Origin: Candidatus Woesearchaeota archaeon
GTDB lineage: Archaea; Nanobdellota; Nanobdellia; Woesearchaeales; WJKR01
Length of the DNA stretch: 64,000 bases
Assembly (NCBI GenBank): GCA_016927245.1
Contig: JAFGNA010000022.1
Span: 3,128 to 67,127 of the forward strand
Direction of reading: 5' to 3'
In this document: positions 1 through 64,000 of the stretch, piece by piece
How the letters are laid out: each line of letters starts with the position of its first letter
How positions within the stretch are numbered: the first letter of the stretch is position 1
Program-made: the position numbers and the translations under genes
The notes under the pieces: model-generated
Seen by the model: only the letters and a program-made list of their open reading frames with translations
What the model was told of the DNA's origin: nothing
The model's database searches: none

Positions 1-252
1 AAGAAACCAAAAGGCATCCTCACGGAGCGGGACATCCTCGGAAAGATCATCGCGGGGGAGCAGGACCCGAAGACCACGCCGGTAGGCGACGTCATGACGA
101 AGAAGGTCATGACAGTAGACGTCAAGACCTCGCTCCTCGACATCAGCAAGATTATGAGCAAGAACGAGCTGCGCAGGGTGCTCGTCGCCGAGGACGGCAA
201 GATGATAGGCATCATCACCTCGCGAGACCTGTTGCAACTCATGGCAGGGTGA
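1..252 (+). CDS. CBS-domain protein, C-terminal fragment (5' end lies outside window)
   Basis: Frame-1 reading from window start to TGA at 250-252; two CBS-like segments (ILGKIIAGEQDP..VGDVMTKKVMTVDV and RRVLVAEDGKMIGIITSRDLL). Confidence 0.55.
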   Translation, partial: KKPKGILTERDILGKIIAGEQDPKTTPVGDVMTKKVMTVDVKTSLLDISKIMSKNELRRVLVAEDGKMIGIITSRDLLQLMAG

Positions 253-256
253 CACG

Positions 257-445
257 ATGGGCAAGAAGAAAGCATGCAGGACGTGCAAGCTGTTCACAGA
301 GGAGGACATCTGCCCCCTCTGCAAGAAATCGAGCTTCACGAACAACTTCCAAGGCAGGATACACTTCCTGGACGTGAAGAAGAGCCTCGTCGCGCACGAG
401 ATGGACGTGACGCTGAACGGCGAGTACGCCATCAAGGTACGCTAG
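257..445 (+). CDS. spt4: Transcription elongation factor Spt4 / RNA polymerase subunit E''
   Basis: 62 aa with zinc ribbon CRTC..CPLC, followed by S24e and S27ae as in the conserved archaeal spt4-rps24e-rps27ae operon. Confidence 0.75.
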   Translation: MGKKKACRTCKLFTEEDICPLCKKSSFTNNFQGRIHFLDVKKSLVAHEMDVTLNGEYAIKVR

Positions 446-450
446 CGTGA

Positions 451-795
451 ATGACAATGGTGACGATAACCAGCAAGGAAGAACAGCCTCTCCTCGGCAG
501 GACGGTCATTAAGGCCACGGCGGAGTTCGAGGGCCCCACGCCTGATAGGAAGAGCATCAGGAAGGACGTGGCGAAGGCGGCGGGAGCCAAGGAGGAAGAG
601 GTCATCATCAGGCGCATCCTCACCGGTCACGGCGGAGGCGCGGTGGAGATAGAGGCAGCGGTGTACAAGGACGCCGCGGACGCGGCGGCGCTCGAGCACA
701 AGAGCATCATCGCCAAGCACGCCGCGAAGAAGCAGAAGGACGGGAACGCTGAGGGAGAGGCAGCCCCGCCAGCCGAGGAGAAGAAGGACGAGTGA
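451..795 (+). CDS. rps24e: 30S ribosomal protein S24e
   Basis: 114 aa, S24e-like N-terminal region (EEQPLLGRTVIKATAEFEGPTPDRKSIRKDVAKAAG) and a K/E-rich tail; sits in the Spt4-S24e-S27ae context. Confidence 0.75.
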   Translation: MTMVTITSKEEQPLLGRTVIKATAEFEGPTPDRKSIRKDVAKAAGAKEEEVIIRRILTGHGGGAVEIEAAVYKDAADAAALEHKSIIAKHAAKKQKDGNAEGEAAPPAEEKKDE

Positions 796-801
796 TGATC
801 T

Positions 802-999
802 ATGGCGGACAAGAAAGCCACGAAGAAGAAGAAGCCGGCGTACACGTACGCGAGCAATTACGAGGTCGCGGGGAGCAACCTCAAGCGCAAAGGCAAGAGC
901 TGCCCCAAGTGCGGCTCTGGCGTGTTCATGGCAGACCACAAAGACCGGTGGACGTGCGGCAAGTGCGGCTACATGGAAAAACGGGCGAAGAAGGAATAG
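802..999 (+). CDS. rps27ae: 30S ribosomal protein S27ae
   Basis: 65 aa, C4 zinc finger CPKCG..CGKCG, basic N-terminus; 7-nt spacing after S24e. Confidence 0.8.
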
Positions 1000-1027
1000 G
1001 GTCCGTGCTTGTTCTCAAAAGCTTTTT

Positions 1028-1420
1028 ATGAGAGGAGCGATTCCCGCGAGGATAACCATGGCGAAACGGAAGCGAGAGGCAGAGCGCAACCCTATCATCA
1101 TCCACGAGCACCCATTACCCGAAGAGTTGTGGGGAGCGGACATCCATAGCGGACCAGGAGAGAGGGATGAGGACAAGTGGTACGTCGCCATCTTCGAGGA
1201 GGGCAAGCAGTTCTACCAGGTCTGCCCTGATGGCAACGTGGTCAAGGGACGCGTGCCTAAGCCGGGGAGGATATCCCTCGAGGATGCGGTGTTCGAGTAC
1301 GACCCGCCGAGGCCTGGCGAGCAGGTCATCGACGCGAACGTCTACTTGCACGACAATGAGATATACCTCGGCCGGTTGCCCACGCGCCTCTGGGAAGGCG
1401 TGTATGAGAAAGAGGATTGA
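1028..1420 (+). CDS. Hypothetical protein (alternative start at MAKRKRE, 1058)
   Basis: 130-aa ORF in the high-GC coding frame, no recognisable motif. Confidence 0.35.
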   Translation: MRGAIPARITMAKRKREAERNPIIIHEHPLPEELWGADIHSGPGERDEDKWYVAIFEEGKQFYQVCPDGNVVKGRVPKPGRISLEDAVFEYDPPRPGEQVIDANVYLHDNEIYLGRLPTRLWEGVYEKED

Positions 1421-1507
1421 CGTGCGCGTTCCTCTCAGCGAGACCCACTTTTAGGAACATTTATTAATCCCTGGTCGTATCATCCCTCTAACGGTTAGGG
1501 GGTTACT

Positions 1508-1741
1508 ATGATGAAAAAGGATGTCATTGAGAAATTAGCAGCGCTCATCACCGCGGCTTTCGGCCTCGTCGCGGCGTTGGCCTGGAACGACACGATAAAG
1601 ATTATCTTCGCCGCTATTTTCGGTGAGCAGAGCACGGTCGGTGCCATGGTCGTCTACGCGGTCATCGTCACCATACTGGCAGTCATCGCGACCATCTGGA
1701 TCGCGAAGGCCGCTGCGAGAGCGCCTAGCAACAAGAAATGA
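1508..1741 (+). CDS. Small membrane protein (2 TM helices)
   Basis: 77 aa, two hydrophobic helices, RBS-like GGGGGT upstream, followed by a T-rich tract. Confidence 0.4.
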   Translation: MMKKDVIEKLAALITAAFGLVAALAWNDTIKIIFAAIFGEQSTVGAMVVYAVIVTILAVIATIWIAKAAARAPSNKK

Positions 1742-1771
1742 AGCCTTTGTTTCTTTTTTTTTCTTTCCCAC

Positions 1772-2491
1772 TTAGCGGCCGTGCACGACTGTTCCTAGGA
1801 ATTCTTGGCCGGCGACCATCTTCTCGAGCTGCTCGTACTGCCCTATGAGCAATGTGAACCCTTTGTACGCGAGTTCCTGCCCTATCCTGCACGCTGCTGG
1901 GTCGAGCGGATAGTTGCCTCCTGATCGCCAGTCATCCCCTACTAATGAGTGCAGCTTGTTCCATGTCATCTCTGGCAGGGGTTCATAGCCGCTAAGCAGT
2001 TCTTTGTCGAACGCGGTGGCCTGCACGTCGAGCACGACGGGGAAGTCCGATATCTTGATGGCACGGTCCGCGTTGAAGCTTTTCGCGAGGAGCATCATGT
2101 CATAATCCGTGCTGGAGCCGGGCAGGGCGCCAGTGGCGAGGTAGACCCTGAAGCCTGCTGGCTGCTTGGCGTGTGGGTCGATGATAAGTTGGGGGCACAA
2201 CTGTTCCTTGAGGATTGGTTTGAGCTTTTCTAGGACGTAGCGCGCGTTAATCTTGGTCACGGCGATGCCGATCTCGTCCCGGGCGTTGTGCAGCTGGTCA
2301 GCGGGCAACATAGGGGCGAAGGTGGCTTCGGCCGCTTCTTGGAGCTGGCGACAGACCTTGCCGCCGCCGATGATGAAGCAGAACTGCTCGTCTGGGTGCT
2401 GCTTGATGAGGGTGGTGAGTCTGTCGATCGCTGCTTGGTCGTACTTGCCATCGGGGTTGAGGATGCTGCCGCCGTACTTGATGATGATCAT
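1772..2491 (-). CDS. Amino-acid kinase family protein, UMP kinase (PyrH)-like
   Basis: IKYGGS N-terminal motif, FIIGGGKVCRQ (GGGKxxR of PyrH), DEIGIAVTKINARYV, GSSTDYDMMLLAKSFNADRAIKISDFPVV; about 239 aa. Isopentenyl phosphate kinase is the alternative. Confidence 0.5.
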   Translation of the reverse strand: MIIIKYGGSILNPDGKYDQAAIDRLTTLIKQHPDEQFCFIIGGGKVCRQLQEAAEATFAPMLPADQLHNARDEIGIAVTKINARYVLEKLKPILKEQLCPQLIIDPHAKQPAGFRVYLATGALPGSSTDYDMMLLAKSFNADRAIKISDFPVVLDVQATAFDKELLSGYEPLPEMTWNKLHSLVGDDWRSGGNYPLDPAACRIGQELAYKGFTLLIGQYEQLEKMVAGQEFLGTVVHGR

Positions 2492-2638
2492 GTGAGGGGG
2501 CAGGATGGCGCGCGTTTATATGCGTTGCGGAGAGAAAAGAAAAAAAATGCGCGCCTCCGAGAAAAAACATGGTGTTGGGGGGTGATGTTTTCGGACAGAG
2601 GCGCGGCGGAGAAAAGAAAAAAATGAAAGGTCGCCCGC

Positions 2639-3709
2639 TCAGCGGACGATTTCGATGCCTAACTCGTGGGAGAGCTGCTGCCTCGCGGCGGCCGCTTCCT
2701 TGGCGGTGGGCTTGCCGAGGATCCAGGGGCTCTTCACGCCGGTGATGATGGTCATCACGGTGAGCTTCCCTTTCATGTCCTCCGCGACGCGGGCGCCCCA
2801 GATGACGTTGGCGTCGTCGTCCATGCTCTCCGTGACGAGCTCGCCTACTTTGGAGATCTCGTCCAGGGTCATGTCAGGGCCGCCGGCGATGTGGATGATG
2901 GCGCCTGAGGATCCTTCGTAGCTGATGTCGAGGAGGGGGTTGCTCAGCGCTCCCTTGACTGCTTCTTCCACGCGGTTGGCTGTGTCGCTCGCGCCGACGC
3001 CGATGGCCGCGACGCCGCCGTCGGTCATGATGGTCTTGACGTCTGCGTAGTCAAGGTTGACTAGGCTGGGGACCGCGATGGTCTCGACGATGCCTTTGAT
3101 CATGGTCGCGATGAGCTCGTTAGCTACGGCGAACGCTTGCTGCACGGGCAGGTTGCCTGCTATCTGGACGAGCCGGTTGTTGTCGATGACGATGACGGTG
3201 TCGCTGACTTTCCTGAGCTGTTGCAGCCCGAACTCGGCTTTGTCTATGCGTGCCCGCTCGATCTTGAAGGGCATGGTGACCGTGCCGATGACGATGCTGC
3301 CAGAGTCCCTGGCGACTTGGGCTACGATGGGGGCTGCGCCGGTGCCGGTGCCGCCGCCCATGCCTGCGCAGACGAAGGCCATGTCAGCGTCCTTCATGCT
3401 TTCTTTGATTATCTGGATGCTTTCTTGCGCCGCTTCTGCTCCTTTCTCTGGGAAGCCGCCGCAGCCTAGGCCTCGGGTGACGTCCTTGCCGATGAGGAAT
3501 TTCCTGTCTGATTCCACCATCCTGAGGTGTTGCTGGTCGGTGTTGCAGGCGATAATCTCGGCTCCTTGTATGCCTTTCATGTAGAGCCAGTTGACCATGT
3601 TGGTTCCTGCTCCGCCGACACCGATGACCTTGATGTTGGCCTGCCCTACTTCGACGCCTTCGAAGGCGTTCGCGTTCTGTTGCTTCGCGTTGTCCACGAT
3701 GAAGTCCAT
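2639..3709 (-). CDS. ftsZ: Cell division GTPase FtsZ (ORF extends to 3817; MDFIVDN at 3709 is the likely start)
   Basis: GVGGAGTNMVN, GLGCGGFPEKG, tubulin signature GMGGGTGTGAAP. Confidence 0.9.
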   Translation of the reverse strand: MDFIVDNAKQQNANAFEGVEVGQANIKVIGVGGAGTNMVNWLYMKGIQGAEIIACNTDQQHLRMVESDRKFLIGKDVTRGLGCGGFPEKGAEAAQESIQIIKESMKDADMAFVCAGMGGGTGTGAAPIVAQVARDSGSIVIGTVTMPFKIERARIDKAEFGLQQLRKVSDTVIVIDNNRLVQIAGNLPVQQAFAVANELIATMIKGIVETIAVPSLVNLDYADVKTIMTDGGVAAIGVGASDTANRVEEAVKGALSNPLLDISYEGSSGAIIHIAGGPDMTLDEISKVGELVTESMDDDANVIWGARVAEDMKGKLTVMTIITGVKSPWILGKPTAKEAAAARQQLSHELGIEIVR

Positions 3710-3925
3710 CTTCTTCGTACCCCCTATTGGTTGTTGCGCTAGTGTTGGTCTGAGAACAACGCGCTTGTTGTCGTTGTCGCACCCACCAAACCCAGGATTT
3801 TTTCTCCCTTGCCACAAGGGTCAGGAAGGTTAAAACCCCTCTTGGTATACAAGATTGCTGAGCTCATATATAAATATTGTTGGGTTTTTATAGTGCATAC
3901 TAGAAAATTATTTTCTATGTGGAAA

Positions 3926-4453
3926 TTATTGCTCGTACAGGATGACTTTCTTGCCGGGGTAGAGGCCCATACTGCTCATCTGGTTGTACTGGTCGGGGTC
4001 GAGCGTGAGGTGAATGATGTTGAAGCCGTAGGTCTCCTTGGCTTGCAACGCGGCCGTCCTGATGAGTTCTTGGTCTATATGGGTACCCATGATGAGGAGG
4101 TTGGCCTTGGTGCGTTCCTCCTTGCCATGAAGCACCACCATAGTGATGTTCGGGTCTTGTTTGATGGCCTCCACGAACTCCTGGACCGCCGATTTCCTGT
4201 CTGCGAGGATGTCTGCGAGGAATTCCGCGTCCTCATGCAGGCGGTAGAACTTGAACTTCTTGACCCGGTGCTCTTTGATGAGTTCGAGCTTGAGGAGCCG
4301 CTGCACCACCCTGTAGGTGCTTGCTGGTGGCACTTTCGCCCGTTTCGCGATCTCTCGCAAGTAGAATTCCTGGTCTGGGTTGTTGATGAAGAGTCGGAGG
4401 ACCTTGAGGAGTTGCCGGTCGAGGAGGTCTTCGAGCACTTGGCGTTTGTCCAT
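3926..4453 (-). CDS. Winged-helix transcriptional regulator with C-terminal alpha/beta domain
   Basis: N-terminal wHTH-like LKVLRLFINNPDQEFYLREIAKRAKVPPASTYRVVQRL; TATA-like tctatataaa about 25 nt upstream, and dyad-symmetric elements further upstream. Confidence 0.5.
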   Translation of the reverse strand: MDKRQVLEDLLDRQLLKVLRLFINNPDQEFYLREIAKRAKVPPASTYRVVQRLLKLELIKEHRVKKFKFYRLHEDAEFLADILADRKSAVQEFVEAIKQDPNITMVVLHGKEERTKANLLIMGTHIDQELIRTAALQAKETYGFNIIHLTLDPDQYNQMSSMGLYPGKKVILYEQ

Positions 4454-4469
4454 CGGATTCTTTGCGGAG

Positions 4470-4555
4470 GAGGCTTCTATATAAACATTTCTATTTTTTG
4501 GAACATTGTTCCATTAAAGAAATATTGTTTCATTTTAGAAACAATAATATTCAGA
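4470..4555. promoter_or_regulatory. Promoter/operator region of the wHTH gene: TATA box plus two dyad-symmetric elements
   Basis: tctatataaacattt (TATA); ggaaca-t-tgttcc palindrome; inverted repeat aatattgtttc...gaaacaataatatt. Confidence 0.4.
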
Positions 4556-5020
4556 AGGACCTTGTGGTGGAAGAAGCAGAAACCATAGCGACGCAAAAGG
4601 AGAAAAGCGCCCCGCCGAGAAGGTACTGTTGAGGTGGTGGTGGGAAACAAGCGCGATCCGGCGGGGCGCGTGAAAGGGAGGTGACCGGTGCCCCCGCAAA
4701 AGGTGGGTGAGGTGGTGTGTGAGGTGGTGTGGCATGATAGAATCTTGCCGCAAGAGCACCGGTCGTGTTGATGAGCGGATGGTCGAGACCACCTTTGTCG
4801 TCACCAACAAGTAACAGTATATGTGAGGACTTCTATAAATACTTTTCGGTTTTTGAGTACTTTTTAGTAACAACAATGATTATGTGGTAAGTCGCCCGCC
4901 CCACCCATGCAACCGCAAAACAGAAGATTCCAAAGAAATCCTTGCACACCCTTAAGAGAGCAAAAACGCTCAACACAAGAGCACCCTTCTGCAATGACTC
5001 CTCCATGAATAGTTCAAGAG

Positions 5021-6787
5021 CTAGCCACGCCCCCGCTGCCGCTCATACGCAGTCTCGACCATGGACAACGTCGTCAAGTCCTCCACGCCGCGATCAGGCC
5101 GCAGCTTCACGAACCGTGGGAACCGTAACGCGTACCCCGACGTGTACGAAGGTGATTTCTGGATCTCCTCGAACTTGACCTCGACGACCACTTCAGGCCG
5201 CACCACAACGTCACGGCCGGAAGCGGACCGGATCAGCGGCTTCAAGCGCTCAGTCATCCCATCGAACGTGACCGCATCGCCTGACACGGCCTCCTCCTTC
5301 TCCTTGATACCCGTGCCGAACCTGCCGATAGTGACGAGTTCCTCTTGCTGTTCATCAAAGCACGCCACCGTGTAAGACGTGAGCCAGCCGCTCCGCTTGC
5401 CAGTCCCCCACTCCGCACCGACGATGACCAGGTCGAGCGTGTCCATCACCGGCTTGAGCTTAATCATCGTACCCACGCGCGAACCAGGTTGATAAGGGGC
5501 ATCGAGCTTCTTCAACATGACCCCCTCATTACCCGCGGCGAGCGACTCCTTATAGAACTCCTCAGCCTCCGCAACCTCGCCCGTGACCACCCGGGGCATA
5601 ACGACCACGTGCTGCGGCCGCTCCCTGACTATCCGCTCGACGAGCGCTCGTCGCTCAAAGAACGGCCTATCCAAGCACTCCTCGCCATCATAAAAAAGGA
5701 TGTCGAAGACAGCCAGCTCGACGGGCAGCTTCTTCTTCAGCGTCTCAATGTCATATTTCCGCCGGATGCGCTGGCTGATGTCCTGGAATGGCCGGTACTT
5801 CTTGGTACGAGGATCATAGCCCGCCGCTTCAGCGTCAATAATGAATTCCCTCCCGACGACGCGCTCTCGAACGACCTCTACCACGTCAGGGAACTGCTCA
5901 GTAACCTCTTCCAGACGACGAGTAAACAACCTAATATCGCCCTCCGAGGACTTGTGCACCTGGACCCGGAAGCCATCCATTTTGTACTCAACAGCACAAG
6001 GCTTACCCACACGCTCGAACCCCTCCTCGAAATCGATGACCTTCTGCGCCAGCATGACCTTCAACGGCTTGCCCGGCACGACGGAAACCTCTCTGAGGCC
6101 AGAGGCACCCTGCTCCTGGGCGATCCTGGCAACGAGCACGAAGTCGTTCGAGCGGTCCAAGGCCGCCCGCAGCTCAGGGAACCCATTGACCGGCTCGCCG
6201 TCCTTGAGCAGAGCGTTCTTCTCCTCGTCGTAGGTGTAGTCCTTGACGAGATAAGCCCACCCAATGGCATCCCTGAGCGTCCCCTCGGCGATGCCGACGC
6301 GCAAGTCGCCGATGGCGCTACGGACGACGTAACGGGCCTCGACGCCCTTGGCAGAGGAGAGGAGCTGCGCGACGAGCTTCACCTTGGTGCCCATCGCGCC
6401 CTTCCCCTCGCTGGAAGCCACCTTGCGCAGATTGTCAAAGACAGCCTTGACCGTCAAGTCCTCGGAGAACAGGGTCGACTGGGACTTCTTCTCCAATAAC
6501 GACTCAGCCACCCGGCCGATATCGCCCAGATCCCGCCACGTATCAATCACCTGCCGCTCAGAGGCGCCAGACGACGCGGCGATGGCCTTGACCAATAATT
6601 TCTCAGACAGGCCGAGGACGCGCTTGTCCCACAACGGGAAGACCCGTCCCTGCAAGAGCAAGATGACCCGCTCCAGCTCAGCGGCAGGCGTCCCCTGCAA
6701 GAAATCAGCCAGCAAAGCCGTCTTCTCCAAGCGCTTGGAGGTGTTCGACAGGGCATCGTAGACGGCGGCGAGCTTCTCGTAGTCCAT
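5021..6787 (-). CDS. lig: ATP-dependent DNA ligase (ORF extends to 6835; MDYEKLAAVYD at 6787 is the likely start)
   Basis: Adenylation motif EYKMDGFR (KxDG), LVAQLLSSAKGVEARYVVRSAIGDLRVGIAEGTLRDAIG, archaeal/eukaryotic Lig1 family, about 590 aa. Confidence 0.9.
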   Translation of the reverse strand: MDYEKLAAVYDALSNTSKRLEKTALLADFLQGTPAAELERVILLLQGRVFPLWDKRVLGLSEKLLVKAIAASSGASERQVIDTWRDLGDIGRVAESLLEKKSQSTLFSEDLTVKAVFDNLRKVASSEGKGAMGTKVKLVAQLLSSAKGVEARYVVRSAIGDLRVGIAEGTLRDAIGWAYLVKDYTYDEEKNALLKDGEPVNGFPELRAALDRSNDFVLVARIAQEQGASGLREVSVVPGKPLKVMLAQKVIDFEEGFERVGKPCAVEYKMDGFRVQVHKSSEGDIRLFTRRLEEVTEQFPDVVEVVRERVVGREFIIDAEAAGYDPRTKKYRPFQDISQRIRRKYDIETLKKKLPVELAVFDILFYDGEECLDRPFFERRALVERIVRERPQHVVVMPRVVTGEVAEAEEFYKESLAAGNEGVMLKKLDAPYQPGSRVGTMIKLKPVMDTLDLVIVGAEWGTGKRSGWLTSYTVACFDEQQEELVTIGRFGTGIKEKEEAVSGDAVTFDGMTERLKPLIRSASGRDVVVRPEVVVEVKFEEIQKSPSYTSGYALRFPRFVKLRPDRGVEDLTTLSMVETAYERQRGRG

Positions 6788-6886
6788 AGCAGAAATAGAG
6801 GAAGCACCCCTTAAAATAGTTATGCGTACAGCCAAGATTGCAGCCTAGGCAAAAACTATTAATAGAAGAAAATTCCTGATGTTCAT

Positions 6887-7456
6887 ATGAAACAAGTCAT
6901 CACATTCTTCCTGCTCATCACGATGAGCACCTCCTTCGTATCAGCGGACGTTACTGTGCCAGGGACAAAAGCCATCGACTATTGTACTCGCATCACAAAC
7001 GCTGACAGTTTCCCTGATTACTACATCGTCGGCGTAGTGGCAGGGCCTATGAACTGGCAAGCGACTATCCTGCACGACAACGAGTGCTTTGGCATCGGCT
7101 ATAAGTTCAACAGCGGCGCGTACTACGCAGTCAAGAAGACCGAAGCCTACCGATTGGACGAAATCAACCTCGCAGAAAGTGACTGGAGGGAAGCCCAGCC
7201 AGCCTTGGAGCGACTCATCAATGAAGGCGTGCTCGAACCAATCCCCATCAAAATCAACAGGGTCTTGCGCACAAAGATGACCAACCCCAAGACCGGTGTG
7301 ACGGACACCCACACACTCACCCTTGAAGATGGAGTGTTCACCGCAAAAACCCGACGGACAACGACGTACGCACCAAGATACATTGCCCTACCAATTATCT
7401 CCCTCATCGCGATAGCACTCATCATCCTCGAGCTGCGACGGAGGAAACGGCAATGA
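6887..7456 (+). CDS. Secreted/anchored hypothetical protein (signal peptide plus C-terminal TM and RRRKRQ tail)
   Basis: N-terminal hydrophobic signal, C-terminal TM helix with a basic tail; RBS-like context. Confidence 0.4.
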   Translation: MKQVITFFLLITMSTSFVSADVTVPGTKAIDYCTRITNADSFPDYYIVGVVAGPMNWQATILHDNECFGIGYKFNSGAYYAVKKTEAYRLDEINLAESDWREAQPALERLINEGVLEPIPIKINRVLRTKMTNPKTGVTDTHTLTLEDGVFTAKTRRTTTYAPRYIALPIISLIAIALIILELRRRKRQ

Positions 7457-7803
7457 GCAACTTCCTCTATGACTTCTTCATGCCTATAGCATTGCCAATC
7501 ATCATCGGATACCTCACAGAGGCAAGCGTCTTCAGGATCACGACCAAAGCACGATGGAAACAGGTGTTCTGGTATGCGCTCATCATCAATGCTGCCACGA
7601 TGCCGCTGGCGAACCTGCTCGTCGGAGCGATTGCCAGCCCGGCAGGCTTCCTCATGGCAGAAGCATTCGCCATCATCGCAGAAATATTCTTCATTAAATA
7701 CTTGTTCGAACAGCGGTGGGGTAAGAGCATTCTCATCAGCGTTGTCGCGAACGTGCTGTCAGCAGTACTTGGTTTCATCCTCTCACTCTCCTGGCTGTTC
7801 TAG
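7453..7803 (+). CDS. Hypothetical polytopic membrane protein
   Basis: 116 aa, 4 hydrophobic segments; ATGA start overlap with the upstream gene. Confidence 0.4.
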   Translation: MSNFLYDFFMPIALPIIIGYLTEASVFRITTKARWKQVFWYALIINAATMPLANLLVGAIASPAGFLMAEAFAIIAEIFFIKYLFEQRWGKSILISVVANVLSAVLGFILSLSWLF

Positions 7804-7868
7804 AAAGCCGAGAGAAATTCTGTCCCGATGGCACAAACTATATAAAAAACGGCTTCGTCCATGCTCCC

Positions 7869-8927
7869 ATGGGGTTGTTCGACGACGTCCTGAAAGGCAA
7901 CGAATCCTTGATCAAGAACGAGGACGCTCTAGACTACGAGTTCCTGCCAAAGCTCCTCCCATACCGCGAGCAGGAGCAACGATACCTGGCCGCGTGCATC
8001 AAGCCGTTGTTCCAGAAGCGCTCCGGCAGGAACCTCCTCATCCACGGCCCGCCAGGCATCGGGAAGACCGCGGCGGCGAGGTTCGTCCTGCGCGACCTCG
8101 AGGAGGAGACGGATGACATCCACGCCGTCTACGTGAACTGCTGGCAGAAGAACACGACGTACAAGGTCCTCCTCGAGGTCTGCGACCAGGTCGGGTACAA
8201 GTTCACCCAGAACAAGAAGACGACCGAGCTCATGGACGTGGCGCAGCGCATCATCAACAAGTCAGCGGCGGTGTTCGTCTTCGACGAGATCGACAAGGCA
8301 GAGGACTTCGACTTCCTCTACTTCGTCCTCGAAGAGGTCTATCACAAGGCAGTCTTCCTCCTCACCAATTACCGGAGCTGGCTCGTGGAATTGGACGAGC
8401 GCATCAAGAGCAGGCTCACCCCTGAGTTGGTCGAGTTCAAGCAGTACAACGCGGCGGAGACCAAAGGCATCATGGAAGAGCGCAGGGACTACGCATTCCC
8501 TGATGGCGTGTGGGACGAGAAGGCATTCGCGAGCGTGGTGCAGAAGACCGCGCAGCTCAAGGACATCCGTTCAGGATTGTTCCTGATGCGCGAGGCCGCC
8601 CTGCAGGCGGAGGAGCGGAGCGAGAAGCGCATCGGGGAGTCGCACGTCATCGTCGCGGTGAAGAAGCTCGACGACTTCACGGTCAAGAACAGCGCTGAGC
8701 TGGCGGCTGACGAGCAGCTCATCCTTCAAGCGGTGAAGGAGCACTCAGGGAGCAAGATAGGGGACTTGTTCAAGCACTACCAGAAGCAGGGCGGCGCCGC
8801 CAGCTACAAGACGTTCCAGCGCAAGATCAAGAAGCTCGAGGAAGGCAAGTTCATCGATGTGGAGAAGACCATGGGCGGCGCCGAGGGCAACACGACCATC
8901 GTGAACAGGAAACTCACTGATTTCTGA
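7869..8927 (+). CDS. cdc6: Orc1/Cdc6 replication initiator
   Basis: Walker A LLIHGPPGIGKTAAARFV, Walker B VFVFDEID, C-terminal winged helix; TATA actatataaaaaac upstream. Confidence 0.9.
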   Translation: MGLFDDVLKGNESLIKNEDALDYEFLPKLLPYREQEQRYLAACIKPLFQKRSGRNLLIHGPPGIGKTAAARFVLRDLEEETDDIHAVYVNCWQKNTTYKVLLEVCDQVGYKFTQNKKTTELMDVAQRIINKSAAVFVFDEIDKAEDFDFLYFVLEEVYHKAVFLLTNYRSWLVELDERIKSRLTPELVEFKQYNAAETKGIMEERRDYAFPDGVWDEKAFASVVQKTAQLKDIRSGLFLMREAALQAEERSEKRIGESHVIVAVKKLDDFTVKNSAELAADEQLILQAVKEHSGSKIGDLFKHYQKQGGAASYKTFQRKIKKLEEGKFIDVEKTMGGAEGNTTIVNRKLTDF

Positions 8928-9038
8928 ACCGGCCCGCGAGAACGCATCCCTGATGAAGGACGAGCAGGAACCAACAACAACATTTATAAAGCCTCATCTG
9001 TTCCTCGGCACAACCCCTCACGAGGAGGTTGTCATCCC

Positions 9039-9443
9039 ATGGCAGACATCAAGCACAAGTCCGCAGGCACCATGCAGAAAGGCAACTATGTCGTCATCGA
9101 CGGCGTCGCGTCCATCGTCACCGACGTGAAGATCAGCCGTCCCGGGAAGCACGGCCACGCCAAGGTCAACCTCACCGCCGTCGGCATGCTCGACGACAAG
9201 AAACGGAACATCGTCGTCCCTGGCCATGACAACCTCGAAGTGCCCATCATCGAGAAGAAGAACGCCCAGGTCCTCTCCGTCACGGGGGAGACGTGCAACG
9301 TGATGGAAATGGAGACATACGAGACCTTCGACCTCAAGATCCCGGGCGAGCTCAAGGGACAAGTCGCGGAGGGGCAGACCGTGGTGTACTGGTCCATCCT
9401 GAACGACCGGGTGCTCAAGCAGATCAAGAACGAGGGCGAATGA
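9039..9443 (+). CDS. eif5a: Translation initiation factor 5A
   Basis: Hypusination loop SRPGKHGHAK, 134 aa. Confidence 0.9.
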   Translation: MADIKHKSAGTMQKGNYVVIDGVASIVTDVKISRPGKHGHAKVNLTAVGMLDDKKRNIVVPGHDNLEVPIIEKKNAQVLSVTGETCNVMEMETYETFDLKIPGELKGQVAEGQTVVYWSILNDRVLKQIKNEGE

Positions 9444-9444
9444 G

Positions 9445-9606
9445 ATGGCGAAGTTCCCAGAAGCAGAGGCGCGAATGTTCAAGAACATGTTCGTGTGCCG
9501 CAAGTGCAAGTCAAGGATCAGGACGACCAACCTCCGCGTCCTCGCAGGCAAGACCTCTTGCCGGAAGTGCGGCGGCAAGGCATTGAAGCCGGTCAGGAAG
9601 AAGTAA
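9445..9606 (+). CDS. rpl40e: 50S ribosomal protein L40e (absent from the ORF track, under 60 aa)
   Basis: Hand-translated: MAKFPEAEARMFKNMFVCRKCKSRIRTTNLRVLAGKTSCRKCGGKALKPVRKK; C4 zinc ribbon; starts 2 nt after the eif5a stop. Confidence 0.8.
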   Translation: MAKFPEAEARMFKNMFVCRKCKSRIRTTNLRVLAGKTSCRKCGGKALKPVRKK

Positions 9607-9655
9607 TCTCCGTTCTTAGAAACATTTATAAAAGCGCTGCTCTCGTAGCGCTCCT

Positions 9656-10918
9656 ATGTCTTTCATCTCCCAGTACGGCAGCGTCATCATCTTCTACGCC
9701 GCCATCATCGGCATCATCTACGCCAACAGGAAGAAGTTCGACTTCCCCGCCAAGCTCATCGCCATGTACCGCACCAAGATAGGCATCAGGCTGATGCACA
9801 AATGGGGCGAAGGAGCAGAGAGATTCATCAAGGCGCTCGCGCTCATCGGCATCTACGTCGGCTTCGCGGGCATGCTCCTCGCGTGCTGGCTCATCATCAA
9901 GGGATGGTTCAACCTCCTCTTCGTCCCAGAAGCGCCGGCCATGTTCGCGCCCGTGCTGCCAGGAGTCAAGATTCCTGGCGTGGACGTATTCATACCATTC
10001 TGGTACGGCATCATCGCCCTCTTCCTCACCATCGTCGTGCACGAGTTCAGCCACGGCGTCGTCGCGGCCGCGCACAGGCTCAAGGTGAAACACTCAGGAT
10101 TCGTCATGTTCGGGCCGCTGCCAGGAGCGTTCGTCGAACCCGACGAGAAGCAACTGATGAAGGCGAAGCCCAAGGTGCAACTAGGGGTGTACGCCGCGGG
10201 GCCATTCAGCAACATCCTCCTCACCCTCATCCTCATACTCGCATTCGGATTCCTCCCCTTCTTCGCCGCGAACCTAGGAGGCGGGAGCGAAGGTCTCGAA
10301 CGGTTCACCGAGAAAACGAGCATCACGAGCTTCACCGAACTGTTCGACGAGCTGTACCGGCCCGCAGGCCTCCCCACCAATGCAGTCCCAGGAGGAGCAG
10401 CGGCCGAAGCAGGCGTGATGAACGGCACCGTGGTGAAGGCCATCAACGGCGTCGAGATCTACAACCTCACCGCATTCATCGACGAGTACCTTGCCATCGC
10501 GAACCTCACCCCTGGCGACACCATCACGCTGAGCAACGCCACGCACGATTTCATCATCACGACAAGGACGCACCCGGACAACGAATCACGCGCCTACCTT
10601 GGCGTGTTCTTCGACTGGAACGCCGCCGCTGTCGAGCCGGACCCCGCAGCGCAGGAGCGGTTCGGCCCGGCAGGGTTCAAGTTCCGCGAAGTAGCGTTCT
10701 GGCAGGTGTTCTGGCTCATCGTGCTGAGCAGCGGCATCGGCCTCGCAAACCTCCTGCCCATAGGGCCTGTGGATGGCGGGCGCATGTTCCTCATCGCCCT
10801 TGAACGAGTCTTCCCAGAGGAGCGCGCTAGGAAGCTATGGGGCAAGGTCAGCGCGTTCGTGCTCATCAGCATCATCATCCTCGTGCTCGCGCCCATCATC
10901 AAGCACTTGTTGTTCTGA
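9656..10918 (+). CDS. Site-2 protease family (M50) membrane metalloprotease with PDZ-like region
   Basis: HEFSHGVVAAAH (HExxH), multiple TM helices, LPIGPVDGG near the C-terminus. Confidence 0.75.
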   Translation: MSFISQYGSVIIFYAAIIGIIYANRKKFDFPAKLIAMYRTKIGIRLMHKWGEGAERFIKALALIGIYVGFAGMLLACWLIIKGWFNLLFVPEAPAMFAPVLPGVKIPGVDVFIPFWYGIIALFLTIVVHEFSHGVVAAAHRLKVKHSGFVMFGPLPGAFVEPDEKQLMKAKPKVQLGVYAAGPFSNILLTLILILAFGFLPFFAANLGGGSEGLERFTEKTSITSFTELFDELYRPAGLPTNAVPGGAAAEAGVMNGTVVKAINGVEIYNLTAFIDEYLAIANLTPGDTITLSNATHDFIITTRTHPDNESRAYLGVFFDWNAAAVEPDPAAQERFGPAGFKFREVAFWQVFWLIVLSSGIGLANLLPIGPVDGGRMFLIALERVFPEERARKLWGKVSAFVLISIIILVLAPIIKHLLF

Positions 10919-10960
10919 ACGACCGCGCCTTTTATAAAAAGAGGCTCATTCTCATAGGCC

Positions 10961-11692
10961 ATGGATTGGCAAGCCCTGAGGCAACGAGCGCTCAAGGATA
11001 CCAAGCGGGCAGTGGCGACCTCCGTTGATGACGACAACCTCATCACCCAAGCCATCTCAGCCATGGAGGACGTCGACCGCGCGGCGAACACGCTCACCCG
11101 CAGGCTGCGGGAATGGTACGAGCTCTATAGTCCAGAGTTCTCGAAGGCCGTCGACGACAATGAGGCGTTCGTCAGGCGCGTCCTGGAGAAGCCCCGGGAG
11201 GAGCAACTCCGGGAGCTCGGGCTGCACGAGACCATGGGAGCCGACCTCGAGCGAGCGGACGTCCAGGAATCGGAGCGGCTCGCCAAGGCCATCAAGGCGC
11301 TGCGCGAGGAGCGCGACCAGCTGGAATCATACCTGGACAGGGTCATGCTCCGGCGTTGCCCGAACGTGCTCGTCCTCGCAGGCCCCACCATCGGCGCACG
11401 CCTCCTCCGGGAAGCCGGCAGCCTCAAACGGCTCGCCATGGTGCAGGCCAGCACCATCCAGCTCTACGGCGCCGAGAAAGCATTGTTCCGCCACCTCAAG
11501 ACAGGGGCGAAGCCTCCCAAGCACGGCCACCTCATCAACCACCCCTTATTGGCCAAGGCTGGCAAGGAGGATAAGGGCAAGGTCGCCCGGGCGTTGGCGG
11601 ACAAGATCAGCATCGCCGCCAAGGTCGACTACTTCAAGGGAGAGCCGATAGGCGAGACCTTGAAACAACAGTTGGAGGCGCGGTTCGGATGA
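10961..11692 (+). CDS. nop5: Nop5 (Nop56/58) C/D box sRNP protein, short form lacking the N-terminal domain
   Basis: Nop domain AGPTIGARLLREAGSLKRLAMVQASTIQLYGAEKALFRHLKTG..KHGHLINHP; stop overlaps the fibrillarin start (ATGA). Confidence 0.8.
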   Translation: MDWQALRQRALKDTKRAVATSVDDDNLITQAISAMEDVDRAANTLTRRLREWYELYSPEFSKAVDDNEAFVRRVLEKPREEQLRELGLHETMGADLERADVQESERLAKAIKALREERDQLESYLDRVMLRRCPNVLVLAGPTIGARLLREAGSLKRLAMVQASTIQLYGAEKALFRHLKTGAKPPKHGHLINHPLLAKAGKEDKGKVARALADKISIAAKVDYFKGEPIGETLKQQLEARFG

Positions 11693-12369
11693 GGCAGGCG
11701 CGGTTCGACAACATCTACGAGCTCAAGACGAAGCGAGGGGTGCGATTGTTCACGAAGAGCCTCTACCGAAGTTTTCGCGGCTTCGAGGAAGCTATCATCA
11801 AGAAGGACGGCGTCGCGTACCGAGAGGTTGACCCTGAGCGCAGCAAGCTCTTCGCCGCGGTCGCCAAGGGCGCGAGCCAGATAGGCATCAGGGAGGGCAG
11901 CAGCGTGCTGTACCTCGGGGCCTCGCATGGGTACACACCCTCCTATGTCAGCGACGTCATCGGCGAGGAAGGCAAGGTCATCTGCGTGGACTTCGCGCCG
12001 CGCGTGGTCAGGGACTTGGTGTTCCTCTGTGAAAAACGAGAGAACATGCTCCCCCTCCTCAAGGACTGCCGCCACCCTGAGACGTACCAGGACTACCTCC
12101 CTGAAAAAGTCGACGTCGTGTTCCAGGACGTAGCGCAACGAGACCAGGTCGCGATCTTCCTCAAGAACGTCCGCGCCTACCTCAAACGCGGCGGCTACGG
12201 CTTGCTCGCCCTGAAGGCGAGGAGCGTGGACGTGACGATGAAGCCAGAAGCCATCTTCAAGGACGTGTTCAAGGAGTTGGAGCGGCAACCGGACGTCACG
12301 GTCGTGGACAAGCGGGAATTAGCGCCGTACGAGAAAGACCACATATTGTTTGTGGTGAAACGCAGATGA
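11689..12369 (+). CDS. flpA: Fibrillarin (rRNA/tRNA 2'-O-methyltransferase)
   Basis: VLYLGASHGYTPSYVSDV (SAM motif), KVICVDFAPRV, 226 aa, coupled to nop5. Confidence 0.9.
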   Translation: MRQARFDNIYELKTKRGVRLFTKSLYRSFRGFEEAIIKKDGVAYREVDPERSKLFAAVAKGASQIGIREGSSVLYLGASHGYTPSYVSDVIGEEGKVICVDFAPRVVRDLVFLCEKRENMLPLLKDCRHPETYQDYLPEKVDVVFQDVAQRDQVAIFLKNVRAYLKRGGYGLLALKARSVDVTMKPEAIFKDVFKELERQPDVTVVDKRELAPYEKDHILFVVKRR

Positions 12370-12527
12370 GCAGCAGGCAAGCATCGAAGGACAATCAATC
12401 TGGAGTCGCGCGCCACCCACTTCCAAATCGATGAGTTGCTGTCCATCGGTGGACATACTCGCTCTCATATAAGAACAGCTGATGTGATTGTTCAACTTCA
12501 ACTGGGCAACGTCCGTTCCTGTTCCTC

Positions 12528-15113
12528 CTAGTAGTCGTCCTCGTGCGTCGTGATGGCGTGGTCGACGAAGTATGACACCAACCGTTCCAGGTAGAACCCG
12601 ATGATCATGGTGCCGACGAGCACCGGCCACACCCACCATTCCAGTGGGACCACCCTGAAGAACTCCCTGATCGGCGTGTACAGGATGATGAGCTGGAAGA
12701 ACAACGGCAGCAGCAGTGCCGCCACGAGGTAACGGTTGCCGAGGAGCGGGGTCCCTTCCTCTTGCTTGATCGTCATGATCCTGATGAAGTGCCAGAGGAT
12801 GAGCCAGGTGAACGCGACGGTCTGCGCCAATCGGAGGTCGCCGGTGAAGGCGTAGAAACCATAGAACAGCGCGAACAGCAACACGACCTTCTTGAGGCTG
12901 ATGTACACCGCCAACGCTGTTATGCGGTGGGTGAGGAAGCGCTCCTTCTTGCCGGTCGGCTTGCGGCGCATGATGTCTGGCGGCGCGGGGTCGAGGCCGA
13001 GGGCCATGGCCTGCGCGTGATTCGAGACGAAGTTGACCCAGAGGAGCTGGATGGCGAGGAAGGGCATGAGACCAAAGAAGCTGCCGATGACGACGAGGAG
13101 TATCTCGCCGAGGTTAGCGGTCAACAGGTAGTTGAGCACCTTACGGATGTTGTAGAAGATGGTCCTGCCTTCCCGGATGCCGTCGGCGATGCTCTCGAAG
13201 TGGTCATTGAGGATGATGAGGCCTGCTGCTTCCTTGGCCATGTCGGCGCTGTGCCTGCCCATGGCGATGCCGACCTCCGCTTCTTGGAGCGCGGGCACGT
13301 CGTTCACGCCGTCGCCGGTGATGGCGACGCGGCGGCCTCCTTCCCGCAACGCCCTCACGATAAGGAGTTTGTGCTCTGGGCTCATGCGCGAGAACACGTT
13401 GTGCTCCTCGACGGTCTCCCGCAGCTGCTCTGCTGAGAGGTCGCGCAAATCCTTCCAGTCAATCGCCTTGGGCTCCTTGAAGCCGGCGACCGCGGCGACG
13501 GAGAGCGCGGTCTCCTTGCTGTCGCCGGTTATCATCTTCACCTCGATGCCAGCGTCGTAGACGGCTCGTATGGAGTCCCGCAGGCCTTTCTTCGGCTCGT
13601 CGTACAGGCCGACGATGCCGATGAACACGCACGCTCCCCTTCCTTCCTTGTAGCTGAGCGCGATGCTCTTCAGCGATTCCTTGGAGAACTCGTTGATGCG
13701 CTGCTCGATGCCCTCTCGCCGTTGCCTCGTCAATGCTACCTTTTTGGTGCCGACGAGCATCTTCTTGCATGCGTCTAGGACGTGCTCTGGCGCGCCTTTG
13801 GTGTACGTAATCTTCTTCCTGCCTATATTGTTCGTTGAGGAGACGGTGTTGGTCTCTGCTGAGAATGATTCAAGGGATGATCGTGGGTGCTTCTCGTACA
13901 GCTCGATGAGGTCGTAGCCTTTGCTGTTGAAGTAGTCGATCAGGGCTATGTCTATCTCGTCGCCGATGAATCCTTGCTCCGATGCCTGCGACGTGTTGGC
14001 TAGTAGCGAGGCGTAGGCGAAGTGTTGTTGCGCTTGTTTCGGCAGCTGCTCGTACGCGGCGCGCTTGCCCGCGACGAATATCTCCTTGACGGAGAGCCTG
14101 TTGGAGGTGAGCGTGCCGGTCTTGTCCACGCAGATGACGTCCACGCCGCCCAGTATCTCTATGAGTGAGTGCCGTTTCACGAGGACTTTCTTCTGTCCGA
14201 GCGCCTTGTTGCCAGCGGCGATGGTGAACCTGATTATGGTGGGCAGGCCTTCAGGGATGGCGCCGATGAGGAGCGCTGAGGCGAGGAGGACGATGTCTGA
14301 CCAGCCCATGATGCCTTGTGCCATGAAGAGGATGACGACGAGGAAGATGAGGCTGACGGCGATGATGGTGATGCGGTTCGTGGCAACATCTACTTCTTGG
14401 AGGAAGGGGTCTGTGTCCTTCCGCTGCAGGGTCGAGGCGATCCTCCCCATCTCCGTGTTTTTGCCGGTGGTGGTGACGACGGCGGTGGCGCTGCCGTTCT
14501 TGATGAACGTGCTCATGAACACCAGGTTGCTCTGGCGGTCGATCGGGCGCTCTTCCTTGACGGTCTCCGCCTTCTTCGTTACGGGGAGGCTTTCCCCGGT
14601 GAGGAGTGTCTCGTCCGCTTCGAGGCTGACTGACTTGAGGAGGTAGGCGTCGGCGGGCACCTTCATGCCTTTGCTGAGCAGGATGATGTCTCCTGGTACG
14701 AGGTCTTCAACGGGCAGGGTCGTTATCTTGCCGTCGCGCATCGCCGTGCACGTGTCGGTGTGGAGTTCCTGGAGCTGATGGGTTTCCTTGTGCGCTTTGA
14801 ACTCTTGGTACGCGCCGAGGCTCGCGTTCACGATGAGGATGAAGAGGATGACGACGCCGTCGAAGAAGTGTTCGTGGAGGCCGAGGTAGGCGTCCGCGGC
14901 GAACGCGAGGAGCGCGAGGGCGAAGAGGAGCCAGGGGAGGAACGTCCTGAACTGGTTGATGAGGAGCTTGAGGTAGTGCGGGTGATGAGGCTCCTCGATG
15001 CGGTTCTTGCCGTGCTCTTGCTGCCGGCGCTCCGCTTCTATGGTCGCGAGTCCGAGGAGGCTGGAGCGTAGCCTGGCCAGCACCTCTTTTTTGTCAAGCC
15101 TGTACCACTCCAC
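12528..15113 (-). CDS. P-type cation-transporting ATPase (P2-type, Ca2+/Mg2+-like)
   Basis: DKTGTLT phosphorylation motif (CVDKTGTLTSNRL), TGES, GDGVNDVPAL hinge, about 10 TM segments, 861 aa. Confidence 0.85.
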   Translation of the reverse strand: MEWYRLDKKEVLARLRSSLLGLATIEAERRQQEHGKNRIEEPHHPHYLKLLINQFRTFLPWLLFALALLAFAADAYLGLHEHFFDGVVILFILIVNASLGAYQEFKAHKETHQLQELHTDTCTAMRDGKITTLPVEDLVPGDIILLSKGMKVPADAYLLKSVSLEADETLLTGESLPVTKKAETVKEERPIDRQSNLVFMSTFIKNGSATAVVTTTGKNTEMGRIASTLQRKDTDPFLQEVDVATNRITIIAVSLIFLVVILFMAQGIMGWSDIVLLASALLIGAIPEGLPTIIRFTIAAGNKALGQKKVLVKRHSLIEILGGVDVICVDKTGTLTSNRLSVKEIFVAGKRAAYEQLPKQAQQHFAYASLLANTSQASEQGFIGDEIDIALIDYFNSKGYDLIELYEKHPRSSLESFSAETNTVSSTNNIGRKKITYTKGAPEHVLDACKKMLVGTKKVALTRQRREGIEQRINEFSKESLKSIALSYKEGRGACVFIGIVGLYDEPKKGLRDSIRAVYDAGIEVKMITGDSKETALSVAAVAGFKEPKAIDWKDLRDLSAEQLRETVEEHNVFSRMSPEHKLLIVRALREGGRRVAITGDGVNDVPALQEAEVGIAMGRHSADMAKEAAGLIILNDHFESIADGIREGRTIFYNIRKVLNYLLTANLGEILLVVIGSFFGLMPFLAIQLLWVNFVSNHAQAMALGLDPAPPDIMRRKPTGKKERFLTHRITALAVYISLKKVVLLFALFYGFYAFTGDLRLAQTVAFTWLILWHFIRIMTIKQEEGTPLLGNRYLVAALLLPLFFQLIILYTPIREFFRVVPLEWWVWPVLVGTMIIGFYLERLVSYFVDHAITTHEDDY

Positions 15114-15247
15114 TGCTTCTCTCCCGAGATGAGGATTTATATATGTTTACCTTTTTGAAAGGGCTTATAACGGTGAGGGGGTGTTGTTGGGGGGTGTGGT
15201 GCACGCACGGGCAGGATTGTTCACCAGCGACGGGCGCCTGATGAGCT

Positions 15248-17641
15248 TCATTTCTTTTCCTGCTCGCCGAGCTCGATGGCTAGCTCATCGCCCTCGTAGG
15301 TGATGGTCTGCGCGTTCGTCACCGCTTTGAGGTCTTCCTCGACTGGTCGCAGGGCTTTCTGGAGCGCTCGGGGAAGGGCGAGGGTCGTGACGGGCGTCTT
15401 GAGGGAGACGTTCGCCTCGGATTTCTTCCTGCGGACGTGGTTCACGACCTCTGTGAGCGCGTCGCCTGATTGCTCTGCGGCTTCGTCCATGAGCTTCTCC
15501 TCGTAGGCGGGCCAGTCAGAGGTGTGGATGCTGTCTTTCTCGTCCTTCGCGTAGGCGTAGCTGTAGATCTCTTCGGTGACGTACGGCATGATGGGGGCGA
15601 ATAGTTTGAGGATGGTTTGCAGTGAGCGGTGCAGGGCGTGCTGCGCTGAGCGCTTGGCATCCTCGCCCCTGGTTGAGGGATTGTAGATGCGGTCCTTGAT
15701 GATCTCGAGGTAGTGGTCGCAGAACGTGTTCCAGAAGAAGTTGTCCACGAGCGATTTTGCCTTGGCGTACTCGTAGCTCTCGTACGTGGCGGTGCTCTCC
15801 TTGATGATTCGTTGCAGCTTTGAGAGCATCCATTTGTCCGTGGCGAGGAGTGCTTTGGGCTTGGTGCCATCGTAGTCGGCGAGTTGCATGAGCGCGAATC
15901 GAGACGCGTTCCAGAGCTTGTTGACCGTCTTTGCCCCTGTCTGGACGTCCTTCTCCATGTAGGGTTGGTCGTCCCCGAGCTTCGAGCCGGCTGCCCAGTA
16001 GCGGAGCGCGTCGGCGCCGTACTTGTCCATGACGTCTTGTGGGTTGATGACGTTGCCGCGGCTCTTGCTCATCTTGTTCCCTTTGGGGTCGAGGACGAAT
16101 CCTGATATCATGATGTGCTTCCATGGCGCCTTCTTCTCGTGATAGACGCCCCTGGTGATGGTGTAGAACGCCCAGGTCCTGATGATGTCGTGCGCTTGCG
16201 GCCGGACGTCCATGGGGAACGCTTTCTTGAAGAGCGGGTTGTTGTCAGCCCAGCCGAGGGCTAGTTGCGGGGTGAGGGAGCTAGTCGCCCAGGTATCGAT
16301 GACGTCGTGCTCAGGGATGAGTTCTCCTTGGTGGCCTGCTGGGCGGTCCGTGAGGGGGTCGATAGGGAGTTGTTCCTCTCGTGGCAGGATGACGTCGCCG
16401 TCGTTGGTGTACCAGACAGGGAAGGGGATGCCGAAGTGGCGTTGCCGAGAGATGCACCAGTCCCAGTTCAGGTTCTCCACCCAGTGGACGTACCTGGTCT
16501 TCATGTGCGGGGGGTGCCAGTCGATATCGTCTGCTGCTTTGATGAGTGCTTGCTTGTGGTCGAGCACGTTGACGAACCATTGGTAGGTGTTCAGGAATTC
16601 TATGTCCGTGCCGCAGCGCTCGTGCACGTTCACGGGGTGCGTGATGGGTTTGGAGGAGATGAGCAGGCCTTCTCGTTCCAGGTCTTCCTTTATGGCGTTG
16701 CGGGCTTCTTTCAGGGTCGTGCCTGCGTACGTGCCCGTGGTCTCGTTCATCCTGCCATCTTTGGTGATGACGACTCTTAGCGGCAAGTCGTACTTGTGCC
16801 ATTTCTCGATGTCTTCCTTGTCGCCGAACGTGCAGCACATCATGAGCCCTGTGCCCTTGTCCATGGCGACCGTTTCATCAGCGATGATGGGGACTTCGTG
16901 GCCGAACAACGGCACCTTGGCGAACGATCCTTTGAGGTGTTGGTAGCGCTCGTCCGCGGGGTGGTAGAACAGGCCGACGCATGCCGGCAGCAGTTCAGGC
17001 CTGGTCGTGGCGACGATGAGGTCTTCCGCTCCTGACTTGAAGATGATGTCGTTGAAGTGGCTGGTCATGTCGACGTTCTCGAATTCTGCTTGCGCGATGG
17101 CGGTCTGGCAGTGCGGGCACCAGCTGACAGGGGTTTCCTTGCGGTAGACGAGTCCTTTCTTGTGCAGCTCGAGGAACCCTTTTTGCGATGCTTTCTGGAC
17201 CGCTTCGGAGATCGTGCTGTACGGGTTGGTGAAGTCGCAGCTCATCCCTAGGGTCTTCCAGTCCTCAATGAATCCTGGGAGTATCTCTTGGACGGTGCGG
17301 TGCGCTAGTGAGAGGTAGTCTTCCCGCTTCATGGACTTGGCCTTGACCTTCTTGGTCTTCTCGACGAGCCTGTCAGTGGCGAGGCCGTTGTCGTCCGTTC
17401 CGAACGGGTAGAACACGTTCTTGCCCCTCATCCTGTGGAAGCGGGCGATGAAGTCCTCGTGCGCGTAGCTGAAGGAGTGGCCGATGTGCATCTTGCCGCT
17501 GACCGTGGGCGGAGGTGTGTCGATGCTGTATACGGGCTTGTTGCTCTTGCGGTCGAACGCGTAGGTCTTGTTGGCCTCCCATGCCTCTTTCCATTTCCGC
17601 TCTGACGCTTTGAAGTCGTATGTCTTGGGGAGTTCTTTCAT
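15248..17641 (-). CDS. valS: Class I aminoacyl-tRNA synthetase, most likely valyl-tRNA synthetase
   Basis: HIGH motif PPPTVSGKMHIGHSFSY, KMSKS motif GNKMSKSRGN, FGTDDNGL editing-domain insertion pattern, 797 aa. Confidence 0.75.
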   Translation of the reverse strand: MKELPKTYDFKASERKWKEAWEANKTYAFDRKSNKPVYSIDTPPPTVSGKMHIGHSFSYAHEDFIARFHRMRGKNVFYPFGTDDNGLATDRLVEKTKKVKAKSMKREDYLSLAHRTVQEILPGFIEDWKTLGMSCDFTNPYSTISEAVQKASQKGFLELHKKGLVYRKETPVSWCPHCQTAIAQAEFENVDMTSHFNDIIFKSGAEDLIVATTRPELLPACVGLFYHPADERYQHLKGSFAKVPLFGHEVPIIADETVAMDKGTGLMMCCTFGDKEDIEKWHKYDLPLRVVITKDGRMNETTGTYAGTTLKEARNAIKEDLEREGLLISSKPITHPVNVHERCGTDIEFLNTYQWFVNVLDHKQALIKAADDIDWHPPHMKTRYVHWVENLNWDWCISRQRHFGIPFPVWYTNDGDVILPREEQLPIDPLTDRPAGHQGELIPEHDVIDTWATSSLTPQLALGWADNNPLFKKAFPMDVRPQAHDIIRTWAFYTITRGVYHEKKAPWKHIMISGFVLDPKGNKMSKSRGNVINPQDVMDKYGADALRYWAAGSKLGDDQPYMEKDVQTGAKTVNKLWNASRFALMQLADYDGTKPKALLATDKWMLSKLQRIIKESTATYESYEYAKAKSLVDNFFWNTFCDHYLEIIKDRIYNPSTRGEDAKRSAQHALHRSLQTILKLFAPIMPYVTEEIYSYAYAKDEKDSIHTSDWPAYEEKLMDEAAEQSGDALTEVVNHVRRKKSEANVSLKTPVTTLALPRALQKALRPVEEDLKAVTNAQTITYEGDELAIELGEQEKK

Positions 17642-17830
17642 GAGCGTTCCCTCTTGCTTCCTTCCGGACAGTTAAGCTTTTCGGTCATCGCCTGTCTCGG
17701 AGAAGGGGTGGATGGGTGGCGCGTTTCACGCCATGGCGACGACGGCTATGGGCATGGATGAGGGTGAGAAAAAGCCCTTATTTAAAGGTTATGGTGGGTA
17801 GAAGGGAAAAAAAAGGGAAAAACTGTTTGC

Positions 17831-18094
17831 TTAGAACTTCTTGATGTTCGCCGCGGCGGTGAACTTGACCGTCCTGTACGCGGGGATCTTGAGCGGCTTG
17901 CCCGTGGCGGGGTTGACGCCCGTCCTGGCCTTCCTCTTGACCGGCTTGAATGTGCCGAGTCCGAGGAGGATGACAGTCTCTTTCTTGGCAGCTTTTGCGA
18001 TGACGTCGATGGCCTCGTTCAGTATCTCCGTTATCGCGGTCTTCGGGTAGTCCGTCTTCTTCGCCACAAGGTCTACTATGTCTCCTTTGTTCAT
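17831..18094 (-). CDS. Bacterial-type DNA-binding protein HU
   Basis: 87 aa, RTGVNPATGKPLKIPAYRTVKF arm typical of HU/IHF. Confidence 0.8.
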   Translation of the reverse strand: MNKGDIVDLVAKKTDYPKTAITEILNEAIDVIAKAAKKETVILLGLGTFKPVKRKARTGVNPATGKPLKIPAYRTVKFTAAANIKKF

Positions 18095-18250
18095 GGTTCA
18101 TATCACCTGTTACTTGTTCAAACCCCCCACTACACCAGGGTCTTGGACGGGTCGAAGTCGAGGTCATATTTAAATTTACTGCTTTTGTCGGTCCTTTGCA
18201 GGGTGCGGAGAAGAAGGGTTTATATAGGCTTGGTGTGTGCTGGGGGGTGC

Positions 18251-18325
18251 GGGCCCGTAGCCTAGCCTGGATAAGGCGACAGCCTTCTAAGCTGTAGATC
18301 GGGGGTTCGAATCCCCTCGGGCCCA
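18251..18325 (+). tRNA. tRNA-Arg (anticodon TCT)
   Basis: Hand-folded cloverleaf: acceptor GGGCCCG/CGGGCCC, anticodon arm ACAGC-CUUCUAA-GCUGU, T-arm GGGGG-UUCGAAU-CCCCU, discriminator A; TATA gtttatata about 25 nt upstream; T8 run downstream. Confidence 0.85.
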
Positions 18326-18340
18326 TTTTTTTTCGCTCGT
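18326..18340 (+). terminator. Oligo-T termination signal after tRNA-Arg
   Basis: tttttttt immediately 3' of the tRNA. Confidence 0.4.
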
Positions 18341-18388
18341 GGGCGTTCCTGCCTTGCCAAAGGGGCGTGCAGCCTTCCTGCGCGGGGC

Positions 18389-18679
18389 TCACGCCGTTGG
18401 TATCTCTATGGCTTTGCCGTTGATGAGCGCGTCGGTGACCTTGTCCCTGGCGTCGGTGAGGATCCTTTGCAGGGTGCTCTGGTGCACGCCCATGAACTCC
18501 GCGGCGGCTCGTTGGTCCATGCGGAGGATGTTGATGAGGCGCAAGGCTTCTATCTCGTCGAGCGCGAGGTGGACGCGTTCCAGTTTCTCGTCATCGGCGC
18601 CGCATGGCTTGAAGCACGTCACGCGTGGCTTGAACTCGATACATCGTTCTTTCTTCGGACGGGGCATCTTTCGCATCAT
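18389..18679 (-). CDS. DUF134/UPF0251 family putative DNA-binding protein (start possibly MPRPKK at 18667)
   Basis: MPRPKKERCIEFKPRVTCFKPCG N-terminus and C-terminal HTH-like LQRILTDARDKV, typical of archaeal DUF134. Confidence 0.65.
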   Translation of the reverse strand: MMRKMPRPKKERCIEFKPRVTCFKPCGADDEKLERVHLALDEIEALRLINILRMDQRAAAEFMGVHQSTLQRILTDARDKVTDALINGKAIEIPTA

Positions 18680-18778
18680 GATGCGAAAAGGATATTTAAA
18701 TGTTGCGGTCGCGGACGAGGCGGCGGAGCAACCATTTCGACAGGCGAAGGAGCGGCCGCATAAAAAGAAGCGAGCGCC

Positions 18779-19213
18779 TCACTTTTCCAGCACGTTCTTC
18801 CGCCGCAGGATGATATTCTGCCCCGCCTCCTTAATCTCATCAGGAGAGACCTCTATCTCCTGTTTCCTGAACGCACCGGTCTTCTTGGACACCATGAGAG
18901 CGCGAAGCTCGCCATCCTCGATGAGCACAGTGGTGACCGCCCCCAACAATTTGCCCTCGCCGGAGAGCACCTGCTTGCCCTTCAAGAGGTGATAGGGCAT
19001 CTTGTTGAGGAGCACGGCGTCCACGCCGAAGCTGCGCACATGCTCGATGCCCACGAACAAGTCAGGCTTCATGAACCCTTGGTCGACGGTGATGCCCTGC
19101 AACGTCTTCTTGTGCTTGTCCACGTGCAGCTTGACCACGACGCCAAGGAGGTCGCCGTGCGGGTCCACAGCGGTCTTGCCAAGGATGTCGTCCGAGGTGA
19201 TAGAAGAAGCCAT
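18779..19213 (-). CDS. PRC-barrel domain protein (CdpB-like)
   Basis: 144 aa, PRC-barrel pattern (ILGKTAVDPHGDLLGVVVKLHVD...), tandem with a paralog. Confidence 0.6.
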   Translation of the reverse strand: MASSITSDDILGKTAVDPHGDLLGVVVKLHVDKHKKTLQGITVDQGFMKPDLFVGIEHVRSFGVDAVLLNKMPYHLLKGKQVLSGEGKLLGAVTTVLIEDGELRALMVSKKTGAFRKQEIEVSPDEIKEAGQNIILRRKNVLEK

Positions 19214-19220
19214 TTTACCA

Positions 19221-19670
19221 CTAGTACGCCTTGTTCAGGATGATGTTCTTCTTCGAGGTCTCGATGTCAGCATAAGGCACCTCCACCGGCTTCTTGAACA
19301 AACTCTTCCTGACGAGGATGGTATCACACGTGTTCCGCACGCCCGTCCGCTCGAACCCGACGACGCGGCCGAGCCGCTTCCCCTCGCTGTCGAACACCAC
19401 CTTGCCCCTCAGCATGGTGACGGGGTCAACCTTGAGGATGATGTTGTCCACGGTCTCCGGCTCGCAGTAATCCTTATCGATGAACAGCTTCCGCCTGCCC
19501 TGCACGAGGAGCCCGACGTACGCACCCTCATAGAGGACGACGTCGTACACCCGCCCCACATAGTCACCTGAAGTCGAGTACACCTTCTTGCCGAAGTAGT
19601 CCTTCACCGTAGTGGTGTTGTCCATTGTGGAGAGACGCTTCGAAAGGAGTATGGGCTCTTGTTTCGTCAT
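19221..19670 (-). CDS. PRC-barrel domain protein (CdpB-like), second copy
   Basis: 149 aa, YFGKKVYSTSGDYVGRVYDVVL PRC-barrel core. Confidence 0.6.
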   Translation of the reverse strand: MTKQEPILLSKRLSTMDNTTTVKDYFGKKVYSTSGDYVGRVYDVVLYEGAYVGLLVQGRRKLFIDKDYCEPETVDNIILKVDPVTMLRGKVVFDSEGKRLGRVVGFERTGVRNTCDTILVRKSLFKKPVEVPYADIETSKKNIILNKAY

Positions 19671-19677
19671 GGTGAGT

Positions 19678-20376
19678 TCACCCAGGCAACCCTAATATAT
19701 AAATGTAGGTGATTGCAATGGCCGCGTACTTGAGGAATTGCCCTGAGACGAAGTACACATAGAACTTCACCCTGTTGTACTTGAACACGCCGAGAACGGT
19801 GCTGAGGGGTTGCGAGGGGAGGAAAGGGATGGCGTTGATCGCGAACACCGCCCAGGAGCCATACCTGTTCAGGACGCCCTTGATCTTGTAGAACTTCTTA
19901 GGACTGATCACCTTCTTGCTGAACGTGTCCAGCTTGACGCCGATGTAGTAGTTGGCCGTGAAGCTGATGATGAACCCGCCGATGAACGTGAAGAGGAGGA
20001 AGTACGGGTTGGTGCCCGCGCGCAAGAAGGAGATGAACACGAGCTCCATAGGGATGGTGATGAAGAACAGGCCGCCGAACAAGGAAGCGTAGAGCACGCC
20101 GAGGAGCGTGCCGGCGTCGATGTTTTGGGTGATGTGCGCGATGATACCCCTGAAGAACTCGAGGAACGCGATGTCCTTGTGCTGGAGGAAGAGGAAGTAG
20201 CTCGCAGCGAACATGGCGATGAAGAAGAGGACCACGTAGAGCAGGAACGCGAAGCGGAACTTGCGCTGCCGATTATACTGGAACATGGCCGTAGCGGAGA
20301 AGTCCTCACCCATACCCACCCCAAAAAGAAGGACTATTAAATAGTTTTTCATTACGGCAACGCACGCCACCACCAC
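19678..20376 (-). CDS. DedA / TVP38-TMEM64 family membrane protein (start may be MGEDFS at 20313)
   Basis: YGSWAVFAINAIPFLPSQPLSTVLGVFKYNRVKFYVY plus GQFLKYAAIA, characteristic DedA core. Confidence 0.6.
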   Translation of the reverse strand: MVVACVAVMKNYLIVLLFGVGMGEDFSATAMFQYNRQRKFRFAFLLYVVLFFIAMFAASYFLFLQHKDIAFLEFFRGIIAHITQNIDAGTLLGVLYASLFGGLFFITIPMELVFISFLRAGTNPYFLLFTFIGGFIISFTANYYIGVKLDTFSKKVISPKKFYKIKGVLNRYGSWAVFAINAIPFLPSQPLSTVLGVFKYNRVKFYVYFVSGQFLKYAAIAITYIYILGLPG

Positions 20377-20417
20377 AGAAACCTATTTAAAGCTCTTCAA
20401 AATCGCCCATAGGTAGC

Positions 20418-20490
20418 GCGCAGGTAGCCAAGCGGCTAAGGCGACCGCCTGCAGAGCGGTTATTCGGGGGTTCGAATCCCTCCCTGCGCT
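20418..20490 (+). tRNA. tRNA-Cys (anticodon GCA)
   Basis: Acceptor GCGCAGG/CCUGCGC, anticodon arm ACCGC-CUGCAGA-GCGGU, T-arm GGGGG-UUCGAAU-CCCUC, discriminator U. Confidence 0.85.
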
Positions 20491-20628
20491 GGCTTTCTCT
20501 TACCCATTTCTCCATCGCAGACAAAGGTCGATGATGATCAGCACACCCACGGCGGAAAGGATGAAGAGGATTGCGAAGGCGATACACAACGACGCGATGA
20601 TAACTGCCGCGTCGCTGGTGAAGTGAAA

Positions 20629-20916
20629 CTACCCGCCGACCATTCCTCCTGGCAGATAGGTTGGCTTTCTCTTGACGCCGATGACAACCCACACGAGCAT
20701 AGGCAGGCCTATGCAGAGGTTGAAGAAGGCGAGGAACCACTCGCCAAACAAGTCCATATCGAGGCCGATGACGTCGCCAACGAGCGGCGCACTAAAGAAG
20801 AGGATGATGAGCCCGCCGATGATGATGGCCGCGCGTGAGAACCATTCCTTGACGCGTTCCGCGAGGGCATCATGACTGAGATGGCACGAGGCCTGCGCGG
20901 CCACGAAGAAGAGCAA
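20629..20916 (-). CDS. Hypothetical small membrane protein
   Basis: 95-aa ORF with 2-3 hydrophobic helices; weak support. Confidence 0.3.
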   Translation of the reverse strand: MLFFVAAQASCHLSHDALAERVKEWFSRAAIIIGGLIILFFSAPLVGDVIGLDMDLFGEWFLAFFNLCIGLPMLVWVVIGVKRKPTYLPGGMVGG

Positions 20917-21017
20917 TTATACTTTGAGTCACTTGCCCGTGAGTTCATCACGAAACGAACAAATCAAAGAGTTGCGGAAAAAGGCATATAAACTCCTGCC
21001 AATTCTCCTTTTTTTAT

Positions 21018-21803
21018 ATGGATTCGAAGGTGCTGATACGCTTGCCCCGCAAGCAGTACGTCGAGGAGCTCGGCCGCGAGATATCCCTCGGAGAGTTCGA
21101 GAAGCATGTCATCACCAGGACTGACCAGTCATACAGCGACAAGAAACACACCATCACGCCAGAGTCCTTGCAACAGGAGCCGCACCGGTTCATTATCAAG
21201 AAAGACGAATACCTCCTCTTAGAAGCTGACTTCCTCGATGAGTACAAGCAGCTCAAGCGACTCGCGCAGATCATCACGCTCAAGGATCTCGGCCGCATCA
21301 TCACCTTGCTCGGCGTCACGAAGGACTCAGTCGTGGTCGAGGCAGGCACCGGGTCGGGCGCCGCCACATGCTACCTCGCGAAGGTCGCGAGAGAGGTGCA
21401 CTCCTACGAGGTCAACGAGGAACACCTCACCGTTGCGAGGGAGAACACTGAAAGGCTCGGCATAAGCAACGTCCAGTTCCACAAGACAGACGTTTACGAG
21501 GGGATGAAAGACCACGGGGCTGACGCATTCCTCCTCGACGTCCCCGACCCTGCAAGGGCGTTGCCTCAGGTCATCAAGGCATTGCGCATGGGCGGCCGCT
21601 GCGTGGTGTACACGCCTAACCTGACCCAGGCCCGGGACGTCGCGAACAGCCTGCCCGACGCCTTGCTGTACGAAGGCGTGATCGAGCTCACCGAGCGCGG
21701 CTGGCAGGTCCAAGGAAGGCAATTGCGGCCGCGCATGCAGGGACTCGGCCACACCTCATTCCTCACCTTGCTCAGGAAGATACCAGGAGGTGCTAGCAGA
21801 TGA
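21018..21803 (+). CDS. trmI: tRNA (adenine57/58-N1)-methyltransferase TrmI (GCD14 family)
   Basis: SAM motif VVEAGTGSGAATCYLA, LLDVPDP (D-P catalytic), VYTPNLTQ; 261 aa. Confidence 0.7.
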   Translation: MDSKVLIRLPRKQYVEELGREISLGEFEKHVITRTDQSYSDKKHTITPESLQQEPHRFIIKKDEYLLLEADFLDEYKQLKRLAQIITLKDLGRIITLLGVTKDSVVVEAGTGSGAATCYLAKVAREVHSYEVNEEHLTVARENTERLGISNVQFHKTDVYEGMKDHGADAFLLDVPDPARALPQVIKALRMGGRCVVYTPNLTQARDVANSLPDALLYEGVIELTERGWQVQGRQLRPRMQGLGHTSFLTLLRKIPGGASR

Positions 21804-22027
21804 ACGCGTACGTACTGATAGCGCTGGCCGACTGCGACGAGCAGGTCGTGCTGGAAGAACTGCAGGGATTCCCTGAGGTGAAGGAGGCGCACATCCTGTT
21901 CGGGGAATGGGACCTCATCGCCAAGCTCGAGGTCGAGAACCCTGAGGCGGCGGGCACGTTCGTCATGGAGCACATCCGCAAGCTCGAAGACGTCAAGCTG
22001 ACCTCGACGTTAATCGTGGCGAGATGA
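21800..22027 (+). CDS. Lrp/AsnC C-terminal (RAM) domain stand-alone protein
   Basis: 75 aa, AYVLIAL..GFPEVKEAHILFGEWDLIAKLEVEN pattern; ATGA overlap with trmI. Confidence 0.5.
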   Translation: MNAYVLIALADCDEQVVLEELQGFPEVKEAHILFGEWDLIAKLEVENPEAAGTFVMEHIRKLEDVKLTSTLIVAR

Positions 22028-22616
22028 GCCTCGCAGAGATGAGCAGGAACCCCGCGGCGACGGCGTTCTTAGCCAGGACGTAGCCTGCGGCGAGCGGGAA
22101 GAAGCTCCCGCTCCACAACCGCATCATGAGCGATGCGCCTCCGAACCGCCAGTTGCCCGTGAAGAGGAGTTCGTGGAAGCGGGTGAAGAACCAGTCCCAG
22201 CGCATTGCGGAGAGGGCGAGCACCACGGTCAGGACGACGATGATGATGCTTGTTCGCCGGAACAGCCGCTGGAACACGTCGCGCCGGCCGGCCTGGCCTG
22301 CGAGGGCCACGAAGAGTATGGCGAGCGCCGCGATGAGGAGGCGCGCGATGCCCACGCCCGTCCTGTAAAGTCCTTTCACATCCTCGAGGTGCGCTGCTTG
22401 TTGTTCGTCGAATAATGCCAGTGCTGCCTCGTCCTCAAGGTAGGATTGGAAGTTCTCGGTCACCGACCATACCAGCTCATCACCTAATCGGTCGAACGCG
22501 CCGTTCTGTCCGTACGCGCATCGGTAGAACGCGTCGTCGTGGAACGTGCCGAGGACTGATAAGAGGAGTGTCAGGGCGGTGAGGAGGCCTGCAGAGGCCC
22601 AAACGATCGATGCCAT
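21993..22616 (-). CDS. Hypothetical integral membrane protein
   Basis: 207 aa, 4 TM segments. Confidence 0.35.
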   Translation of the reverse strand: MASIVWASAGLLTALTLLLSVLGTFHDDAFYRCAYGQNGAFDRLGDELVWSVTENFQSYLEDEAALALFDEQQAAHLEDVKGLYRTGVGIARLLIAALAILFVALAGQAGRRDVFQRLFRRTSIIIVVLTVVLALSAMRWDWFFTRFHELLFTGNWRFGGASLMMRLWSGSFFPLAAGYVLAKNAVAAGFLLISARLISPRLTSRSA

Positions 22617-22634
22617 GGTGGCGTGCGTGTCTCG

Positions 22635-23588
22635 TTAGTCAGCGGCGAAGTATCGTGGTTCCCGCTCGCAGAGGCGTTCCAGCCCTCGCGCTCGGGCGAC
22701 GTACCTGCTTGTCCGTTCCATCTCAGGGCGCTCTTTGAGTATCTTCCTGAGCTCTTCGAGGTGTCTCTGCGCTTTCGGGAGGTATGCCCGGTCGCCGAAG
22801 TAGTCTGCAAGGACGGTCGCGGCACGTAGCCGGTCCGACATGATAAACAATGAGTTTTTGCCGAGGGGTGCCATCACGCCGTCGACGAAGGAGTCATTGA
22901 GAGCGTCGTACCACCCGGTTGCGGCCTGCTCCTGCTCTTCCCTGAACAATGAAGGGTTCTTGAAACAGAACCTGAAGCGCTCCTTCTTCGCGAGGAGGCT
23001 GTCGGTGAAGAGGTGTAAGTAATGCCCTGTCCCTAGCGAGCGGAAGAGCAGCGCCGCCGCTTTCGCGCTGTCATGCCACCGGGCAACATCATTAATCACT
23101 CGTTTCGCGTACTTCCTCGCCGAAGGGATGTCGTTCTCCACGAAGTCGTTGAACCTCGATTCCTCCCTGGCGTAACGGTTCTTCCACACGTCTGCTTCCA
23201 CCTGGTGGATGCTCGCTTCGAGACGGTCGAGGTATGTTCCGAAGTTCTTGTCCGCACGGTACTTCTTAGCCTTCACGGCAACGAGGCTGTTGCTGTCGAG
23301 CAACGAGATTTTTTCCAGCAGCCACGTCGGCACTCGTTCCTCAGGAAGGAGGAGCGATCGTTGCCCTCGGAATCGCCAGTCTGATTCCTTGCGAGTAGCT
23401 CCTAGGTAGAGCCGTAGGAGCTCGTTCAACTGCTTGGTGGCCCTTATGCTTGTCACATGAGGGTTGCCCGTGCATCTCAGCTCCTTCTTGAGGGTCTCTT
23501 CGAGAGCTGGCGTCACCGACTTGCCGGCCTCGTTGAAGAGGCGGAAGAGCCTACCGGTGAACACGACGTCCTTGTCTCCCTTGAACAT
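22635..23588 (-). CDS. Hypothetical protein
   Basis: 317-aa ORF, no confident motif. Confidence 0.35.
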   Translation of the reverse strand: MFKGDKDVVFTGRLFRLFNEAGKSVTPALEETLKKELRCTGNPHVTSIRATKQLNELLRLYLGATRKESDWRFRGQRSLLLPEERVPTWLLEKISLLDSNSLVAVKAKKYRADKNFGTYLDRLEASIHQVEADVWKNRYAREESRFNDFVENDIPSARKYAKRVINDVARWHDSAKAAALLFRSLGTGHYLHLFTDSLLAKKERFRFCFKNPSLFREEQEQAATGWYDALNDSFVDGVMAPLGKNSLFIMSDRLRAATVLADYFGDRAYLPKAQRHLEELRKILKERPEMERTSRYVARARGLERLCEREPRYFAAD

Positions 23589-23630
23589 GGCGCGTGGGCA
23601 GTGGAGCGACGAATAAAAAAGTTTGCTTGT

Positions 23631-25376
23631 TCAGCAGTAGTACAGCTTGCCGTTGCCCTTTTGTTCCCGGTCTTTTTGCGATCCGAGCTTGTTCACCCGC
23701 GGCCTGCCGGACTCCTCATCCCTCCTGAACGTGATCTGCAGTCCGTCAAGGAACGCGTTCATGCCTTGCTCCATCGTGAAGGGCCCTTCGGCGCGACCCG
23801 TGACCGCTGGTTCCCCTTCAAACACGAGGAGGCCTGTGGAGAGGTAGTCGATGAACAACAAGTCGTGGTCGACTATCAGCGCTGATTTCCCCTGCGCGGC
23901 CATGAGGTCGCCGATGACCTTGCTCACCAGGAGTCGCTGCTCCACGTCGAGGTAGGCGGAGGGCTCGTCCAGCAGGTAGAGGTCTGCTTCTTTCGCGAGG
24001 CAGGCGGCGATGGCCACTCGCTGGAGCTCTCCGCCAGAGAGTTGGTTCAGGGTCTTCTGGAAGAGCTCCTTGAGCTCGAGCGGCGCGATGAGCTGCTGCT
24101 CGTACCGCGACGCATCGTGCAGGTAGGTGACGACGAGGTCGTCGTTCTTCTCGAGGTATTGCGGCTTGTAGCTGACTCTCAGGTCGAGGGCTTGGCCTCT
24201 TTCTTCGCCTGCGAGGAGTTTCACGAAGCTCGTCTTGCCGATGCCATTCTCTCCTAGTATGCCGATGACATCGTGCTTGTTAATCCTGCCGGCGGCCGCT
24301 GAGAGGTGGAAGTCGCCGAGCTCGTGCTCGAACCCTTCCCACGAGGTGAGCTTCTCGGCGTGCGCTTCCTTCGTCGGCGGCCGCTTCTCGAACATGATGG
24401 GCTTGTCCCTGAACCGGACGTTCTCCTCGCGCAAGTAGCCGGAGAGGTAGGTGTTGATGCCTGCTTTCGTTGTGTGCGGGTGGCTGACGACGCCGAACGC
24501 CCCTGCCTGTCCGTACATGAGGTGGACGAGGTCGGTCATGGCATCAAGGATGATGAGGTCATGCTCGATGACCATGACCGCGGTGCCTTCGCCCGCAATC
24601 GACCTGATGAACCTGCTGACCTTGATGCGCTGCTTGATGTCTAGGTAGCTCGTGGGCTCATCAAAGAGGTAGAGGTTCGCTTTTTTCAGGACGGTGGCGG
24701 CTATTGCGGCTCGTTGCAGCTCGCCGCCGCTGAGGTGCTTGACGTCGCGGTCGAGGAACTTGTCCAGGTCCAGCAAGGCCGCTAGCTCTTCCAGCCTGTT
24801 GGTCTCGTCCACCTGTTCGAGAAGTTCGCGCACGGTCCCTTCGAACTGTCTTGGTATCAGGTCGACTTGTTGCGGCTTGTACGCCACCTTGATCTCGCCT
24901 TTGTCGAGCTTGTCGAAGAACGCTTGCGCCTCGCTGCCTCTGTACCTAGTGGCGAGCTCTTTGTAGGTGGATTCCTTGTCTGCCTGCCCGAGGTTGGGCT
25001 TGAGCAGGCCGGCGATGATCTGCAGCGCCGTGCTTTTTCCGATGCCGTTCCTGCCCACGATGCCGACCACTTTCCCGAATATCGGGATGGGGAGTTGGAA
25101 GAGCGCGAAACCGTTCTTGCCGTAGCGGTGGATAGGGTCCTCTTCCAACGCTTCGGGCAGGTTGACCATCATGAGGGCGCCGAACGGACACTTGTTCGCC
25201 GCTATCCGGTCGACGTCGCTGATGACCTCTTCATTCACTTCGACCTTGCCGTCAGCGCTCTTCACGATGGCGTCCTTCCCAGCCCTGTTGCTGGGCGAGA
25301 CCCGCATGCATAGGTAGCCGCCGCAGCCCTGCGGGTTGCACTTCTCCTTCCGCACGATCATGATGCGCTTGGCCAT
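23631..25376 (-). CDS. abcE1: ABCE1 / RNase L inhibitor ribosome-recycling ATPase
   Basis: N-terminal 4Fe-4S cluster cysteines (CNPQGCGGYLC, CPFGA), two ABC modules (GIVGRNGIGKST; GILGENGIGKTS; LSGGELQR twice). Confidence 0.9.
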   Translation of the reverse strand: MAKRIMIVRKEKCNPQGCGGYLCMRVSPSNRAGKDAIVKSADGKVEVNEEVISDVDRIAANKCPFGALMMVNLPEALEEDPIHRYGKNGFALFQLPIPIFGKVVGIVGRNGIGKSTALQIIAGLLKPNLGQADKESTYKELATRYRGSEAQAFFDKLDKGEIKVAYKPQQVDLIPRQFEGTVRELLEQVDETNRLEELAALLDLDKFLDRDVKHLSGGELQRAAIAATVLKKANLYLFDEPTSYLDIKQRIKVSRFIRSIAGEGTAVMVIEHDLIILDAMTDLVHLMYGQAGAFGVVSHPHTTKAGINTYLSGYLREENVRFRDKPIMFEKRPPTKEAHAEKLTSWEGFEHELGDFHLSAAAGRINKHDVIGILGENGIGKTSFVKLLAGEERGQALDLRVSYKPQYLEKNDDLVVTYLHDASRYEQQLIAPLELKELFQKTLNQLSGGELQRVAIAACLAKEADLYLLDEPSAYLDVEQRLLVSKVIGDLMAAQGKSALIVDHDLLFIDYLSTGLLVFEGEPAVTGRAEGPFTMEQGMNAFLDGLQITFRRDEESGRPRVNKLGSQKDREQKGNGKLYYC

Positions 25377-25458
25377 GCGTGCAGAAGAAACACCTGTTCT
25401 TTATAAAGGGTACGGTGCAAACATTTATAAATCAGCGTTGAGGGTACTCAAGCGAGAG

Positions 25459-26640
25459 GTGGGCAACACGGCGCAAACATTCCTTCTCGTGCTGAACTCA
25501 GGCTCGTCATCACTGAAATACTCCTTATTCGAGGAGAAATCCTTGAGGGAGGTCCTGCAAGGCCACGTCGACGGCATCGGCTTGGACAGGTGCTGCCTCA
25601 AGGTCAAGCGAGATAACCAATGGACAGAGACCAAGTTCCTCGCCGAAGACCACCTCCACGCAGTCATAAAGGCGTTCCAATCACTCAAGGACAACGATAT
25701 CCTCCAAGGATTCGACCAGATACAAAAAGTGGGACACAGAGTCGTGCACGGCGGCGAGAAGTTCACCCAGCCCACGAGGATAACGCCGGCGGTGCTGAAG
25801 AAGATAAAATCGCTCTCCGTCCTGGCACCATTGCACAACCCACCGGCATTAGCAGGCATATTGGCGGTCAAGAAAATCTTGCCGAAAGTCCCGCAGATAG
25901 CGGTGTTCGACACCGCGTTCCACCACTCCATCCCGAAAGAGGCGTTCCTGTACGGCCTGCCCTACCAACTGTACGAGGAGCTCGGCATCCGCAAGTACGG
26001 CTTCCACGGCATCAGTCATGAGTACGTCTCGAGATTGGCGAGGAAGGCGCTGAACAAGCAGAGGAGCGAGCAGGAAGAGATAATAACGTGCCACCTCGGC
26101 AACGGCTCCTCCATCACCGCGGTGAAGAACGGCAGGTCCGTGGACACCAGCATGGGCTTCACCCCGCTCGACGGGCTCATCATGGGCACCCGTTCAGGAG
26201 AGATGGACCCGGAGATCATCTTGTTCCTGCTCAACCAGAAGCACTACACGACGGCGCAGCTCGAGAAGATACTGCAGAAGCAATCAGGCCTAAAGGGATT
26301 GGCTGGGAGCAGCGACGTTCGAGAGCTGCACGACCGAGCCTTGAAGAAAGACAAGCAAGCAATCCTGGCACTGGACATGCTCGCCTACCGCATCGCCAAG
26401 TTCATCGGCGCCTACGCGGCAGCCCTCAAAGGATTGGACGCCATCGTGTTCACCGCGGGGATAGGCGAGAACGCGTACTACCTGCGCAAGAAGGCGTGCT
26501 CATACCTCGGCTTTCTCGGCGTCAAGCTCGACGCTCACGCCAACCGCAAGAACTTGACCTACATCTCGAAGCCGAGCAGCAAGGTGAAGGTGCTCGTGCT
26601 GCACACGGACGAGGCACGGGCGATAGCGGAGCAGCTCTGA
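25459..26640 (+). CDS. ackA: Acetate kinase (GTG start at 25459 after GAGAGGT; ORF track extends to 25336)
   Basis: LVLNSGSSSLKYSLF, VVHGGEKF, HLGNGSS, AGIGEN: acetate/propionate kinase signatures. Confidence 0.85.
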   Translation: MGNTAQTFLLVLNSGSSSLKYSLFEEKSLREVLQGHVDGIGLDRCCLKVKRDNQWTETKFLAEDHLHAVIKAFQSLKDNDILQGFDQIQKVGHRVVHGGEKFTQPTRITPAVLKKIKSLSVLAPLHNPPALAGILAVKKILPKVPQIAVFDTAFHHSIPKEAFLYGLPYQLYEELGIRKYGFHGISHEYVSRLARKALNKQRSEQEEIITCHLGNGSSITAVKNGRSVDTSMGFTPLDGLIMGTRSGEMDPEIILFLLNQKHYTTAQLEKILQKQSGLKGLAGSSDVRELHDRALKKDKQAILALDMLAYRIAKFIGAYAAALKGLDAIVFTAGIGENAYYLRKKACSYLGFLGVKLDAHANRKNLTYISKPSSKVKVLVLHTDEARAIAEQL

Positions 26641-26690
26641 GTCACAACCTTTATATACCTGGAACGCCCTTCGCCTGTCAGGGGTGCGTG

Positions 26691-27933
<1,243 letters not shown>

Positions 27934-27941
27934 TCTTTTTA

Positions 27942-28397
27942 TTGTCCTCTCTCCTTTTTTCTTCTCCGATGCGCAAGCAGCACTCCAAGAAGGACATTAA
28001 GAGGTTCTTAGAGCAACACCCCCAAGCAGAAGGGTTCATGGACAAGAAATCAGTCGTCATCGAGGAGGATGACAAAATCACGGTCGATGGCAACACGTAT
28101 TTCAGGAAGCACGGAGAGGGATGGATTCCTTCCTTGGAGCTCCTACGCGAGCACCACGTTCTACCAGTGGTCATCGTGGACAAAGGGACGCCACCGTTCA
28201 TCCTGAAAGGGGCTGATCTGATGCGGCCAGGCGTCATCAGCTGCGAGTCCTTCAAGAAAGGGGATGTTATCGTCATCGTCGACGAGCAGCACCGCTACCC
28301 CCTCGCCACGGGAAAGGCACTGCTCTCATCAGAGGAGGTAATGGCTAAAAAAGAGGGGAAGGTCGTCAAGGTCATCCACAATCTCAAGAGCGGATGA
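27942..28397 (+). CDS. PUA-domain RNA-binding protein (MCT-1/Tma20-like)
   Basis: About 150 aa with a C-terminal PUA-like region (PPFILKGADLMRPGV..GDVIVIVDEQHRYPLATGKA). Confidence 0.5.
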   Translation: MSSLLFSSPMRKQHSKKDIKRFLEQHPQAEGFMDKKSVVIEEDDKITVDGNTYFRKHGEGWIPSLELLREHHVLPVVIVDKGTPPFILKGADLMRPGVISCESFKKGDVIVIVDEQHRYPLATGKALLSSEEVMAKKEGKVVKVIHNLKSG

Positions 28398-29209
28398 GCT
28401 GTTTGCACAGCTCGTTCACGTAGGCGAGCGTGTCGTCGCCCGTCACGACGACGTCGTAGGCGTCGAGATACACGTCTAGCTTGTCCTCGTCATGCAGGAA
28501 GCCTGCCTTGATGACGGTATCATGCTCGAGGCCGTCGGTCATCCCCGTGTCGCCGAGGAGCAGCACGTTAGGGCGGTCCCTGATGATAGGGAAGAACGCC
28601 TGCTCGCGTAGCTGGACCTCGCTCTTGTTGTAGGAGTGCACGATGCGTCCTTGGTAACCGGTCGCGTACCCGTCATCGTCGAAGGCAAAGAAGTTGGCGA
28701 TGACGTGCATATTGGGATAAAGGACCGCTTCTTTTTTTTAGGAAGCCCTTGATGAGGTCTCCGAGCCCCGAGGAGAAGATGAGGAGGGGCACCCCATGAT
28801 CATGCAGCATCCTAAGGAACTCATCAGCCCCTTCTTTCAGTATTCCTTGGTGGTCGTCGAGTATGCGCTTGAGGACTCCCTTGCTCATGCCCGACCGTAT
28901 CATGAGTTCGTCGTGGGTCGACCACCATTCCTGCATCTTCTGCATCCGTTCCTGTGCGCTCAGCGAAGAGTCTTCTTCAAGGGGCCGGTACGTGTCGTAC
29001 AGCGCGTACGCTTGCTCGGGGTACTCGTGGGAGAGGTACGATCAGCTCCTGATGAGGCCGAACAATGACGGTACCTTTTTTCCTTCGATGACGCTCCGGG
29101 AGAGGGTGCGGTCGAAGTCGGAGATGACGTGCAGCGACTCCCTGCCTGCTGATTGGATAGTCGCGACCTTGCGGTGCAACCTTTCTGGGCGCTTAACGTG
29201 CACGGTCAT
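28384..29209 (-). pseudogene. Cytosolic 5'-nucleotidase III (UMPH-1/HAD) family gene, disrupted by an in-frame TGA and a frameshift
   Basis: Hand translation from ATG at 29209: MTVHVKRPERLHRKVATIQSAGRESLHVISDFDRTLS (HAD DxDxT motif), ...GLIRS, then TGA (29042-29044). The same frame continues SYLSHEYPEQ...IFSSGLGDLIKG. A frame change near the T8 run at 28732-28739 leads into HVIANFFAFDDDGY...LLLGDTGMTD...DVVVTGDD. Colinear with eukaryotic NT5C3. Confidence 0.7.
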
Positions 29210-29212
29210 AGG

Positions 29213-32200
29213 TCACACCTTCAGGGAAGTGACTTTGCTCATGCCGTGCTCGTTCATGCTGATGCCGTAGAGGTTGTCAGACTCGGTGATGACGCCGTCA
29301 TTATGGGAGATGATGATGTACTGCGCTCGCTTAGCATAGGTCTGTATGAGTTTTGCCAATCGTTCCGAATTCTTCTTGTCTAGGGCCGCGTCCACCTCGT
29401 CGAGGATGTAGAACGGCGCGGGCTCGTGCTCCTGCACGGCGAAGATGAACGCCAACGCCGTTAGGGTCTTCTCCCCGCCGGAGAGCGACCTGATATCGAG
29501 GAATTTCTTGCCCGTGATGCGCACCTTGAGCGTGAGTCCTCCGTCGAAGACCTCTTTGGGGTCCTCTAGCTCAAGGGTGGCTTCTCCTTTCGTCGACAGC
29601 GAGTCGAACAATCGCTTGAAGTTGGCGTTCACCACGTTGTACGTCTTCATGAACAACTCCTTCTTCTTCGCATCTACCTCGTTGATCATGACGAGCACGT
29701 TCTCGCGCTCGCCGCCGAGGGAATCCTTCTTCGCCAGCAGTTTCTTGTGCTCTGCATCCACCGTCTCGTAGATCTCGAGGGCCTTCATGTTAACGGCGCC
29801 GATATCCTCGACCATGCGCTCGAACTGGTTGATTTCCCGCTGGATGGAGAGCAATGACTTGTCCTTGAACAAGGGCACGCCCTCGTATTGCTTGAACTCT
29901 TCTTCCAGACCTGCGATTTCAGCCTTGACACGTGCCTGCTCGAGGCTGTTGGCGTTGACCTTCGCTTCTTGGCCGCGGACCTGCTCATTCTTGGCCATGA
30001 TGTCATTCTCTGCCTTGTTCGCCTCATCGGTCATCTTTGATCGCTTGTTGAAGAGCTCCTTGAACTGGTTGTAGAACGCTTTCTGCGCCTTGTCCTTCTC
30101 CACGAGCTCCTTCTCTTGCTGCTTGATGAGCTCCTGTAAGGACCGCTTCTCCTCCTTGAACGATTCTTCTTCCTTTGCGTGCTGCTTGAGGATGTCCTGA
30201 ATCTTCTCTCCCTCTGGGCCGAGGAGGTTGGATGATTCTGCCTCGATGGACTTGAGCTCGATGGTGAGCTCGGTGACTTGCCGCTTGAGCTCCTCTTTCT
30301 TCTCCTCGAAACTGTTCAGCTCGGCGAGCAAAGCCGGGCTCTGCAACGCGTTTATCTGCTCGCGCAGCTGCTGCTTCTCGACTTTCAGCGCCGCGAGCTT
30401 TCGGTTCTCAGATGAAATCTTGTCGGTGACGTCATCATAGCGTTTGTCGAGGTCTCCGAGCTCTTTCTGCAACTTCTTCTTCTCGTCCTTGTCGACGCCC
30501 GCGTCGTCGGCGTCAAGGTGCAGGCTCTTCTCGAGCTTGATGACCTCTCCTTCCAACGCCGCTTTGTGCTCACGGAGCCGCTGGATCGCTTCTTCGTTGT
30601 CCTGCTTCTCCTGGGCGACGCGCGCGATCACTGCTTCCTGATCAGCGATCTCTTTTTCGAGCTTTTCGAGGCTGGAGGAAATCTCTTGGTCTTGAAACCC
30701 GAGCCCTTTGGTGTGCTGCCGGTATCCTCCTTGCATGGCGCCGCTGGTCTCGACGAGATCCCCGGTCAGGGTGACCATACGCGCCTTGCCGACGCCTATC
30801 CTGCGTGCGGTGGCGACGTCATCCACCACAAGGGTGTTGCCGAACACGTAGTGGAAAACCTTCTCGTACTTCTTCTCGTAGTTCAGGAGGTCTATGGCCA
30901 GGCCGTGGACGCCTTTCCCTTTCATGAACCGTATCGTGGGCTCGATGATAGGTGGTTTGAGCTTGTTCAGCGGGAGGAAGGTGGCGACGCCGAGCTTGTG
31001 CTTCTTGAGGTGGCTGATGCAGTCCTCAGCGATGCTGTCATCGTCCACGACGACGCTCCTGATCCTGCCCCCTGCGGCTATCTCCATGGCGACGGCGTAT
31101 TCCTTCTTGGCGCGTCCGAGCTCTGAGACCACGCCGTGGACGCCTTTTCGCTTCATGTCAAGGATGGCATTCATGGCCGTGCCACCGGCGATGCTCTCGC
31201 GTACCCGTGCTTGCTGTCCGCGCAGCTTGGAGTACTCTTCCTGTCGTGAGAGGAGCTTTGTGCGCGCGTTGGCGAGCTGTGCCGCGAGCGACGAGTCCTG
31301 GTTGAAGCATTTGGAGAGCTCGACCGTCGCCTGCTTGAACGCGTCCTTCTTGGCCTTGAGCTCCTGTAGTTGTCCTTTGTGCTCCTTCTCTAATCCTAGG
31401 ACTCGTTGTATCTTCTCGTCGATGGTCTGGAGGCGCATCTCGTACTTGTCCTTCTCGCGCAGCAGCTGCTGCTGCTCTTCCCGCATGGCGCCTATGCCTT
31501 CCGCTACCTTGTCGGCTTCTTGGTCGATGCGCTCCATGCGCCCGTGCATGCCGGACGCGTCTGCCATGTTATGCTTCTTCTTGAACTCCTCTATACGGCC
31601 GTCGATGCGTCGTATCTCGTCCTGCTTGCCCTTGATCTGCTTCTCTAGGTCCTGCTTGCTCTTACGCAGAAGGGATGTCTTGTTGGAGAGCTCTTCAAGG
31701 CTCTTCTCGAGCTCCTGCTTCCGCTGCTTGAGCTTTTCGAGCTCGGCGTCCAGCGTCTGGACTCGTTGCTTGTCAACGGCGTTCCGCACCTTCAGCGATT
31801 CTGTCTCCTTGTGCAGCTTGACTTGTTCCTGCTCGCCTTTCTCCTCGACCTCCTTGTTGATGGCCTCTGCCTGTTTCCGCCGCTCCTCGACTTTTGCCCG
31901 GAGCTTCTCTATGTCCTTTTGATAGCTCGCTATCTTCTTCTTGGCATCGTCGACGGCTGATTGGAACTTAGCGGATTCCTCTTTCTTCTCGCGCAGCTGC
32001 TTGTCTAGCATCGTCGCCTTGTTGCGCTTGATCTTCTCGTCGAGGTCCTTGAACTTCTGCGCTTGGTCGCGCTCCTCCTTGAGCTCCTTGAGGTATACTT
32101 CTCTCTCGGTGAGGATGATGTCCGCCTCGTTCAGGCGTTCCTCCACCCTGGCGAGCTCGCGCAGGGCCTTCTCCTTCTTCTCCTCGTAAATGTTGATGCC

Positions 32201-32698
32201 GGCTATCTCCTCGATGATCTTGCGGCGCTCGTTCGTGCTCATCTCCACGAGGCGCACGATGTCTCCTTGGAGTATGATGTTGTAGCCATCAGGGTCGATG
32301 CGTGCGCGTGATAGGAGTTCGAGCACTTGTTGTCGTGTCATGGTCTTGTTGTTAATCTTGTACACGCTCTGGCCTGATTGCCTGATGAGGCGGGTGATCT
32401 TGACCTCGTCGCCGCCGATGCCGAACGCGTCGCGCTCGTTGGAGAACCAGATGCTCACTTCTCCTTCCTTGGCAGGCTTCTTGAGCTTTCCGCCATTGTA
32501 GATGAGGTTGGCTGATTTCTCCGCTCGCAGCCCTTTTGCGGAGGCCTTGCCGAGGACGAAGCACAAGGCGTCTATGATGTTGCTCTTCCCCGAGCCGTTG
32601 GGGCCGAGGACGCAGTTGAACCGGTCGCCGAAGAGCACCTCTGTCTTGTATGCGAAACTCTTAAAGCCCCGCATCTGCATTCTCGTCACTTGTACCAT
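29213..32698 (-). CDS. smc: Chromosome segregation protein SMC
   Basis: 1161 aa, N-terminal Walker A GPNGSGKSN, long coiled coils, hinge, C-terminal LSGGEKTLTALAFIFA and DEVDAALD. Confidence 0.9.
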   Translation of the reverse strand: MVQVTRMQMRGFKSFAYKTEVLFGDRFNCVLGPNGSGKSNIIDALCFVLGKASAKGLRAEKSANLIYNGGKLKKPAKEGEVSIWFSNERDAFGIGGDEVKITRLIRQSGQSVYKINNKTMTRQQVLELLSRARIDPDGYNIILQGDIVRLVEMSTNERRKIIEEIAGINIYEEKKEKALRELARVEERLNEADIILTEREVYLKELKEERDQAQKFKDLDEKIKRNKATMLDKQLREKKEESAKFQSAVDDAKKKIASYQKDIEKLRAKVEERRKQAEAINKEVEEKGEQEQVKLHKETESLKVRNAVDKQRVQTLDAELEKLKQRKQELEKSLEELSNKTSLLRKSKQDLEKQIKGKQDEIRRIDGRIEEFKKKHNMADASGMHGRMERIDQEADKVAEGIGAMREEQQQLLREKDKYEMRLQTIDEKIQRVLGLEKEHKGQLQELKAKKDAFKQATVELSKCFNQDSSLAAQLANARTKLLSRQEEYSKLRGQQARVRESIAGGTAMNAILDMKRKGVHGVVSELGRAKKEYAVAMEIAAGGRIRSVVVDDDSIAEDCISHLKKHKLGVATFLPLNKLKPPIIEPTIRFMKGKGVHGLAIDLLNYEKKYEKVFHYVFGNTLVVDDVATARRIGVGKARMVTLTGDLVETSGAMQGGYRQHTKGLGFQDQEISSSLEKLEKEIADQEAVIARVAQEKQDNEEAIQRLREHKAALEGEVIKLEKSLHLDADDAGVDKDEKKKLQKELGDLDKRYDDVTDKISSENRKLAALKVEKQQLREQINALQSPALLAELNSFEEKKEELKRQVTELTIELKSIEAESSNLLGPEGEKIQDILKQHAKEEESFKEEKRSLQELIKQQEKELVEKDKAQKAFYNQFKELFNKRSKMTDEANKAENDIMAKNEQVRGQEAKVNANSLEQARVKAEIAGLEEEFKQYEGVPLFKDKSLLSIQREINQFERMVEDIGAVNMKALEIYETVDAEHKKLLAKKDSLGGERENVLVMINEVDAKKKELFMKTYNVVNANFKRLFDSLSTKGEATLELEDPKEVFDGGLTLKVRITGKKFLDIRSLSGGEKTLTALAFIFAVQEHEPAPFYILDEVDAALDKKNSERLAKLIQTYAKRAQYIIISHNDGVITESDNLYGISMNEHGMSKVTSLKV

Positions 32699-32742
32699 AT
32701 TCCTAGTCGGTGGATTGAAAAAGCCTAGTATTTAAAGCTATC

Positions 32743-33882
32743 GTGTCGTCGCGAGCGACGGCGATGACAAGCATGACAAGAATAAACTATATAAATGAAG
32801 GGTGGCTTCGCCCCATCTATATGGTGGACATCGAGACCGTATTGGCGACGGCGTTCTGGGGGAACACGGTGCAGGACTACGCGATAGCCACTGGCATGCT
32901 CATCGCAGGCATCCTCGTCCTGTGGTTCTTCAAGTTCGTCATCATCCAACGGTTCAAGCGGTTGGCGGAGAGGACCAAGAACGACCTTGACGATATGGTT
33001 ATCGAGGCGGGGAACGCCATCGGGTGGCCGTTCTACGTCATCCTCTCCGTGTTCGTCGCCCTGAAGTCCCTGTCGGTCCACCCTGCCTTGGACAAGGGCG
33101 TCTACTTCCTCCTCATCATCACCTTGACGTTCTACGCGGGGAGGATTGTGCACAAGATCATCAGCTTCTTCGCGGAGAAGTGGGACAAGAAGAACGACAA
33201 GAAGGGCTCGGTGGCGCACAGCCCCATCGTGAACATGCTCAAGACGTTCGCGCAGGCCGTGCTGTGGATCATCGTCATCCTCGTCATACTGGACAACCTC
33301 GGCTTCGACGTGACTACCATGCTGGCTGGTATCGGCATCGGCGGCGTGGCCATCGCCATCGCGCTGCAAGGCATCCTCTCAGACGTCTTCGCCTCGGTGA
33401 GCATCTACTTCGACAAGCCTTTCGAGGTGGGCGATTTCATCATCATCGGCGCTGACATGGGCACGGTGGAGAAGATAGGCATCAAATCCACGAGGATCAG
33501 GACATTGCAGGGGCAGGAGCTCGTCGTGTCCAACCAGGAACTGACGAGCTCGCGCATCAACAACTACAAGAAGATGCAGCGCCGGCGCATCGTGTTCTCG
33601 TTCGGCGTCACCTACGACACCCCTGCCAGCAAGCTGCAGAGGATACCAGGCGTGGTAAAGAAGATCATCGACAAAGAGGACCTCGCTGACATCGATCGCT
33701 GCCATTTCAAGTCCTTCGATGATTCCAGCCTGACATTCGAGGTCGTGTACTACATGAAGGTCAGCGATTACAACAAGTACATGGACACCCAGCAGTCCAT
33801 CAACCTCGAGATAGTCAAGGCGTTCGACAAGGCGAAGATAGAGATGGCCTTCCCGACCAGGACGGTGCACTTGAAGAAGTGA
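32743..33882 (+). CDS. Small-conductance mechanosensitive channel MscS family
   Basis: TM3 plus beta-domain pattern GIGGVAIAIALQGILSDVFASVSIYFDKPFEVGDFIIIG..GTVEKIGIKSTRIRT. Confidence 0.75.
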   Translation: MSSRATAMTSMTRINYINEGWLRPIYMVDIETVLATAFWGNTVQDYAIATGMLIAGILVLWFFKFVIIQRFKRLAERTKNDLDDMVIEAGNAIGWPFYVILSVFVALKSLSVHPALDKGVYFLLIITLTFYAGRIVHKIISFFAEKWDKKNDKKGSVAHSPIVNMLKTFAQAVLWIIVILVILDNLGFDVTTMLAGIGIGGVAIAIALQGILSDVFASVSIYFDKPFEVGDFIIIGADMGTVEKIGIKSTRIRTLQGQELVVSNQELTSSRINNYKKMQRRRIVFSFGVTYDTPASKLQRIPGVVKKIIDKEDLADIDRCHFKSFDDSSLTFEVVYYMKVSDYNKYMDTQQSINLEIVKAFDKAKIEMAFPTRTVHLKK

Positions 33883-33943
33883 CCAGCCCTTGCGCGGCGA
33901 AGAAGTTCTCGGCGGCGATGGACCTCGTCAAGGAAGAGCTTCC

Positions 33944-34639
33944 TCAGCAACTCTTCCCTTGGAACAGCTCGACGAACGCTATCTTGACCCAGCCAAGCAA
34001 GGGTATCCTCGTCACGCCGACACCGATGATTTGTTGCTCGTACACCGACTCCTCGACGATGCCTCTCGCAGGGTCATCGATCATGTCAGGGTTGTGATCG
34101 CCCTTAGTCTGGAACACGTGGCCGGTAGCAGTCATCTCAGCACCGATGACGCGGTGGATGATGGGATAAGGAGGATTGGCATCCTTGTTAGTAGGCACCG
34201 CCTGGAAGACGATGATGTCGCCGACCTCGATGGCCTCGGGGTCCTTGCCGCGCAGCACGATGATATCTCCCTTGGAGAACCCTTCGCTGAAAGGGAACGT
34301 TGAGAACTCCTCTTCCAGGATGCCATAATCCTCGTACCAGTCACCGCACACCTCCCAGAAGTCGTGGTCCGCCGGGCGTTGCCTCTCGATGTCGTCGCAG
34401 AGCGCGTACGTCTTCTCACAAGCGTTGCGGGTATAGCCGTGGTCCATGCTCTCACTCACCACGGCGACGACGGGCAAAGACGTCCCCATGACGAGGCCGA
34501 GCAGGGGGTAGACGACGAACTTTATGAGGATGAACGCGAGCACGATGTTGACGGCCCAGCTCGCCAATGAGTCCTCGTACCAGATGAAATACCAAGCCTT
34601 GCCCAGGGGTGTGACTGGCTTCCTTCGCTGCTTCGCCAT
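33944..34639 (-). CDS. Signal peptidase I (archaeal Sec11/S26 type)
   Basis: N-terminal TM then VVSESMDHG (catalytic Ser box), GDIIVF, IIHRVIG. Confidence 0.65.
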   Translation of the reverse strand: MAKQRRKPVTPLGKAWYFIWYEDSLASWAVNIVLAFILIKFVVYPLLGLVMGTSLPVVAVVSESMDHGYTRNACEKTYALCDDIERQRPADHDFWEVCGDWYEDYGILEEEFSTFPFSEGFSKGDIIVLRGKDPEAIEVGDIIVFQAVPTNKDANPPYPIIHRVIGAEMTATGHVFQTKGDHNPDMIDDPARGIVEESVYEQQIIGVGVTRIPLLGWVKIAFVELFQGKSC

Positions 34640-34692
34640 GAGGGGTGCTGAAACACCGTAGTTTTATAAAGGTTTGTGCTTTTCTGCAGGGC

Positions 34693-35640
34693 ATGCCATT
34701 CTGCCCGAAATGCGGGAAGGACATCCCTTTAGGCCAGGAGTTCTGCGAGGAGCACGCCCCCGTCGAGATAAAGCTACGGCCGTTCGAGATAGCGGTGTGC
34801 AGCTGCGGCCGCGTCAGGACTCATGATCGCTGGTTCACACCTACAAACCTCGAAGCGAGCGTCCTCAAGGCGGCCAAGGAGCACTGCCAGCAGAGGGCTT
34901 CGTTCCGTGTCGAGGAACTGGTCGTGCCCGAGCGGCGCGGCGAGAGAACGACGTGCAAGCTCGTCGCCTCATACCAAGGTAAGGAGTACCCGTCGTCGTG
35001 CACCGTACGCAACCAGCGATGCGACAAGTGCGCGCGCATGGGCACCGAGTACTTCACGGCCAAGGTGCAGCTCCGCGACCCACCAGAAGGGGTGCTCGAG
35101 TATATCGAGTCGTTCCTCGAGCCGCTCACCAGCAAAGGAGTGGCTGTCAACAAGGTGGAAGAAACCCTGAGGGGGCCGGACCTCTACCTAACGCACAAAT
35201 CCTCAGCCAGGCAGCTGGGAGAGAAGCTGGTCAGGAGGTTCGGCGGCGCCATGAAGGCTTCGGAGCAGTTGTTCAGCAGGGACAAGCAGACCTCGAAGGG
35301 CCTCTACCGCCTTAACGTCGTGGTGCAGTTCCCTTCCTTCACGGTCGGCGACGTCGTCCTGGTTGAGAGCCGCGCCGTGCTCGTCACCGGGCTGGGCAAG
35401 CGGTGCACCGGCAGGGACGTGGAACACGACAGGAAGGTCGTGTTCGTGCCGGGCGATGAGGCCGAGGTGCTGCAGCAGTACAAGACCACGATTAGCATGG
35501 TTCATCCTCGGCTAGAGGCCATCCACCCCGTGACGTTCCAATCAGTGCCCGTACGCAACCATCCCGCCATGCTAGGCGCGTATGAGCTTGGCCGGAAGGT
35601 GAAGGCGGTGCTGGCGGGGAAGCGACTCCTTATCATCTGA
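34693..35640 (+). CDS. nmd3: NMD3-family protein (ORF from 34645; MPFCPKCG at 34693 is the likely start)
   Basis: N-terminal CxxC..C zinc-finger pairs (CPKCG..CEEH..CSCG; CDKCAR), about 315 aa, archaeal Nmd3 architecture. Confidence 0.65.
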   Translation: MPFCPKCGKDIPLGQEFCEEHAPVEIKLRPFEIAVCSCGRVRTHDRWFTPTNLEASVLKAAKEHCQQRASFRVEELVVPERRGERTTCKLVASYQGKEYPSSCTVRNQRCDKCARMGTEYFTAKVQLRDPPEGVLEYIESFLEPLTSKGVAVNKVEETLRGPDLYLTHKSSARQLGEKLVRRFGGAMKASEQLFSRDKQTSKGLYRLNVVVQFPSFTVGDVVLVESRAVLVTGLGKRCTGRDVEHDRKVVFVPGDEAEVLQQYKTTISMVHPRLEAIHPVTFQSVPVRNHPAMLGAYELGRKVKAVLAGKRLLII

Positions 35641-35673
35641 GGCAGGACAGCCTAAAAGCTTTTAAGTGATGTC

Positions 35674-36846
35674 TTGTTCCCTCTCGTTAGGGACGTCATC
35701 ATGATTAGGGGGGATTTCCACTTATTCTCGTGCCGGAGCGGGCAGCCCTATGCCGAGAAGGTGATGGGCCAGCTAGAATACCTCATTAACCAGCGGGGAG
35801 GAGAGCTTCGTGGCAAGGACCACCTACGGTCGCACGAGCACAGGGAGATGGAATTCATCGACTATTTCCATGACGAGAACTTGAGCATCGGCAAGGTCGA
35901 CAGGCGCCATTTCGAAGACGACGAGATGAAGCTGAACCTAGAGTCGTACGAGAACGTTAGGGATAAGGATGTCTACCTCATCCAGAACGCGTATAACACG
36001 ACGGAAGGGTTGTTGCTGAGCCAGAACATCATGGAGACGCTCATCACCCTTGATTCCTTGCGACGGGTGAAGGCAGGGAACATCACGCTTGTCTGGTTGT
36101 ACTTCGCGTACGGCCGTGGTGATAAGGAGCACGGCAAGGGAGGCATCCCTGCTAGGTTGATGGCGGACCTGCTCACGACCGCAGGCATGGACCGGTTGTT
36201 GACCATGGACCTGCACGCGGACCAGATAACCGGCTTCTTCGACAAGCGACTCGTGCAGGTGGAGCACCTCCACGCCTCTCCGCTGATCATCCATTACGCG
36301 AAGAGCATCGCTGGTATCGACGCGACCATCGCCGCTCCGGACACGGGCGCGGCTGGCAGGTCTGAGTTCTATGCGAAGCATCTCAAGGATGACATGGTGA
36401 TGGGGTACAAGAAGCGCGATTATTCGGTGAACCACAAGGTCGATAATATCAATGTGCTCGGGAAGCCCCATAAGCGGGCCGCTTTCATCGTGGATGACAT
36501 CGTCAGCAAGGGCAGCACCATGATCAAGATGATGGAGCAACTGCGCAAGAAGGGCGTCAAGGAGGCGTATCTCGGCTGCACGCACCCTTTGCTCATCTGC
36601 GATGCGATAGAACGGTTCGACAAGTTCTACCAGGACAGGAAGCATCCTTTCAAGCGATTGATTGGCACTGATGCGATCCCGCAAGATGATGCTATCAAGG
36701 AACGCCCGTGGTACGTGGAGATTGACACGAGCAGGTTCATCGCGAAGGCCATCTATGAGATGCACACCTCTGGCAGCCTGACCAAGCTGCATGACCCGTT
36801 CTGCGTGGAGAAGTATGACCTCTGGGTCGGAACGAACAAGGATTAG
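35674..36846 (+). CDS. Ribose-phosphate pyrophosphokinase (PRPP synthetase) family, atypically long
   Basis: DLHADQITGFF (PRS motif), PRPP-binding loop FIVDDIVSKGSTM; 390 aa versus about 290 typical, with extra N-terminal and internal segments. Confidence 0.6.
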   Translation: MFPLVRDVIMIRGDFHLFSCRSGQPYAEKVMGQLEYLINQRGGELRGKDHLRSHEHREMEFIDYFHDENLSIGKVDRRHFEDDEMKLNLESYENVRDKDVYLIQNAYNTTEGLLLSQNIMETLITLDSLRRVKAGNITLVWLYFAYGRGDKEHGKGGIPARLMADLLTTAGMDRLLTMDLHADQITGFFDKRLVQVEHLHASPLIIHYAKSIAGIDATIAAPDTGAAGRSEFYAKHLKDDMVMGYKKRDYSVNHKVDNINVLGKPHKRAAFIVDDIVSKGSTMIKMMEQLRKKGVKEAYLGCTHPLLICDAIERFDKFYQDRKHPFKRLIGTDAIPQDDAIKERPWYVEIDTSRFIAKAIYEMHTSGSLTKLHDPFCVEKYDLWVGTNKD

Positions 36847-38651
36847 CCTATCCTGTACGGGCTTTTCGGCAGCTTTTTGCGCTTCGTGTTCCACTCGCTG
36901 AGCAGGATGCTGCTGTTGATGAGGGCTATGTGCGTGTACGCCTGCGGGAAGTTGCCGAGCGGGTGCTTGGTCTTGAGGTCTAGGTCTTCTGAGTAGAGGT
37001 CGAGGTGGTTGCTGTACTTGGCGAGCTGGTCGTACAGCTTCCTCGCAGCTCCCTGCTCGCCGATGTTGTACAGGGCGTCGATGAGCCAGAAGCTGCAGAT
37101 GGTGAACGCTGATCCTGAGACGCCGAAGTCATCCCGTATCTTGTAGCGCTGCACGAGGCCTGCTGTGCGGAGCTCGTCGTTGATGGCCTTGACGGTATTG
37201 ATGAGCCTAGGGTCATCTGGCTGGAGGAATTCATGATAGCTCATCATCAGCACTGCGGCGTCGAGCTCTTCTCCTCCGTAGTACATGGTGAACGCGCGCT
37301 TCCGCTCATGCCACGCCTTGCGCAGGATGTCAGCCTGTATCCTGTCCCTGAGCTGCGCCCATTGCTCGGCCTGTTCGTGCTTCTTGTAGTGCTGGGCTAG
37401 CTTGACCGCGCGGTCCACGCCGACGTAGCACATCAGCTTGGAGTAGGTGAAGTGCTGCTTGATGCCGCGGAACTCCCATATCCCTTGGTCTTTCCTCCTC
37501 CATCGCTTCTCTATCTCCTTGACGAGGTAGACGAGGAAGTTCCAGTACTGCTTAGGTAGGCGCTTCTCGTACTCGTAGTAGGCATAGTACAGGTAGAGGA
37601 GGTCGATGAGGCTGCCGTAGATGTCGTGCTGCTTCTGGTCGTACGCCGCGTTGCCTACCCGTACCGGCCTGCTGCCGCGGTGGCCTGAGAGGTGGTCGAG
37701 AGTCTTCTCTGTGAGTTTGGCCTCGCCGTAGATGCCGTACATGAGCTGGAGTGGTTTGTGCTTCTTGCTCGAGTTCTCGAGGAAGAAGTTGAGGAGCTTC
37801 TTCGCCTCGTGGTCTCGTCCTATCTTCTTGAACGCGTCGACCGTGAAGGCGGCGTCGCGCACCCAGCAGTAGCGGTAGTCCCAGTTGCGCTCCTCGCCGA
37901 GTTCCTCCGGTAGCGAGGTCGTGGGAGCGGCCACGATGGCCCCTGTCTCTGAGTAGGTGAGGAGTTTGAGGATGAGGGCTGACCTGATGATGCGCTCGCG
38001 ATGCTGCTCAGGGAGGGTCATCGAGCGCACCCAGCGCCTCCAGTAGGTCCTCGTCGCGTTCTCGAGACGCTTGAGGTAGGTGGCGTTGACGTAGCCGTGG
38101 TCGTGTACCTCGCCTATCATGAAGTACTTGGTGTGGTCTAGTTTGAAGTGTAGTTGTTGGAGGATGAGGTCGTAGTCGACGTTGCTGTTCAGGCAGAGCT
38201 TGTGGTGCTTGTTCCTTGTGATGAGGTTGCCTTTGAAGACGCGGTGCCGGTTGTCTCCTTGCGCGTAGTTGAGCTTGGGATCGTAGATGACCTTGATGAT
38301 AGGCTTGCCTTTGAGGGGTTTGATGAGCCTGACGAGGTTGTTCTGGCGGAAGAGCTGCTCGTGGTTGTTTTCGAGGAGTTTGCGATACCTCGGGAAGAAG
38401 TCGATGATGACGAACTTGTCCCTCCCGTTGTCGTACGTGGTCTCTAGGATGTTGGTGTGCTCTTGGTACTGCTGCGAGATCTTGTAGTTCCCCCTCGCCT
38501 CTATGCTGAGGCTGCCGCCTTTGTCCTCGTCGAGTATCTTGGCGAACACGCTCGGGCTGGCGAAGTGGGGGAAGCAGAACCAGTCGACGCTGCCTTTCTT
38601 GTCGATGAGCGCGCAGGCCTTGCAGTTCCCGATGATGCCGTAGTCGAGCAT
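36843..38651 (-). CDS. Glycoside hydrolase family 15 (glucoamylase/trehalase-like)
   Basis: GIIGNCKACALIDKKGSVDWFCFPHF N-terminus, WRRW, about 600 aa archaeal GH15 layout. Confidence 0.7.
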   Translation of the reverse strand: MLDYGIIGNCKACALIDKKGSVDWFCFPHFASPSVFAKILDEDKGGSLSIEARGNYKISQQYQEHTNILETTYDNGRDKFVIIDFFPRYRKLLENNHEQLFRQNNLVRLIKPLKGKPIIKVIYDPKLNYAQGDNRHRVFKGNLITRNKHHKLCLNSNVDYDLILQQLHFKLDHTKYFMIGEVHDHGYVNATYLKRLENATRTYWRRWVRSMTLPEQHRERIIRSALILKLLTYSETGAIVAAPTTSLPEELGEERNWDYRYCWVRDAAFTVDAFKKIGRDHEAKKLLNFFLENSSKKHKPLQLMYGIYGEAKLTEKTLDHLSGHRGSRPVRVGNAAYDQKQHDIYGSLIDLLYLYYAYYEYEKRLPKQYWNFLVYLVKEIEKRWRRKDQGIWEFRGIKQHFTYSKLMCYVGVDRAVKLAQHYKKHEQAEQWAQLRDRIQADILRKAWHERKRAFTMYYGGEELDAAVLMMSYHEFLQPDDPRLINTVKAINDELRTAGLVQRYKIRDDFGVSGSAFTICSFWLIDALYNIGEQGAARKLYDQLAKYSNHLDLYSEDLDLKTKHPLGNFPQAYTHIALINSSILLSEWNTKRKKLPKSPYRIG

Positions 38652-38676
38652 GAGGAACGCTGAGGGATGATCATTT

Positions 38677-47264: not shown

Positions 47265-47398
47265 AAAACATCAACATCACCATACCAGAAGAGCTCCACA
47301 AACAACTCAAGATAGCAGCAGCCACGCAAGGAACCACGATCAAGGAACTCTCCATCAATCTGCTGGAACAACGCATAAAAAGAGGTGGACGAGCATGA
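47261..47398 (+). CDS. Ribbon-helix-helix small protein, copy 2 (tandem duplicate)
   Basis: 45 aa: MKNINITIPEELHKQLKIAAATQGTTIKELSINLLEQRIKRGGRA; ATGA overlaps on both sides. Confidence 0.55.
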   Translation: MKNINITIPEELHKQLKIAAATQGTTIKELSINLLEQRIKRGGRA

Positions 47399-50300
47399 AC
47401 GGACGCCTCGCGAAGACGCTCACAATCATCATCCTCACCCTCGCAGCAGCAGGAGCCATCCTCGCCACCAGCTTCAGCGACGGCCCCGACATCAGCCCGC
47501 TGAACAGCGAGCACCCCACCACGAGCGACAACATCGTCTGCTCATGGGACAGCACCGACGCCACCCAGCAATGGGTGAGCTGGATCAACGGCAGCACGGT
47601 ACACAGCGGACCGATAAAAATAATACTGCCGCAAGAGAGCCACACGCTCACCGCAGGGACCGCCAAGCGAGGAGAGACCTGGGCGTGCAACGTGACGCTC
47701 AGCAACGGCACCGCGAACATCACCGCATCAACAGGAGGGTTCACCATCAAGAACGCGCCGCCAACGGCGCCGAACGCCACGGACAGAACATTCTACGAGG
47801 ACCAGACCGCCGTCTTCACCATCAAGAGCACCGACGCGGACGGCGACACGACGAGGTACTACCTCATCGACCCGGCAGAAGCGGACGAGCGATACTGCAC
47901 CGTCGGCGAGACCACAGGGGAAGTGAGCTGCACCCCCAACAAAGAGGACAACGGCACGACGAGGTACGAGTACCTCGTCCTCGACCTCAACGGCGGCTAC
48001 AACGGCAAGAACATCACCTACCAAGTCATCCTCGTGAACGACCCGCCAAGCATCACCCTCACAGACCAAGAAGCCATCGAGGACACAGCATTCAACTACT
48101 CATTCAACGTGACGGACGAGGAAGGACACTTCCCGATCAACTTCACCTTCGAGAGCAACCTCACCAGCATCAACCTCACACAGACCGGGAGCAACAGCGC
48201 GTACATCACGTTCAACCGCGAGAGCAACGCCCCAGTCTTCGGCGAGAAAGGGTTGTGGTGGGTGCGCGTGAACGTGACGGACAACGGGCCGACGAGCGAC
48301 ACACCATATGACAACCCGAACGCCACAGCAACCTTCCTCCTGAACGTGACCACCATCAACCAGCTCCCGAACATCACAACAGACCTCGACGCGCTCGGCC
48401 TGGAAGGGACGCAACGGCAGCTGTTCAACTTCACCGTCCACGCCGAAGACCTCGACGAAGCGGACACGCTCACGTTCTCCATAAGCTCCAACTGCACCCT
48501 AGCAACAGACCCCTGGACCACGAACATCTCCACGACGAACAGCAGTCCCGAGAACGCCACCGCTCTCATCAGCGCAAACCTCACCAACGATCACGTCGTG
48601 TGCAGGTGGGTGACCATCACCGTCGACGACGGGGAGGCTCAGGACGAAGAGACCGTCTGGCTCAACCTCACGAACAAGAACGACCCCCCAGTCATCAACG
48701 CCATCAGCGACCAGGAGACCGTGAAAGGAGCGACGTACACCTACCAGGTATCAGCACACGACCCGGACGAGCTCACCTACGAAGGGGAAGAGCTCACGTA
48801 CTGGCTGAACGACACGCTCTTCTCCATCAACACCACCACAGGGTTCATCAGCACCGTCATCAACGACACCCACGTCGGCAACCACACCCTCCTCATCAAC
48901 GTCTCAGACGACGACGGCGAGAGCGACGCCAAGACCTTCAAGGTCGAGGTCAAGAACAACACCTTGCCCGTGCTGCGAAGCATAGGAGACGTGACGTGCG
49001 ACGAGGGAGACCTGTGCACGGTCTACCTCATCGTCGACGACCCTGACCCTGGAGAGGACTTCACCTCGAGATTCACGAGCAACGACACAGCAGTATTCCC
49101 CATCGTCAACGTTAACCAGACCGCCTGGCAGCACCAGCAATACCATAACGACACCGGAGAGGTCGGGAGCTACAGCATCAACATCACCGTCGCGGACCGC
49201 TATGGCTTCACCGACACCGAGACCTTCACGTTCACCATCAACAACACGAACGACGCGCCGTACTTCAACAGCGTGAACATCAACTGCACCCCTATCGTGA
49301 AGGGAAAGGCGTACTACCGAACGGTCGACGTCATTGACGAGGACGTCATGTACGACCTCGACACGCTCACCTACAACTGGTCCTTCATCACCATGGCGAA
49401 CGCGACCTTCACCCAAGACTTCTCGTTCACGGAGAACGGCACCGACTACTTCACCATGCGACTGACCCCTGAGGAAGGGCAGGCAGGCTTCTACGAGGTC
49501 AACCTCTCAACAACTGATAGCGAAGGCGCCACGCACTTCGAAATAGTCTCGTTCGACGTGCTCACCCCGAGCACCCCGCCGTATATCGAGTTCGTGAGGC
49601 CATACTGGAACGGCACGGCCAACCGCACCGAGACGACAATGGGCAACGCCTCATCGTTCCCGAGCAACCGCACGTCCATCAACGCGTCGGAGAACTCATC
49701 ATTGGTGTTCGACGCCATCGCCATCAACGACTCCAGCTTCCCGTACAACTCGCTCGACTACCACTGGTACCTCTATGGCTCATGGGACTCCACGTTGACG
49801 AACGTCAAGATGAGCGGCTCATCATCGAACGCCTCCTACGACTTGACCTTCGGGTTCTTCGACGAGGGCACCATCGAGGTGGTGCTCATGATAGAGGATT
49901 ACAAGGACTCGGTGGCGAACTGGACGTGGGAGGTCAACATCACCGACCTGAACAGGCCGCCGACGCTCATCAACGACCTCCCGAACATGACAGTAGAAGG
50001 CAGCTACAAGGACGGGAATGATTACTTCGCCGGATCTCAGGAAGGCACAGGGCTGGCGAACTGGCGCCAGCGGTTCTACGACCCTGATGATGACACCAGC
50101 ACTGATGAGGGGTTCATCTCCCCGTTCCCCTACGCGACGCCGCCCGGCGACGGCGTGCGCACGTCATCGCCGAGCATCGACGAGGAGACGAGCCTCACCT
50201 ACAGCCTCGCGCCCGGAGAGAGCTGCACCAATGCCGAGATAACCTTGAACGGCGATGACGTCGACGTGGTGGGCGTCGCCGTCGGGGAGTGCAGCGTGGT

Positions 50301-51147
50301 GTTCCGCGCGACCGACCCGTACGGCGAGTACGTAGACAGCAACAAGGTGTACATCACGGTCACGGCGATCAACGAACAGGAGGTCAAGGACCCGTCGCCC
50401 TCATCATCAAGCCCGCGGCCACGACCGGTGCCGATACCCATCGATAACCCTGTTGAGACACCGTACCCCATCGAGCTCATCACACCGAAGGATGTGTTCA
50501 CCTACGCTAACGAGACGGTAGAGATACCGCTCACCATCAAGAACACGTGGAACGACACGCTGTTCGGCGTCACGCTGAACGCCACGGCAGACAACCTCAC
50601 CGAGGACGTCTCGTTCCGATTCACCGAGTGGTCCTTTCCCTCATTGGAGACCGGCGAGAACATCTCAGTCAGCCTGTTCATCGACGGGTACCGCAAGGAA
50701 GCCCCCCTCGCAGTGGTCGTCTCTGCATGGGTGGACGATCCCGAATACGTCGACCGCGCGACGGTGATGATAAGCTCGATGGAGCAGCAGGACAGCGGCG
50801 ACGACGTGGAGAGCAAGGTCGTGTTCGCCCGTGACCTGATGAACGACAACCCTGAGTGCCAGGAGCTCGTCGAGCTCATCGACAGGGCGGAGCAGGAGCG
50901 TTTGCGGCACAACTATGACGAGGCGGTGAAGCTGGTGGAGACCGCGGTGAACGGTTGCAAGTACCTCATCAACGAGCAGAAGGACGTCGAGGAGGAGCGG
51001 CCGAAGGATTTCTTCGCGACCATGACCATCAGTCCCGAGCAGCTGCCCGCGCTGATCATCGGCGGCGTCATCGTCATCATCCTGCTCGTATTCGGCATCA
51101 TCATGCTCTTCTCAGGCAGGAAGGACGGGAGCAAGCTGGACATCTAG
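47395..51147 (+). CDS. Giant (1250 aa) glycosylated cell-surface/adhesin-like protein with C-terminal TM anchor
   Basis: N-terminal signal/TM, dozens of N-x-S/T sequons, repeated (N)DPP-containing cadherin-like modules, C-terminal LPALIIGGVIVIILLVFGIIMLF then a basic tail. Confidence 0.7.
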   Translation: MNGRLAKTLTIIILTLAAAGAILATSFSDGPDISPLNSEHPTTSDNIVCSWDSTDATQQWVSWINGSTVHSGPIKIILPQESHTLTAGTAKRGETWACNVTLSNGTANITASTGGFTIKNAPPTAPNATDRTFYEDQTAVFTIKSTDADGDTTRYYLIDPAEADERYCTVGETTGEVSCTPNKEDNGTTRYEYLVLDLNGGYNGKNITYQVILVNDPPSITLTDQEAIEDTAFNYSFNVTDEEGHFPINFTFESNLTSINLTQTGSNSAYITFNRESNAPVFGEKGLWWVRVNVTDNGPTSDTPYDNPNATATFLLNVTTINQLPNITTDLDALGLEGTQRQLFNFTVHAEDLDEADTLTFSISSNCTLATDPWTTNISTTNSSPENATALISANLTNDHVVCRWVTITVDDGEAQDEETVWLNLTNKNDPPVINAISDQETVKGATYTYQVSAHDPDELTYEGEELTYWLNDTLFSINTTTGFISTVINDTHVGNHTLLINVSDDDGESDAKTFKVEVKNNTLPVLRSIGDVTCDEGDLCTVYLIVDDPDPGEDFTSRFTSNDTAVFPIVNVNQTAWQHQQYHNDTGEVGSYSINITVADRYGFTDTETFTFTINNTNDAPYFNSVNINCTPIVKGKAYYRTVDVIDEDVMYDLDTLTYNWSFITMANATFTQDFSFTENGTDYFTMRLTPEEGQAGFYEVNLSTTDSEGATHFEIVSFDVLTPSTPPYIEFVRPYWNGTANRTETTMGNASSFPSNRTSINASENSSLVFDAIAINDSSFPYNSLDYHWYLYGSWDSTLTNVKMSGSSSNASYDLTFGFFDEGTIEVVLMIEDYKDSVANWTWEVNITDLNRPPTLINDLPNMTVEGSYKDGNDYFAGSQEGTGLANWRQRFYDPDDDTSTDEGFISPFPYATPPGDGVRTSSPSIDEETSLTYSLAPGESCTNAEITLNGDDVDVVGVAVGECSVVFRATDPYGEYVDSNKVYITVTAINEQEVKDPSPSSSSPRPRPVPIPIDNPVETPYPIELITPKDVFTYANETVEIPLTIKNTWNDTLFGVTLNATADNLTEDVSFRFTEWSFPSLETGENISVSLFIDGYRKEAPLAVVVSAWVDDPEYVDRATVMISSMEQQDSGDDVESKVVFARDLMNDNPECQELVELIDRAEQERLRHNYDEAVKLVETAVNGCKYLINEQKDVEEERPKDFFATMTISPEQLPALIIGGVIVIILLVFGIIMLFSGRKDGSKLDI

Positions 51148-51185
51148 ACTGCACCTGGACTGACAGCTAGGACGATAACCCTTCA

Positions 51186-52529
51186 TTATTGGAGCTTCGC
51201 GTAGAGTTCCTGCAGCTTGCCGTAGTAGCGGTGCTTGTCATGCTCAGGCAAGGCGTCGTAGTGCTCGAGGAGCTGGCGATAGGCGTCCTGCGCCCCTGCC
51301 AGGTCCTGCTGCGCGATGAGGTGCTCTACCCCTACGATGAGGTGGTCTAGGTCTGGCGGATGCCGCGCGGCCGCGGAGGAGGAGTCATCCTCCTTGATGA
51401 CGTCATCGAGTTGTTCTGCCAAGCGGTTGAGGTCATCGGAGAGCTCCTCATCATCCCCGAAGTACACCTCCGAGTCGTTGTCATCAGGAGAGGAGTATTG
51501 CTGGGCTGGCGCGTGCTCAGGGATGGTCGCCTGTGCCTGTTCTTGTAGCGGCGCCTCGGGAACGGCGTCTTCTGGAGGCGTGGAAGGAACGGTGTCAGTA
51601 TCTGGGATGGCCTCTTGCGGCGGGGCTTGCTCCTCAAGAACGGGCTCGGTGGTTGGCTGGTCGCCGGATGCTTGCGTTTCTTCCTGGCTCGGCGCCTCAG
51701 GAACGGCATCCTGTGCTGGCGAGGGTTGGGTCGTGCCCGAAGGCTCCGTGGATGCTTGCTGTTCAAACGGTAAGGGCTCGTCATCGCTGACGGATGGCGC
51801 GTCATGGTTGGCGTGATCGTCGGACGACCAGTCATCGGCCATCGATGGGCGGAGGGCTTCTGGCGACTCCTGCGGCTCTACCCATGAAGGCGCCTTGCCG
51901 GTGTCAGGAGCCGCCGGTTGCTCCCCTGCTGGTCGTTGCTCTTCTGCTAGCGGCTCCTGCGGGGCGCCTTGCTCCTCTGGTGAGGGTTCGAGCGACGGCA
52001 CCTCGAATTGTCCTTCCATGGTCGCCGGCGAAGGCGAGGGTCTCGGAGCGTCTTCTAATGAGGAAGCAGGGAGTTCCGGGGCGGTCTCGGGGAGCGCGTC
52101 CTTCCGCACTTCTCGTTCCTCTTGGGGGGTGAGTTGCGGCGAATCCTTGGCGGCGGGGACTTCCTTGCTCCCGAACAGGCGTGAGAACAACCCTCCTCGT
52201 TGCATCTCCTTCTTGATGAGGGAGTTCACGAGCTTGGAGAACGAGGTGAGGATGTTCCGCAACACCTCTTGAGGTATTTCTTCGTCTTTGTACTCGATGG
52301 TGCTGAAGTCCTTGAGGAGGCGGAACAGGCTCTCCTTGACCTGCTTCTCGATGTACACCTTCTTGAGCTCCTCGGTGAGCTCGTCGAACGTGAACTCATA
52401 GTTGGCGTGGAGGTATTCCTTGAAGAATTCCTTGATGACCGTGTAGACGTCGACGTCCTTGATGGAGTGCTTGCTGAGCAGGTACGCTATCTTTTTGTCC
52501 GTCATCTCCTTGAGGAGGGCTTGTGTCAT
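51186..52529 (-). CDS. Acidic Pro/Glu/Gln-rich low-complexity protein with structured N- and C-terminal domains
   Basis: 447 aa, central PE-rich disordered region, helical termini. Confidence 0.45.
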   Translation of the reverse strand: MTQALLKEMTDKKIAYLLSKHSIKDVDVYTVIKEFFKEYLHANYEFTFDELTEELKKVYIEKQVKESLFRLLKDFSTIEYKDEEIPQEVLRNILTSFSKLVNSLIKKEMQRGGLFSRLFGSKEVPAAKDSPQLTPQEEREVRKDALPETAPELPASSLEDAPRPSPSPATMEGQFEVPSLEPSPEEQGAPQEPLAEEQRPAGEQPAAPDTGKAPSWVEPQESPEALRPSMADDWSSDDHANHDAPSVSDDEPLPFEQQASTEPSGTTQPSPAQDAVPEAPSQEETQASGDQPTTEPVLEEQAPPQEAIPDTDTVPSTPPEDAVPEAPLQEQAQATIPEHAPAQQYSSPDDNDSEVYFGDDEELSDDLNRLAEQLDDVIKEDDSSSAAARHPPDLDHLIVGVEHLIAQQDLAGAQDAYRQLLEHYDALPEHDKHRYYGKLQELYAKLQ

Positions 52530-52676
52530 GCCTGACTCGGACTTGACGCCAACAGTCGCTATGTGCTCACCCCTTTGTTGAAAGGTTCCTCCCTGTCGAG
52601 ATATTTAAATCTTTCTACGCTGAGTGCCGACGACGAATACAAAATTATTTAAATAAGCGGGGTTCAAGGACAAGCG

Positions 52677-53684
52677 ATGGCGGATAGCTTTGAGGGCATC
52701 AGCCCTCAAGAGTTGAAAAAAGAGGTGGCCCAGTACCAACAGCGCTTCGACCGTATCCGTTCAGAGATTAGCAAGATCATGGTCGGACAGCGTCACATCG
52801 TCGACGCGCTGATAGAGGCTATCCTCTGCAACGGCCACGTCCTCCTTGAGGGCATCCCTGGCTTGGGGAAGACACTTCTCGTCCGCACGATCAGCACGAT
52901 TACCGGGTCGTCGTTCAGCCGCATCCAGTTCACCCCGGACCTCTTGCCCACCGATATCATCGGCATCACGACGTACGAGGAGGGGAAGGGGTTCTACACG
53001 GTGAAAGGCCCTATCTTCGCGAATTTCGTCCTGGCGGACGAGATCAACCGCGCCCCGCCGAAGGTGCAGTCAGCCTTGCTGGAGGGCATGCAGGAACGAC
53101 AGGTGACTATTGGTAAGGAGACGTTCAGGCTCCCGTTCCCCTTTTTCGTCATGGCAACGGAGAACCCCGTCGAGCAATTAGGGACGTACAAGTTGCCAGA
53201 GGCGCAGCTCGACCGCTTCTTGTACAAGGTGATGATGACGTACCCGACGTTCGAGGAGGAGCTCCTCATCCTCAAGCAAAACATTACCACGCGTGACTTC
53301 AGCGAGTTCGACCTGACGCCGGTATTGACCCCTGAGGAGATCATACGCGCGCAGCAGCTCGTCAAGCACATCAGGCTCGATACCAAGATTGAGAATTACA
53401 TCGTCAGAATCGTGGAGGCGACGCGCGACGCGGAGAAGTACAAGCTGGAGAGCGGCAAGTACATCAGCTTCGGCGCCTCCCCTCGTTCGAGCATCGCGTT
53501 GTTCATCGCTTCGAAGGCCCACGCGCTCATGCGCGGGAGCGAGGTGGTGAAGCCGATGGACGTGAAGAGCGTCGCTTATCAGGTGTTACGGCATCGTATC
53601 ATTCTGAATTTCGAGGGCCAAGCCGAAGAGATCAATCCAGACGTCATCATCAAGGAAATCCTCGACAAGGTCCCGATCGTGTGA
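52677..53684 (+). CDS. MoxR-family AAA+ ATPase
   Basis: HVLLEGIPGLGKT (Walker A), FANFVLADEINRAPPKVQSALLEGMQE (Walker B / sensor), 335 aa. Confidence 0.85.
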   Translation: MADSFEGISPQELKKEVAQYQQRFDRIRSEISKIMVGQRHIVDALIEAILCNGHVLLEGIPGLGKTLLVRTISTITGSSFSRIQFTPDLLPTDIIGITTYEEGKGFYTVKGPIFANFVLADEINRAPPKVQSALLEGMQERQVTIGKETFRLPFPFFVMATENPVEQLGTYKLPEAQLDRFLYKVMMTYPTFEEELLILKQNITTRDFSEFDLTPVLTPEEIIRAQQLVKHIRLDTKIENYIVRIVEATRDAEKYKLESGKYISFGASPRSSIALFIASKAHALMRGSEVVKPMDVKSVAYQVLRHRIILNFEGQAEEINPDVIIKEILDKVPIV

Positions 53685-53700
53685 TCAGGCCGCGCAGGAC

Positions 53701-54612
53701 GTGATGCGCATGGCTATCAAAGACTTGCGGGTCGACTTGACCCCACATATCAGGAAGGCGGAGATCTACGCGAAGCGCTCCGTCCTGTCCAAGAACATCG
53801 CTGGCAGCTGGGTGACCACGTTCAAGGGGCGCGGCATAGAGTTCGCGGGTTACAGGAGCTACCAGTACGGCGACGACGCATCCCTTATCGACTGGCGGGC
53901 TTCGCTGCGCGCCAAGGAATCGTTGGTACGCGAGTTCGAGGAGTACCGCAGCTTCTCCGTGTTCATCATGCTCGACGTCTCGAACAGCATGCTCTTCTCC
54001 TCTACTGGCAAGCTCAAGGCGGAGTACGCGGCGGAGCTGACCTACGGGCTCGCCGATGGCATCCTGCGCGGCGGCGACGCCGTAGGCCTCGGGATGTTCA
54101 CGGATGACCTAGACGTGAGCATCTACCCTGACATCGGTAAGGGGATGCTGGAGAAGATGTCGCAGGAGCTCGGCGACCCGAACAACTACGGCGGCAAGTT
54201 CGATTTCAAGAAGGTGCTCCGCCAGACAGTCTCTTTCCTGAAGAGCAACGCGGTGCTCATCGTCGTGTCAGACTTCCTCGGCCTTGAGGAGGGGTGGGAG
54301 CGGTACATCAGGATGATGTCGCAGCACTTCGAGATTATCGGCATCATGGTGCGCGACCCGCGAGACCGGGCGCTCCCGAAAGGCGTTGGGCAGTTCGCCC
54401 TTGAGGACCCGTACACGAACGACTACTTGTACATTGATACGAGGCAGTATGCCGAGAAGTACCGTTCGTTGGTCCTCGAGGAGGAAGAGCACGTCAAGCG
54501 CGTCTTCGAGGGCGTGAAGGGAGGATTCACGCTCATCACCACTGACAAGGATTATGTTGAGCCGTTGATGCGGTTCCTGAGGAGAAGGCAGTTTATCACC
54601 ATGACGACGTGA
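53701..54612 (+). CDS. DUF58 family (vWA-like) protein
   Basis: Typical MoxR-operon partner: GYRSYQYGDDASLIDWRASLRAKE, FIMLDVSNSM. Confidence 0.7.
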   Translation: MMRMAIKDLRVDLTPHIRKAEIYAKRSVLSKNIAGSWVTTFKGRGIEFAGYRSYQYGDDASLIDWRASLRAKESLVREFEEYRSFSVFIMLDVSNSMLFSSTGKLKAEYAAELTYGLADGILRGGDAVGLGMFTDDLDVSIYPDIGKGMLEKMSQELGDPNNYGGKFDFKKVLRQTVSFLKSNAVLIVVSDFLGLEEGWERYIRMMSQHFEIIGIMVRDPRDRALPKGVGQFALEDPYTNDYLYIDTRQYAEKYRSLVLEEEEHVKRVFEGVKGGFTLITTDKDYVEPLMRFLRRRQFITMTT

Positions 54613-54616
54613 GAGC

Positions 54617-55576
54617 ATGTACTTGACGTTCGAGAACCCGGCCTACTTGTGGTACCTTGCTAGCTTGCCCTTGCTGGTCATGACGCACTTCCTGTCGTTG
54701 CGCGGCGCGAAGCGGCGGGCAATGCAGTTCGCGAATTTCCAGACGCTGAAGCGCGTGGCTGGCAGGCGATTCGTCACGAAGAACATGACGGTGCTGCTCA
54801 TGCGCATCGCCATCTTGGTCATGCTCATCTTCTCCGCGGCGGGCATACAGCTCTGGCACCAGGCCGAGCGCCTGCCGAGCAATTACGTCATCGCCATCGA
54901 TATCTCCTCGTCCATGGCCGCTAAGGATTTCGAGCCGAGCAGGCTTGAAGTGGCTAAGGATTACGCTACGAGGTTCGTGGATACCTTGCACGCGGAAGCA
55001 AAGGTCGGCGTGGTCACGTTCTCGGGCGTGACGATCATCAAGCAGGTGCTCACCGATGACAAGAATGCCGTTAAGATCGCTATTGATAGCATCGAGATTA
55101 CAAAGGCTGGTGGTACTGACATCCCCGGCGCGCTCATAACGAGCACGAACCTGCTCCTCGCGGACCCTGACTTGGGCAAGACGATAGTCTTGTTCACCGA
55201 CGGGACTTCCACCTTGGGCAATTTCATCGACAACTCCATGGTGCGGGCGGTGAGCTACGCGCAGGAGCACAAGGTCGTCATCGACTGCGTGGGCATCGGG
55301 AGCGAGTCGGCGCCTATCGGTTACTTGCCGGAGTACTATAACATCACGGCGACGTACGACCCGGAGAACTTGTACATGCTGAGCAACGCGACGGGGGGCG
55401 TCGTCATCCCTGCTAGTGATGAGGACACCTTGGAGGAGTCGTTCGAGGGATTGCTAGAGAGCGCTGATGAGGTGTTCGTGAGCAAGCGGCTCGACCTGGG
55501 ATTGTTGGTCGTCGGGATATTGTTGCTGTTCATCGAGTGGGGGCTCATCAACTCGCGGTATCGGAGGATTACGTGA
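54617..55576 (+). CDS. VWA-domain membrane protein (BatA-like)
   Basis: N-terminal TM, MIDAS-like YVIAIDISSSM, C-terminal TM. Confidence 0.7.
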   Translation: MYLTFENPAYLWYLASLPLLVMTHFLSLRGAKRRAMQFANFQTLKRVAGRRFVTKNMTVLLMRIAILVMLIFSAAGIQLWHQAERLPSNYVIAIDISSSMAAKDFEPSRLEVAKDYATRFVDTLHAEAKVGVVTFSGVTIIKQVLTDDKNAVKIAIDSIEITKAGGTDIPGALITSTNLLLADPDLGKTIVLFTDGTSTLGNFIDNSMVRAVSYAQEHKVVIDCVGIGSESAPIGYLPEYYNITATYDPENLYMLSNATGGVVIPASDEDTLEESFEGLLESADEVFVSKRLDLGLLVVGILLLFIEWGLINSRYRRIT

Positions 55577-56010
55577 TGTTGCTCGAGTTGTTGACGCACC
55601 CGTTGTTCTTGTCAGCGTTCTGTACGTGGCTGGCGGCGGGTGCCATCAAGTTCGCGGTGGTGAGCGTGAATGGTGGGAATCGGCCGTCGTTCGCTGAGGA
55701 GTTGTTCAAGACGGGAGGGATGCCTTCTGGCCACAGCGCGGTCGTGGCCGCGACGACGATGTCCGTGTTCTTCCTTCAGGGCGTGTCGACCTTGTTCCTC
55801 GTGTGCGCCGTGTTCAGCATCATCATCATCCGTGACAGCTTCGGCGTGCGGTGGAGCGTGGGCCAACAAGCAAAGGTTTTGAACAAGCTGGCGCAGAAGG
55901 AGAAGTTGCACGAGAAGGTCAAGGTCGTCCTGGGCCATACCTTGTCCCAGGCCGTCGCGGGCATCATTCTGGGCGTGATCGTCGCGGTTGTCGTGCATCT
56001 AGCCGTCTGA
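55576..56010 (+). CDS. DUF212 / divergent PAP2 family membrane protein
   Basis: GGMPSGHSAVVAATTMSV, FGVRWS motifs; ATG overlaps the stop of the upstream gene. Confidence 0.55.
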   Translation: MLLELLTHPLFLSAFCTWLAAGAIKFAVVSVNGGNRPSFAEELFKTGGMPSGHSAVVAATTMSVFFLQGVSTLFLVCAVFSIIIIRDSFGVRWSVGQQAKVLNKLAQKEKLHEKVKVVLGHTLSQAVAGIILGVIVAVVVHLAV

Positions 56011-56053
56011 GAAGAAAAACCTTTAAAAACCTCGTTCTGGTACGCTCTGGTGC

Positions 56054-56170
56054 GCCTCCGTAGCATAGTGGCTAGTGCGTCGGTCTTGTATTGCGAAAAC
56101 GAGGGTTTTCGAAACTCTCGCTGTCGTTCGAGCAAACCGAAGGTCCCGGGTTCGACTCCCGGCGGGGGCT
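56054..56170 (+). tRNA. tRNA-Thr (anticodon TGT) with 44-nt intron at 37/38
   Basis: Acceptor GCCUCCG/CGGGGGC, D-arm GCAU-AGUGGCUA-GUGC, anticodon arm UCGGU-CUUGUA[intron]A-ACCGA, T-arm CCGGG-UUCGACU-CCCGG, discriminator U. Exon nts 32-35 CUUG pair 4/4 with intron CGAG ahead of the 3' splice site (BHB-like). Confidence 0.8.
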
Positions 56171-56314
56171 TCTTTCTCTTATTATAAACAGGTATAACAA
56201 ATATCCTGCTTTTTGGCCGCTTTGTCTTATACCTCCATGTTGATTTTTCTGTATAATGATGAATTTGTGCTAGTGAGTTGTTATTTTATTCGGGTTGCAG
56301 GAAAAAATAACGGG

Positions 56315-57145
56315 CTATTTCTTCTTTGATGCAGTCCCCTTTGCATTGAATGTTCTGTATAATGCGGGTAACGCACTAAGCGATTCTCTCAAATCAATGC
56401 CTAACGATTCCATCGTATTGAAATAATTATCAAGGTTAAGATTGTCATCGCTAGTGATTTCTACGATAAATTTTTTGTTGAGTTTTTGAGAAATGCGTCT
56501 AAGTTCATGTTCTTCAGGAGAATATTCTGTTTCTCGTCCTGCGAATCTCTTGAAGAATGTGGGGGCTTTCGTTTCTAAGCCAGTGTCAGCCGTCCAATAC
56601 ATCTCGTCGTTGAAGAAATCTGTTTTCACGAATTCCTCAAAGTAATGTGCTTTTTCTAGCATGAATTTTGATACTTTGGGTAATGGACCGAGTCGCCACA
56701 CATCCATTGTCGATGGGTTTTTTCCTTTGCTTTGTATGTCTATGCGCTCGATTAATCCTTTTTTTGCGAGTTGTTTTAGTGCGTTAGCGCAGTGTGTTTT
56801 CTTGTATTTTTGGTGCAATCCATCTTTTATGAATGGACCCGTCATCATGTAAGAATCATAATATCTTTGTGCCCTGACATGCTTCGCAGTCCATTGGATG
56901 TATTTAGGTTTTCCAGCAAAGACATCACCATCATCTTGCCCATCGTCGGTCTTGCCACCATCGTAATTCCTTTTGAAATCTGTTGCTCTCGCGAATAGTT
57001 GATTTTCGTTTAGTGTTGTAGAGGTTATTTTTTGCGTTTTTTTCTCTTCATCAGTCTTGGGGTTGGGGTGAGGATTGGCCATAAAAAGTATTATTTGTTC
57101 TTGTATGTCTTTCGGGTATTTAGTCCGTTTATTGGCTGTTTTCAC
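56315..57145 (-). CDS. Hypothetical protein of the integrated element
   Basis: 276-aa AT-rich ORF, Lys-rich, no clear motif. Confidence 0.4.
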   Translation of the reverse strand: MKTANKRTKYPKDIQEQIILFMANPHPNPKTDEEKKTQKITSTTLNENQLFARATDFKRNYDGGKTDDGQDDGDVFAGKPKYIQWTAKHVRAQRYYDSYMMTGPFIKDGLHQKYKKTHCANALKQLAKKGLIERIDIQSKGKNPSTMDVWRLGPLPKVSKFMLEKAHYFEEFVKTDFFNDEMYWTADTGLETKAPTFFKRFAGRETEYSPEEHELRRISQKLNKKFIVEITSDDNLNLDNYFNTMESLGIDLRESLSALPALYRTFNAKGTASKKK

Positions 57146-57364
57146 GGAGTATATGGACTGTATATCTGCTATTTATAAGTATCTATTTTGACCTTTAAAT
57201 AACGTATTTTGTTCACAAAAAAACTCTATTAGCGTAGGAAAATAATTTTTACAAGCATGAATACCCCATTAACATGAAGGAATTACCACGAGAAGTGGAA
57301 GAGCAACTCAGCATAGAAGTTCGCATAATACGAGCCTTTTACTTCTCGAAGCGGAGGGAAAAAC

Positions 57365-57529
57365 ATGAAGCAAGAAGTCAAGCAACTGATGGTGTACGTG
57401 CCGAAGACAATCCACAATAGGCTACGGCAACACTCAAAGAAAGTAGGCATCAACATGAGCGCACTAGCAAAACTAGCACTACACCAATACCTGGAGAACG
57501 AGGCGAACAACGATGAACGTGCACAATAG
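57365..57529 (+). CDS. Ribbon-helix-helix (CopG-like) protein, plasmid copy-control type
   Basis: Hand-translated 54 aa MKQEVKQLMVYVPKTIHNRLRQHSKKVGINMSALAKLALHQYLENEANNDERAQ; directly upstream of the replicase, as with pRN1 orf56. Confidence 0.6.
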   Translation: MKQEVKQLMVYVPKTIHNRLRQHSKKVGINMSALAKLALHQYLENEANNDERAQ

Positions 57530-57992
57530 ACTCATGAAGGACGAGTTCCGCTTCATCCTTTTAGAAGATGGAGGAAAGCCAATGGAACCCGCATGGCGAG
57601 AAAAGAACAACTATACCTATAGAGACAAGAAACTCAAAGACCACGTCTGGAAGAACCTCCCTTACGCCATCCTTTGCGGCAAGGGCAATCTCGTTGCAGT
57701 AAGCTTCAAGGACCGAGAAGCCTATGATAAGTATGCTGATGCATTGCCCTTGACACTCATGGCATCCCTCAAGACACTTAGCAAAGTAAGTTACTATTAT
57801 TGCGAGAACGCCCGAACAAAGATAATTAGGAACAAGAAGAACAAGCACGTAGCAACAATTCATGGAAAAGGCTCGTACTGCCTCGCACCAGAAAAGAGCC
57901 TAACCAGTTCATCGTGGTGTGATTACGTGTTCGACGTTCCCATTACTCGCATTAAGTACGAAGAACTAGAAGCCGTTTTCGATGAAAAATGA
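57513..57992 (+). CDS. PrimPol-domain paralog with substituted catalytic aspartates (likely inactive)
   Basis: Aligns with the N-terminus of the downstream replicase (RFILLEDGG..YAILCGKGNLVAVSFKD vs RFIIMWGKK..YGLLCGAGNYLVVDFDD); the DxD motif is replaced by SxK. Confidence 0.5.
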   Translation: MNVHNRLMKDEFRFILLEDGGKPMEPAWREKNNYTYRDKKLKDHVWKNLPYAILCGKGNLVAVSFKDREAYDKYADALPLTLMASLKTLSKVSYYYCENARTKIIRNKKNKHVATIHGKGSYCLAPEKSLTSSSWCDYVFDVPITRIKYEELEAVFDEK

Positions 57993-60109
57993 CCATCCCT
58001 GAACGACTTAGAACAGACGAAGCTCGATTCATTATAATGTGGGGAAAGAAAGGGAGCGAGGGTTGGACGACCAATGCAAATTATCATTGGAGCAATAATA
58101 AATTACAGGAGCACATAGGTAAAGGAGGAAATTATGGGCTTTTGTGCGGTGCTGGTAATTACCTCGTAGTTGATTTCGATGATGTAAAAACTATGAATAA
58201 GTATTACCCTCTGCTTCCATCATCGTTCACTGTAGAGACTGGTTCGGGGAAGAAACATGTATATTTCAAATGCGACACACCTATATCTAAAAGAATAAAA
58301 AATAAAGAAGGCAAATCGCTAATTGACATTCAAGGCAATAAGACGGCAGTGCTCTGCCCAGGAAGCAAACATCCTGACACAAATAAAGAGTATAAAGTAA
58401 TCAAAAACACAGATGTTGTTCCTATCGAATATCATGAACTTCTAGAATTATTTTCAGAATTAATAGTTAACGAAGACCTTGAGTCATCGACCAAGAAACA
58501 ACGCATTACGTATAAAGATGAAATTACCGAAAGGATTAAAGAACTAGAAAAAATATCAAACACACTATCAGACATGGGGATTCCAACAAACAAAAACCCA
58601 ACGGAATGCCCATTTCATGCCTCAAAAAGAGGGCAGTGCCTAAGTTTTGACGACGAGAAGGGCTTATGGCACTGTTTCCACTGCCTTGAAGGGGGCGACA
58701 TATTCAACCTTTATATGAAAAAGGAAAACTGGTCATTCATCGAAACAAAGAAGTATTTGATGGAAAAGCATAACCTATTTGAGGCTAAGGAAGAACCAGA
58801 GAAAAAAAGAAATATCGATTGGCGAAAGTTAGCACTAGAACTCCATAAAATAAACCCCTATTTCTTTGACAAAGGACAAAACTTTTGGGCGTGGGCACAT
58901 CAAAGGAAAGCCTACGAACTTGTTGATAAGATTGATATGATGAATATGTTTGATGCCGCATTTAACATGCCAGGAACCAGCTCAATAAGAACTCAAGCAA
59001 CAATACTAGAATCCCTAAGAAGAATTGGGCGACTAAAAATTCCTAAGGACATGCCCCCTACATGGGTACAATTCAAGGATAAGGTTGTTGATATTTCAAC
59101 TGGTGAAGAACTACTCCCTTCGCCAGAGTACTTTGCAGCAAATCCTATACCTTGGAAGTACGTTGTGGGAAAAGAAACCCCAAGAATAAACGAATTGCTC
59201 ATAGAATGGGTTGGGGAGGAATACGCTTTGTCCTTGAAAGAAATAATGGCATTCGCAATGATTCCAAACTACTTCATTCATAGAATGTTTTGCTTTATAG
59301 GGCAAGGAACGAATGGGAAGTCATCTCTCACCAAACTAATCTCCACGTTCCTTGGTGAAGATAATTGCTCAAGCGTTGACTTCCACTTCCTCATAACAGA
59401 TAGGTTTGCAACAGCACAAAAACTATACAAGAAGCTAACTTGCCTAATCACGGAAACCGACTTTGATGATGTCAAGAAAACAGCAAAATTCAAAAGCATT
59501 GTAGGCGACAAAGACAAAATGAGTTTTGAGTACAAGCACAAAACATCATTTGATGGCTATAATTACGCAAAGCCAATCATTACCACCAACCACCTCCCTC
59601 AAACTTACGACCAAAGTGATGGCTTTTTTCGCAGATGGTTCATCATTGATTTTCCGAACAAGTTTCCGGAAGACATTGACCCATTACTAACGATACCTGA
59701 AGAAGAATATGAGAACCTCACTGGCGAACTCGTAGAAATCGGGAAAAGGCTTTGGGTGGAAAGAAGATTTACCAACGAAGGAACAGTTGAACAAAGAAAA
59801 GAAAACTACGAAAAGCACAGCAACCCACTAAAGACGTTCATCGACACCAGACTAAAAAAAGACATCAATGAATTTATCGTGAAGAGAGAGTTCTTTGAGC
59901 TTTTTGAAAAATATTGCGAGGAAAAGCAAATACCAAAGTGGACCGAAAAAACAGTTGGCTCGGTAATGAGAAAACTCGAATATGAGACTGATAGAAAGTA
60001 CATCAATGGGGAACTGCACAGAGTCTTTACAGGAATCTATGTTGAGCGCAAAGATGAAAAGATTGCTGACACCAATATTCTTGACTTCGAGAAAGACGTT
60101 AATGGGTAA
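57989..60109 (+). CDS. Primase-polymerase (PrimPol/AEP) - zinc-binding - SF3/P4-type helicase replication protein
   Basis: VVDFDD (AEP catalytic DxD), Zn motif CPFH..C..WHCFHC, Walker A FIGQGTNGKSSL, Walker B LITETDFDD; 706 aa like pRN1 ORF904-type replicases. Confidence 0.8.
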   Translation: MTIPERLRTDEARFIIMWGKKGSEGWTTNANYHWSNNKLQEHIGKGGNYGLLCGAGNYLVVDFDDVKTMNKYYPLLPSSFTVETGSGKKHVYFKCDTPISKRIKNKEGKSLIDIQGNKTAVLCPGSKHPDTNKEYKVIKNTDVVPIEYHELLELFSELIVNEDLESSTKKQRITYKDEITERIKELEKISNTLSDMGIPTNKNPTECPFHASKRGQCLSFDDEKGLWHCFHCLEGGDIFNLYMKKENWSFIETKKYLMEKHNLFEAKEEPEKKRNIDWRKLALELHKINPYFFDKGQNFWAWAHQRKAYELVDKIDMMNMFDAAFNMPGTSSIRTQATILESLRRIGRLKIPKDMPPTWVQFKDKVVDISTGEELLPSPEYFAANPIPWKYVVGKETPRINELLIEWVGEEYALSLKEIMAFAMIPNYFIHRMFCFIGQGTNGKSSLTKLISTFLGEDNCSSVDFHFLITDRFATAQKLYKKLTCLITETDFDDVKKTAKFKSIVGDKDKMSFEYKHKTSFDGYNYAKPIITTNHLPQTYDQSDGFFRRWFIIDFPNKFPEDIDPLLTIPEEEYENLTGELVEIGKRLWVERRFTNEGTVEQRKENYEKHSNPLKTFIDTRLKKDINEFIVKREFFELFEKYCEEKQIPKWTEKTVGSVMRKLEYETDRKYINGELHRVFTGIYVERKDEKIADTNILDFEKDVNG

Positions 60110-60599
60110 GTGTTGCCAGGATTGCCATAATTGCCACCATTCTTATATTGTGAATACCACTTATTGTATTTGGTATAATGGAATAAAGAAAGGTGGCAAA
60201 CCTGACAATTGTGGCAAAAAGAAGCATAAGCATTATATTTGCCATCACATTCCCACAGGCATGGTCTACGAAGCCCGTACATTTGGTGCCTGGGAGGTCG
60301 AGGACGACCTCATCCAAATAGGCATCCTTGACTACCCAATAATCCTTTCGTTCACCTACGAGCAACTTAATAGCATTAGAAGGGACCTCTCACAGCTGCC
60401 TGATTTCCAGGTCTACGATGACGAGCTACGAGATTTTGACTCGATTAGAGCATACACGTCACCCGGAGAGGAAATGGTCTACGTCCTCTTCAAAGAGCTA
60501 GGAGGACTAAGCGTAGGCATACCTAAGAAGGAGTTCTCGACCTTCTGCGAGGAGCTGGTGCAGCTCAACCCGCAATTCATGCTGGAACGGGAAAATTGA
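60102..60599 (+). CDS. Cys/His-rich small protein (putative zinc-binding), C-terminal half of higher GC
   Basis: MGKCCQDCHNCHHSYIV..CIWYNG..CGKKKHKHYICHH N-terminus; ATG overlaps the replicase stop. Confidence 0.4.
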   Translation: MGKCCQDCHNCHHSYIVNTTYCIWYNGIKKGGKPDNCGKKKHKHYICHHIPTGMVYEARTFGAWEVEDDLIQIGILDYPIILSFTYEQLNSIRRDLSQLPDFQVYDDELRDFDSIRAYTSPGEEMVYVLFKELGGLSVGIPKKEFSTFCEELVQLNPQFMLEREN

Positions 60600-60780
60600 C
60601 ATTCCCTCAAGCCATTTATAAACAGTTTGTTTATAAACAGTTCATTTATAAACGGCGATAGAGGGGCAGGGAGTATTTTAAGGATGGATTAAAATAACGC
60701 CACCAAAAGGAGGCTTTCGAGCATTTCTCGCCTTCAAATTGCAAATCTATATAAGAATCACCTTTTAACCACTTCAAAGT

Positions 60781-61566
60781 ATGCTGACTGAAGACATTGC
60801 ACTGTACCAAGAGCTACTCGACTTATGCGGGGACATTACCCAATATACCGAAAACACACAGACATTCCATTCTCAAATGTCTTGGACACCCCTCAATGAA
60901 AAATGTAATCATACAATATTACCATTATCAGAAGTAGTACCAAGACAAAGCTTATTTCCTAAAATACCGGAATTAGAGCAAGAATGTAAAGAATGCTGGA
61001 AATTCTATCTCTCACCGAGAAACAAGAGCATTAGAGTTCTGGACATACAATTAGGAAGAAAATTTGAATTCAAGCTCATCGAGTTCCTGAAAAGAAAAGG
61101 TATCGACTGCAGAAAAGGAGATGAGGAAGACAAACGGTTTCCTGATAATGTTGTTTATACTGACGGGAAAAAATCAGCATATTTGGAGATAAAGTATCAA
61201 TCAGCACCATGGCTGTGGGCTTATCGTGAAGAAGGCTCCAATAGAGAATGTTATGAAGGCAGCCCCGCATTAGACATAAAAAAATTAAAACAACAATATG
61301 AACTAATAAAGTCAGGTGCAATAACCATCCCATCGTATTATGTTTACTGGTTGGACTTCCCATGCATCAAAGGAGTATTTTTCATCTCAATAGAAGATAT
61401 GTATAAATTCTTTGAAGAAGAGGCAATTCTTTTTGATAGAAAGGAAAGAGAAGGAGACTTCAAAACAATTAATGGAGTAAAAAAGAAAGTTTCAGCCACA
61501 ATAAAAATTCATCCTTCATTATTTAGAATGAAATCATTTTCACAATTGCTTGAGGTTTTGATATAG
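60781..61566 (+). CDS. PD-(D/E)xK nuclease-fold protein (candidate restriction endonuclease)
   Basis: FPDNVVYTDGKKSAYLEIKYQ fits PD...(D/E)xK; several CxxC pairs; gene abuts the TGT-like gene. Confidence 0.45.
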   Translation: MLTEDIALYQELLDLCGDITQYTENTQTFHSQMSWTPLNEKCNHTILPLSEVVPRQSLFPKIPELEQECKECWKFYLSPRNKSIRVLDIQLGRKFEFKLIEFLKRKGIDCRKGDEEDKRFPDNVVYTDGKKSAYLEIKYQSAPWLWAYREEGSNRECYEGSPALDIKKLKQQYELIKSGAITIPSYYVYWLDFPCIKGVFFISIEDMYKFFEEEAILFDRKEREGDFKTINGVKKKVSATIKIHPSLFRMKSFSQLLEVLI

Positions 61567-63012
61567 ATGTTTGAATTAAAAAAGAAAATAGGTTCTATTA
61601 GAAGCGGAGTATTTCATAGTAATAAGAAAGCAAGTTCTACGCCTTGTTTTTTCGCCACGTCAAATTTTGGAGGTGGTGGAACGAATGTTTCTCGCCTGTT
61701 GGTATATTCTGATTTGTTAAGTGAATCGAATATTAATCTGTTATTAAATTATTATTATATTGATATTGACTCTGATTTGAGTCCAAGATTCGACACCTCT
61801 TTGGTTGAGGATTTCAAAGGTATGAAAGATATACTTGATTTTATTAAACACATTAAGAAAGCATACTGTGAGAAAAGTGATGCTCTTAAGAAAGATTATT
61901 CCATATCTGAATCGGAGTGGAAGCCTGTAGTTTTGTTAGATAGTGGCTCAGGAAACATTCTCAGGAATAAAATAAAAAATAAAGAGTTGACCAAAGATAA
62001 TTATTCAGAGAAGTATAAATCTGTTGTTGATGATTACCTTTCATTCTTAGAAAAACATCTTTTTGATATAGGTATTGTAATGGACTTTGCTAAGAAAAAT
62101 ACTTACAAGGCAGGAGAACTTAGCGATGTTGAATATGTGAAAAATATAACTTTTTTCACAACAAAGAACTTTGACCTCTTGAAAATGACACTTCAAGAAC
62201 AAAAACAGAAGTTTCCCAATCTTAATTTGTTTGTTCCAATTCACGGAGATTCACTTGAAGAATATTATGATTATTTAAAGAATATACTTAAATTAGAATC
62301 AAAAGAAAAATTTCTTTTCAAGGGATTTGCTATAGGGGGTTTAGGAAATCCTAATAAGGTAGATAAGACTATTTGGGGTATTCCTGATGAAGTTAATGGG
62401 AAAGTTAAAGGGATGCTTTATCTCAATAAAATAGCTGCAAAAATAAGAAAAACACTTGATGAAAGAAGCGACGATAGGCCTATTCACATTCTCGGCGCGG
62501 CATCACCATATAACCTAATACCCTTACTTTTATCAGGAATGGATACTTTTGATTGTCATAGTGCGTGGAGACGAGCGTCTGATGGCAACAGCGATTCAAA
62601 AGACTATGTGTTGAAGTCAATAAAAGAAAATGTCAAGGTTGATGGAGATGTAAAATTCTCTAAAATACTTGTTCCTTTACTAAAAAAAGACCTGTCCATT
62701 ATTGTGGAAAATAAATCATCATTTTTAGAATTCGAAAAATTACATTTGATTAAAAATGATAATTGGAATTGTGATTGTCCAGTTTGTGAAAAGTTTTCAA
62801 TTAATCAAATTAAAGAATTATTTTCGGGTGACCAAGAAAGAAACTTTTTTTCAAAAATATTGATTTACATTCATAGCATATATCAATATCAATACATTTG
62901 CGAATTGTTTTCCTCCTTTGATAAGTATGATGATGTTGGAAGGTTTATAGAATCGCTCCCTGATTGTTCCTATAAAACTAACCTTAAAACGTTTTTAGAA
63001 CACATAATATAG
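61567..63012 (+). CDS. tRNA-guanine transglycosylase (TGT) superfamily protein, DpdA-like candidate DNA 7-deazaguanine transglycosylase
   Basis: TGT hallmarks in order: STPCFFATSNFGGGGT (cf. TPCFMPVGT), VVLLDSGSGN (cf. LTDSGGFQ catalytic Asp), GFAIGGLG (cf. GYAVGGLAVGE), PIHILGAASPYNLIPLLLSGMDTFDCHS (cf. PRYLMGVG..GIDMFDC), zinc site CDCPVCEKF (cf. CDCYTC). Confidence 0.75.
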   Translation: MFELKKKIGSIRSGVFHSNKKASSTPCFFATSNFGGGGTNVSRLLVYSDLLSESNINLLLNYYYIDIDSDLSPRFDTSLVEDFKGMKDILDFIKHIKKAYCEKSDALKKDYSISESEWKPVVLLDSGSGNILRNKIKNKELTKDNYSEKYKSVVDDYLSFLEKHLFDIGIVMDFAKKNTYKAGELSDVEYVKNITFFTTKNFDLLKMTLQEQKQKFPNLNLFVPIHGDSLEEYYDYLKNILKLESKEKFLFKGFAIGGLGNPNKVDKTIWGIPDEVNGKVKGMLYLNKIAAKIRKTLDERSDDRPIHILGAASPYNLIPLLLSGMDTFDCHSAWRRASDGNSDSKDYVLKSIKENVKVDGDVKFSKILVPLLKKDLSIIVENKSSFLEFEKLHLIKNDNWNCDCPVCEKFSINQIKELFSGDQERNFFSKILIYIHSIYQYQYICELFSSFDKYDDVGRFIESLPDCSYKTNLKTFLEHII

Positions 63013-63792
63013 TTACATGAAATCTTTCAGGTTTGATTCTTTTTTCAATCTGTTTCTGGTCATTTCACAATATTTCTTATCTAAATCTATACCAATAGAA
63101 TTCCTTCCAAGCTTTTTTGCAGCTAACAAGGTTGTTCCAGAACCGACAAACGGGTCAAGTACCCAATCACCCTTATTGGAAGACATTTTTATGATTCGCT
63201 CAATCATGTCTACTGGATAAATGCAAGGGTGTTCAGTTATTCCCAACTTCTTCTTAGTCATGTTATTAACTCTATTGAAAAACCAAACATCTGTTGGGTT
63301 TCTACCAGAACTTGCATCGAACCGCTTATCATTTTGAGTAATGACGGGAATTTTTACATCTTTTAGGTTGAATACATAGTTGTTAATATCTTTTACGAAC
63401 CACAATACCGCCTCCCATCTCCCGGCCAGTCGTTTTGTTGGATTTTGCATATTATTAAAATGCCAGATTATTTTATTACGTAGAAAAAAACCATTCTTTT
63501 TTCCTATTCCCCATGCAATTGAATCTAATGGGATTATTTCCTTTGTCTTTTTGTCAGGTATAGGACTCACATTCAAAAAGAAGCTTCCATCAGGGGTTAA
63601 TACTCTTTTCAGTTCTTTGAAAGTAGCGCTTATCAGTTTCTTCCATTCATCAATATGGACATCATCAATGTAGAGCAAATAATCTTTTTTTAGATTGTAT
63701 GGTGGCGAGGTAACAGCAAGTCTAATTGATTTGCTCTTGAGTTTCTTTAGTTCTTTAATACAATCTCCTTGTATTATGTTAGCTTCAACCAT
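63013..63792 (-). CDS. DNA methyltransferase, N4-cytosine/N6-adenine beta-class
   Basis: Motif [12 protein letters not shown] (SPPY) precedes motif [10 protein letters not shown]; 259 aa. Confidence 0.85.
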
Positions 63793-63979
63793 TATACTTA
63801 ATCTCCATAGGTTTTCTTGTTGAAAAAGCGTCTGATTCGTTCAAAAGTCCTAAAACCCACGATTTTGCTTGCTTTAAGACGTGCCTTAGCTCACGACTCC
63901 CCACCCATTCTCCTTCACTAAACAATTCATCAACCCTATCAGCTTGTGTTTTTGTTAGAATATGTTTTGTTTTCGTCAA
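63785..63979 (-). CDS. Small hypothetical protein of the element
   Basis: 64-aa AT-rich ORF overlapping the MTase start. Confidence 0.3.
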
Positions 63980-64000
63980 AGTATTTTCATATGTTATTCT

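Follow-up and report, generated by a model that had tools for sequence, protein, structure and literature searches.

In the cN-III (UMPH-1) 5′-nucleotidases, HAD motif I is defined as DXDX[T/V], and motif II as three hydrophobic residues followed by Ser or Thr (PMC3946280). Motif III has the form K(X)n D(X)0-4 D, seen as the segment K(X)n-D-SIG-D, and both of its Asp residues are invariant and coordinate the catalytic Mg2+ in DmcN-IIIB (PMC3946280). The pyrimidine-specific cN-IIIA enzymes carry the specificity pattern HNWY, and the m7GMP-preferring Drosophila cN-IIIB carries FGWW (PMC3946280). Literature searches on archaeal or DPANN UMPH-1 proteins returned nothing specific. Homopolymer-frameshifted pseudogenes are known from reduced genomes, such as those of insect endosymbionts, where some are partly rescued by transcriptional slippage.

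The locus described here lies on the minus strand of a 64-kb window, the whole stretch of DNA analysed (64,000 nucleotides of a Candidatus Woesearchaeota archaeon; GCA_016927245.1 JAFGNA010000022.1:3128-67127). It is very probably a real and evolutionarily recent pseudogene of a DPANN-type UMPH-1/HAD-IE 5′-nucleotidase, carrying three independent disabling mutations. With the human NT5C3A (cN-IIIA) and NT5C3B (cN-IIIB) family it shares motif I, motif II and the catalytic Lys. It differs in that it belongs to a large DPANN-archaeal branch, its frame is broken twice and a Mg-binding Asp is deleted. The source organism is a small-genome archaeon, presumably host-dependent. As in the endosymbiont pseudogenes, expansion of an A-run appears to have broken a dispensable metabolic gene in a small-genome organism; here, however, the run is only 8 nt long, and the gene has in addition a nonsense codon upstream and a deletion in the active site.

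Identity and product of the gene

The gene and its immediate neighbours are as follows.

28384-29209, minus strand: UMPH-1/cN-III-type HAD 5′-nucleotidase pseudogene (from translations, Pfam PF05822 and PDB matches)
29213-32698, minus strand: smc, 1161 aa, immediately upstream and co-directional (from the ORF; length equal to that of orthologs)
27942-28397, plus strand: PUA-domain gene, convergent, overlapping the 3′ end of the pseudogene by 14 nt

The start codon is the ATG at 29209-29207 on the minus strand. In translation, frame 0 extends from 29209 to about 28733, beginning MTVHVKRPERL and passing through HVISDFDRTLS; its opening stretch is MTVHVKRPERLHRKVATIQSAGRESLHVISDFDRTLSRSVIEGKKVPSLFGLIRS. 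Past a TGA at 29044-29042, the same phase runs SYLSHEYPEQ...LLIFSSGLGDLIKGFLKK as far as an A8 run, beyond which frame 0 degenerates and meets a stop 25 codons later. The homologous reading beyond the run lies in frame +1 (about 28732 to 28384), where it reads (KK)EAVLYPNMHVIANFF...CKQLIRS or, in longer form, (KK)EAVLYPNMHVIANFFAFDDDGY...ELCKQLIRS, and ends at the TGA at 28386-28384. Taking one A out of the A8 run and reading through the first TGA yields a repaired product of 274 aa.

The repaired product matched the Pfam UMPH-1 profile (PF05822) with E=5.4e-63 and 213.2 bits over profile positions 2-245 of 246, against a curated gathering score of 23.7 bits. Residues 2-271 are colinear with human NT5C3B (7zee; E=1.8e-54), with 33% identity (90/269), and the PDB matches to NT5C3B and to mouse and human NT5C3A ranged from E=1e-54 to 1e-49. 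A sequence-only reading of the DNA had already recognised a UMPH-1/cN-III gene, colinear with NT5C3 over about 270 aa and bearing the HAD DxDxT motif as ISDFDRTLS; the profile search, the structural matches and the frame 0 translation of the minus strand each bear it out.

Against the NCBIfam model TIGR01544 (HAD-IE, a hypothetical equivalog), the repaired product scored 216.2 bits (E=4.6e-64), below the curated equivalog cut-off of 256.95 bits. The intact ortholog introduced below (P0001) also falls short, at 220.7 bits, and the shortfall is therefore attributed to divergence of the archaeal branch and not to decay. The ancestral gene would have encoded a Mg-dependent nucleoside-monophosphate phosphatase of approximately 278 aa, directly downstream of smc.

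An intact syntenic ortholog

Intact orthologs, for which the sequence-only reading had advised a search of related genomes, were found in two relatives. The first, P0001, lies on ENA ERZ23510489 NODE_2572 (locus L002), in the order NMD3–hypothetical–SMC (1161 aa)–UMPH-1 (278 aa, intact)–PUA–GAPDH–hypothetical–AckA, and the locus shares 73% nucleotide identity with the window over 7.4 kb. Its position, its orientation and its neighbours NMD3, SMC, PUA, GAPDH and AckA are those of the window gene, as is the 14-nt overlap with the convergent PUA gene; the two proteins are 61% identical. Unlike the window gene, P0001 is an uninterrupted ORF of 278 aa, with GGC at the TGA site, no A8 run and the full GDSLGD motif. 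The second is found in Woesearchaeota Bin_423, where smc is followed by an intact UMPH-1 gene; the two contigs concerned share a 24-nt overlap that spans the smc end.

The smc stop TGA occupies 29215-29213, leaving 3 nt before the pseudogene ATG, in accordance with an earlier placement of the start 4 nt after that stop. A single nucleotide separates the smc stop from the ATG of P0001.

Catalytic motifs and substrate-specificity positions

Three catalytic elements are preserved in the repaired product.

29105-29119, minus strand: HAD motif I, DFDRT, aa 31-35, intact, with the Asp residues that serve as nucleophile and as acid/base (translation, alignment)
28772-28783, minus strand: HAD motif II, LIFS, aa 143-146, intact (translation, alignment)
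28624-28626, minus strand: conserved Lys K195 (in NKSE) of the K(X)n-D-xxxx-D motif, intact (alignment)

The columns of D31, F32, D33 and T35 in motif I are invariant in the alignment of homologs, as are those of N194 and K195. Motif III calls for two Mg-coordinating Asp residues; the repaired product has kept the Lys and has one of the two Asp residues deleted.

The substrate-specificity positions of the repaired protein are F50-G51 (window 29059-29064) and W95-W96 (28924-28929). The resulting FGWW is the pattern of the m7GMP-preferring Drosophila cN-IIIB and differs from the HNWY of cN-IIIA (PMC3946280). Similarly, the DPANN UMPH-1 proteins in the alignment show x-[G/A]...W-W at these positions.

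Three disabling lesions

The gene carries three lesions of unrelated type.

29042-29044, minus strand: lesion 1, in-frame TGA at codon 56 (translation, ortholog and homolog alignments)
28732-28739, minus strand (T8 on the plus strand): lesion 2, A8 run in the mRNA sense (CUA AAA AAA AGA...), +1 frameshift (translations, alignments)
28549-28557, minus strand: lesion 3, junction of a 12-nt in-frame deletion (protein alignment, DNA alignment to the ortholog)

The plus-strand base at 29044 is A in the window. At the position of the TGA, Gly is found in 101 of 120 homologs and Cys in 2, and the GGC of the syntenic ortholog likewise encodes Gly. The simplest history would be a transversion of GGA (Gly) to TGA, with translation ending after 55 residues, just past motif I. 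TGA is the commonest stop in the window, where it terminates 31 of 57 long ORFs, and the smc TGA is a true stop because the length of smc (1161 aa) equals that of its orthologs. The minus-strand translation agrees with the sequence-only reading that this TGA breaks the frame, and these counts with its view that TGA is a genuine stop here.

Removal of one A from the A8 run produces ...GFLKKEAVLYPNMHV..., which agrees with the family consensus GFLKKE. The ortholog has CTT GAG AAG GAG at this site, without the run; the corresponding stretch of L002 is CTTGAGAAGGAG, and each of the 120 homologs, like the ortholog, is read in a single frame. Apart from the A8 run, no homopolymer of at least 8 nt lies within a real coding region of the window. 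The A8 run may have arisen from A7 by replication slippage, which would have shifted the frame ahead of the C-terminal 40% of the protein. Both the catalytic Lys and the pair of Mg-binding Asp residues lie in this region, behind the frameshift. A frame change near the T8 at 28732-28739 had been suspected from the sequence, and the homologous reading does move to the +1 frame after the run.

The third lesion had been missed by the sequence-only reading. The window protein reads NVLLLGDT----GMTDGL, against NVxLLGDSxGDxxM in every homolog (25, then 120 aligned). The homolog motif LLGD-S-L-G-D-x-x-M is replaced by LLLGD----TGM, so that GDSLGD has collapsed to GD. At the DNA level, the ortholog has CTC GGT GAC TCC TTG GGC GAT CCT where the window has CTC GGC GAC ACG; the deletion took one of two Gly-Asp codon pairs (GGY GAY) together with the spacer. 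The extra sequence of the undeleted form is GGYGAYNNNNNN, and its site in the window lies at about 28554/28555. The lost residue is Asp in 120/120 homologs, and a gap occurs there in 0/120.

Lesion 3 is a 12-nt deletion between adjacent Gly-Asp codon pairs, at the cost of one of two invariant Mg-coordinating Asp residues. Such a signature would be left by slipped-strand deletion between short imperfect repeats. As no relative above 61% amino acid identity was found, this deletion may conceivably be an older change that the window lineage has tolerated. From the three lesions, the gene is predicted to have lost its activity.

Recurrence of the lesions in a second assembly

The Logan assembly SRR13394437 contains a 12.8-kb contig whose 7,755-bp locus matches window 26956-34710 with 100% identity, no gaps and all three lesions. 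This contig was found through its 108-aa C-terminal ORF. It comes from a different, unitig-based assembler, and may share reads with the metagenome-assembled genome (MAG), which leaves a small probability of a systematic sequencing error or of a minority intact allele. The lesions are disabling by comparison with an intact syntenic ortholog and are repeated across assemblies, which supports the reading of the locus as a pseudogene.

One alternative is that the MAG represents one allele of a polymorphic population, in which strains with an intact gene coexist and the loss is segregating and not fixed. This is plausible in that the inactivation seems recent and the gene dispensable in the clade, and it is compatible with the explanation favoured here. 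However, the unitig-based Logan contig is unbroken for 12.8 kb across the three sites, which is weak evidence that the sample had no abundant alternative allele. Moreover, no near-identical intact allele was found in a protein collection of 5.8 billion clusters, where the best match had 61% identity, and no closer relative in the JGI metagenomes, which gave one distant match (43%), or among GTDB species representatives, a set that does not include the source genome, where the best match reached 53%. A look-up of the SMC protein P0121, 100% identical to that of the window, led to no recorded contig. An allele still segregating is considered very unlikely.

Another alternative is that the organism has an intact gene, and that errors of sequencing, assembly or consensus calling put the stop and the frameshift into the MAG. 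The frameshift does lie in an 8-nt homopolymer, a classic error site, and the source sequence is a metagenome-assembled genome. Against this, one lesion is a transversion, one a 1-nt indel in a homopolymer and one a 12-nt deletion, three unrelated types, and assembly errors do not typically delete 12 nt together with an invariant catalytic residue. No other broken-looking gene was found among the approximately 57 long ORFs that tile the 64 kb, and homopolymers of 6-7 nt are common inside these ORFs without breaking any of them. Assembly error is therefore very improbable, given the identical 7.7-kb Logan sequence and the otherwise unbroken ORFs of the window. The sequence-only reading had hesitated between a gene undergoing pseudogenisation and an assembly error; with three lesion types, an identical second assembly and an intact syntenic ortholog, the former is favoured and the latter largely set aside.

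Automatic gene calling on the Logan contig (L001) splits the pseudogene into a 55-aa ORF at 5502-5669, an antisense 90-aa ORF at 5643-5915 and a 108-aa ORF at 6001-6327 tagged UMPH-1. Public collections list these fragments as individual proteins. Annotation should flag the locus as a pseudogene and give the 55-, 90- and 108-aa ORFs no gene entries of their own. Plus-strand ORFs at 28796-29068 and 28863-29270 were treated as shadow ORFs, and the L001 gene record lists no Pfam match for the former.

Possible recoding and rescue

A further alternative is that the gene is expressed by recoding, through UGA read-through or selenocysteine insertion at codon 56 combined with +1 slippage, by the ribosome or during transcription, on the A8 run, to give full-length enzyme at a low level. 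A-runs are known slippage sites, and the ancestral ...LKKEAVL... would be restored exactly if tRNA-Lys slipped by +1 on CUA-AAA-AAA-A or if RNA polymerase skipped one A. If true, decoding infidelity would here rescue an archaeal gene that is interrupted twice.

Several observations oppose this alternative. The residue at codon 56 is Gly in most homologs and Cys in only two, and TGA, the stop at which smc ends at ortholog length, is the commonest true stop of the window. The region gave no Rfam match, and shuffled sequences fold as well as the 91 nt that follow the TGA (z=-0.23). The 3′ end is shared with the convergent PUA gene, so that no free 3′ UTR exists. In the ortholog both the run and the stop are missing, which leaves nothing conserved or programmed, and even a fully recoded product would be without one invariant Mg-binding Asp. 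Slippage rescue would be futile because of the upstream nonsense codon and the active-site deletion. Expression by recoding is extremely unlikely on these grounds, and it is scarcely credible that read-through and +1 slippage still yield a trickle of enzyme which the loss of four residues from the Mg-loop has retuned and not killed.

The individual forms of recoding were also rejected one by one. Selenocysteine at codon 56, which the sequence-only reading had wanted checked, is disfavoured by the Gly of homologs, by the use of TGA as the main stop and by the lack of an RNA-family (SECIS-like) match or stable structure; tRNA and Rfam scans found no tRNA-Sec within the 64-kb window. Reading of TGA as Gly (genetic code 25) was considered since Gly is the aligned residue, but smc and 30 other ORFs end at TGA. 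Programmed frameshifting or transcriptional slippage is contradicted by the single frame of the ortholog and of the 120 homologs, and by the absence of the run from the ortholog.

Timing of the inactivation

In the alignment of 120 homologs, the repaired protein departs at 5 of the 55 columns conserved at 90% or above, against 4-8 such columns in its closest intact relatives. Four of its five departures are conservative (S/T, K/R, V/I and H/N), and the fifth is the deleted Asp. Similarly, the identity of approximately 61% to the ortholog is inside the 58-86% range of the flanking genes. There is thus no sign of accumulated missense decay. The conserved-column count fits a very recent inactivation, although it is not positive evidence of relaxed selection. 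Judged from these comparisons, the inactivation of this pseudogene seems to be recent relative to the split from L002.

Turnover in the smc–PUA interval

The slot between smc and the PUA gene was compared between the window (27942-32698) and the loci L002, L003/L084, L085 and L086-L089, of which L085-L089 come from relatives with 71-75% SMC identity. The slot of L085 holds a 247-aa ORF unrelated to UMPH-1, and that of L086 and L087 holds CysRS and a hypothetical gene. In L088 and L089 the slot is empty, and smc directly overlaps the PUA gene. No UMPH-1 remnant was detectable in the loci L085-L089, and no second UMPH-1 copy was found within the 64-kb window. The L085 ORF was considered as a degraded UMPH-1 and rejected, having no similarity (E=0.48) and no significant Pfam match; it shows a weak, non-significant AGOG-like match (E=0.016).

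On these comparisons, the smc–PUA interval is a hotspot of gene turnover in closely related Woesearchaeota. As sister lineages carry UMPH-1 intact, have other genes in its place or lack it cleanly at this slot, the gene is dispensable in the clade, and the window is an intermediate step of its loss. A single slot in a single clade thus presents all stages: an intact gene, a triple-hit pseudogene, a replacement and a clean absence. The case is an ordinary reductive loss of a dispensable gene, caught early, and is one more instance of a known phenomenon. Through the comparison of sister lineages it is an unusually well-documented gene loss in a reduced DPANN genome, and it carries little weight on its own. 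The sequence-only reading had also raised the possibility that the loss affects operon polarity. This is moot, as the next gene, PUA, is convergent and nothing co-directional lies downstream.

Distribution of the family in archaea

The sequence-only reading had called the family mostly eukaryotic and an archaeal homolog rare, a view which the searches overturn. The collection of 5.8 billion protein clusters gave 521 significant matches, of which the named ones belong to Woesearchaeota/Nanoarchaeia. The GTDB species representatives gave 317 UMPH-1 loci. The best 80 of these 317 are nearly all from DPANN lineages (Woesearchaeota, Nanoarchaeota, Iainarchaeota/Diapherotrites and Pacearchaeota), and they also include some generically or dubiously labelled MAGs. 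UMPH-1/cN-III is therefore not essentially eukaryotic; it is common in Woesearchaeota/Nanoarchaeia, with a cN-IIIB-like FGWW motif. Nucleotide turnover in DPANN archaea may deserve separate study.

Other features of the window

The genes beyond PUA encode acetate kinase (25336-26640, plus strand) and a Gp_dh_N/Gp_dh_C-type GAPDH (26935-27933, plus strand). In the relative L088 (9455-9483), a phosphotransacetylase adjoins AckA. The acetate kinase of the window and the phosphotransacetylase of this relative suggest an Ack-Pta fermentative module in these Woesearchaeota. Both the window (35674-36846, plus strand) and Bin_423 have a PRPP synthetase gene between NMD3 and a GH15 glycoside hydrolase; L002 lacks it at that place.

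A 204-aa ORF at 17778-18392 on the minus strand overlaps tRNA-Arg (18251-18325) and two 8-nt homopolymers, and is probably spurious. Two long Rfam tRNA matches, of 105 nt at 41256-41360 (minus strand) and of 117 nt at 56054-56170 (plus strand), were not reported by ARAGORN; they are presumably archaeal intron-containing tRNAs.

A low-GC island (56054-64000; 31-42% GC, against 55-62% upstream) begins right after the tRNA at 56054-56170 and reaches the end of the window. Its genes include a Prim-Pol/CHC2-zinc-finger/DUF5906 replication protein (57989-60109), a TGT-like protein of the queuine tRNA-ribosyltransferase family (61567-63012) and an N6/N4 DNA methylase (63013-63792). The island looks like a mobile element or provirus integrated at a tRNA gene, and the position of the TGT-like gene beside the methylase hints at DNA base modification.

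Follow-up and report, generated by a model that had tools for sequence, protein, structure and literature searches.

A probable cryptic plasmid-like element with a restriction-modification-like cassette, inserted at the tRNA-Thr(TGT) 3′ end of an archaeal MAG

Introduction

Integrated relatives of the pRN plasmids use partitioned integrases of the SSV type. The replicase of pRN1, ORF904, is included in the Pfam family PF09250 (PMC5862659). Cryptic integrated elements (CIEs) provide the closest precedent for insertions of the kind described here, with short att sites (median 17 bp), intron-containing tRNA targets and arrays of elements (PMC6563490).

We analyzed a stretch of 64,000 nt (the window) from an archaeal metagenome-assembled genome (MAG). 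The host has a GC content of ~58%; the MAG is labelled Ca. Woesearchaeota, and the nearest syntenic MAG is labelled Methanosarcinales. An earlier note had read the end of the window as a pRN1-type plasmid-like element that likely extends past position 64000 or uses a partitioned or missing integrase. The plasmid-like element integrated at the tRNA-Thr 3′ end holds, with the site empty in a related genome, but neither the "pRN1-type" label nor the guess about the integrase does.

Results

A low-GC element directly 3′ of tRNA-Thr(TGT)

The left junction of the element, designated E1, comprises the following features.

56054-56170, + strand: tRNA-Thr(TGT) with an intron of ~44 nt (Rfam RF00005), the intact integration target on the attL side
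56158-56170, + strand: attL copy of the att core CCGGCGGGGGCTT, made up of the 12 terminal nucleotides of the tRNA and one further nucleotide
56171-64000, no strand: portion of E1 in the window, with 38% GC, a tetranucleotide correlation of -0.24 to the host and a synteny break relative to the related genome L003

The tRNA gene, which ARAGORN did not call in the window, matched RF00005 over its full length (55 bits, model positions 1-71, no truncation); an insertion of 46 nt within its anticodon loop is equivalent to the ~44-nt intron. The anticodon arm is UCGGU-CUUGUAA-ACCGA, and the anticodon is therefore TGT (Thr). ARAGORN did call the syntenic ortholog of L003, as tRNA-Thr(tgt). The compositional break claimed at this tRNA was evident in both measures used. 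The GC content of 2-kb windows was 53-62% over positions 1-56000 versus 32-42% over 56001-64000, with a drop at 500-nt resolution from 53.6% (55750-56249) to 41.6% (56000-56499). The tetranucleotide correlation to the host profile was 0.885-0.963 in all 14 of the 4-kb host chunks, and -0.15, -0.32 and -0.23 in the three chunks of the island.

The related genome has an empty site

The suggestion that the element extends past position 64000 proved correct. A 16.3-kb Logan contig (L001) overlaps the window by 8,290 nt with 0 mismatches and carries ~8 kb beyond its end. In this extension, an integrase and several same-strand repeats of the tRNA 3′ end are followed by a decayed relic of the original 3′ end and by a host GH3-family gene, from which the composition is back at host values. 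A tyrosine integrase and repeats of the tRNA 3′ segment, which the earlier note had proposed to look for downstream, were located ~4-6 kb beyond the window end.

The synteny comparison with L003 likewise bore out the insertion. This genome is collinear with the locus upstream (72% nucleotide identity over 3.9 kb) and downstream (73% over 1.46 kb), and its synteny with the window breaks exactly at 56171. Only about 70-100 nt separate tRNA-Thr from GH3 in L003, where the flanking genes are the same and no GC dip was found in the tRNA-Thr/GH3 region. Since the flanks are the same and the gap is only ~100 bp, ~14.4 kb has been inserted at tRNA-Thr, consisting of a 13.1-13.3 kb element and two short older remnants. 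The window holds the left 7.8 kb of E1, the right end lies at extended coordinate ~69265-69469 (L001 2794-2590), and the whole insertion array ends at ~70517 (L001 1542).

At 20 points, the contrast in GC is extreme, and the data are metagenomic, with every element protein cluster a singleton and the element known from one sample only, as might be expected if the low-GC block were an assembly or binning chimera. However, the Logan contig and the 91.5-kb NCBI MAG contig, which encodes all of the element and flanking proteins, agree on the genes and their order, even if the two assemblies may share one read set. In addition, host DNA lies on both flanks, which are adjacent in L003, and the junctions fall on the tRNA 3′ end and its repeats, a combination that a random chimera would not give. 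We therefore consider a chimera extremely improbable.

Repeats of the tRNA 3′ end and an insertion array

The att core CCGGCGGGGGCTT occurs in five same-strand copies in L001 (≤2 mismatches) versus 0.11 expected, a count reached in 0 of 200 shuffles. The 11-mer GGCGGGGGCTT had 0 occurrences in the 56 kb of host DNA, and no further copy of the tRNA 3′ end was found within the window. A sixth, degenerate copy aligns to the tRNA 3′ end, trailer and GH3 start of L003. These core repeats, together with the empty site in L003, support the proposed use of the tRNA 3′ end as an attachment site. Three tandem att-like units adjoin the integrase distally, and because these candidate attR units all lie within 210 nt, the right boundary of E1 is ambiguous by ~200 nt. 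Beyond them come two remnants, one of 0.68 kb with a P-loop kinase-like gene and one of 0.37 kb, and the array closes with the original tRNA 3′ end, which is decayed and immediately precedes the host GH3 gene. The tRNA-Thr site has thus been used more than once.

An intact integrase beyond the window

No recombinase-family match was obtained among the ORFs of 56171-64000, in agreement with the earlier note; the integrase lies further on.

67951-69159 (extended coordinates, beyond the window): tyrosine integrase, 402 aa, XerA-like

The protein matched PF00589 (E = 3e-18) and the XerA model (4e-24), and the residues of its catalytic set (Arg, Lys, HxxR, Trp and Tyr) could all be aligned to the XerA structures 4a8e and 5hxy. 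The full-length ORF and complete catalytic set show an intact integrase, which removes the need for a partitioned or missing one. An integrase of the same family (40% identity) lies beside tRNA-Cys in another Woesearchaeota MAG (JACPIF010000011; L022), where a perfect 16-bp repeat of the tRNA-Cys 3′ end brackets a 5.7-kb low-GC element. No recombination directionality factor was identified in E1.

The att copies closest to the integrase are degenerate (1-2 mismatches), the older remnants in the array show decay at the site, and no excised circle or attP junction of E1 was observed. E1 might accordingly be a decayed, immobile genomic island with relics of integrase and att sites, effectively a fixed defence island. 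We regard this as unlikely, since the integrase retains its full length and catalytic residues, neither the replicase nor any cassette gene is disrupted, and one distal att core copy is a perfect 13-nt match. Moreover, the composition is strongly unameliorated, which points to a recent arrival of E1 and argues against decay.

A replication module of general pRN1-like architecture

The RHH, PrimPol-Zn-SF3 replicase and methyltransferase genes previously claimed for this stretch were all confirmed by profile searches. The first two belong to a replication module.

57365-57529, + strand: RHH (CopG/Arc-like) protein, 54 aa, heading the replication operon (Pfam and PHROG matches)
57513-57992, + strand: PrimPol-domain paralog, 159 aa (BLASTP to the replicase; weak Pfam Prim-Pol match, E = 0.02)
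57989-60109, + strand: replicase, 706 aa, with PrimPol (AEP), CHC2 Zn finger and P4/D5-type SF3 helicase
60611-60656, no strand: imperfect palindrome with three TTTATAAAC repeats (repeat search), between the replication module and the cassette described below

The RHH protein matched CcdA, RHH_5 and RHH_3 in Pfam (E = 3e-3 to 8e-3, none reaching the curated cut-off) and the PHROG Arc-like repressor (9e-4), and the 3′ end of its gene overlaps the gene of the PrimPol paralog by 17 nt. The paralog is 31% identical to replicase residues 1-157 (BLASTP, E = 4e-23), with SFKD in place of DFDD and LSKVS in place of GKKH; the replacement of these catalytic motifs suggests that it is probably inactive. 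The replicase matched Prim-Pol (4e-13), Zn_ribbon_DnaG (3e-10) and DUF5906 (1e-16) in Pfam, primase_Cterm (P4 family) in NCBIfam (5e-39, exceeding the cut-off) and the PHROG DNA primase (3e-53). The palindrome is a candidate operator or origin.

Several features would fit an integrated member of the pRN1 plasmid family. The RHH gene lies directly upstream of a co-oriented replicase with PrimPol and SF3 helicase, the PrimPol domain matches PF09250, and tblastn aligned the helicase half to pRN1, pRN2, pHEN7 and pDL10 (26-31% identity, E down to 1e-23) and residues 48-562 to a fifth Sulfolobus plasmid, NC_010011 (22%). However, the PrimPol domain had no pairwise match to the ORF904 structures even at E≤10, nor pairwise similarity to any PDB chain, and the helicase half, only 28% identical to pRN1, is at least as close to bacterial (Alicyclobacillus, E = 1e-32) or haloarchaeal plasmids. 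No plasmid record spans ≥80% of the replicase, the Zn finger is extra, the integrase is intact and XerA-like rather than partitioned and SSV-type, and the host is a non-Sulfolobales archaeon with 58% GC. Family membership is thus very improbable: E1 is pRN1-like in general architecture only, and the "pRN1-type" label falls.

ORFs without assigned function and the absence of virus hallmarks

56315-57145, - strand: ORF276, an ORFan adjoining attL, no family matches
60261-60599, + strand: ORF112, a gene call in L001, no family matches in profile searches
63785-64000, - strand: ORF102, C-terminal part in the window (full gene 63785-64093 in extended coordinates, L001 7966-8274)

ORF276 had no Pfam, PHROG, NCBIfam or PADLOC match and only a self-match among 1.84 billion representative proteins. 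No homologs of known function were found for ORF276, ORF112, ORF102 or a 220-aa membrane/coiled-coil protein of E1, and the other small ORFs are likewise without annotation. Capsid proteins of many archaeal viruses escape profile searches, and relatives of the replicase occur in a tailed archaeal virus contig, as well as in other integrase-bearing elements; E1 could therefore be the provirus of some archaeal virus type not yet recognised, with its capsid proteins among these ORFans. Against this, Pfam and PHROG searches of E1 revealed no virus or conjugation hallmark genes, including MCP, portal, terminase, packaging ATPase or spike-like protein, searches of IMG/VR yielded no integrase, replicase or TGT-like relatives, and replication, integration, R-M and nuclease genes fill about two-thirds of the 13 kb. 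A provirus is thus improbable. Taken together, E1 is very probably a cryptic integrated plasmid-like element, site-specifically inserted at the tRNA-Thr(TGT) 3′ end.

A cassette with a tRNA-guanine-transglycosylase-like enzyme

The cargo includes a four-gene cassette. Two of its genes encode N6/N4 DNA methyltransferases, the other two a PD-ExK nuclease candidate and a divergent enzyme of the TGT fold.

60781-61566, + strand: PD-(D/E)xK restriction endonuclease candidate, 261 aa, conserved partner of the TGT-like gene
61567-63012, + strand: TGT-superfamily enzyme of a divergent, unassigned clade, 481 aa
63013-63792, - strand: N6/N4 DNA methyltransferase A, 259 aa (Pfam N6_N4_Mtase, 1e-55)

Conserved versions of the cassette occur in DPANN archaea, Patescibacteria and many metagenomes, but we found no description of it in the literature; such a restriction-modification-like cassette with a tRNA-guanine-transglycosylase-like enzyme has apparently not been described so far. 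The nuclease candidate shares an invariant F-P-D...(13 aa)...E-x-K-Y among four homologs. Its homolog adjoins the TGT-like gene in 22 metagenome loci and in L016, L018 and L019 (Aenigmatarchaeota, Patescibacteria and JGI metagenome loci). The fold is unconfirmed by prediction, the AF2 model having a pLDDT of 35, and PDB profiles gave no meaningful match (best E = 0.42). Methyltransferase A matched the PADLOC type II MTase (1e-57) and is 73-74% identical to the cassette methyltransferases of L016, L018 and L019. ORF102, between the two methyltransferases, is specific to E1, with no homologs in the other cassette loci. The TGT-like protein was absent from the phage and plasmid databases searched. 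A second putative nuclease of E1 is a DUF2779/Cas4-like protein. The cassette is mobile and probably acts in defence or addiction.

Discussion

We propose that the XerA-like integrase catalysed recombination between the tRNA gene and an attP that mimics the tRNA 3′ end together with some of the trailer. The tRNA would thereby have been regenerated and a further core copy placed at the distal end of E1, in whichever of the three units serves as attR. Once excised, E1 would replicate via its RHH-controlled operon, with the presumably inactive PrimPol paralog and the PrimPol-Zn finger-SF3 helicase replicase.

The TGT-like protein cannot be assigned by sequence to bDpdA or DpdA1-4 of the Dpd system (PMC10164549, PMC10516641): it matched PADLOC DpdA at E = 3e-3, with no DUF6610 match and no sequence match to DpdA in the PDB. 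Unlike DpdA, its gene is always linked to the ~260-aa PD-ExK candidate and two N6/N4 methyltransferases, and no DpdB or preQ0-synthesis genes lie near it.

With the pRN1-family plasmids of Sulfolobales (pRN1, pRN2, pHEN7, pDL10), E1 shares the RHH (CopG-like) gene upstream of a large replicase and the small size class, but it has no detectable PlrA homolog and its host phylum differs. The tRNA-Cys element of L022 resembles E1 in its integrase family, in targeting the final ~11 nt of a tRNA together with trailer sequence and in its low GC within a higher-GC host. It differs in its size (5.7 kb) and tRNA-Cys target, in the absence of a recognised PrimPol replicase or R-M cassette, and in an integrase that adjoins the tRNA, whereas that of E1 lies at the distal end.

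The likeness to the CIEs of Thaumarchaeota (Krupovic et al. 2019, PMC6563490) extends to a tyrosine-recombinase element at a tRNA 3′ end, intron-containing tRNAs included, a short direct repeat (13 nt in E1 versus the published median of 17 bp), a PrimPol-SF3 replicase, RHH regulators, MTase/R-M cargo, the lack of virus and conjugation genes, and arrays formed through re-use of the site. In contrast, the host lineage of E1 is not Thaumarchaeota, its replicase, which has a DnaG-type Zn finger in addition, follows a probably inactivated PrimPol paralog, three tandem att-like units adjoin its integrase, and its cargo has a TGT-like enzyme. Insertion of such an element at a tRNA end is an ordinary event; the apparently undescribed part of E1 is the cassette.

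A sharp compositional break follows a complete tRNA-Thr gene

An earlier note on this DNA had described an integrated plasmid-like element (E1) that begins with a compositional break directly after tRNA-Thr(TGT), and had proposed windowed GC and tetranucleotide usage as a check. Both measures showed the break to be sharp. The GC content in 2-kb windows was 53-62% over the first 56 kb versus 32-42% over the last 8 kb, and at 500-nt resolution the drop was located between 55750-56249 (53.6%) and 56000-56499 (41.6%). The tetranucleotide correlation to the host profile was 0.885-0.963 in all 14 of the 4-kb host chunks, as against -0.15, -0.32 and -0.23 in the three island chunks.

The tRNA at the break is full length (55 bits, Rfam), with the anticodon arm UCGGU/CUUGUAA/ACCGA giving the TGT (Thr) anticodon, and its syntenic ortholog in L003, a related MAG, is called tRNA-Thr(tgt); the identity given in the earlier note therefore stands. 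The anticodon loop contains a 46-nt insertion corresponding to a ~44-nt intron (Rfam). The L003 ortholog (9861-9932) is intron-less, indicating intron gain or loss between the related lineages. ARAGORN reported neither intron-containing tRNA of the window, and both were recovered by Rfam:

56054-56170, forward strand: tRNA-Thr(TGT), target of E1
41256-41360, reverse strand: second intron-containing tRNA, with a ~34-nt insertion in the anticodon loop

The element extends past the window to a tyrosine integrase

The genes named in the earlier note are present in the window: a 54-aa RHH protein, a 706-aa PrimPol-Zn-SF3 replicase and an N6_N4 DNA methyltransferase (MTase). As that note had also reported, we found no integrase there. 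An exact-protein look-up retrieved a 16,348-nt Logan contig from SRR13394437 (L001). In reverse complement, L001 matches window 55711-64000 over 8,290 nt with 0 mismatches, and it provides 8,058 nt more. Positions past 64000 are given in extended window numbering, calculated as 72059 minus the L001 position. The expected continuation of the element beyond 64000 was found in this contig, with a tyrosine integrase and att repeats downstream. The GC content is back to 57-60% at L001 1-1500, the site of a GH3-family host gene. All of the element and host flank proteins are recorded on one 91.5-kb NCBI contig (locus tags JXA12_057xx).

Genes of E1 at and beyond the window end (extended coordinates)
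63785-64093, reverse strand: ORF102
64093-64965, reverse strand: second N6_N4 MTase (2e-60)
64955-65089, reverse strand: 44-aa Arc/RHH-like protein
65205-66689, reverse strand: 494-aa DUF2779 and Cas4-like nuclease
66928-67179, forward strand: 83-aa Zn-ribbon protein
67236-67898, reverse strand: 220-aa membrane/coiled-coil protein
67951-69159 (L001 2900-4108), reverse strand: 402-aa tyrosine integrase (PF00589)

Searches of Pfam and PHROGs gave no capsid, terminase or T4SS match, and four element ORFs received no annotation. Among 1.84 billion representative proteins, ORF276 matched only itself (a strict ORFan). In a scan for sigma-70 promoters and terminators, the counts stayed at the shuffle level; the sigma-70 model is not relevant to archaea.

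Attachment sites form an array beyond the integrase gene

A search for copies of the tRNA 3' end found no att repeat within the window, because attR lies beyond 64000. The 13-mer core CCGGCGGGGGCTT, which consists of the last 12 nt of tRNA-Thr plus one base, occurs five times in L001 with up to two mismatches, all on the same strand; 0.11 copies were expected, and none of 200 shuffles equalled this count.

Copies of the att core (extended coordinates)
3' end of tRNA-Thr: att copy 1
69253-69265: att unit A
69335-69347: att unit B
69457-69469: att unit C, a perfect match to the core
70133-70145: att unit D

Direct repeats matching the tRNA 3' end thus flank the element, the target tRNA is full length, and the distal partner of attL is among several copies. 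Units A, B and C are tandem modules, 82 and 122 nt apart, with a common left arm, core and right arm, and lie directly upstream of the integrase gene (L001 2548-2849; extended 69210-69511). The right-arm motif (GGTAWAA...) is also present 3' of the tRNA at attL. These modules could have been left behind by elements since lost, or could be integrase-binding repeats that belong to E1 itself, and these two possible origins leave the right boundary of E1 uncertain by ~200 nt. A small hairpin, TCGGCTCGAAACCGA, is located between units B and C.

Farther out, a gene for a 168-aa P-loop kinase-like protein, resembling DNA topology modulation proteins, lies between units C and D, and an 85-aa membrane/Zn-ribbon ORF lies between unit D and the host. 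The GC content of these two remnants (L001 1633-2457; extended 69602-70426) is 44-50%, between the element and host values. When three mismatches were allowed, a sixth, degenerate core copy, TCGGCGGCGGCTC, was seen at 70505-70517. Its surroundings align with the tRNA 3' end, trailer and GH3 start codon of L003, indicating that TCGGCGGCGGCTC is the displaced, decayed original tRNA 3' end. The order of the locus is accordingly tRNA, E1 (13.1-13.3 kb), units A, B and C, kinase remnant, unit D, ORF85 remnant, relic core, trailer and GH3. This is the pattern expected from one tRNA site reused by related elements with the older copies decaying, and arrays formed by reuse of one tRNA site have been described for tyrosine-recombinase elements (PMC6563490).

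The site is empty in a related genome

An exact look-up of one host flank protein found only a short same-sample contig and no empty site. A scan of a genome collection with the GH3 flank protein then yielded L003 (69% protein identity), which is labelled uncultured Methanosarcinales archaeon. By blastn, L003 is collinear with window 46.6-56.09 kb (72% over 3.9 kb) and with the extension at 70.58-72.06 kb (73% over 1.46 kb), and it has matching DUF58, BatA/vWA and small membrane-protein genes. In L003, ~70 nt separate tRNA-Thr(TGT) from GH3 and the GC content does not dip, so that ~14.4 kb here correspond to ~100 bp there. Rather than the synteny of element genes in relatives, which the earlier note had named as contrary evidence, the related genome thus shows an unoccupied site between collinear flanks. 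An assembly chimera is ruled out as well, since a chimera would not restore the far-side synteny with L003.

The host contig has a GC content of 58%, which is unusual for Woesearchaeota. NCBI gives the source contig the label Ca. Woesearchaeota, whereas L003, with which it is collinear at 72% DNA identity, is labelled Methanosarcinales; the MAG labels conflict.

The integrase is intact and XerA-like

The integrase matches PF00589 (3e-18) and, below the equivalog cut-off, the archaeal XerA model (4e-24); among solved structures, the XerA proteins 4a8e and 5hxy are closest to it in sequence. Alignment to these recovered the catalytic Arg (GGRIGE), the beta-hairpin Lys (GKTGER), HxxR (HLFRHS) and the Tyr nucleophile (RTYVHL), with a Trp in place of the second His; the protein also has a C-terminal Zn ribbon. 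With the full catalytic set in the alignment, the integrase is predicted to be active.

The earlier note had considered a partitioned or missing integrase. This does not hold, as the gene is intact and lies beyond the window end. An SSV-type mode, in which integration would partition the gene, is contradicted by the single uninterrupted 402-aa ORF with its whole catalytic domain, and the att copies are located at least ~90 nt upstream of the integrase start codon, not inside int. A casposon or transposon was rejected as well: there is no Cas1, transposase or TIR in E1, which has a tyrosine recombinase with direct repeats instead.

The integrase family is very large in archaea (>1,300 matches at E<=1e-10), with members annotated in Woesearchaeota, Aenigmarchaeota, Nitrososphaeria, Methanolobus, Syntropharchaeia and Thermoplasmatales. 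Its closest members on long contigs stand at the head of other integrated elements. One of them, a 40% identical relative in a Woesearchaeota MAG (L022, JACPIF010000011), lies directly beside tRNA-Cys. A 5.7-kb element (4846-10581) there is bounded on both sides by a perfect 16-bp direct repeat, CACCGGGTGCTTATTT, which combines the last 11 nt of tRNA-Cys with 5 nt of trailer, and the element has 30-38% GC versus 45-53% in the host. This parallel supports the mechanism we propose at tRNA-Thr, by which a short attP core mimicking the tRNA 3' end would recombine with the tRNA gene.

The closest relative among those on long contigs (45% identity), in locus L021, adjoins VirB4/TraG/T4SS-pilin genes. 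It heads a region (10001-20894) that also has genes for ParB, a TFIIB-like protein, ATPases of the VirB4/TraG type and a T4SS pilin. We regard this region as a putative integrative conjugative element of archaea; the 21 kb of L021 examined gave no tRNA. No relatives turned up when IMG/VR was scanned with the integrase, with the replicase or with the TGT family described below.

The replication module has a pRN1-like architecture

The genes for the RHH protein (57365-57529), a 159-aa ORF (57513-57992) and the replicase are co-oriented and overlapping. All family matches of the RHH protein are weak and below curated cut-offs. The 159-aa ORF is a paralog of the replicase PrimPol domain (31% identity, E 4e-23) with the metal-binding and nucleotide-binding motifs replaced (DFDD to SFKD and GKKH to LSKVS), and may be an inactive accessory or regulatory subunit. 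The replicase itself comprises PrimPol, a CHC2 Zn finger and a P4/D5-type SF3 helicase.

The earlier note had called the element pRN1-type. The general architecture bears this out, including the CopG/ORF56-like RHH gene upstream of the replicase that E1 shares with the pRN1 family. The family assignment fared less well. The helicase half is 26-31% identical to those of pRN1, pRN2, pHEN7 and pDL10 (28% to pRN1), but the best plasmid match to the replicase by E-value is bacterial, pRN1 is no closer than bacterial plasmids, and no plasmid record covers 80% of the protein. The PrimPol domain had no PDB match at E<=10, though ORF904 structures have been deposited, and the full-length replicase reached only the DnaG Zn finger in the PDB. 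Kinship with pRN1 is thus at the superfamily level only (Pfam PF09250). The hosts also differ: the pRN1 family resides in Sulfolobales (Thermoproteota), whereas the E1 host has 58% GC, carries the Ca. Woesearchaeota label and has L003 as its nearest syntenic MAG. In Pfam, PHROG and NCBIfam searches, which bear on the presence of a PlrA/ORF80 homolog, the small element ORFs had only RHH or Zn-ribbon matches. On these comparisons, "pRN1-like architecture" is a fair description and "pRN1-type", as a family, is not.

The nearest replicase relatives, ~40% identical, occur in a tailed archaeal virus contig and in an element beside an integrase and tRNA-Ala (L014). The spread of relatives over virus, plasmid and integrated elements indicates that the replicase is a widely shared mobile-element replication module. 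In a published classification, pRN1-like primases fall within the PrimPol-proper family, which has both archaeal and bacterial members (PMC5862659). The ~46-kb contig (JGI Ga0369713_1000472; NCBI JAHYJJ010000001, a Methanosarcinaceae MAG), with a 38% identical replicase, carries HK97-type MCP, tail tube, terminase and PolB genes, and so has the appearance of a tailed virus or provirus of archaea.

An imperfect 46-nt palindrome with three TTTATAAAC repeats (60611-60656), located in the gap that separates the replication module from the cargo, could be a cassette operator or an origin element.

E1 carries a cassette with a TGT-like enzyme, a nuclease candidate and two MTases

The cargo cassette covers 60781-63792 in the window and runs to 65089 in extended numbering (L001 6970-11278). 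Its central gene is:

61567-63012: 481-aa TGT-like protein (Pfam TGT, 3e-12)

This protein has kept tRNA-guanine transglycosylase motifs, namely the Asp residues of DSG and FDC and the Zn motif CxCxxC. Its AlphaFold model (pLDDT 90.9, pTM 0.92) gave comparison values of 24.9 for bacterial TGT, 23.7 for DpdA (7ui4), 22.0 for QTRT2, 21.8 for ArcTGT and 18.9 for Cap10, and sequence identity to the same five is 12-19%. The predicted structure thus has the TGT fold and is roughly equidistant from the solved branches. The PADLOC DpdA model matched at E 3e-3 versus 1e-6 for the generic TGT model, a Pfam search gave no DUF6610 (DpdA4) match, and the TGT family profile did not reach DpdA 7ui4 in the PDB at E<=0.01.

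Homologs of the TGT-like protein, 50-56% identical, are present in Aenigmatarchaeota and Patescibacteria MAGs, in loci with the same order as in E1: a ~260-aa protein, the TGT-like protein, two convergent N6_N4 MTases and a small ORF. All of the ~260-aa proteins are related by homology and have an invariant F-P-D...(13 aa)...E-x-K-Y, a motif characteristic of PD-(D/E)xK restriction nucleases, and we regard them as candidates for such a nuclease. Since a PDB profile search gave one non-significant match (E = 0.42) and the single-sequence AF2 model (pLDDT 35) was unusable, this assignment rests on the motif. The two MTases were confirmed at 1e-55 and 2e-60.

We scanned metagenomes with the family alignment; members of the family at >=25% identity were present in 29 loci. 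An adjacent nuclease homolog (32-71% identity) and two MTases (55-76% identity) were found in 22 of them, with varying gene arrangement and strand orientation. The contigs of the other seven end within ~1.2 kb of the TGT gene, and an MTase is still present in five. Distant TGT-superfamily matches (<=23% identity) have no such neighbours. The cassette, usually with a small RHH ORF, occurs in gut, marine and sediment metagenomes, DPANN archaea and Patescibacteria; the TGT-like protein has no match in the phage and plasmid record collections, and the cassette is absent from these and from IMG/VR.

Within E1, the cassette is the part with the lowest GC content (~31%, versus ~40% in the backbone), and its MTases share 70-76% identity with those of the Aenigmatarchaeota and Patescibacteria loci. 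Its own low GC content and this MTase identity indicate that the cassette is a separately mobile module acquired by E1. Elements like E1 appear to carry it horizontally among DPANN archaea, Patescibacteria and other microbes.

Discussion

The integrase, the att repeats and the empty site together bear out the main reading of the earlier note, an integrated plasmid-like element at tRNA-Thr. The best class label for E1 is "cryptic integrated element" (PMC6563490), with a XerA-like, non-partitioning tyrosine integrase and its own PrimPol-Zn-SF3 helicase replication module. As a mobile element, it is a further case of an already known kind, not surprising in itself. It nevertheless represents a clean, fully bounded site-specific tRNA integration in an archaeal lineage that has received little study. 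An empty-site control is available and the site shows a history of repeated use, which makes the element useful for MAG annotation and for cataloguing archaeal mobile elements.

The part of E1 that deserves experimental follow-up is the TGT-containing cassette, of which we found no published description in the literature searched. We tentatively propose, while considering it rather doubtful, that the cassette is an undescribed R-M-like system, in which the TGT-like enzyme would act on DNA guanines as an obligate partner of the PD-(D/E)xK nuclease and the two beta-class MTases. The enzyme may add a second modification to the target site, either 7-deazaguanine or another base, or may be part of restriction, by base excision or exchange on unmethylated DNA. 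Among known systems, the comparison is with DpdA, with which the TGT-like protein shares the TGT fold, a pair of catalytic Asp residues and the Zn site. The Dpd system includes DpdB or preQ0-pathway genes, whereas E1 and the cassette loci with listed gene tables contain neither; the companions that recur from locus to locus are the nuclease candidate and the two MTases. If the TGT-like enzyme does act on DNA, transglycosylase-based DNA chemistry would extend to a compact, mobile R-M format.

Follow-up and report, generated by a model that had tools for sequence, protein, structure and literature searches.

A PrimPol-fold gene that has lost its active site precedes the primase-helicase gene of a plasmid-like element integrated in a Woesearchaeota genome

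In the genome of a woesearchaeote, an integrated plasmid-like element carries a dead PrimPol copy just ahead of its primase-helicase gene. Many archaeal plasmids and integrated elements have, as their standard replication module, a PrimPol-helicase operon under RHH control. In the operon described here, the gene between the probable RHH repressor and the replicase (hereafter, the short ORF) encodes a full-length homologue of the replicase N-terminal PrimPol domain, with a similarity that is far beyond chance. The whole metal- and NTP-binding pocket is gone from this short protein, which, judged by its residues, should be catalytically dead. The best explanation, to which we give an even chance, is that it is a non-catalytic PrimPol-fold protein co-translated with the replicase. 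All positions refer to the window, by which we mean the entire stretch of 64,000 nucleotides that was analyzed; the features of the element are listed in Table 1.

Table 1. Features of the integrated element within the window
Feature	Coordinates	Strand	Basis and remarks
Intron-containing archaeal tRNA gene	56054..56170	+	Rfam tRNA match, 55 bits; left end (attL side) of the low-GC element
276-aa gene, no assigned function, pI 9.3	56315..57145	-	Divergent orientation; ORF list and gene call
Intergenic control region, candidate promoter and operator	57146..57364		AT-rich TATA-like stretch at 57170-57203
Probable RHH (CopG/Arc/ORF56-like) repressor, 54 aa	57365..57529	+	First gene of the operon
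PrimPol-fold protein predicted to be catalytically dead, 159 aa (short ORF)	57513..57992	+	Exactly one domain; homology and predicted fold
Active-type replicase, 706 aa	57989..60109	+	Pfam and TIGR01613 domains
Acidic 112-aa gene, no assigned function	60261..60599	+	Gene call; GC3 0.62, pI 4.1; downstream of the replicase
Element cargo within the window	60781..64000		261-aa gene of no assigned function; TGT-like 481-aa gene; DNA methyltransferase

The left boundary of the element is marked by a fall in GC content from ~0.58 to ~0.39 at the tRNA gene, which contains a 44-nt intron (ARAGORN with introns) and whose tRNA identity is uncertain. The element extends ~5.5 kb past the window to a tyrosine integrase (Phage_integrase), as seen in the gene table of contig L001 of the Logan assembly, which also holds a second MTase and a DUF2779/Cas4-like gene. 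Beside this integrase the 3′ end of the tRNA is repeated three times (L001 positions 13538, 13620, and 13742), and these att-like repeats suggest repeated integration or recombination at the tRNA. The cargo within the window includes the TGT-like gene (61567-63012; Pfam TGT, 3.1e-12) and, on the minus strand, an N4/N6 DNA methyltransferase (63013-63792; Pfam N6_N4_Mtase, 1.1e-55). The 276-aa gene has no match in Pfam, PHROGs, NCBIfam, or PADLOC; the 112-aa gene has no family match, and its GC3 is high, as in the RHH and short ORF genes. The whole case consists of one locus in one metagenome-assembled genome (MAG), and the host is a DPANN archaeon.

The three operon genes are co-oriented and lie where the earlier note had placed them. 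The RHH gene and the short ORF overlap by 17 nt, and the ATGA by which the stop of the short ORF was said to overlap the replicase start is indeed present (gaaaaATGAcc), in an operon that lies behind the probable RHH gene. We count this tight packing in favor of a non-catalytic, co-translated protein. A GGAGGG Shine-Dalgarno-like motif is found 7 nt 5′ of the RHH ATG and a GAGG motif 10 nt 5′ of the ATG of the short ORF; of the three operon genes only these two are preceded by SD-like motifs, and the replicase gene has none of its own. A repeat search also identified a 13-nt inverted repeat (57289-57301/57336-57348) just 5′ of the RHH start. A scan for sigma-70 promoters and terminators, with a model that is not suited to archaea, gave background-level results.

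The 54-aa product of the first gene is probably a ribbon-helix-helix repressor, the support for which consists of concordant sub-threshold matches. These include Pfam RHH_5, RHH_3, and CcdA (E 3-8e-3), a PHROG Arc-like repressor (9e-4), and, as the best NCBIfam model, NF041793, the "ORF56 family plasmid copy control protein" (E 8e-4; 19.4 bits, cut-off 50). The top six Foldseek matches are all CopG, at non-significant E values of 0.5-1, and a single-sequence AF2 model, merely suggestive, has two helices and lacks the N-terminal strand. The protein has no homologue among 5.8 billion proteins and none was available for an MSA. The parallel with the pRN1 orf56/orf904 pair that had been drawn for this locus is upheld for the gene architecture and for the family of the nearest NCBIfam model, while the RHH assignment on which it also depends has only matches below threshold.

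The replicase opens with a PrimPol domain (aa 1-160, 57989-58468; Pfam Prim-Pol, 3.9e-13, 50.6 bits, cut-off 22.8) in which all three catalytic motifs are present and D62, D64, H90, and D113 are intact. This is followed by a CHC2 DnaG-type zinc ribbon (aa 205-263, 58601-58777; Pfam Zn_ribbon_DnaG, 2.8e-10; PDB 1D0Q at 1.7e-5), a D5_N domain (aa 297-406), an SF3/D5-like helicase (DUF5906, aa 436-549; 1.2e-16, 61.9 bits, cut-off 27.6), and a C-terminal region, and the protein as a whole passes TIGR01613 (134 bits, cut-off 108.7). More than 100 metagenomic homologues, 35-41% identical, share the PrimPol, CHC2, and DUF5906 architecture, and DPANN or Methanosarcinales MAGs and IMG/VR contigs account for many of these. 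The family profile also matches the 7OLA primase and the poxvirus D5 helicase.

The short ORF aligns with the N-terminus of this replicase over residues 1-158 versus 1-157, with 3 gaps, at 31% identity and 48% positives (BLASTP, E 4e-23). Against a subfamily HMM built from 145 relatives, with the short ORF left out, it scores 127.7 bits (E 1e-37) over model positions 2-160, so the domain that the earlier note had seen in both proteins is confirmed by pairwise and profile comparison alike. Its start codon, N-terminal motif, and domain end are homologous to those of the neighbor's PrimPol domain. The match to Pfam Prim-Pol itself (PF09250) is below the gathering score of 22.8 (15.8 bits, E 0.02), and a direct sequence search of the PDB with the short ORF gave no match; a profile was needed. 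Structure prediction likewise argues that the similarity is not spurious. The AF2 model has a pLDDT of 92.8 and a pTM of 0.88, a confidence that partly reflects an MSA of active homologues, and its top four Foldseek matches are all to the prim-pol domain of pRN1 ORF904 (probability 1.00, TMq 0.70-0.74), followed by the CAPP, NrS-1, and S-2L PrimPols. The model superposes on 1RNI, 3M1M, and 9AAM.

What sets the short ORF apart is the extent to which its active site has been replaced. The family profile matches the ORF904 prim-pol domain with an E value of 3e-18, and the alignment equates family positions D62, D64, H90, and D113 with ORF904 D111, E113, H145, and D171, the stated catalytic center of that enzyme (PMC2965215). 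In motif I, VVDFDD of the long protein aligns with AVSFKD, a change from DxD to SxK that leaves S64 and K66 where 219/220 and 220/220 relatives, respectively, have Asp. Motif II has Val92 in place of a His found in 219 of the 220 relatives, and motif III has Thr115 where 215/220 have Asp or Glu. Leu86 occupies a position that is Thr or Ser in 217/220 and aligns with pRN1 T139, and His117 stands at the Q position aligning with pRN1 Q173; both pRN1 residues contact the incoming dNTP (PMC13469122). A conserved S..H has become K128..L130 and a 98%-conserved Tyr has become Cys136, which brings the number of changed active-site or active-site-adjacent positions to about nine. A family-invariant Lys (219/220) that aligns with pRN1 K65 is kept, as K22. 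Catalytic inactivity had been proposed from the missing DxD; the loss is in fact wider than was noted, with motifs II and III and the nucleotide contacts gone as well.

This degree of loss is unique among the 221 full-length family domains compared. All four core catalytic residues are kept in 215 of these, one is lost in four, and two are lost in one, and only the short ORF lacks all four. The member without two catalytic residues (P0234) is located on a 2.1-kb contig that offers no informative context.

Database searches identified no second example of the short ORF. Neither a word-indexed search of 5.8 billion proteins nor an exhaustive phmmer search of 1.84 billion cluster representatives found an orthologue or any relative above ~38% identity, and scans of metagenome and viral contigs found no match; all that came up was the ORF itself or active PrimPol domains at 25-38% identity. 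We also scanned 126 sequences (125 fetched loci and the window) in six frames with the HMM. A PrimPol domain was detected in 68, but two full PrimPol domains were present only at the window locus, the other double matches being split single domains, and of 69 other related loci in which a PrimPol domain occurs, 0 have a second. Around the short ORF's best matches (P0126 and P0122) there is neither an RHH gene nor a second PrimPol, and the small ORFs upstream of homologous replicases in two loci (L002 and L005) are unrelated to it. None of the related elements searched, in which the earlier note would have looked for conservation of the degenerate copy, carries it. Because the short ORF is a singleton, purifying selection is not demonstrable by comparison.

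Nor is the short ORF a simple retained duplicate of the gene beside it. The neighboring replicase ranks only 17th of 220 among the matches of the short ORF, which in turn ranks 130th of 220 among those of the replicase, and at least 10 family-consensus residues are kept in the short ORF and lost in its neighbor. GC3 differs as well (0.54 versus 0.33 in the neighbor's N-domain). Ranks, retained ancestral residues, and GC3 together rule out a recent local duplication of the neighbor. GC3 steps from 0.54-0.58 in the RHH gene and short ORF to 0.33 exactly at the junction with the replicase, which fits a recombination scar. Two origins are left for the short ORF, an old duplication or recombination with a different element of higher GC.

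Neutral decay does not explain the integrity and residue pattern of the short ORF. All 4 catalytic positions are lost, while 14 of the 17 other columns conserved at ≥90% are retained, and this selectivity has a Fisher exact p of ~0.006 (calculated from 4/4 lost versus 14/17 retained). When the DNA of the neighbor's N-domain was mutated in a neutral simulation to 31% amino-acid identity (n=1000), the open frame was kept in 0/1000 replicates, and the HMM scores had a mean of 8.3 bits and a maximum of 36.4, versus 126.1 observed for the short ORF. This score is also the second lowest among 220 family domains (126 bits versus a median of 198) and is compatible with relaxed constraint. Much of the divergence could predate inactivation, had the protein been active in another lineage and been inactivated recently, and stop codons could be selected against solely through the need to translate to the ATGA-coupled replicase start.

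These considerations bear directly on whether the short ORF is a non-functional relic, namely what is left of the 5′ part of an older replicase gene, or of a tandem duplication of the domain, after a different replicase recombined in. One inactivating change would have been tolerated or favored, with further active-site changes coming later, and the frame would be open only through youth or through ribosome read-through to the ATGA-coupled replicase start; as the replicase has no SD motif of its own, selection could act on this read-through as such. Occurrence at a single locus, the position of the GC3 step, the lack of a specific relationship to the neighbor, the low family score, and the att-like repeats at the tRNA all speak for a relic. 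However, a single substitution suffices to kill the enzyme, whereas the active-site changes are many and confined, and a residue pattern of this kind takes time to build up while constraint is relaxed at particular sites and not across the protein. The ORF is cut off at the domain boundary and begins at the homologous start codon, its frame contains neither stops nor frameshifts, the score that remains compares with only ~8 bits expected under neutral drift, and the short ORF has an SD-like motif to itself. A relic is the main competing explanation, which we consider possible, if on balance unlikely.

Three further explanations are far less probable. A -1 slip on A_AAA_TGA (or slippage in the A5 run) would put the dead domain in front of the replicase in one chain, a PrimPol-PrimPol-zinc ribbon-helicase tandem. 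The replicase lies in the -1 frame with respect to the short ORF, and, as read from the sequence, a slip of the P-site tRNA-Lys at the junction GAA AAA TGA would continue ATG ACC in an exact fusion, but every ATGA overlap has such geometry, which is therefore not specific. Moreover, the site is not a canonical X_XXY_YYZ heptamer, the RNA 3′ of the junction has no more structure than shuffled sequence does (z = 0.67), and tandem PrimPol domains in one polypeptide were found in no family member (none among 266 proteins), so that we regard fusion as very improbable. That the short protein is still an enzyme, with a non-canonical active site, might be argued from its retained fold and invariant Lys, the pRN1 counterpart of which is a triphosphate contact. 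Against this, S, K, T, and V occupy the positions of the three acidic metal ligands and the catalytic His, and further nucleotide contacts have gone as well. Equivalent single mutations are enough to abolish activity both in PolpTN2, which is killed by a motif I Asp-to-Leu change (PMC5862659), and in pRN1, where H141A, a mutation of a nearby zinc/triphosphate-binding His at a position not conserved in the present family, kills the primase (PMC2965215). The short protein also lacks the zinc-ribbon or helix-bundle ancillary domain needed for initiation by pRN1-type primases (PMC2965215, PMC13469122), and continued enzymatic activity is scarcely credible. Equally little weight attaches to an assembly artefact or chimera, which the origin of the sequence in a MAG might suggest: the independent Logan assembly (contig L001) is identical over 8290 nt, and the two PrimPol copies share only 53% nucleotide identity and have no repeat seed, leaving nothing to mis-join.

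On the preferred reading, that of a non-catalytic protein co-translated with the replicase, the short ORF would encode a pseudo-primase that keeps the PrimPol fold but binds no catalytic metals and does not bind the incoming nucleotide properly, presumably translated from the mRNA that also encodes the replicase. The probable RHH repressor would autoregulate the three-gene operon. Ribosomes could pass from the RHH gene into the short ORF through the 17-nt overlap and the GAGG motif, and termination-reinitiation at the ATGA could then carry them into the replicase gene, so that translation of the short ORF would also serve to bring ribosomes to the replicase start codon. The dead domain may be maintained by selection for its fold and its non-catalytic conserved surface and would most likely act by binding rather than catalysis. 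Possible docking sites are the zinc-ribbon or helicase modules of the replicase, or template DNA, where the dead domain could replace the tethered active PrimPol domain or sit beside it. Priming or initiation might be modulated as a result, most simply if the protein is a brake or a copy-control decoy. A regulatory or DNA-binding accessory subunit, as the earlier note suggested, can reasonably be inferred from the retained versus lost residues. More specifically, and only tentatively, since we think it rather unlikely, the dead PrimPol may be a genuine trans-acting subunit that competes or cooperates with the tethered active domain over the SF3 helicase ring or the complex of zinc ribbon and template, and thereby determines how often an integrated archaeal plasmid is primed or its copy number.

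Our literature search found no description of a naturally inactivated AEP/PrimPol paralogue next to an active one, and, as far as searches show, there is no account of a replicase coupled in translation to an additional PrimPol-fold gene that is fully inactivated. If the short ORF is functional, primases would join those replication enzymes of which dead paralogues have taken on structural or regulatory roles as subunits, and the locus would be a natural tool for learning how the PrimPol catalytic domain communicates with the zinc-binding ancillary domain and the helicase. [quoted passage not shown] If instead it is a relic, it documents the rebuilding of DPANN mobile-element replication modules by recombination. 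General significance is limited for now because there is a single locus in one MAG; the dead PrimPol copy is real but an isolated curiosity, and we only infer its role as a non-catalytic helper or brake.

Among known systems, the closest model is the orf56/orf904 pair, the minimal replicon operon of the Sulfolobus islandicus plasmid pRN1 (PMC4234260). The family profile aligns to the ORF904 prim-pol domain, the model of the dead copy superposes on ORF904 structures, and the 54-aa protein is nearest to the ORF56 family, albeit below the cut-off. In contrast, pRN1 has no second PrimPol gene, the replicase described here has a DnaG-type CHC2 zinc ribbon where ORF904 has a helix-bundle (PriCT-like) domain, and its helicase parts are only 22-30% identical to those of pRN-family plasmids. 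The element is also tRNA-integrated, carries a tyrosine integrase and DNA-modification cargo, and resides in a DPANN host rather than Sulfolobus. Where a pRN1-type operon would be co-transcribed and repressed by its own RHH protein, what is seen here is overlapping frames and the inverted repeat 5′ of the RHH gene. The 706-aa protein fits the P4-family/D5-like primase-helicases (TIGR01613; PrimPol-D5_N-SF3), for which it scores above the cut-off, but the extra stand-alone inactivated PrimPol gene departs from that type, being present in 0/69 other related loci.

Herpesvirus UL8 is an inactivated homologue of B-family polymerases. UL8 is described as the third, non-catalytic component of the HSV-1 helicase-primase complex (PMC8187027). 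By analogy, the short ORF would resemble such subunits as a homologue of a replication enzyme that keeps the fold, has lost the active site, and is encoded with the active machinery. UL8-like subunits, however, are conserved throughout entire virus or cell lineages, with interactions that have been demonstrated, whereas the short ORF is a singleton, and UL8 has a PolB fold while the short ORF derives from the primase (AEP) fold. Split PrimPol modules provide a further comparison. In the thaumarchaeal element CalSub-E1, the primpol, PriCT-1, and S3H are encoded on separate genes (PMC6563490), and, as here, a stand-alone PrimPol-domain gene adjoins the remainder of the replicase. The match list of the short ORF also includes PrimPol proteins of 146-300 aa that stand alone, and those of the family keep their catalytic residues. 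In split modules the stand-alone domain is the sole PrimPol, whereas the short ORF encodes one that is extra and, by its residues, dead.

We confirm the three co-oriented genes of the replication operon reported in the earlier note and the 17-nt and ATGA overlaps that join them. The 706-aa replicase contains Prim-Pol, DnaG-type CHC2 zinc ribbon, D5_N, and DUF5906/SF3 helicase domains and scores above the curated threshold of TIGR01613 ('phage/plasmid primase, P4 family'). With over 100 homologues in metagenomes, at 35-41% identity, it is a standard mobile-element replicase and belongs to the P4/D5-like primase-helicases. An inverted repeat and a TATA-like AT-rich sequence lie upstream of the operon. 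SD-like motifs precede the probable ribbon-helix-helix (RHH) gene (GGAGGG, strong) and the short ORF (GAGG), while none is found upstream of the replicase gene; its start codon (ATG) and the TGA of the short ORF overlap. The best NCBIfam match of the RHH-like protein, at a sub-threshold score, is the 'ORF56 family plasmid copy control protein', and the gene is an orphan for which no homologue was found. Downstream, a 205-aa ORF with a Cys/His-rich N-terminal part (CCQDCHNCHH...) starts within the 3'-terminal part of the replicase gene; gene callers take just its last 112 aa, for which there is no family match.

Features of the element and its surroundings (window positions unless marked L001, a second, Logan assembly of the same locus)
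Feature	Position	Orientation	Description
Element	56054-64000 and L001 1-14399 (reaches window-equivalent ~70100)		~13.3 kb, ~38% GC in a 58% GC contig
Left bound, integration-target tRNA gene	56054-56170		intron-containing (44 nt)
Right bound			402-aa tyrosine integrase
tRNA 3'-end copies	L001 13538, 13620, 13742		three, imperfect, after the integrase
Second intron-containing tRNA gene	41256-41360	-	tRNA-Asn(GTT), canonical 33-nt intron
Divergent gene	56315-57145	-	276 aa, basic
Inverted repeat	57289-57301 / 57336-57348		upstream of the operon
Probable RHH gene	57365-57529	co-oriented with next two	54 aa
Short ORF	57513-57992	co-oriented	159 aa; 17-nt overlap with RHH gene
Replicase	57989-60109	co-oriented	706 aa; ATGA overlap with short ORF
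ORF starting inside replicase gene	59982-60599		205 aa
Part taken by gene callers	60261-60599		112 aa, acidic
Cargo	61567-63792 and L001 8383-10979		TGT-like transglycosylase, two methyltransferases, nuclease

The PrimPol-like domain common to the short ORF and the replicase is real, as the earlier note had it. The short ORF aligns end to end with replicase residues 1-157 (31% identity, 3 gaps, E 4e-23), and an HMM built from 145 other members of the PrimPol-domain family, with the short ORF excluded, gives it 127.7 bits and is covered in full. Its AlphaFold2 model (83-sequence alignment) has a pLDDT of 92.8, and the top four PDB matches of the model are the prim-pol domain of pRN1 ORF904 (TM 0.70-0.74, probability 1.00), followed by other PrimPols, so the similarity is not spurious. 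By its predicted structure, the short protein is a PrimPol fold in which every catalytic motif has been lost.

Catalytic positions were set by profile-to-PDB alignment, in which family residues D62, D64, H90, and D113 (long-protein numbering) correspond to ORF904 D111, E113, H145, and D171, the catalytic centre of that enzyme (PMC2965215). The short protein has S64, K66, V92, and T115 instead. It also has Leu at the family T/S aligned with pRN1 T139 and His at the Gln aligned with Q173, two residues that contact the incoming nucleotide in pRN1 (PMC13469122), and is altered at a conserved S..H pair and at a 98%-conserved Tyr. The DxD loss first noticed is thus part of a wider one that takes in all four core residues and the nucleotide-contact positions. 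All four core residues are kept in 215 of the 221 full-length family domains, one is missing in four and two in one, and the short ORF is the sole domain lacking every one of them. Because mutation of the motif I aspartates inactivates PolpTN2 (PMC5862659) and H141A inactivates the pRN1 primase (PMC2965215), we can safely infer that the short protein is catalytically inactive. The only other family member missing more than one core residue is P0234 (positions 670-2067 of L129, a 2.1-kb contig), a 465-aa PrimPol-PriCT_1-D5_N protein in which the DxD is intact but the motif II His is replaced by Asn and the motif III Asp by Ser.

Among the 21 most conserved family columns, the four catalytic ones are all changed in the short ORF, versus 14 of the other 17 retained (Fisher's exact p ~0.006, computed from these counts), including an invariant Lys aligned with pRN1 K65. 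The homologous start codon and N-terminal motif are present, and the stop lies at the domain boundary. When the DNA of the replicase N-domain was mutated neutrally down to 31% amino-acid identity, the open frame was kept in 0 of 1000 replicates and family-HMM scores averaged 8.3 bits (maximum 36.4), versus 126.1 observed for the short ORF; selection was therefore maintaining the fold while most of its divergence arose. Part of this history may predate inactivation, and the family-HMM score is the second-lowest among 220 family domains, so some relaxation is evident; on both counts a function today is less well supported.

Recent duplication of the neighbour did not give rise to the short copy. 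In BLAST rankings the neighbour is 17th of 220 for the short ORF and the short ORF 130th of 220 for the neighbour, to which other family members are up to 46% identical; at least 10 family-consensus residues absent from the neighbour are kept in the short copy; and GC3 is 0.58 in the RHH gene, 0.54 in the short ORF, and 0.33 in the neighbour's N-domain, with a step at the junction. Together, the ranks, retained residues, and GC3 difference rule that origin out. The two copies have 53% nucleotide identity and no common repeat seed; these facts would fit an old duplication or, alternatively, a recombination event involving two distinct elements. The main alternative to a retained role, that the short ORF is a relic of such a recombination or duplication, we consider rather unlikely. 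GC3 is 0.54-0.62 in the RHH gene, the dead-PrimPol gene, and the acidic 112-aa orphan (57365-57992, 60261-60599), and 0.26-0.43 in the rest of the element; these small high-GC3 islands flanking the replicase gene suggest mosaic assembly of the element.

No relative of the short ORF above ~38% identity was found in a word-indexed search of 5.8 billion proteins, in an exhaustive phmmer search of 1.84 billion cluster representatives, or in scans of metagenome and viral contigs, and all 524 significant phmmer matches are ordinary PrimPol domains. A six-frame scan of 125 fetched related loci plus the window found a PrimPol domain in 68 sequences, with two complete ones only at this locus (window and L001, the same contig). 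Nothing similar occurs in the contexts of the closest matches to the short ORF or in three loci fetched later. The earlier note had taken conservation of the degenerate copy in related elements as a sign of function. This check is negative: a second copy is missing from all 69 of the other PrimPol-bearing related loci, and the short ORF is a singleton in the protein and contig searches. In one related IMG/VR replicase (L050, 1-3135), the PrimPol domain is split by a ~300-aa insertion (HMM matches at residues 7-122 and 428-476), possibly an intein or a different inserted domain.

The proposal of a retained inactive paralog therefore stands in part: the short protein is dead and predicted to be folded, its gene is tightly linked to that of the replicase, and neutral decay does not account for it; against this, it stands alone in the searches made and is no simple duplicate. 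We put the chance that it has a retained non-catalytic role at about even. In the simplest model, the three genes would form an RHH-autoregulated operon with ribosomes handed from gene to gene, and output of the dead PrimPol protein would equal or exceed that of the replicase. As it lacks metal ligands, nucleotide contacts, and an ancillary zinc-ribbon or helix-bundle domain, it could act only by binding. Primer initiation in pRN1 needs hand-over of template and NTP from the ancillary to the catalytic domain (PMC13469122), which by analogy favours the idea that the short protein partners, or serves as a decoy for, the replicase zinc-ribbon/template complex or the helicase ring, where it might modulate priming or copy number. 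Alternatively, the function may be minimal, with translation of the short ORF merely bringing ribosomes to the replicase start codon. A fusion of the two proteins by programmed -1 frameshifting at A_AAA_TGA is geometrically possible but unsupported: the site has no canonical heptamer, there is no RNA structure downstream of the junction (z = 0.67), and no family relatives have tandem PrimPol domains. A known replication module here carries an extra dead copy, for which we infer an accessory role.

The operon lies in a low-GC island (~0.33-0.42 vs ~0.58 for the genome) that occupies the last 8 kb of the window and begins directly after an intron-containing archaeal tRNA gene; the contig was assigned to a Candidatus Woesearchaeota MAG via the source names on identical proteins. 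L001, identical to the window across the shared 8290 nt, runs beyond it and encodes two DNA methyltransferases, a Cas4-like/DUF2779 nuclease, and a tyrosine integrase. The tRNA, integrase, cargo genes, and tRNA 3'-end copies indicate that the setting is an integrated plasmid-like element, in which no virion genes were detected; the three imperfect copies suggest serial integrations at its target tRNA. ARAGORN, which with default settings missed both intron-containing tRNA genes, puts the intron of the target at 33/34 and calls it Ala(AGC); identity and intron position are uncertain because AGC is unlikely as an archaeal anticodon. The basic protein divergent from the operon has no match in Pfam, PHROGs, NCBIfam, or PADLOC. 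The cargo, which looks like a DNA-modification or anti-restriction set, comprises two N4/N6 DNA methyltransferases, the nuclease, and a divergent 481-aa TGT-like protein (Pfam TGT 3e-12; under NCBIfam cut-offs) that could be a candidate DpdA-type DNA 7-deazaguanine transglycosylase.

In pRN1, orf56 and orf904, a repressor and a PrimPol-SF3 helicase, make up a minimal replicon (PMC4234260). The likeness to this pair drawn in the earlier note holds for the operon architecture, but the element falls outside the pRN family, because its replicase helicase is only 22-30% identical to those of pRN plasmids, its replicase has a CHC2 zinc ribbon where theirs has a helix bundle as ancillary domain, and it is integrative. 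A non-exhaustive search of the literature turned up no case of an active PrimPol accompanied by an inactivated paralogue. Replication-enzyme paralogues that have lost activity and serve as subunits are nevertheless known in principle, and it is in this principle that the short protein would resemble herpesvirus UL8, an inactivated PolB homologue.
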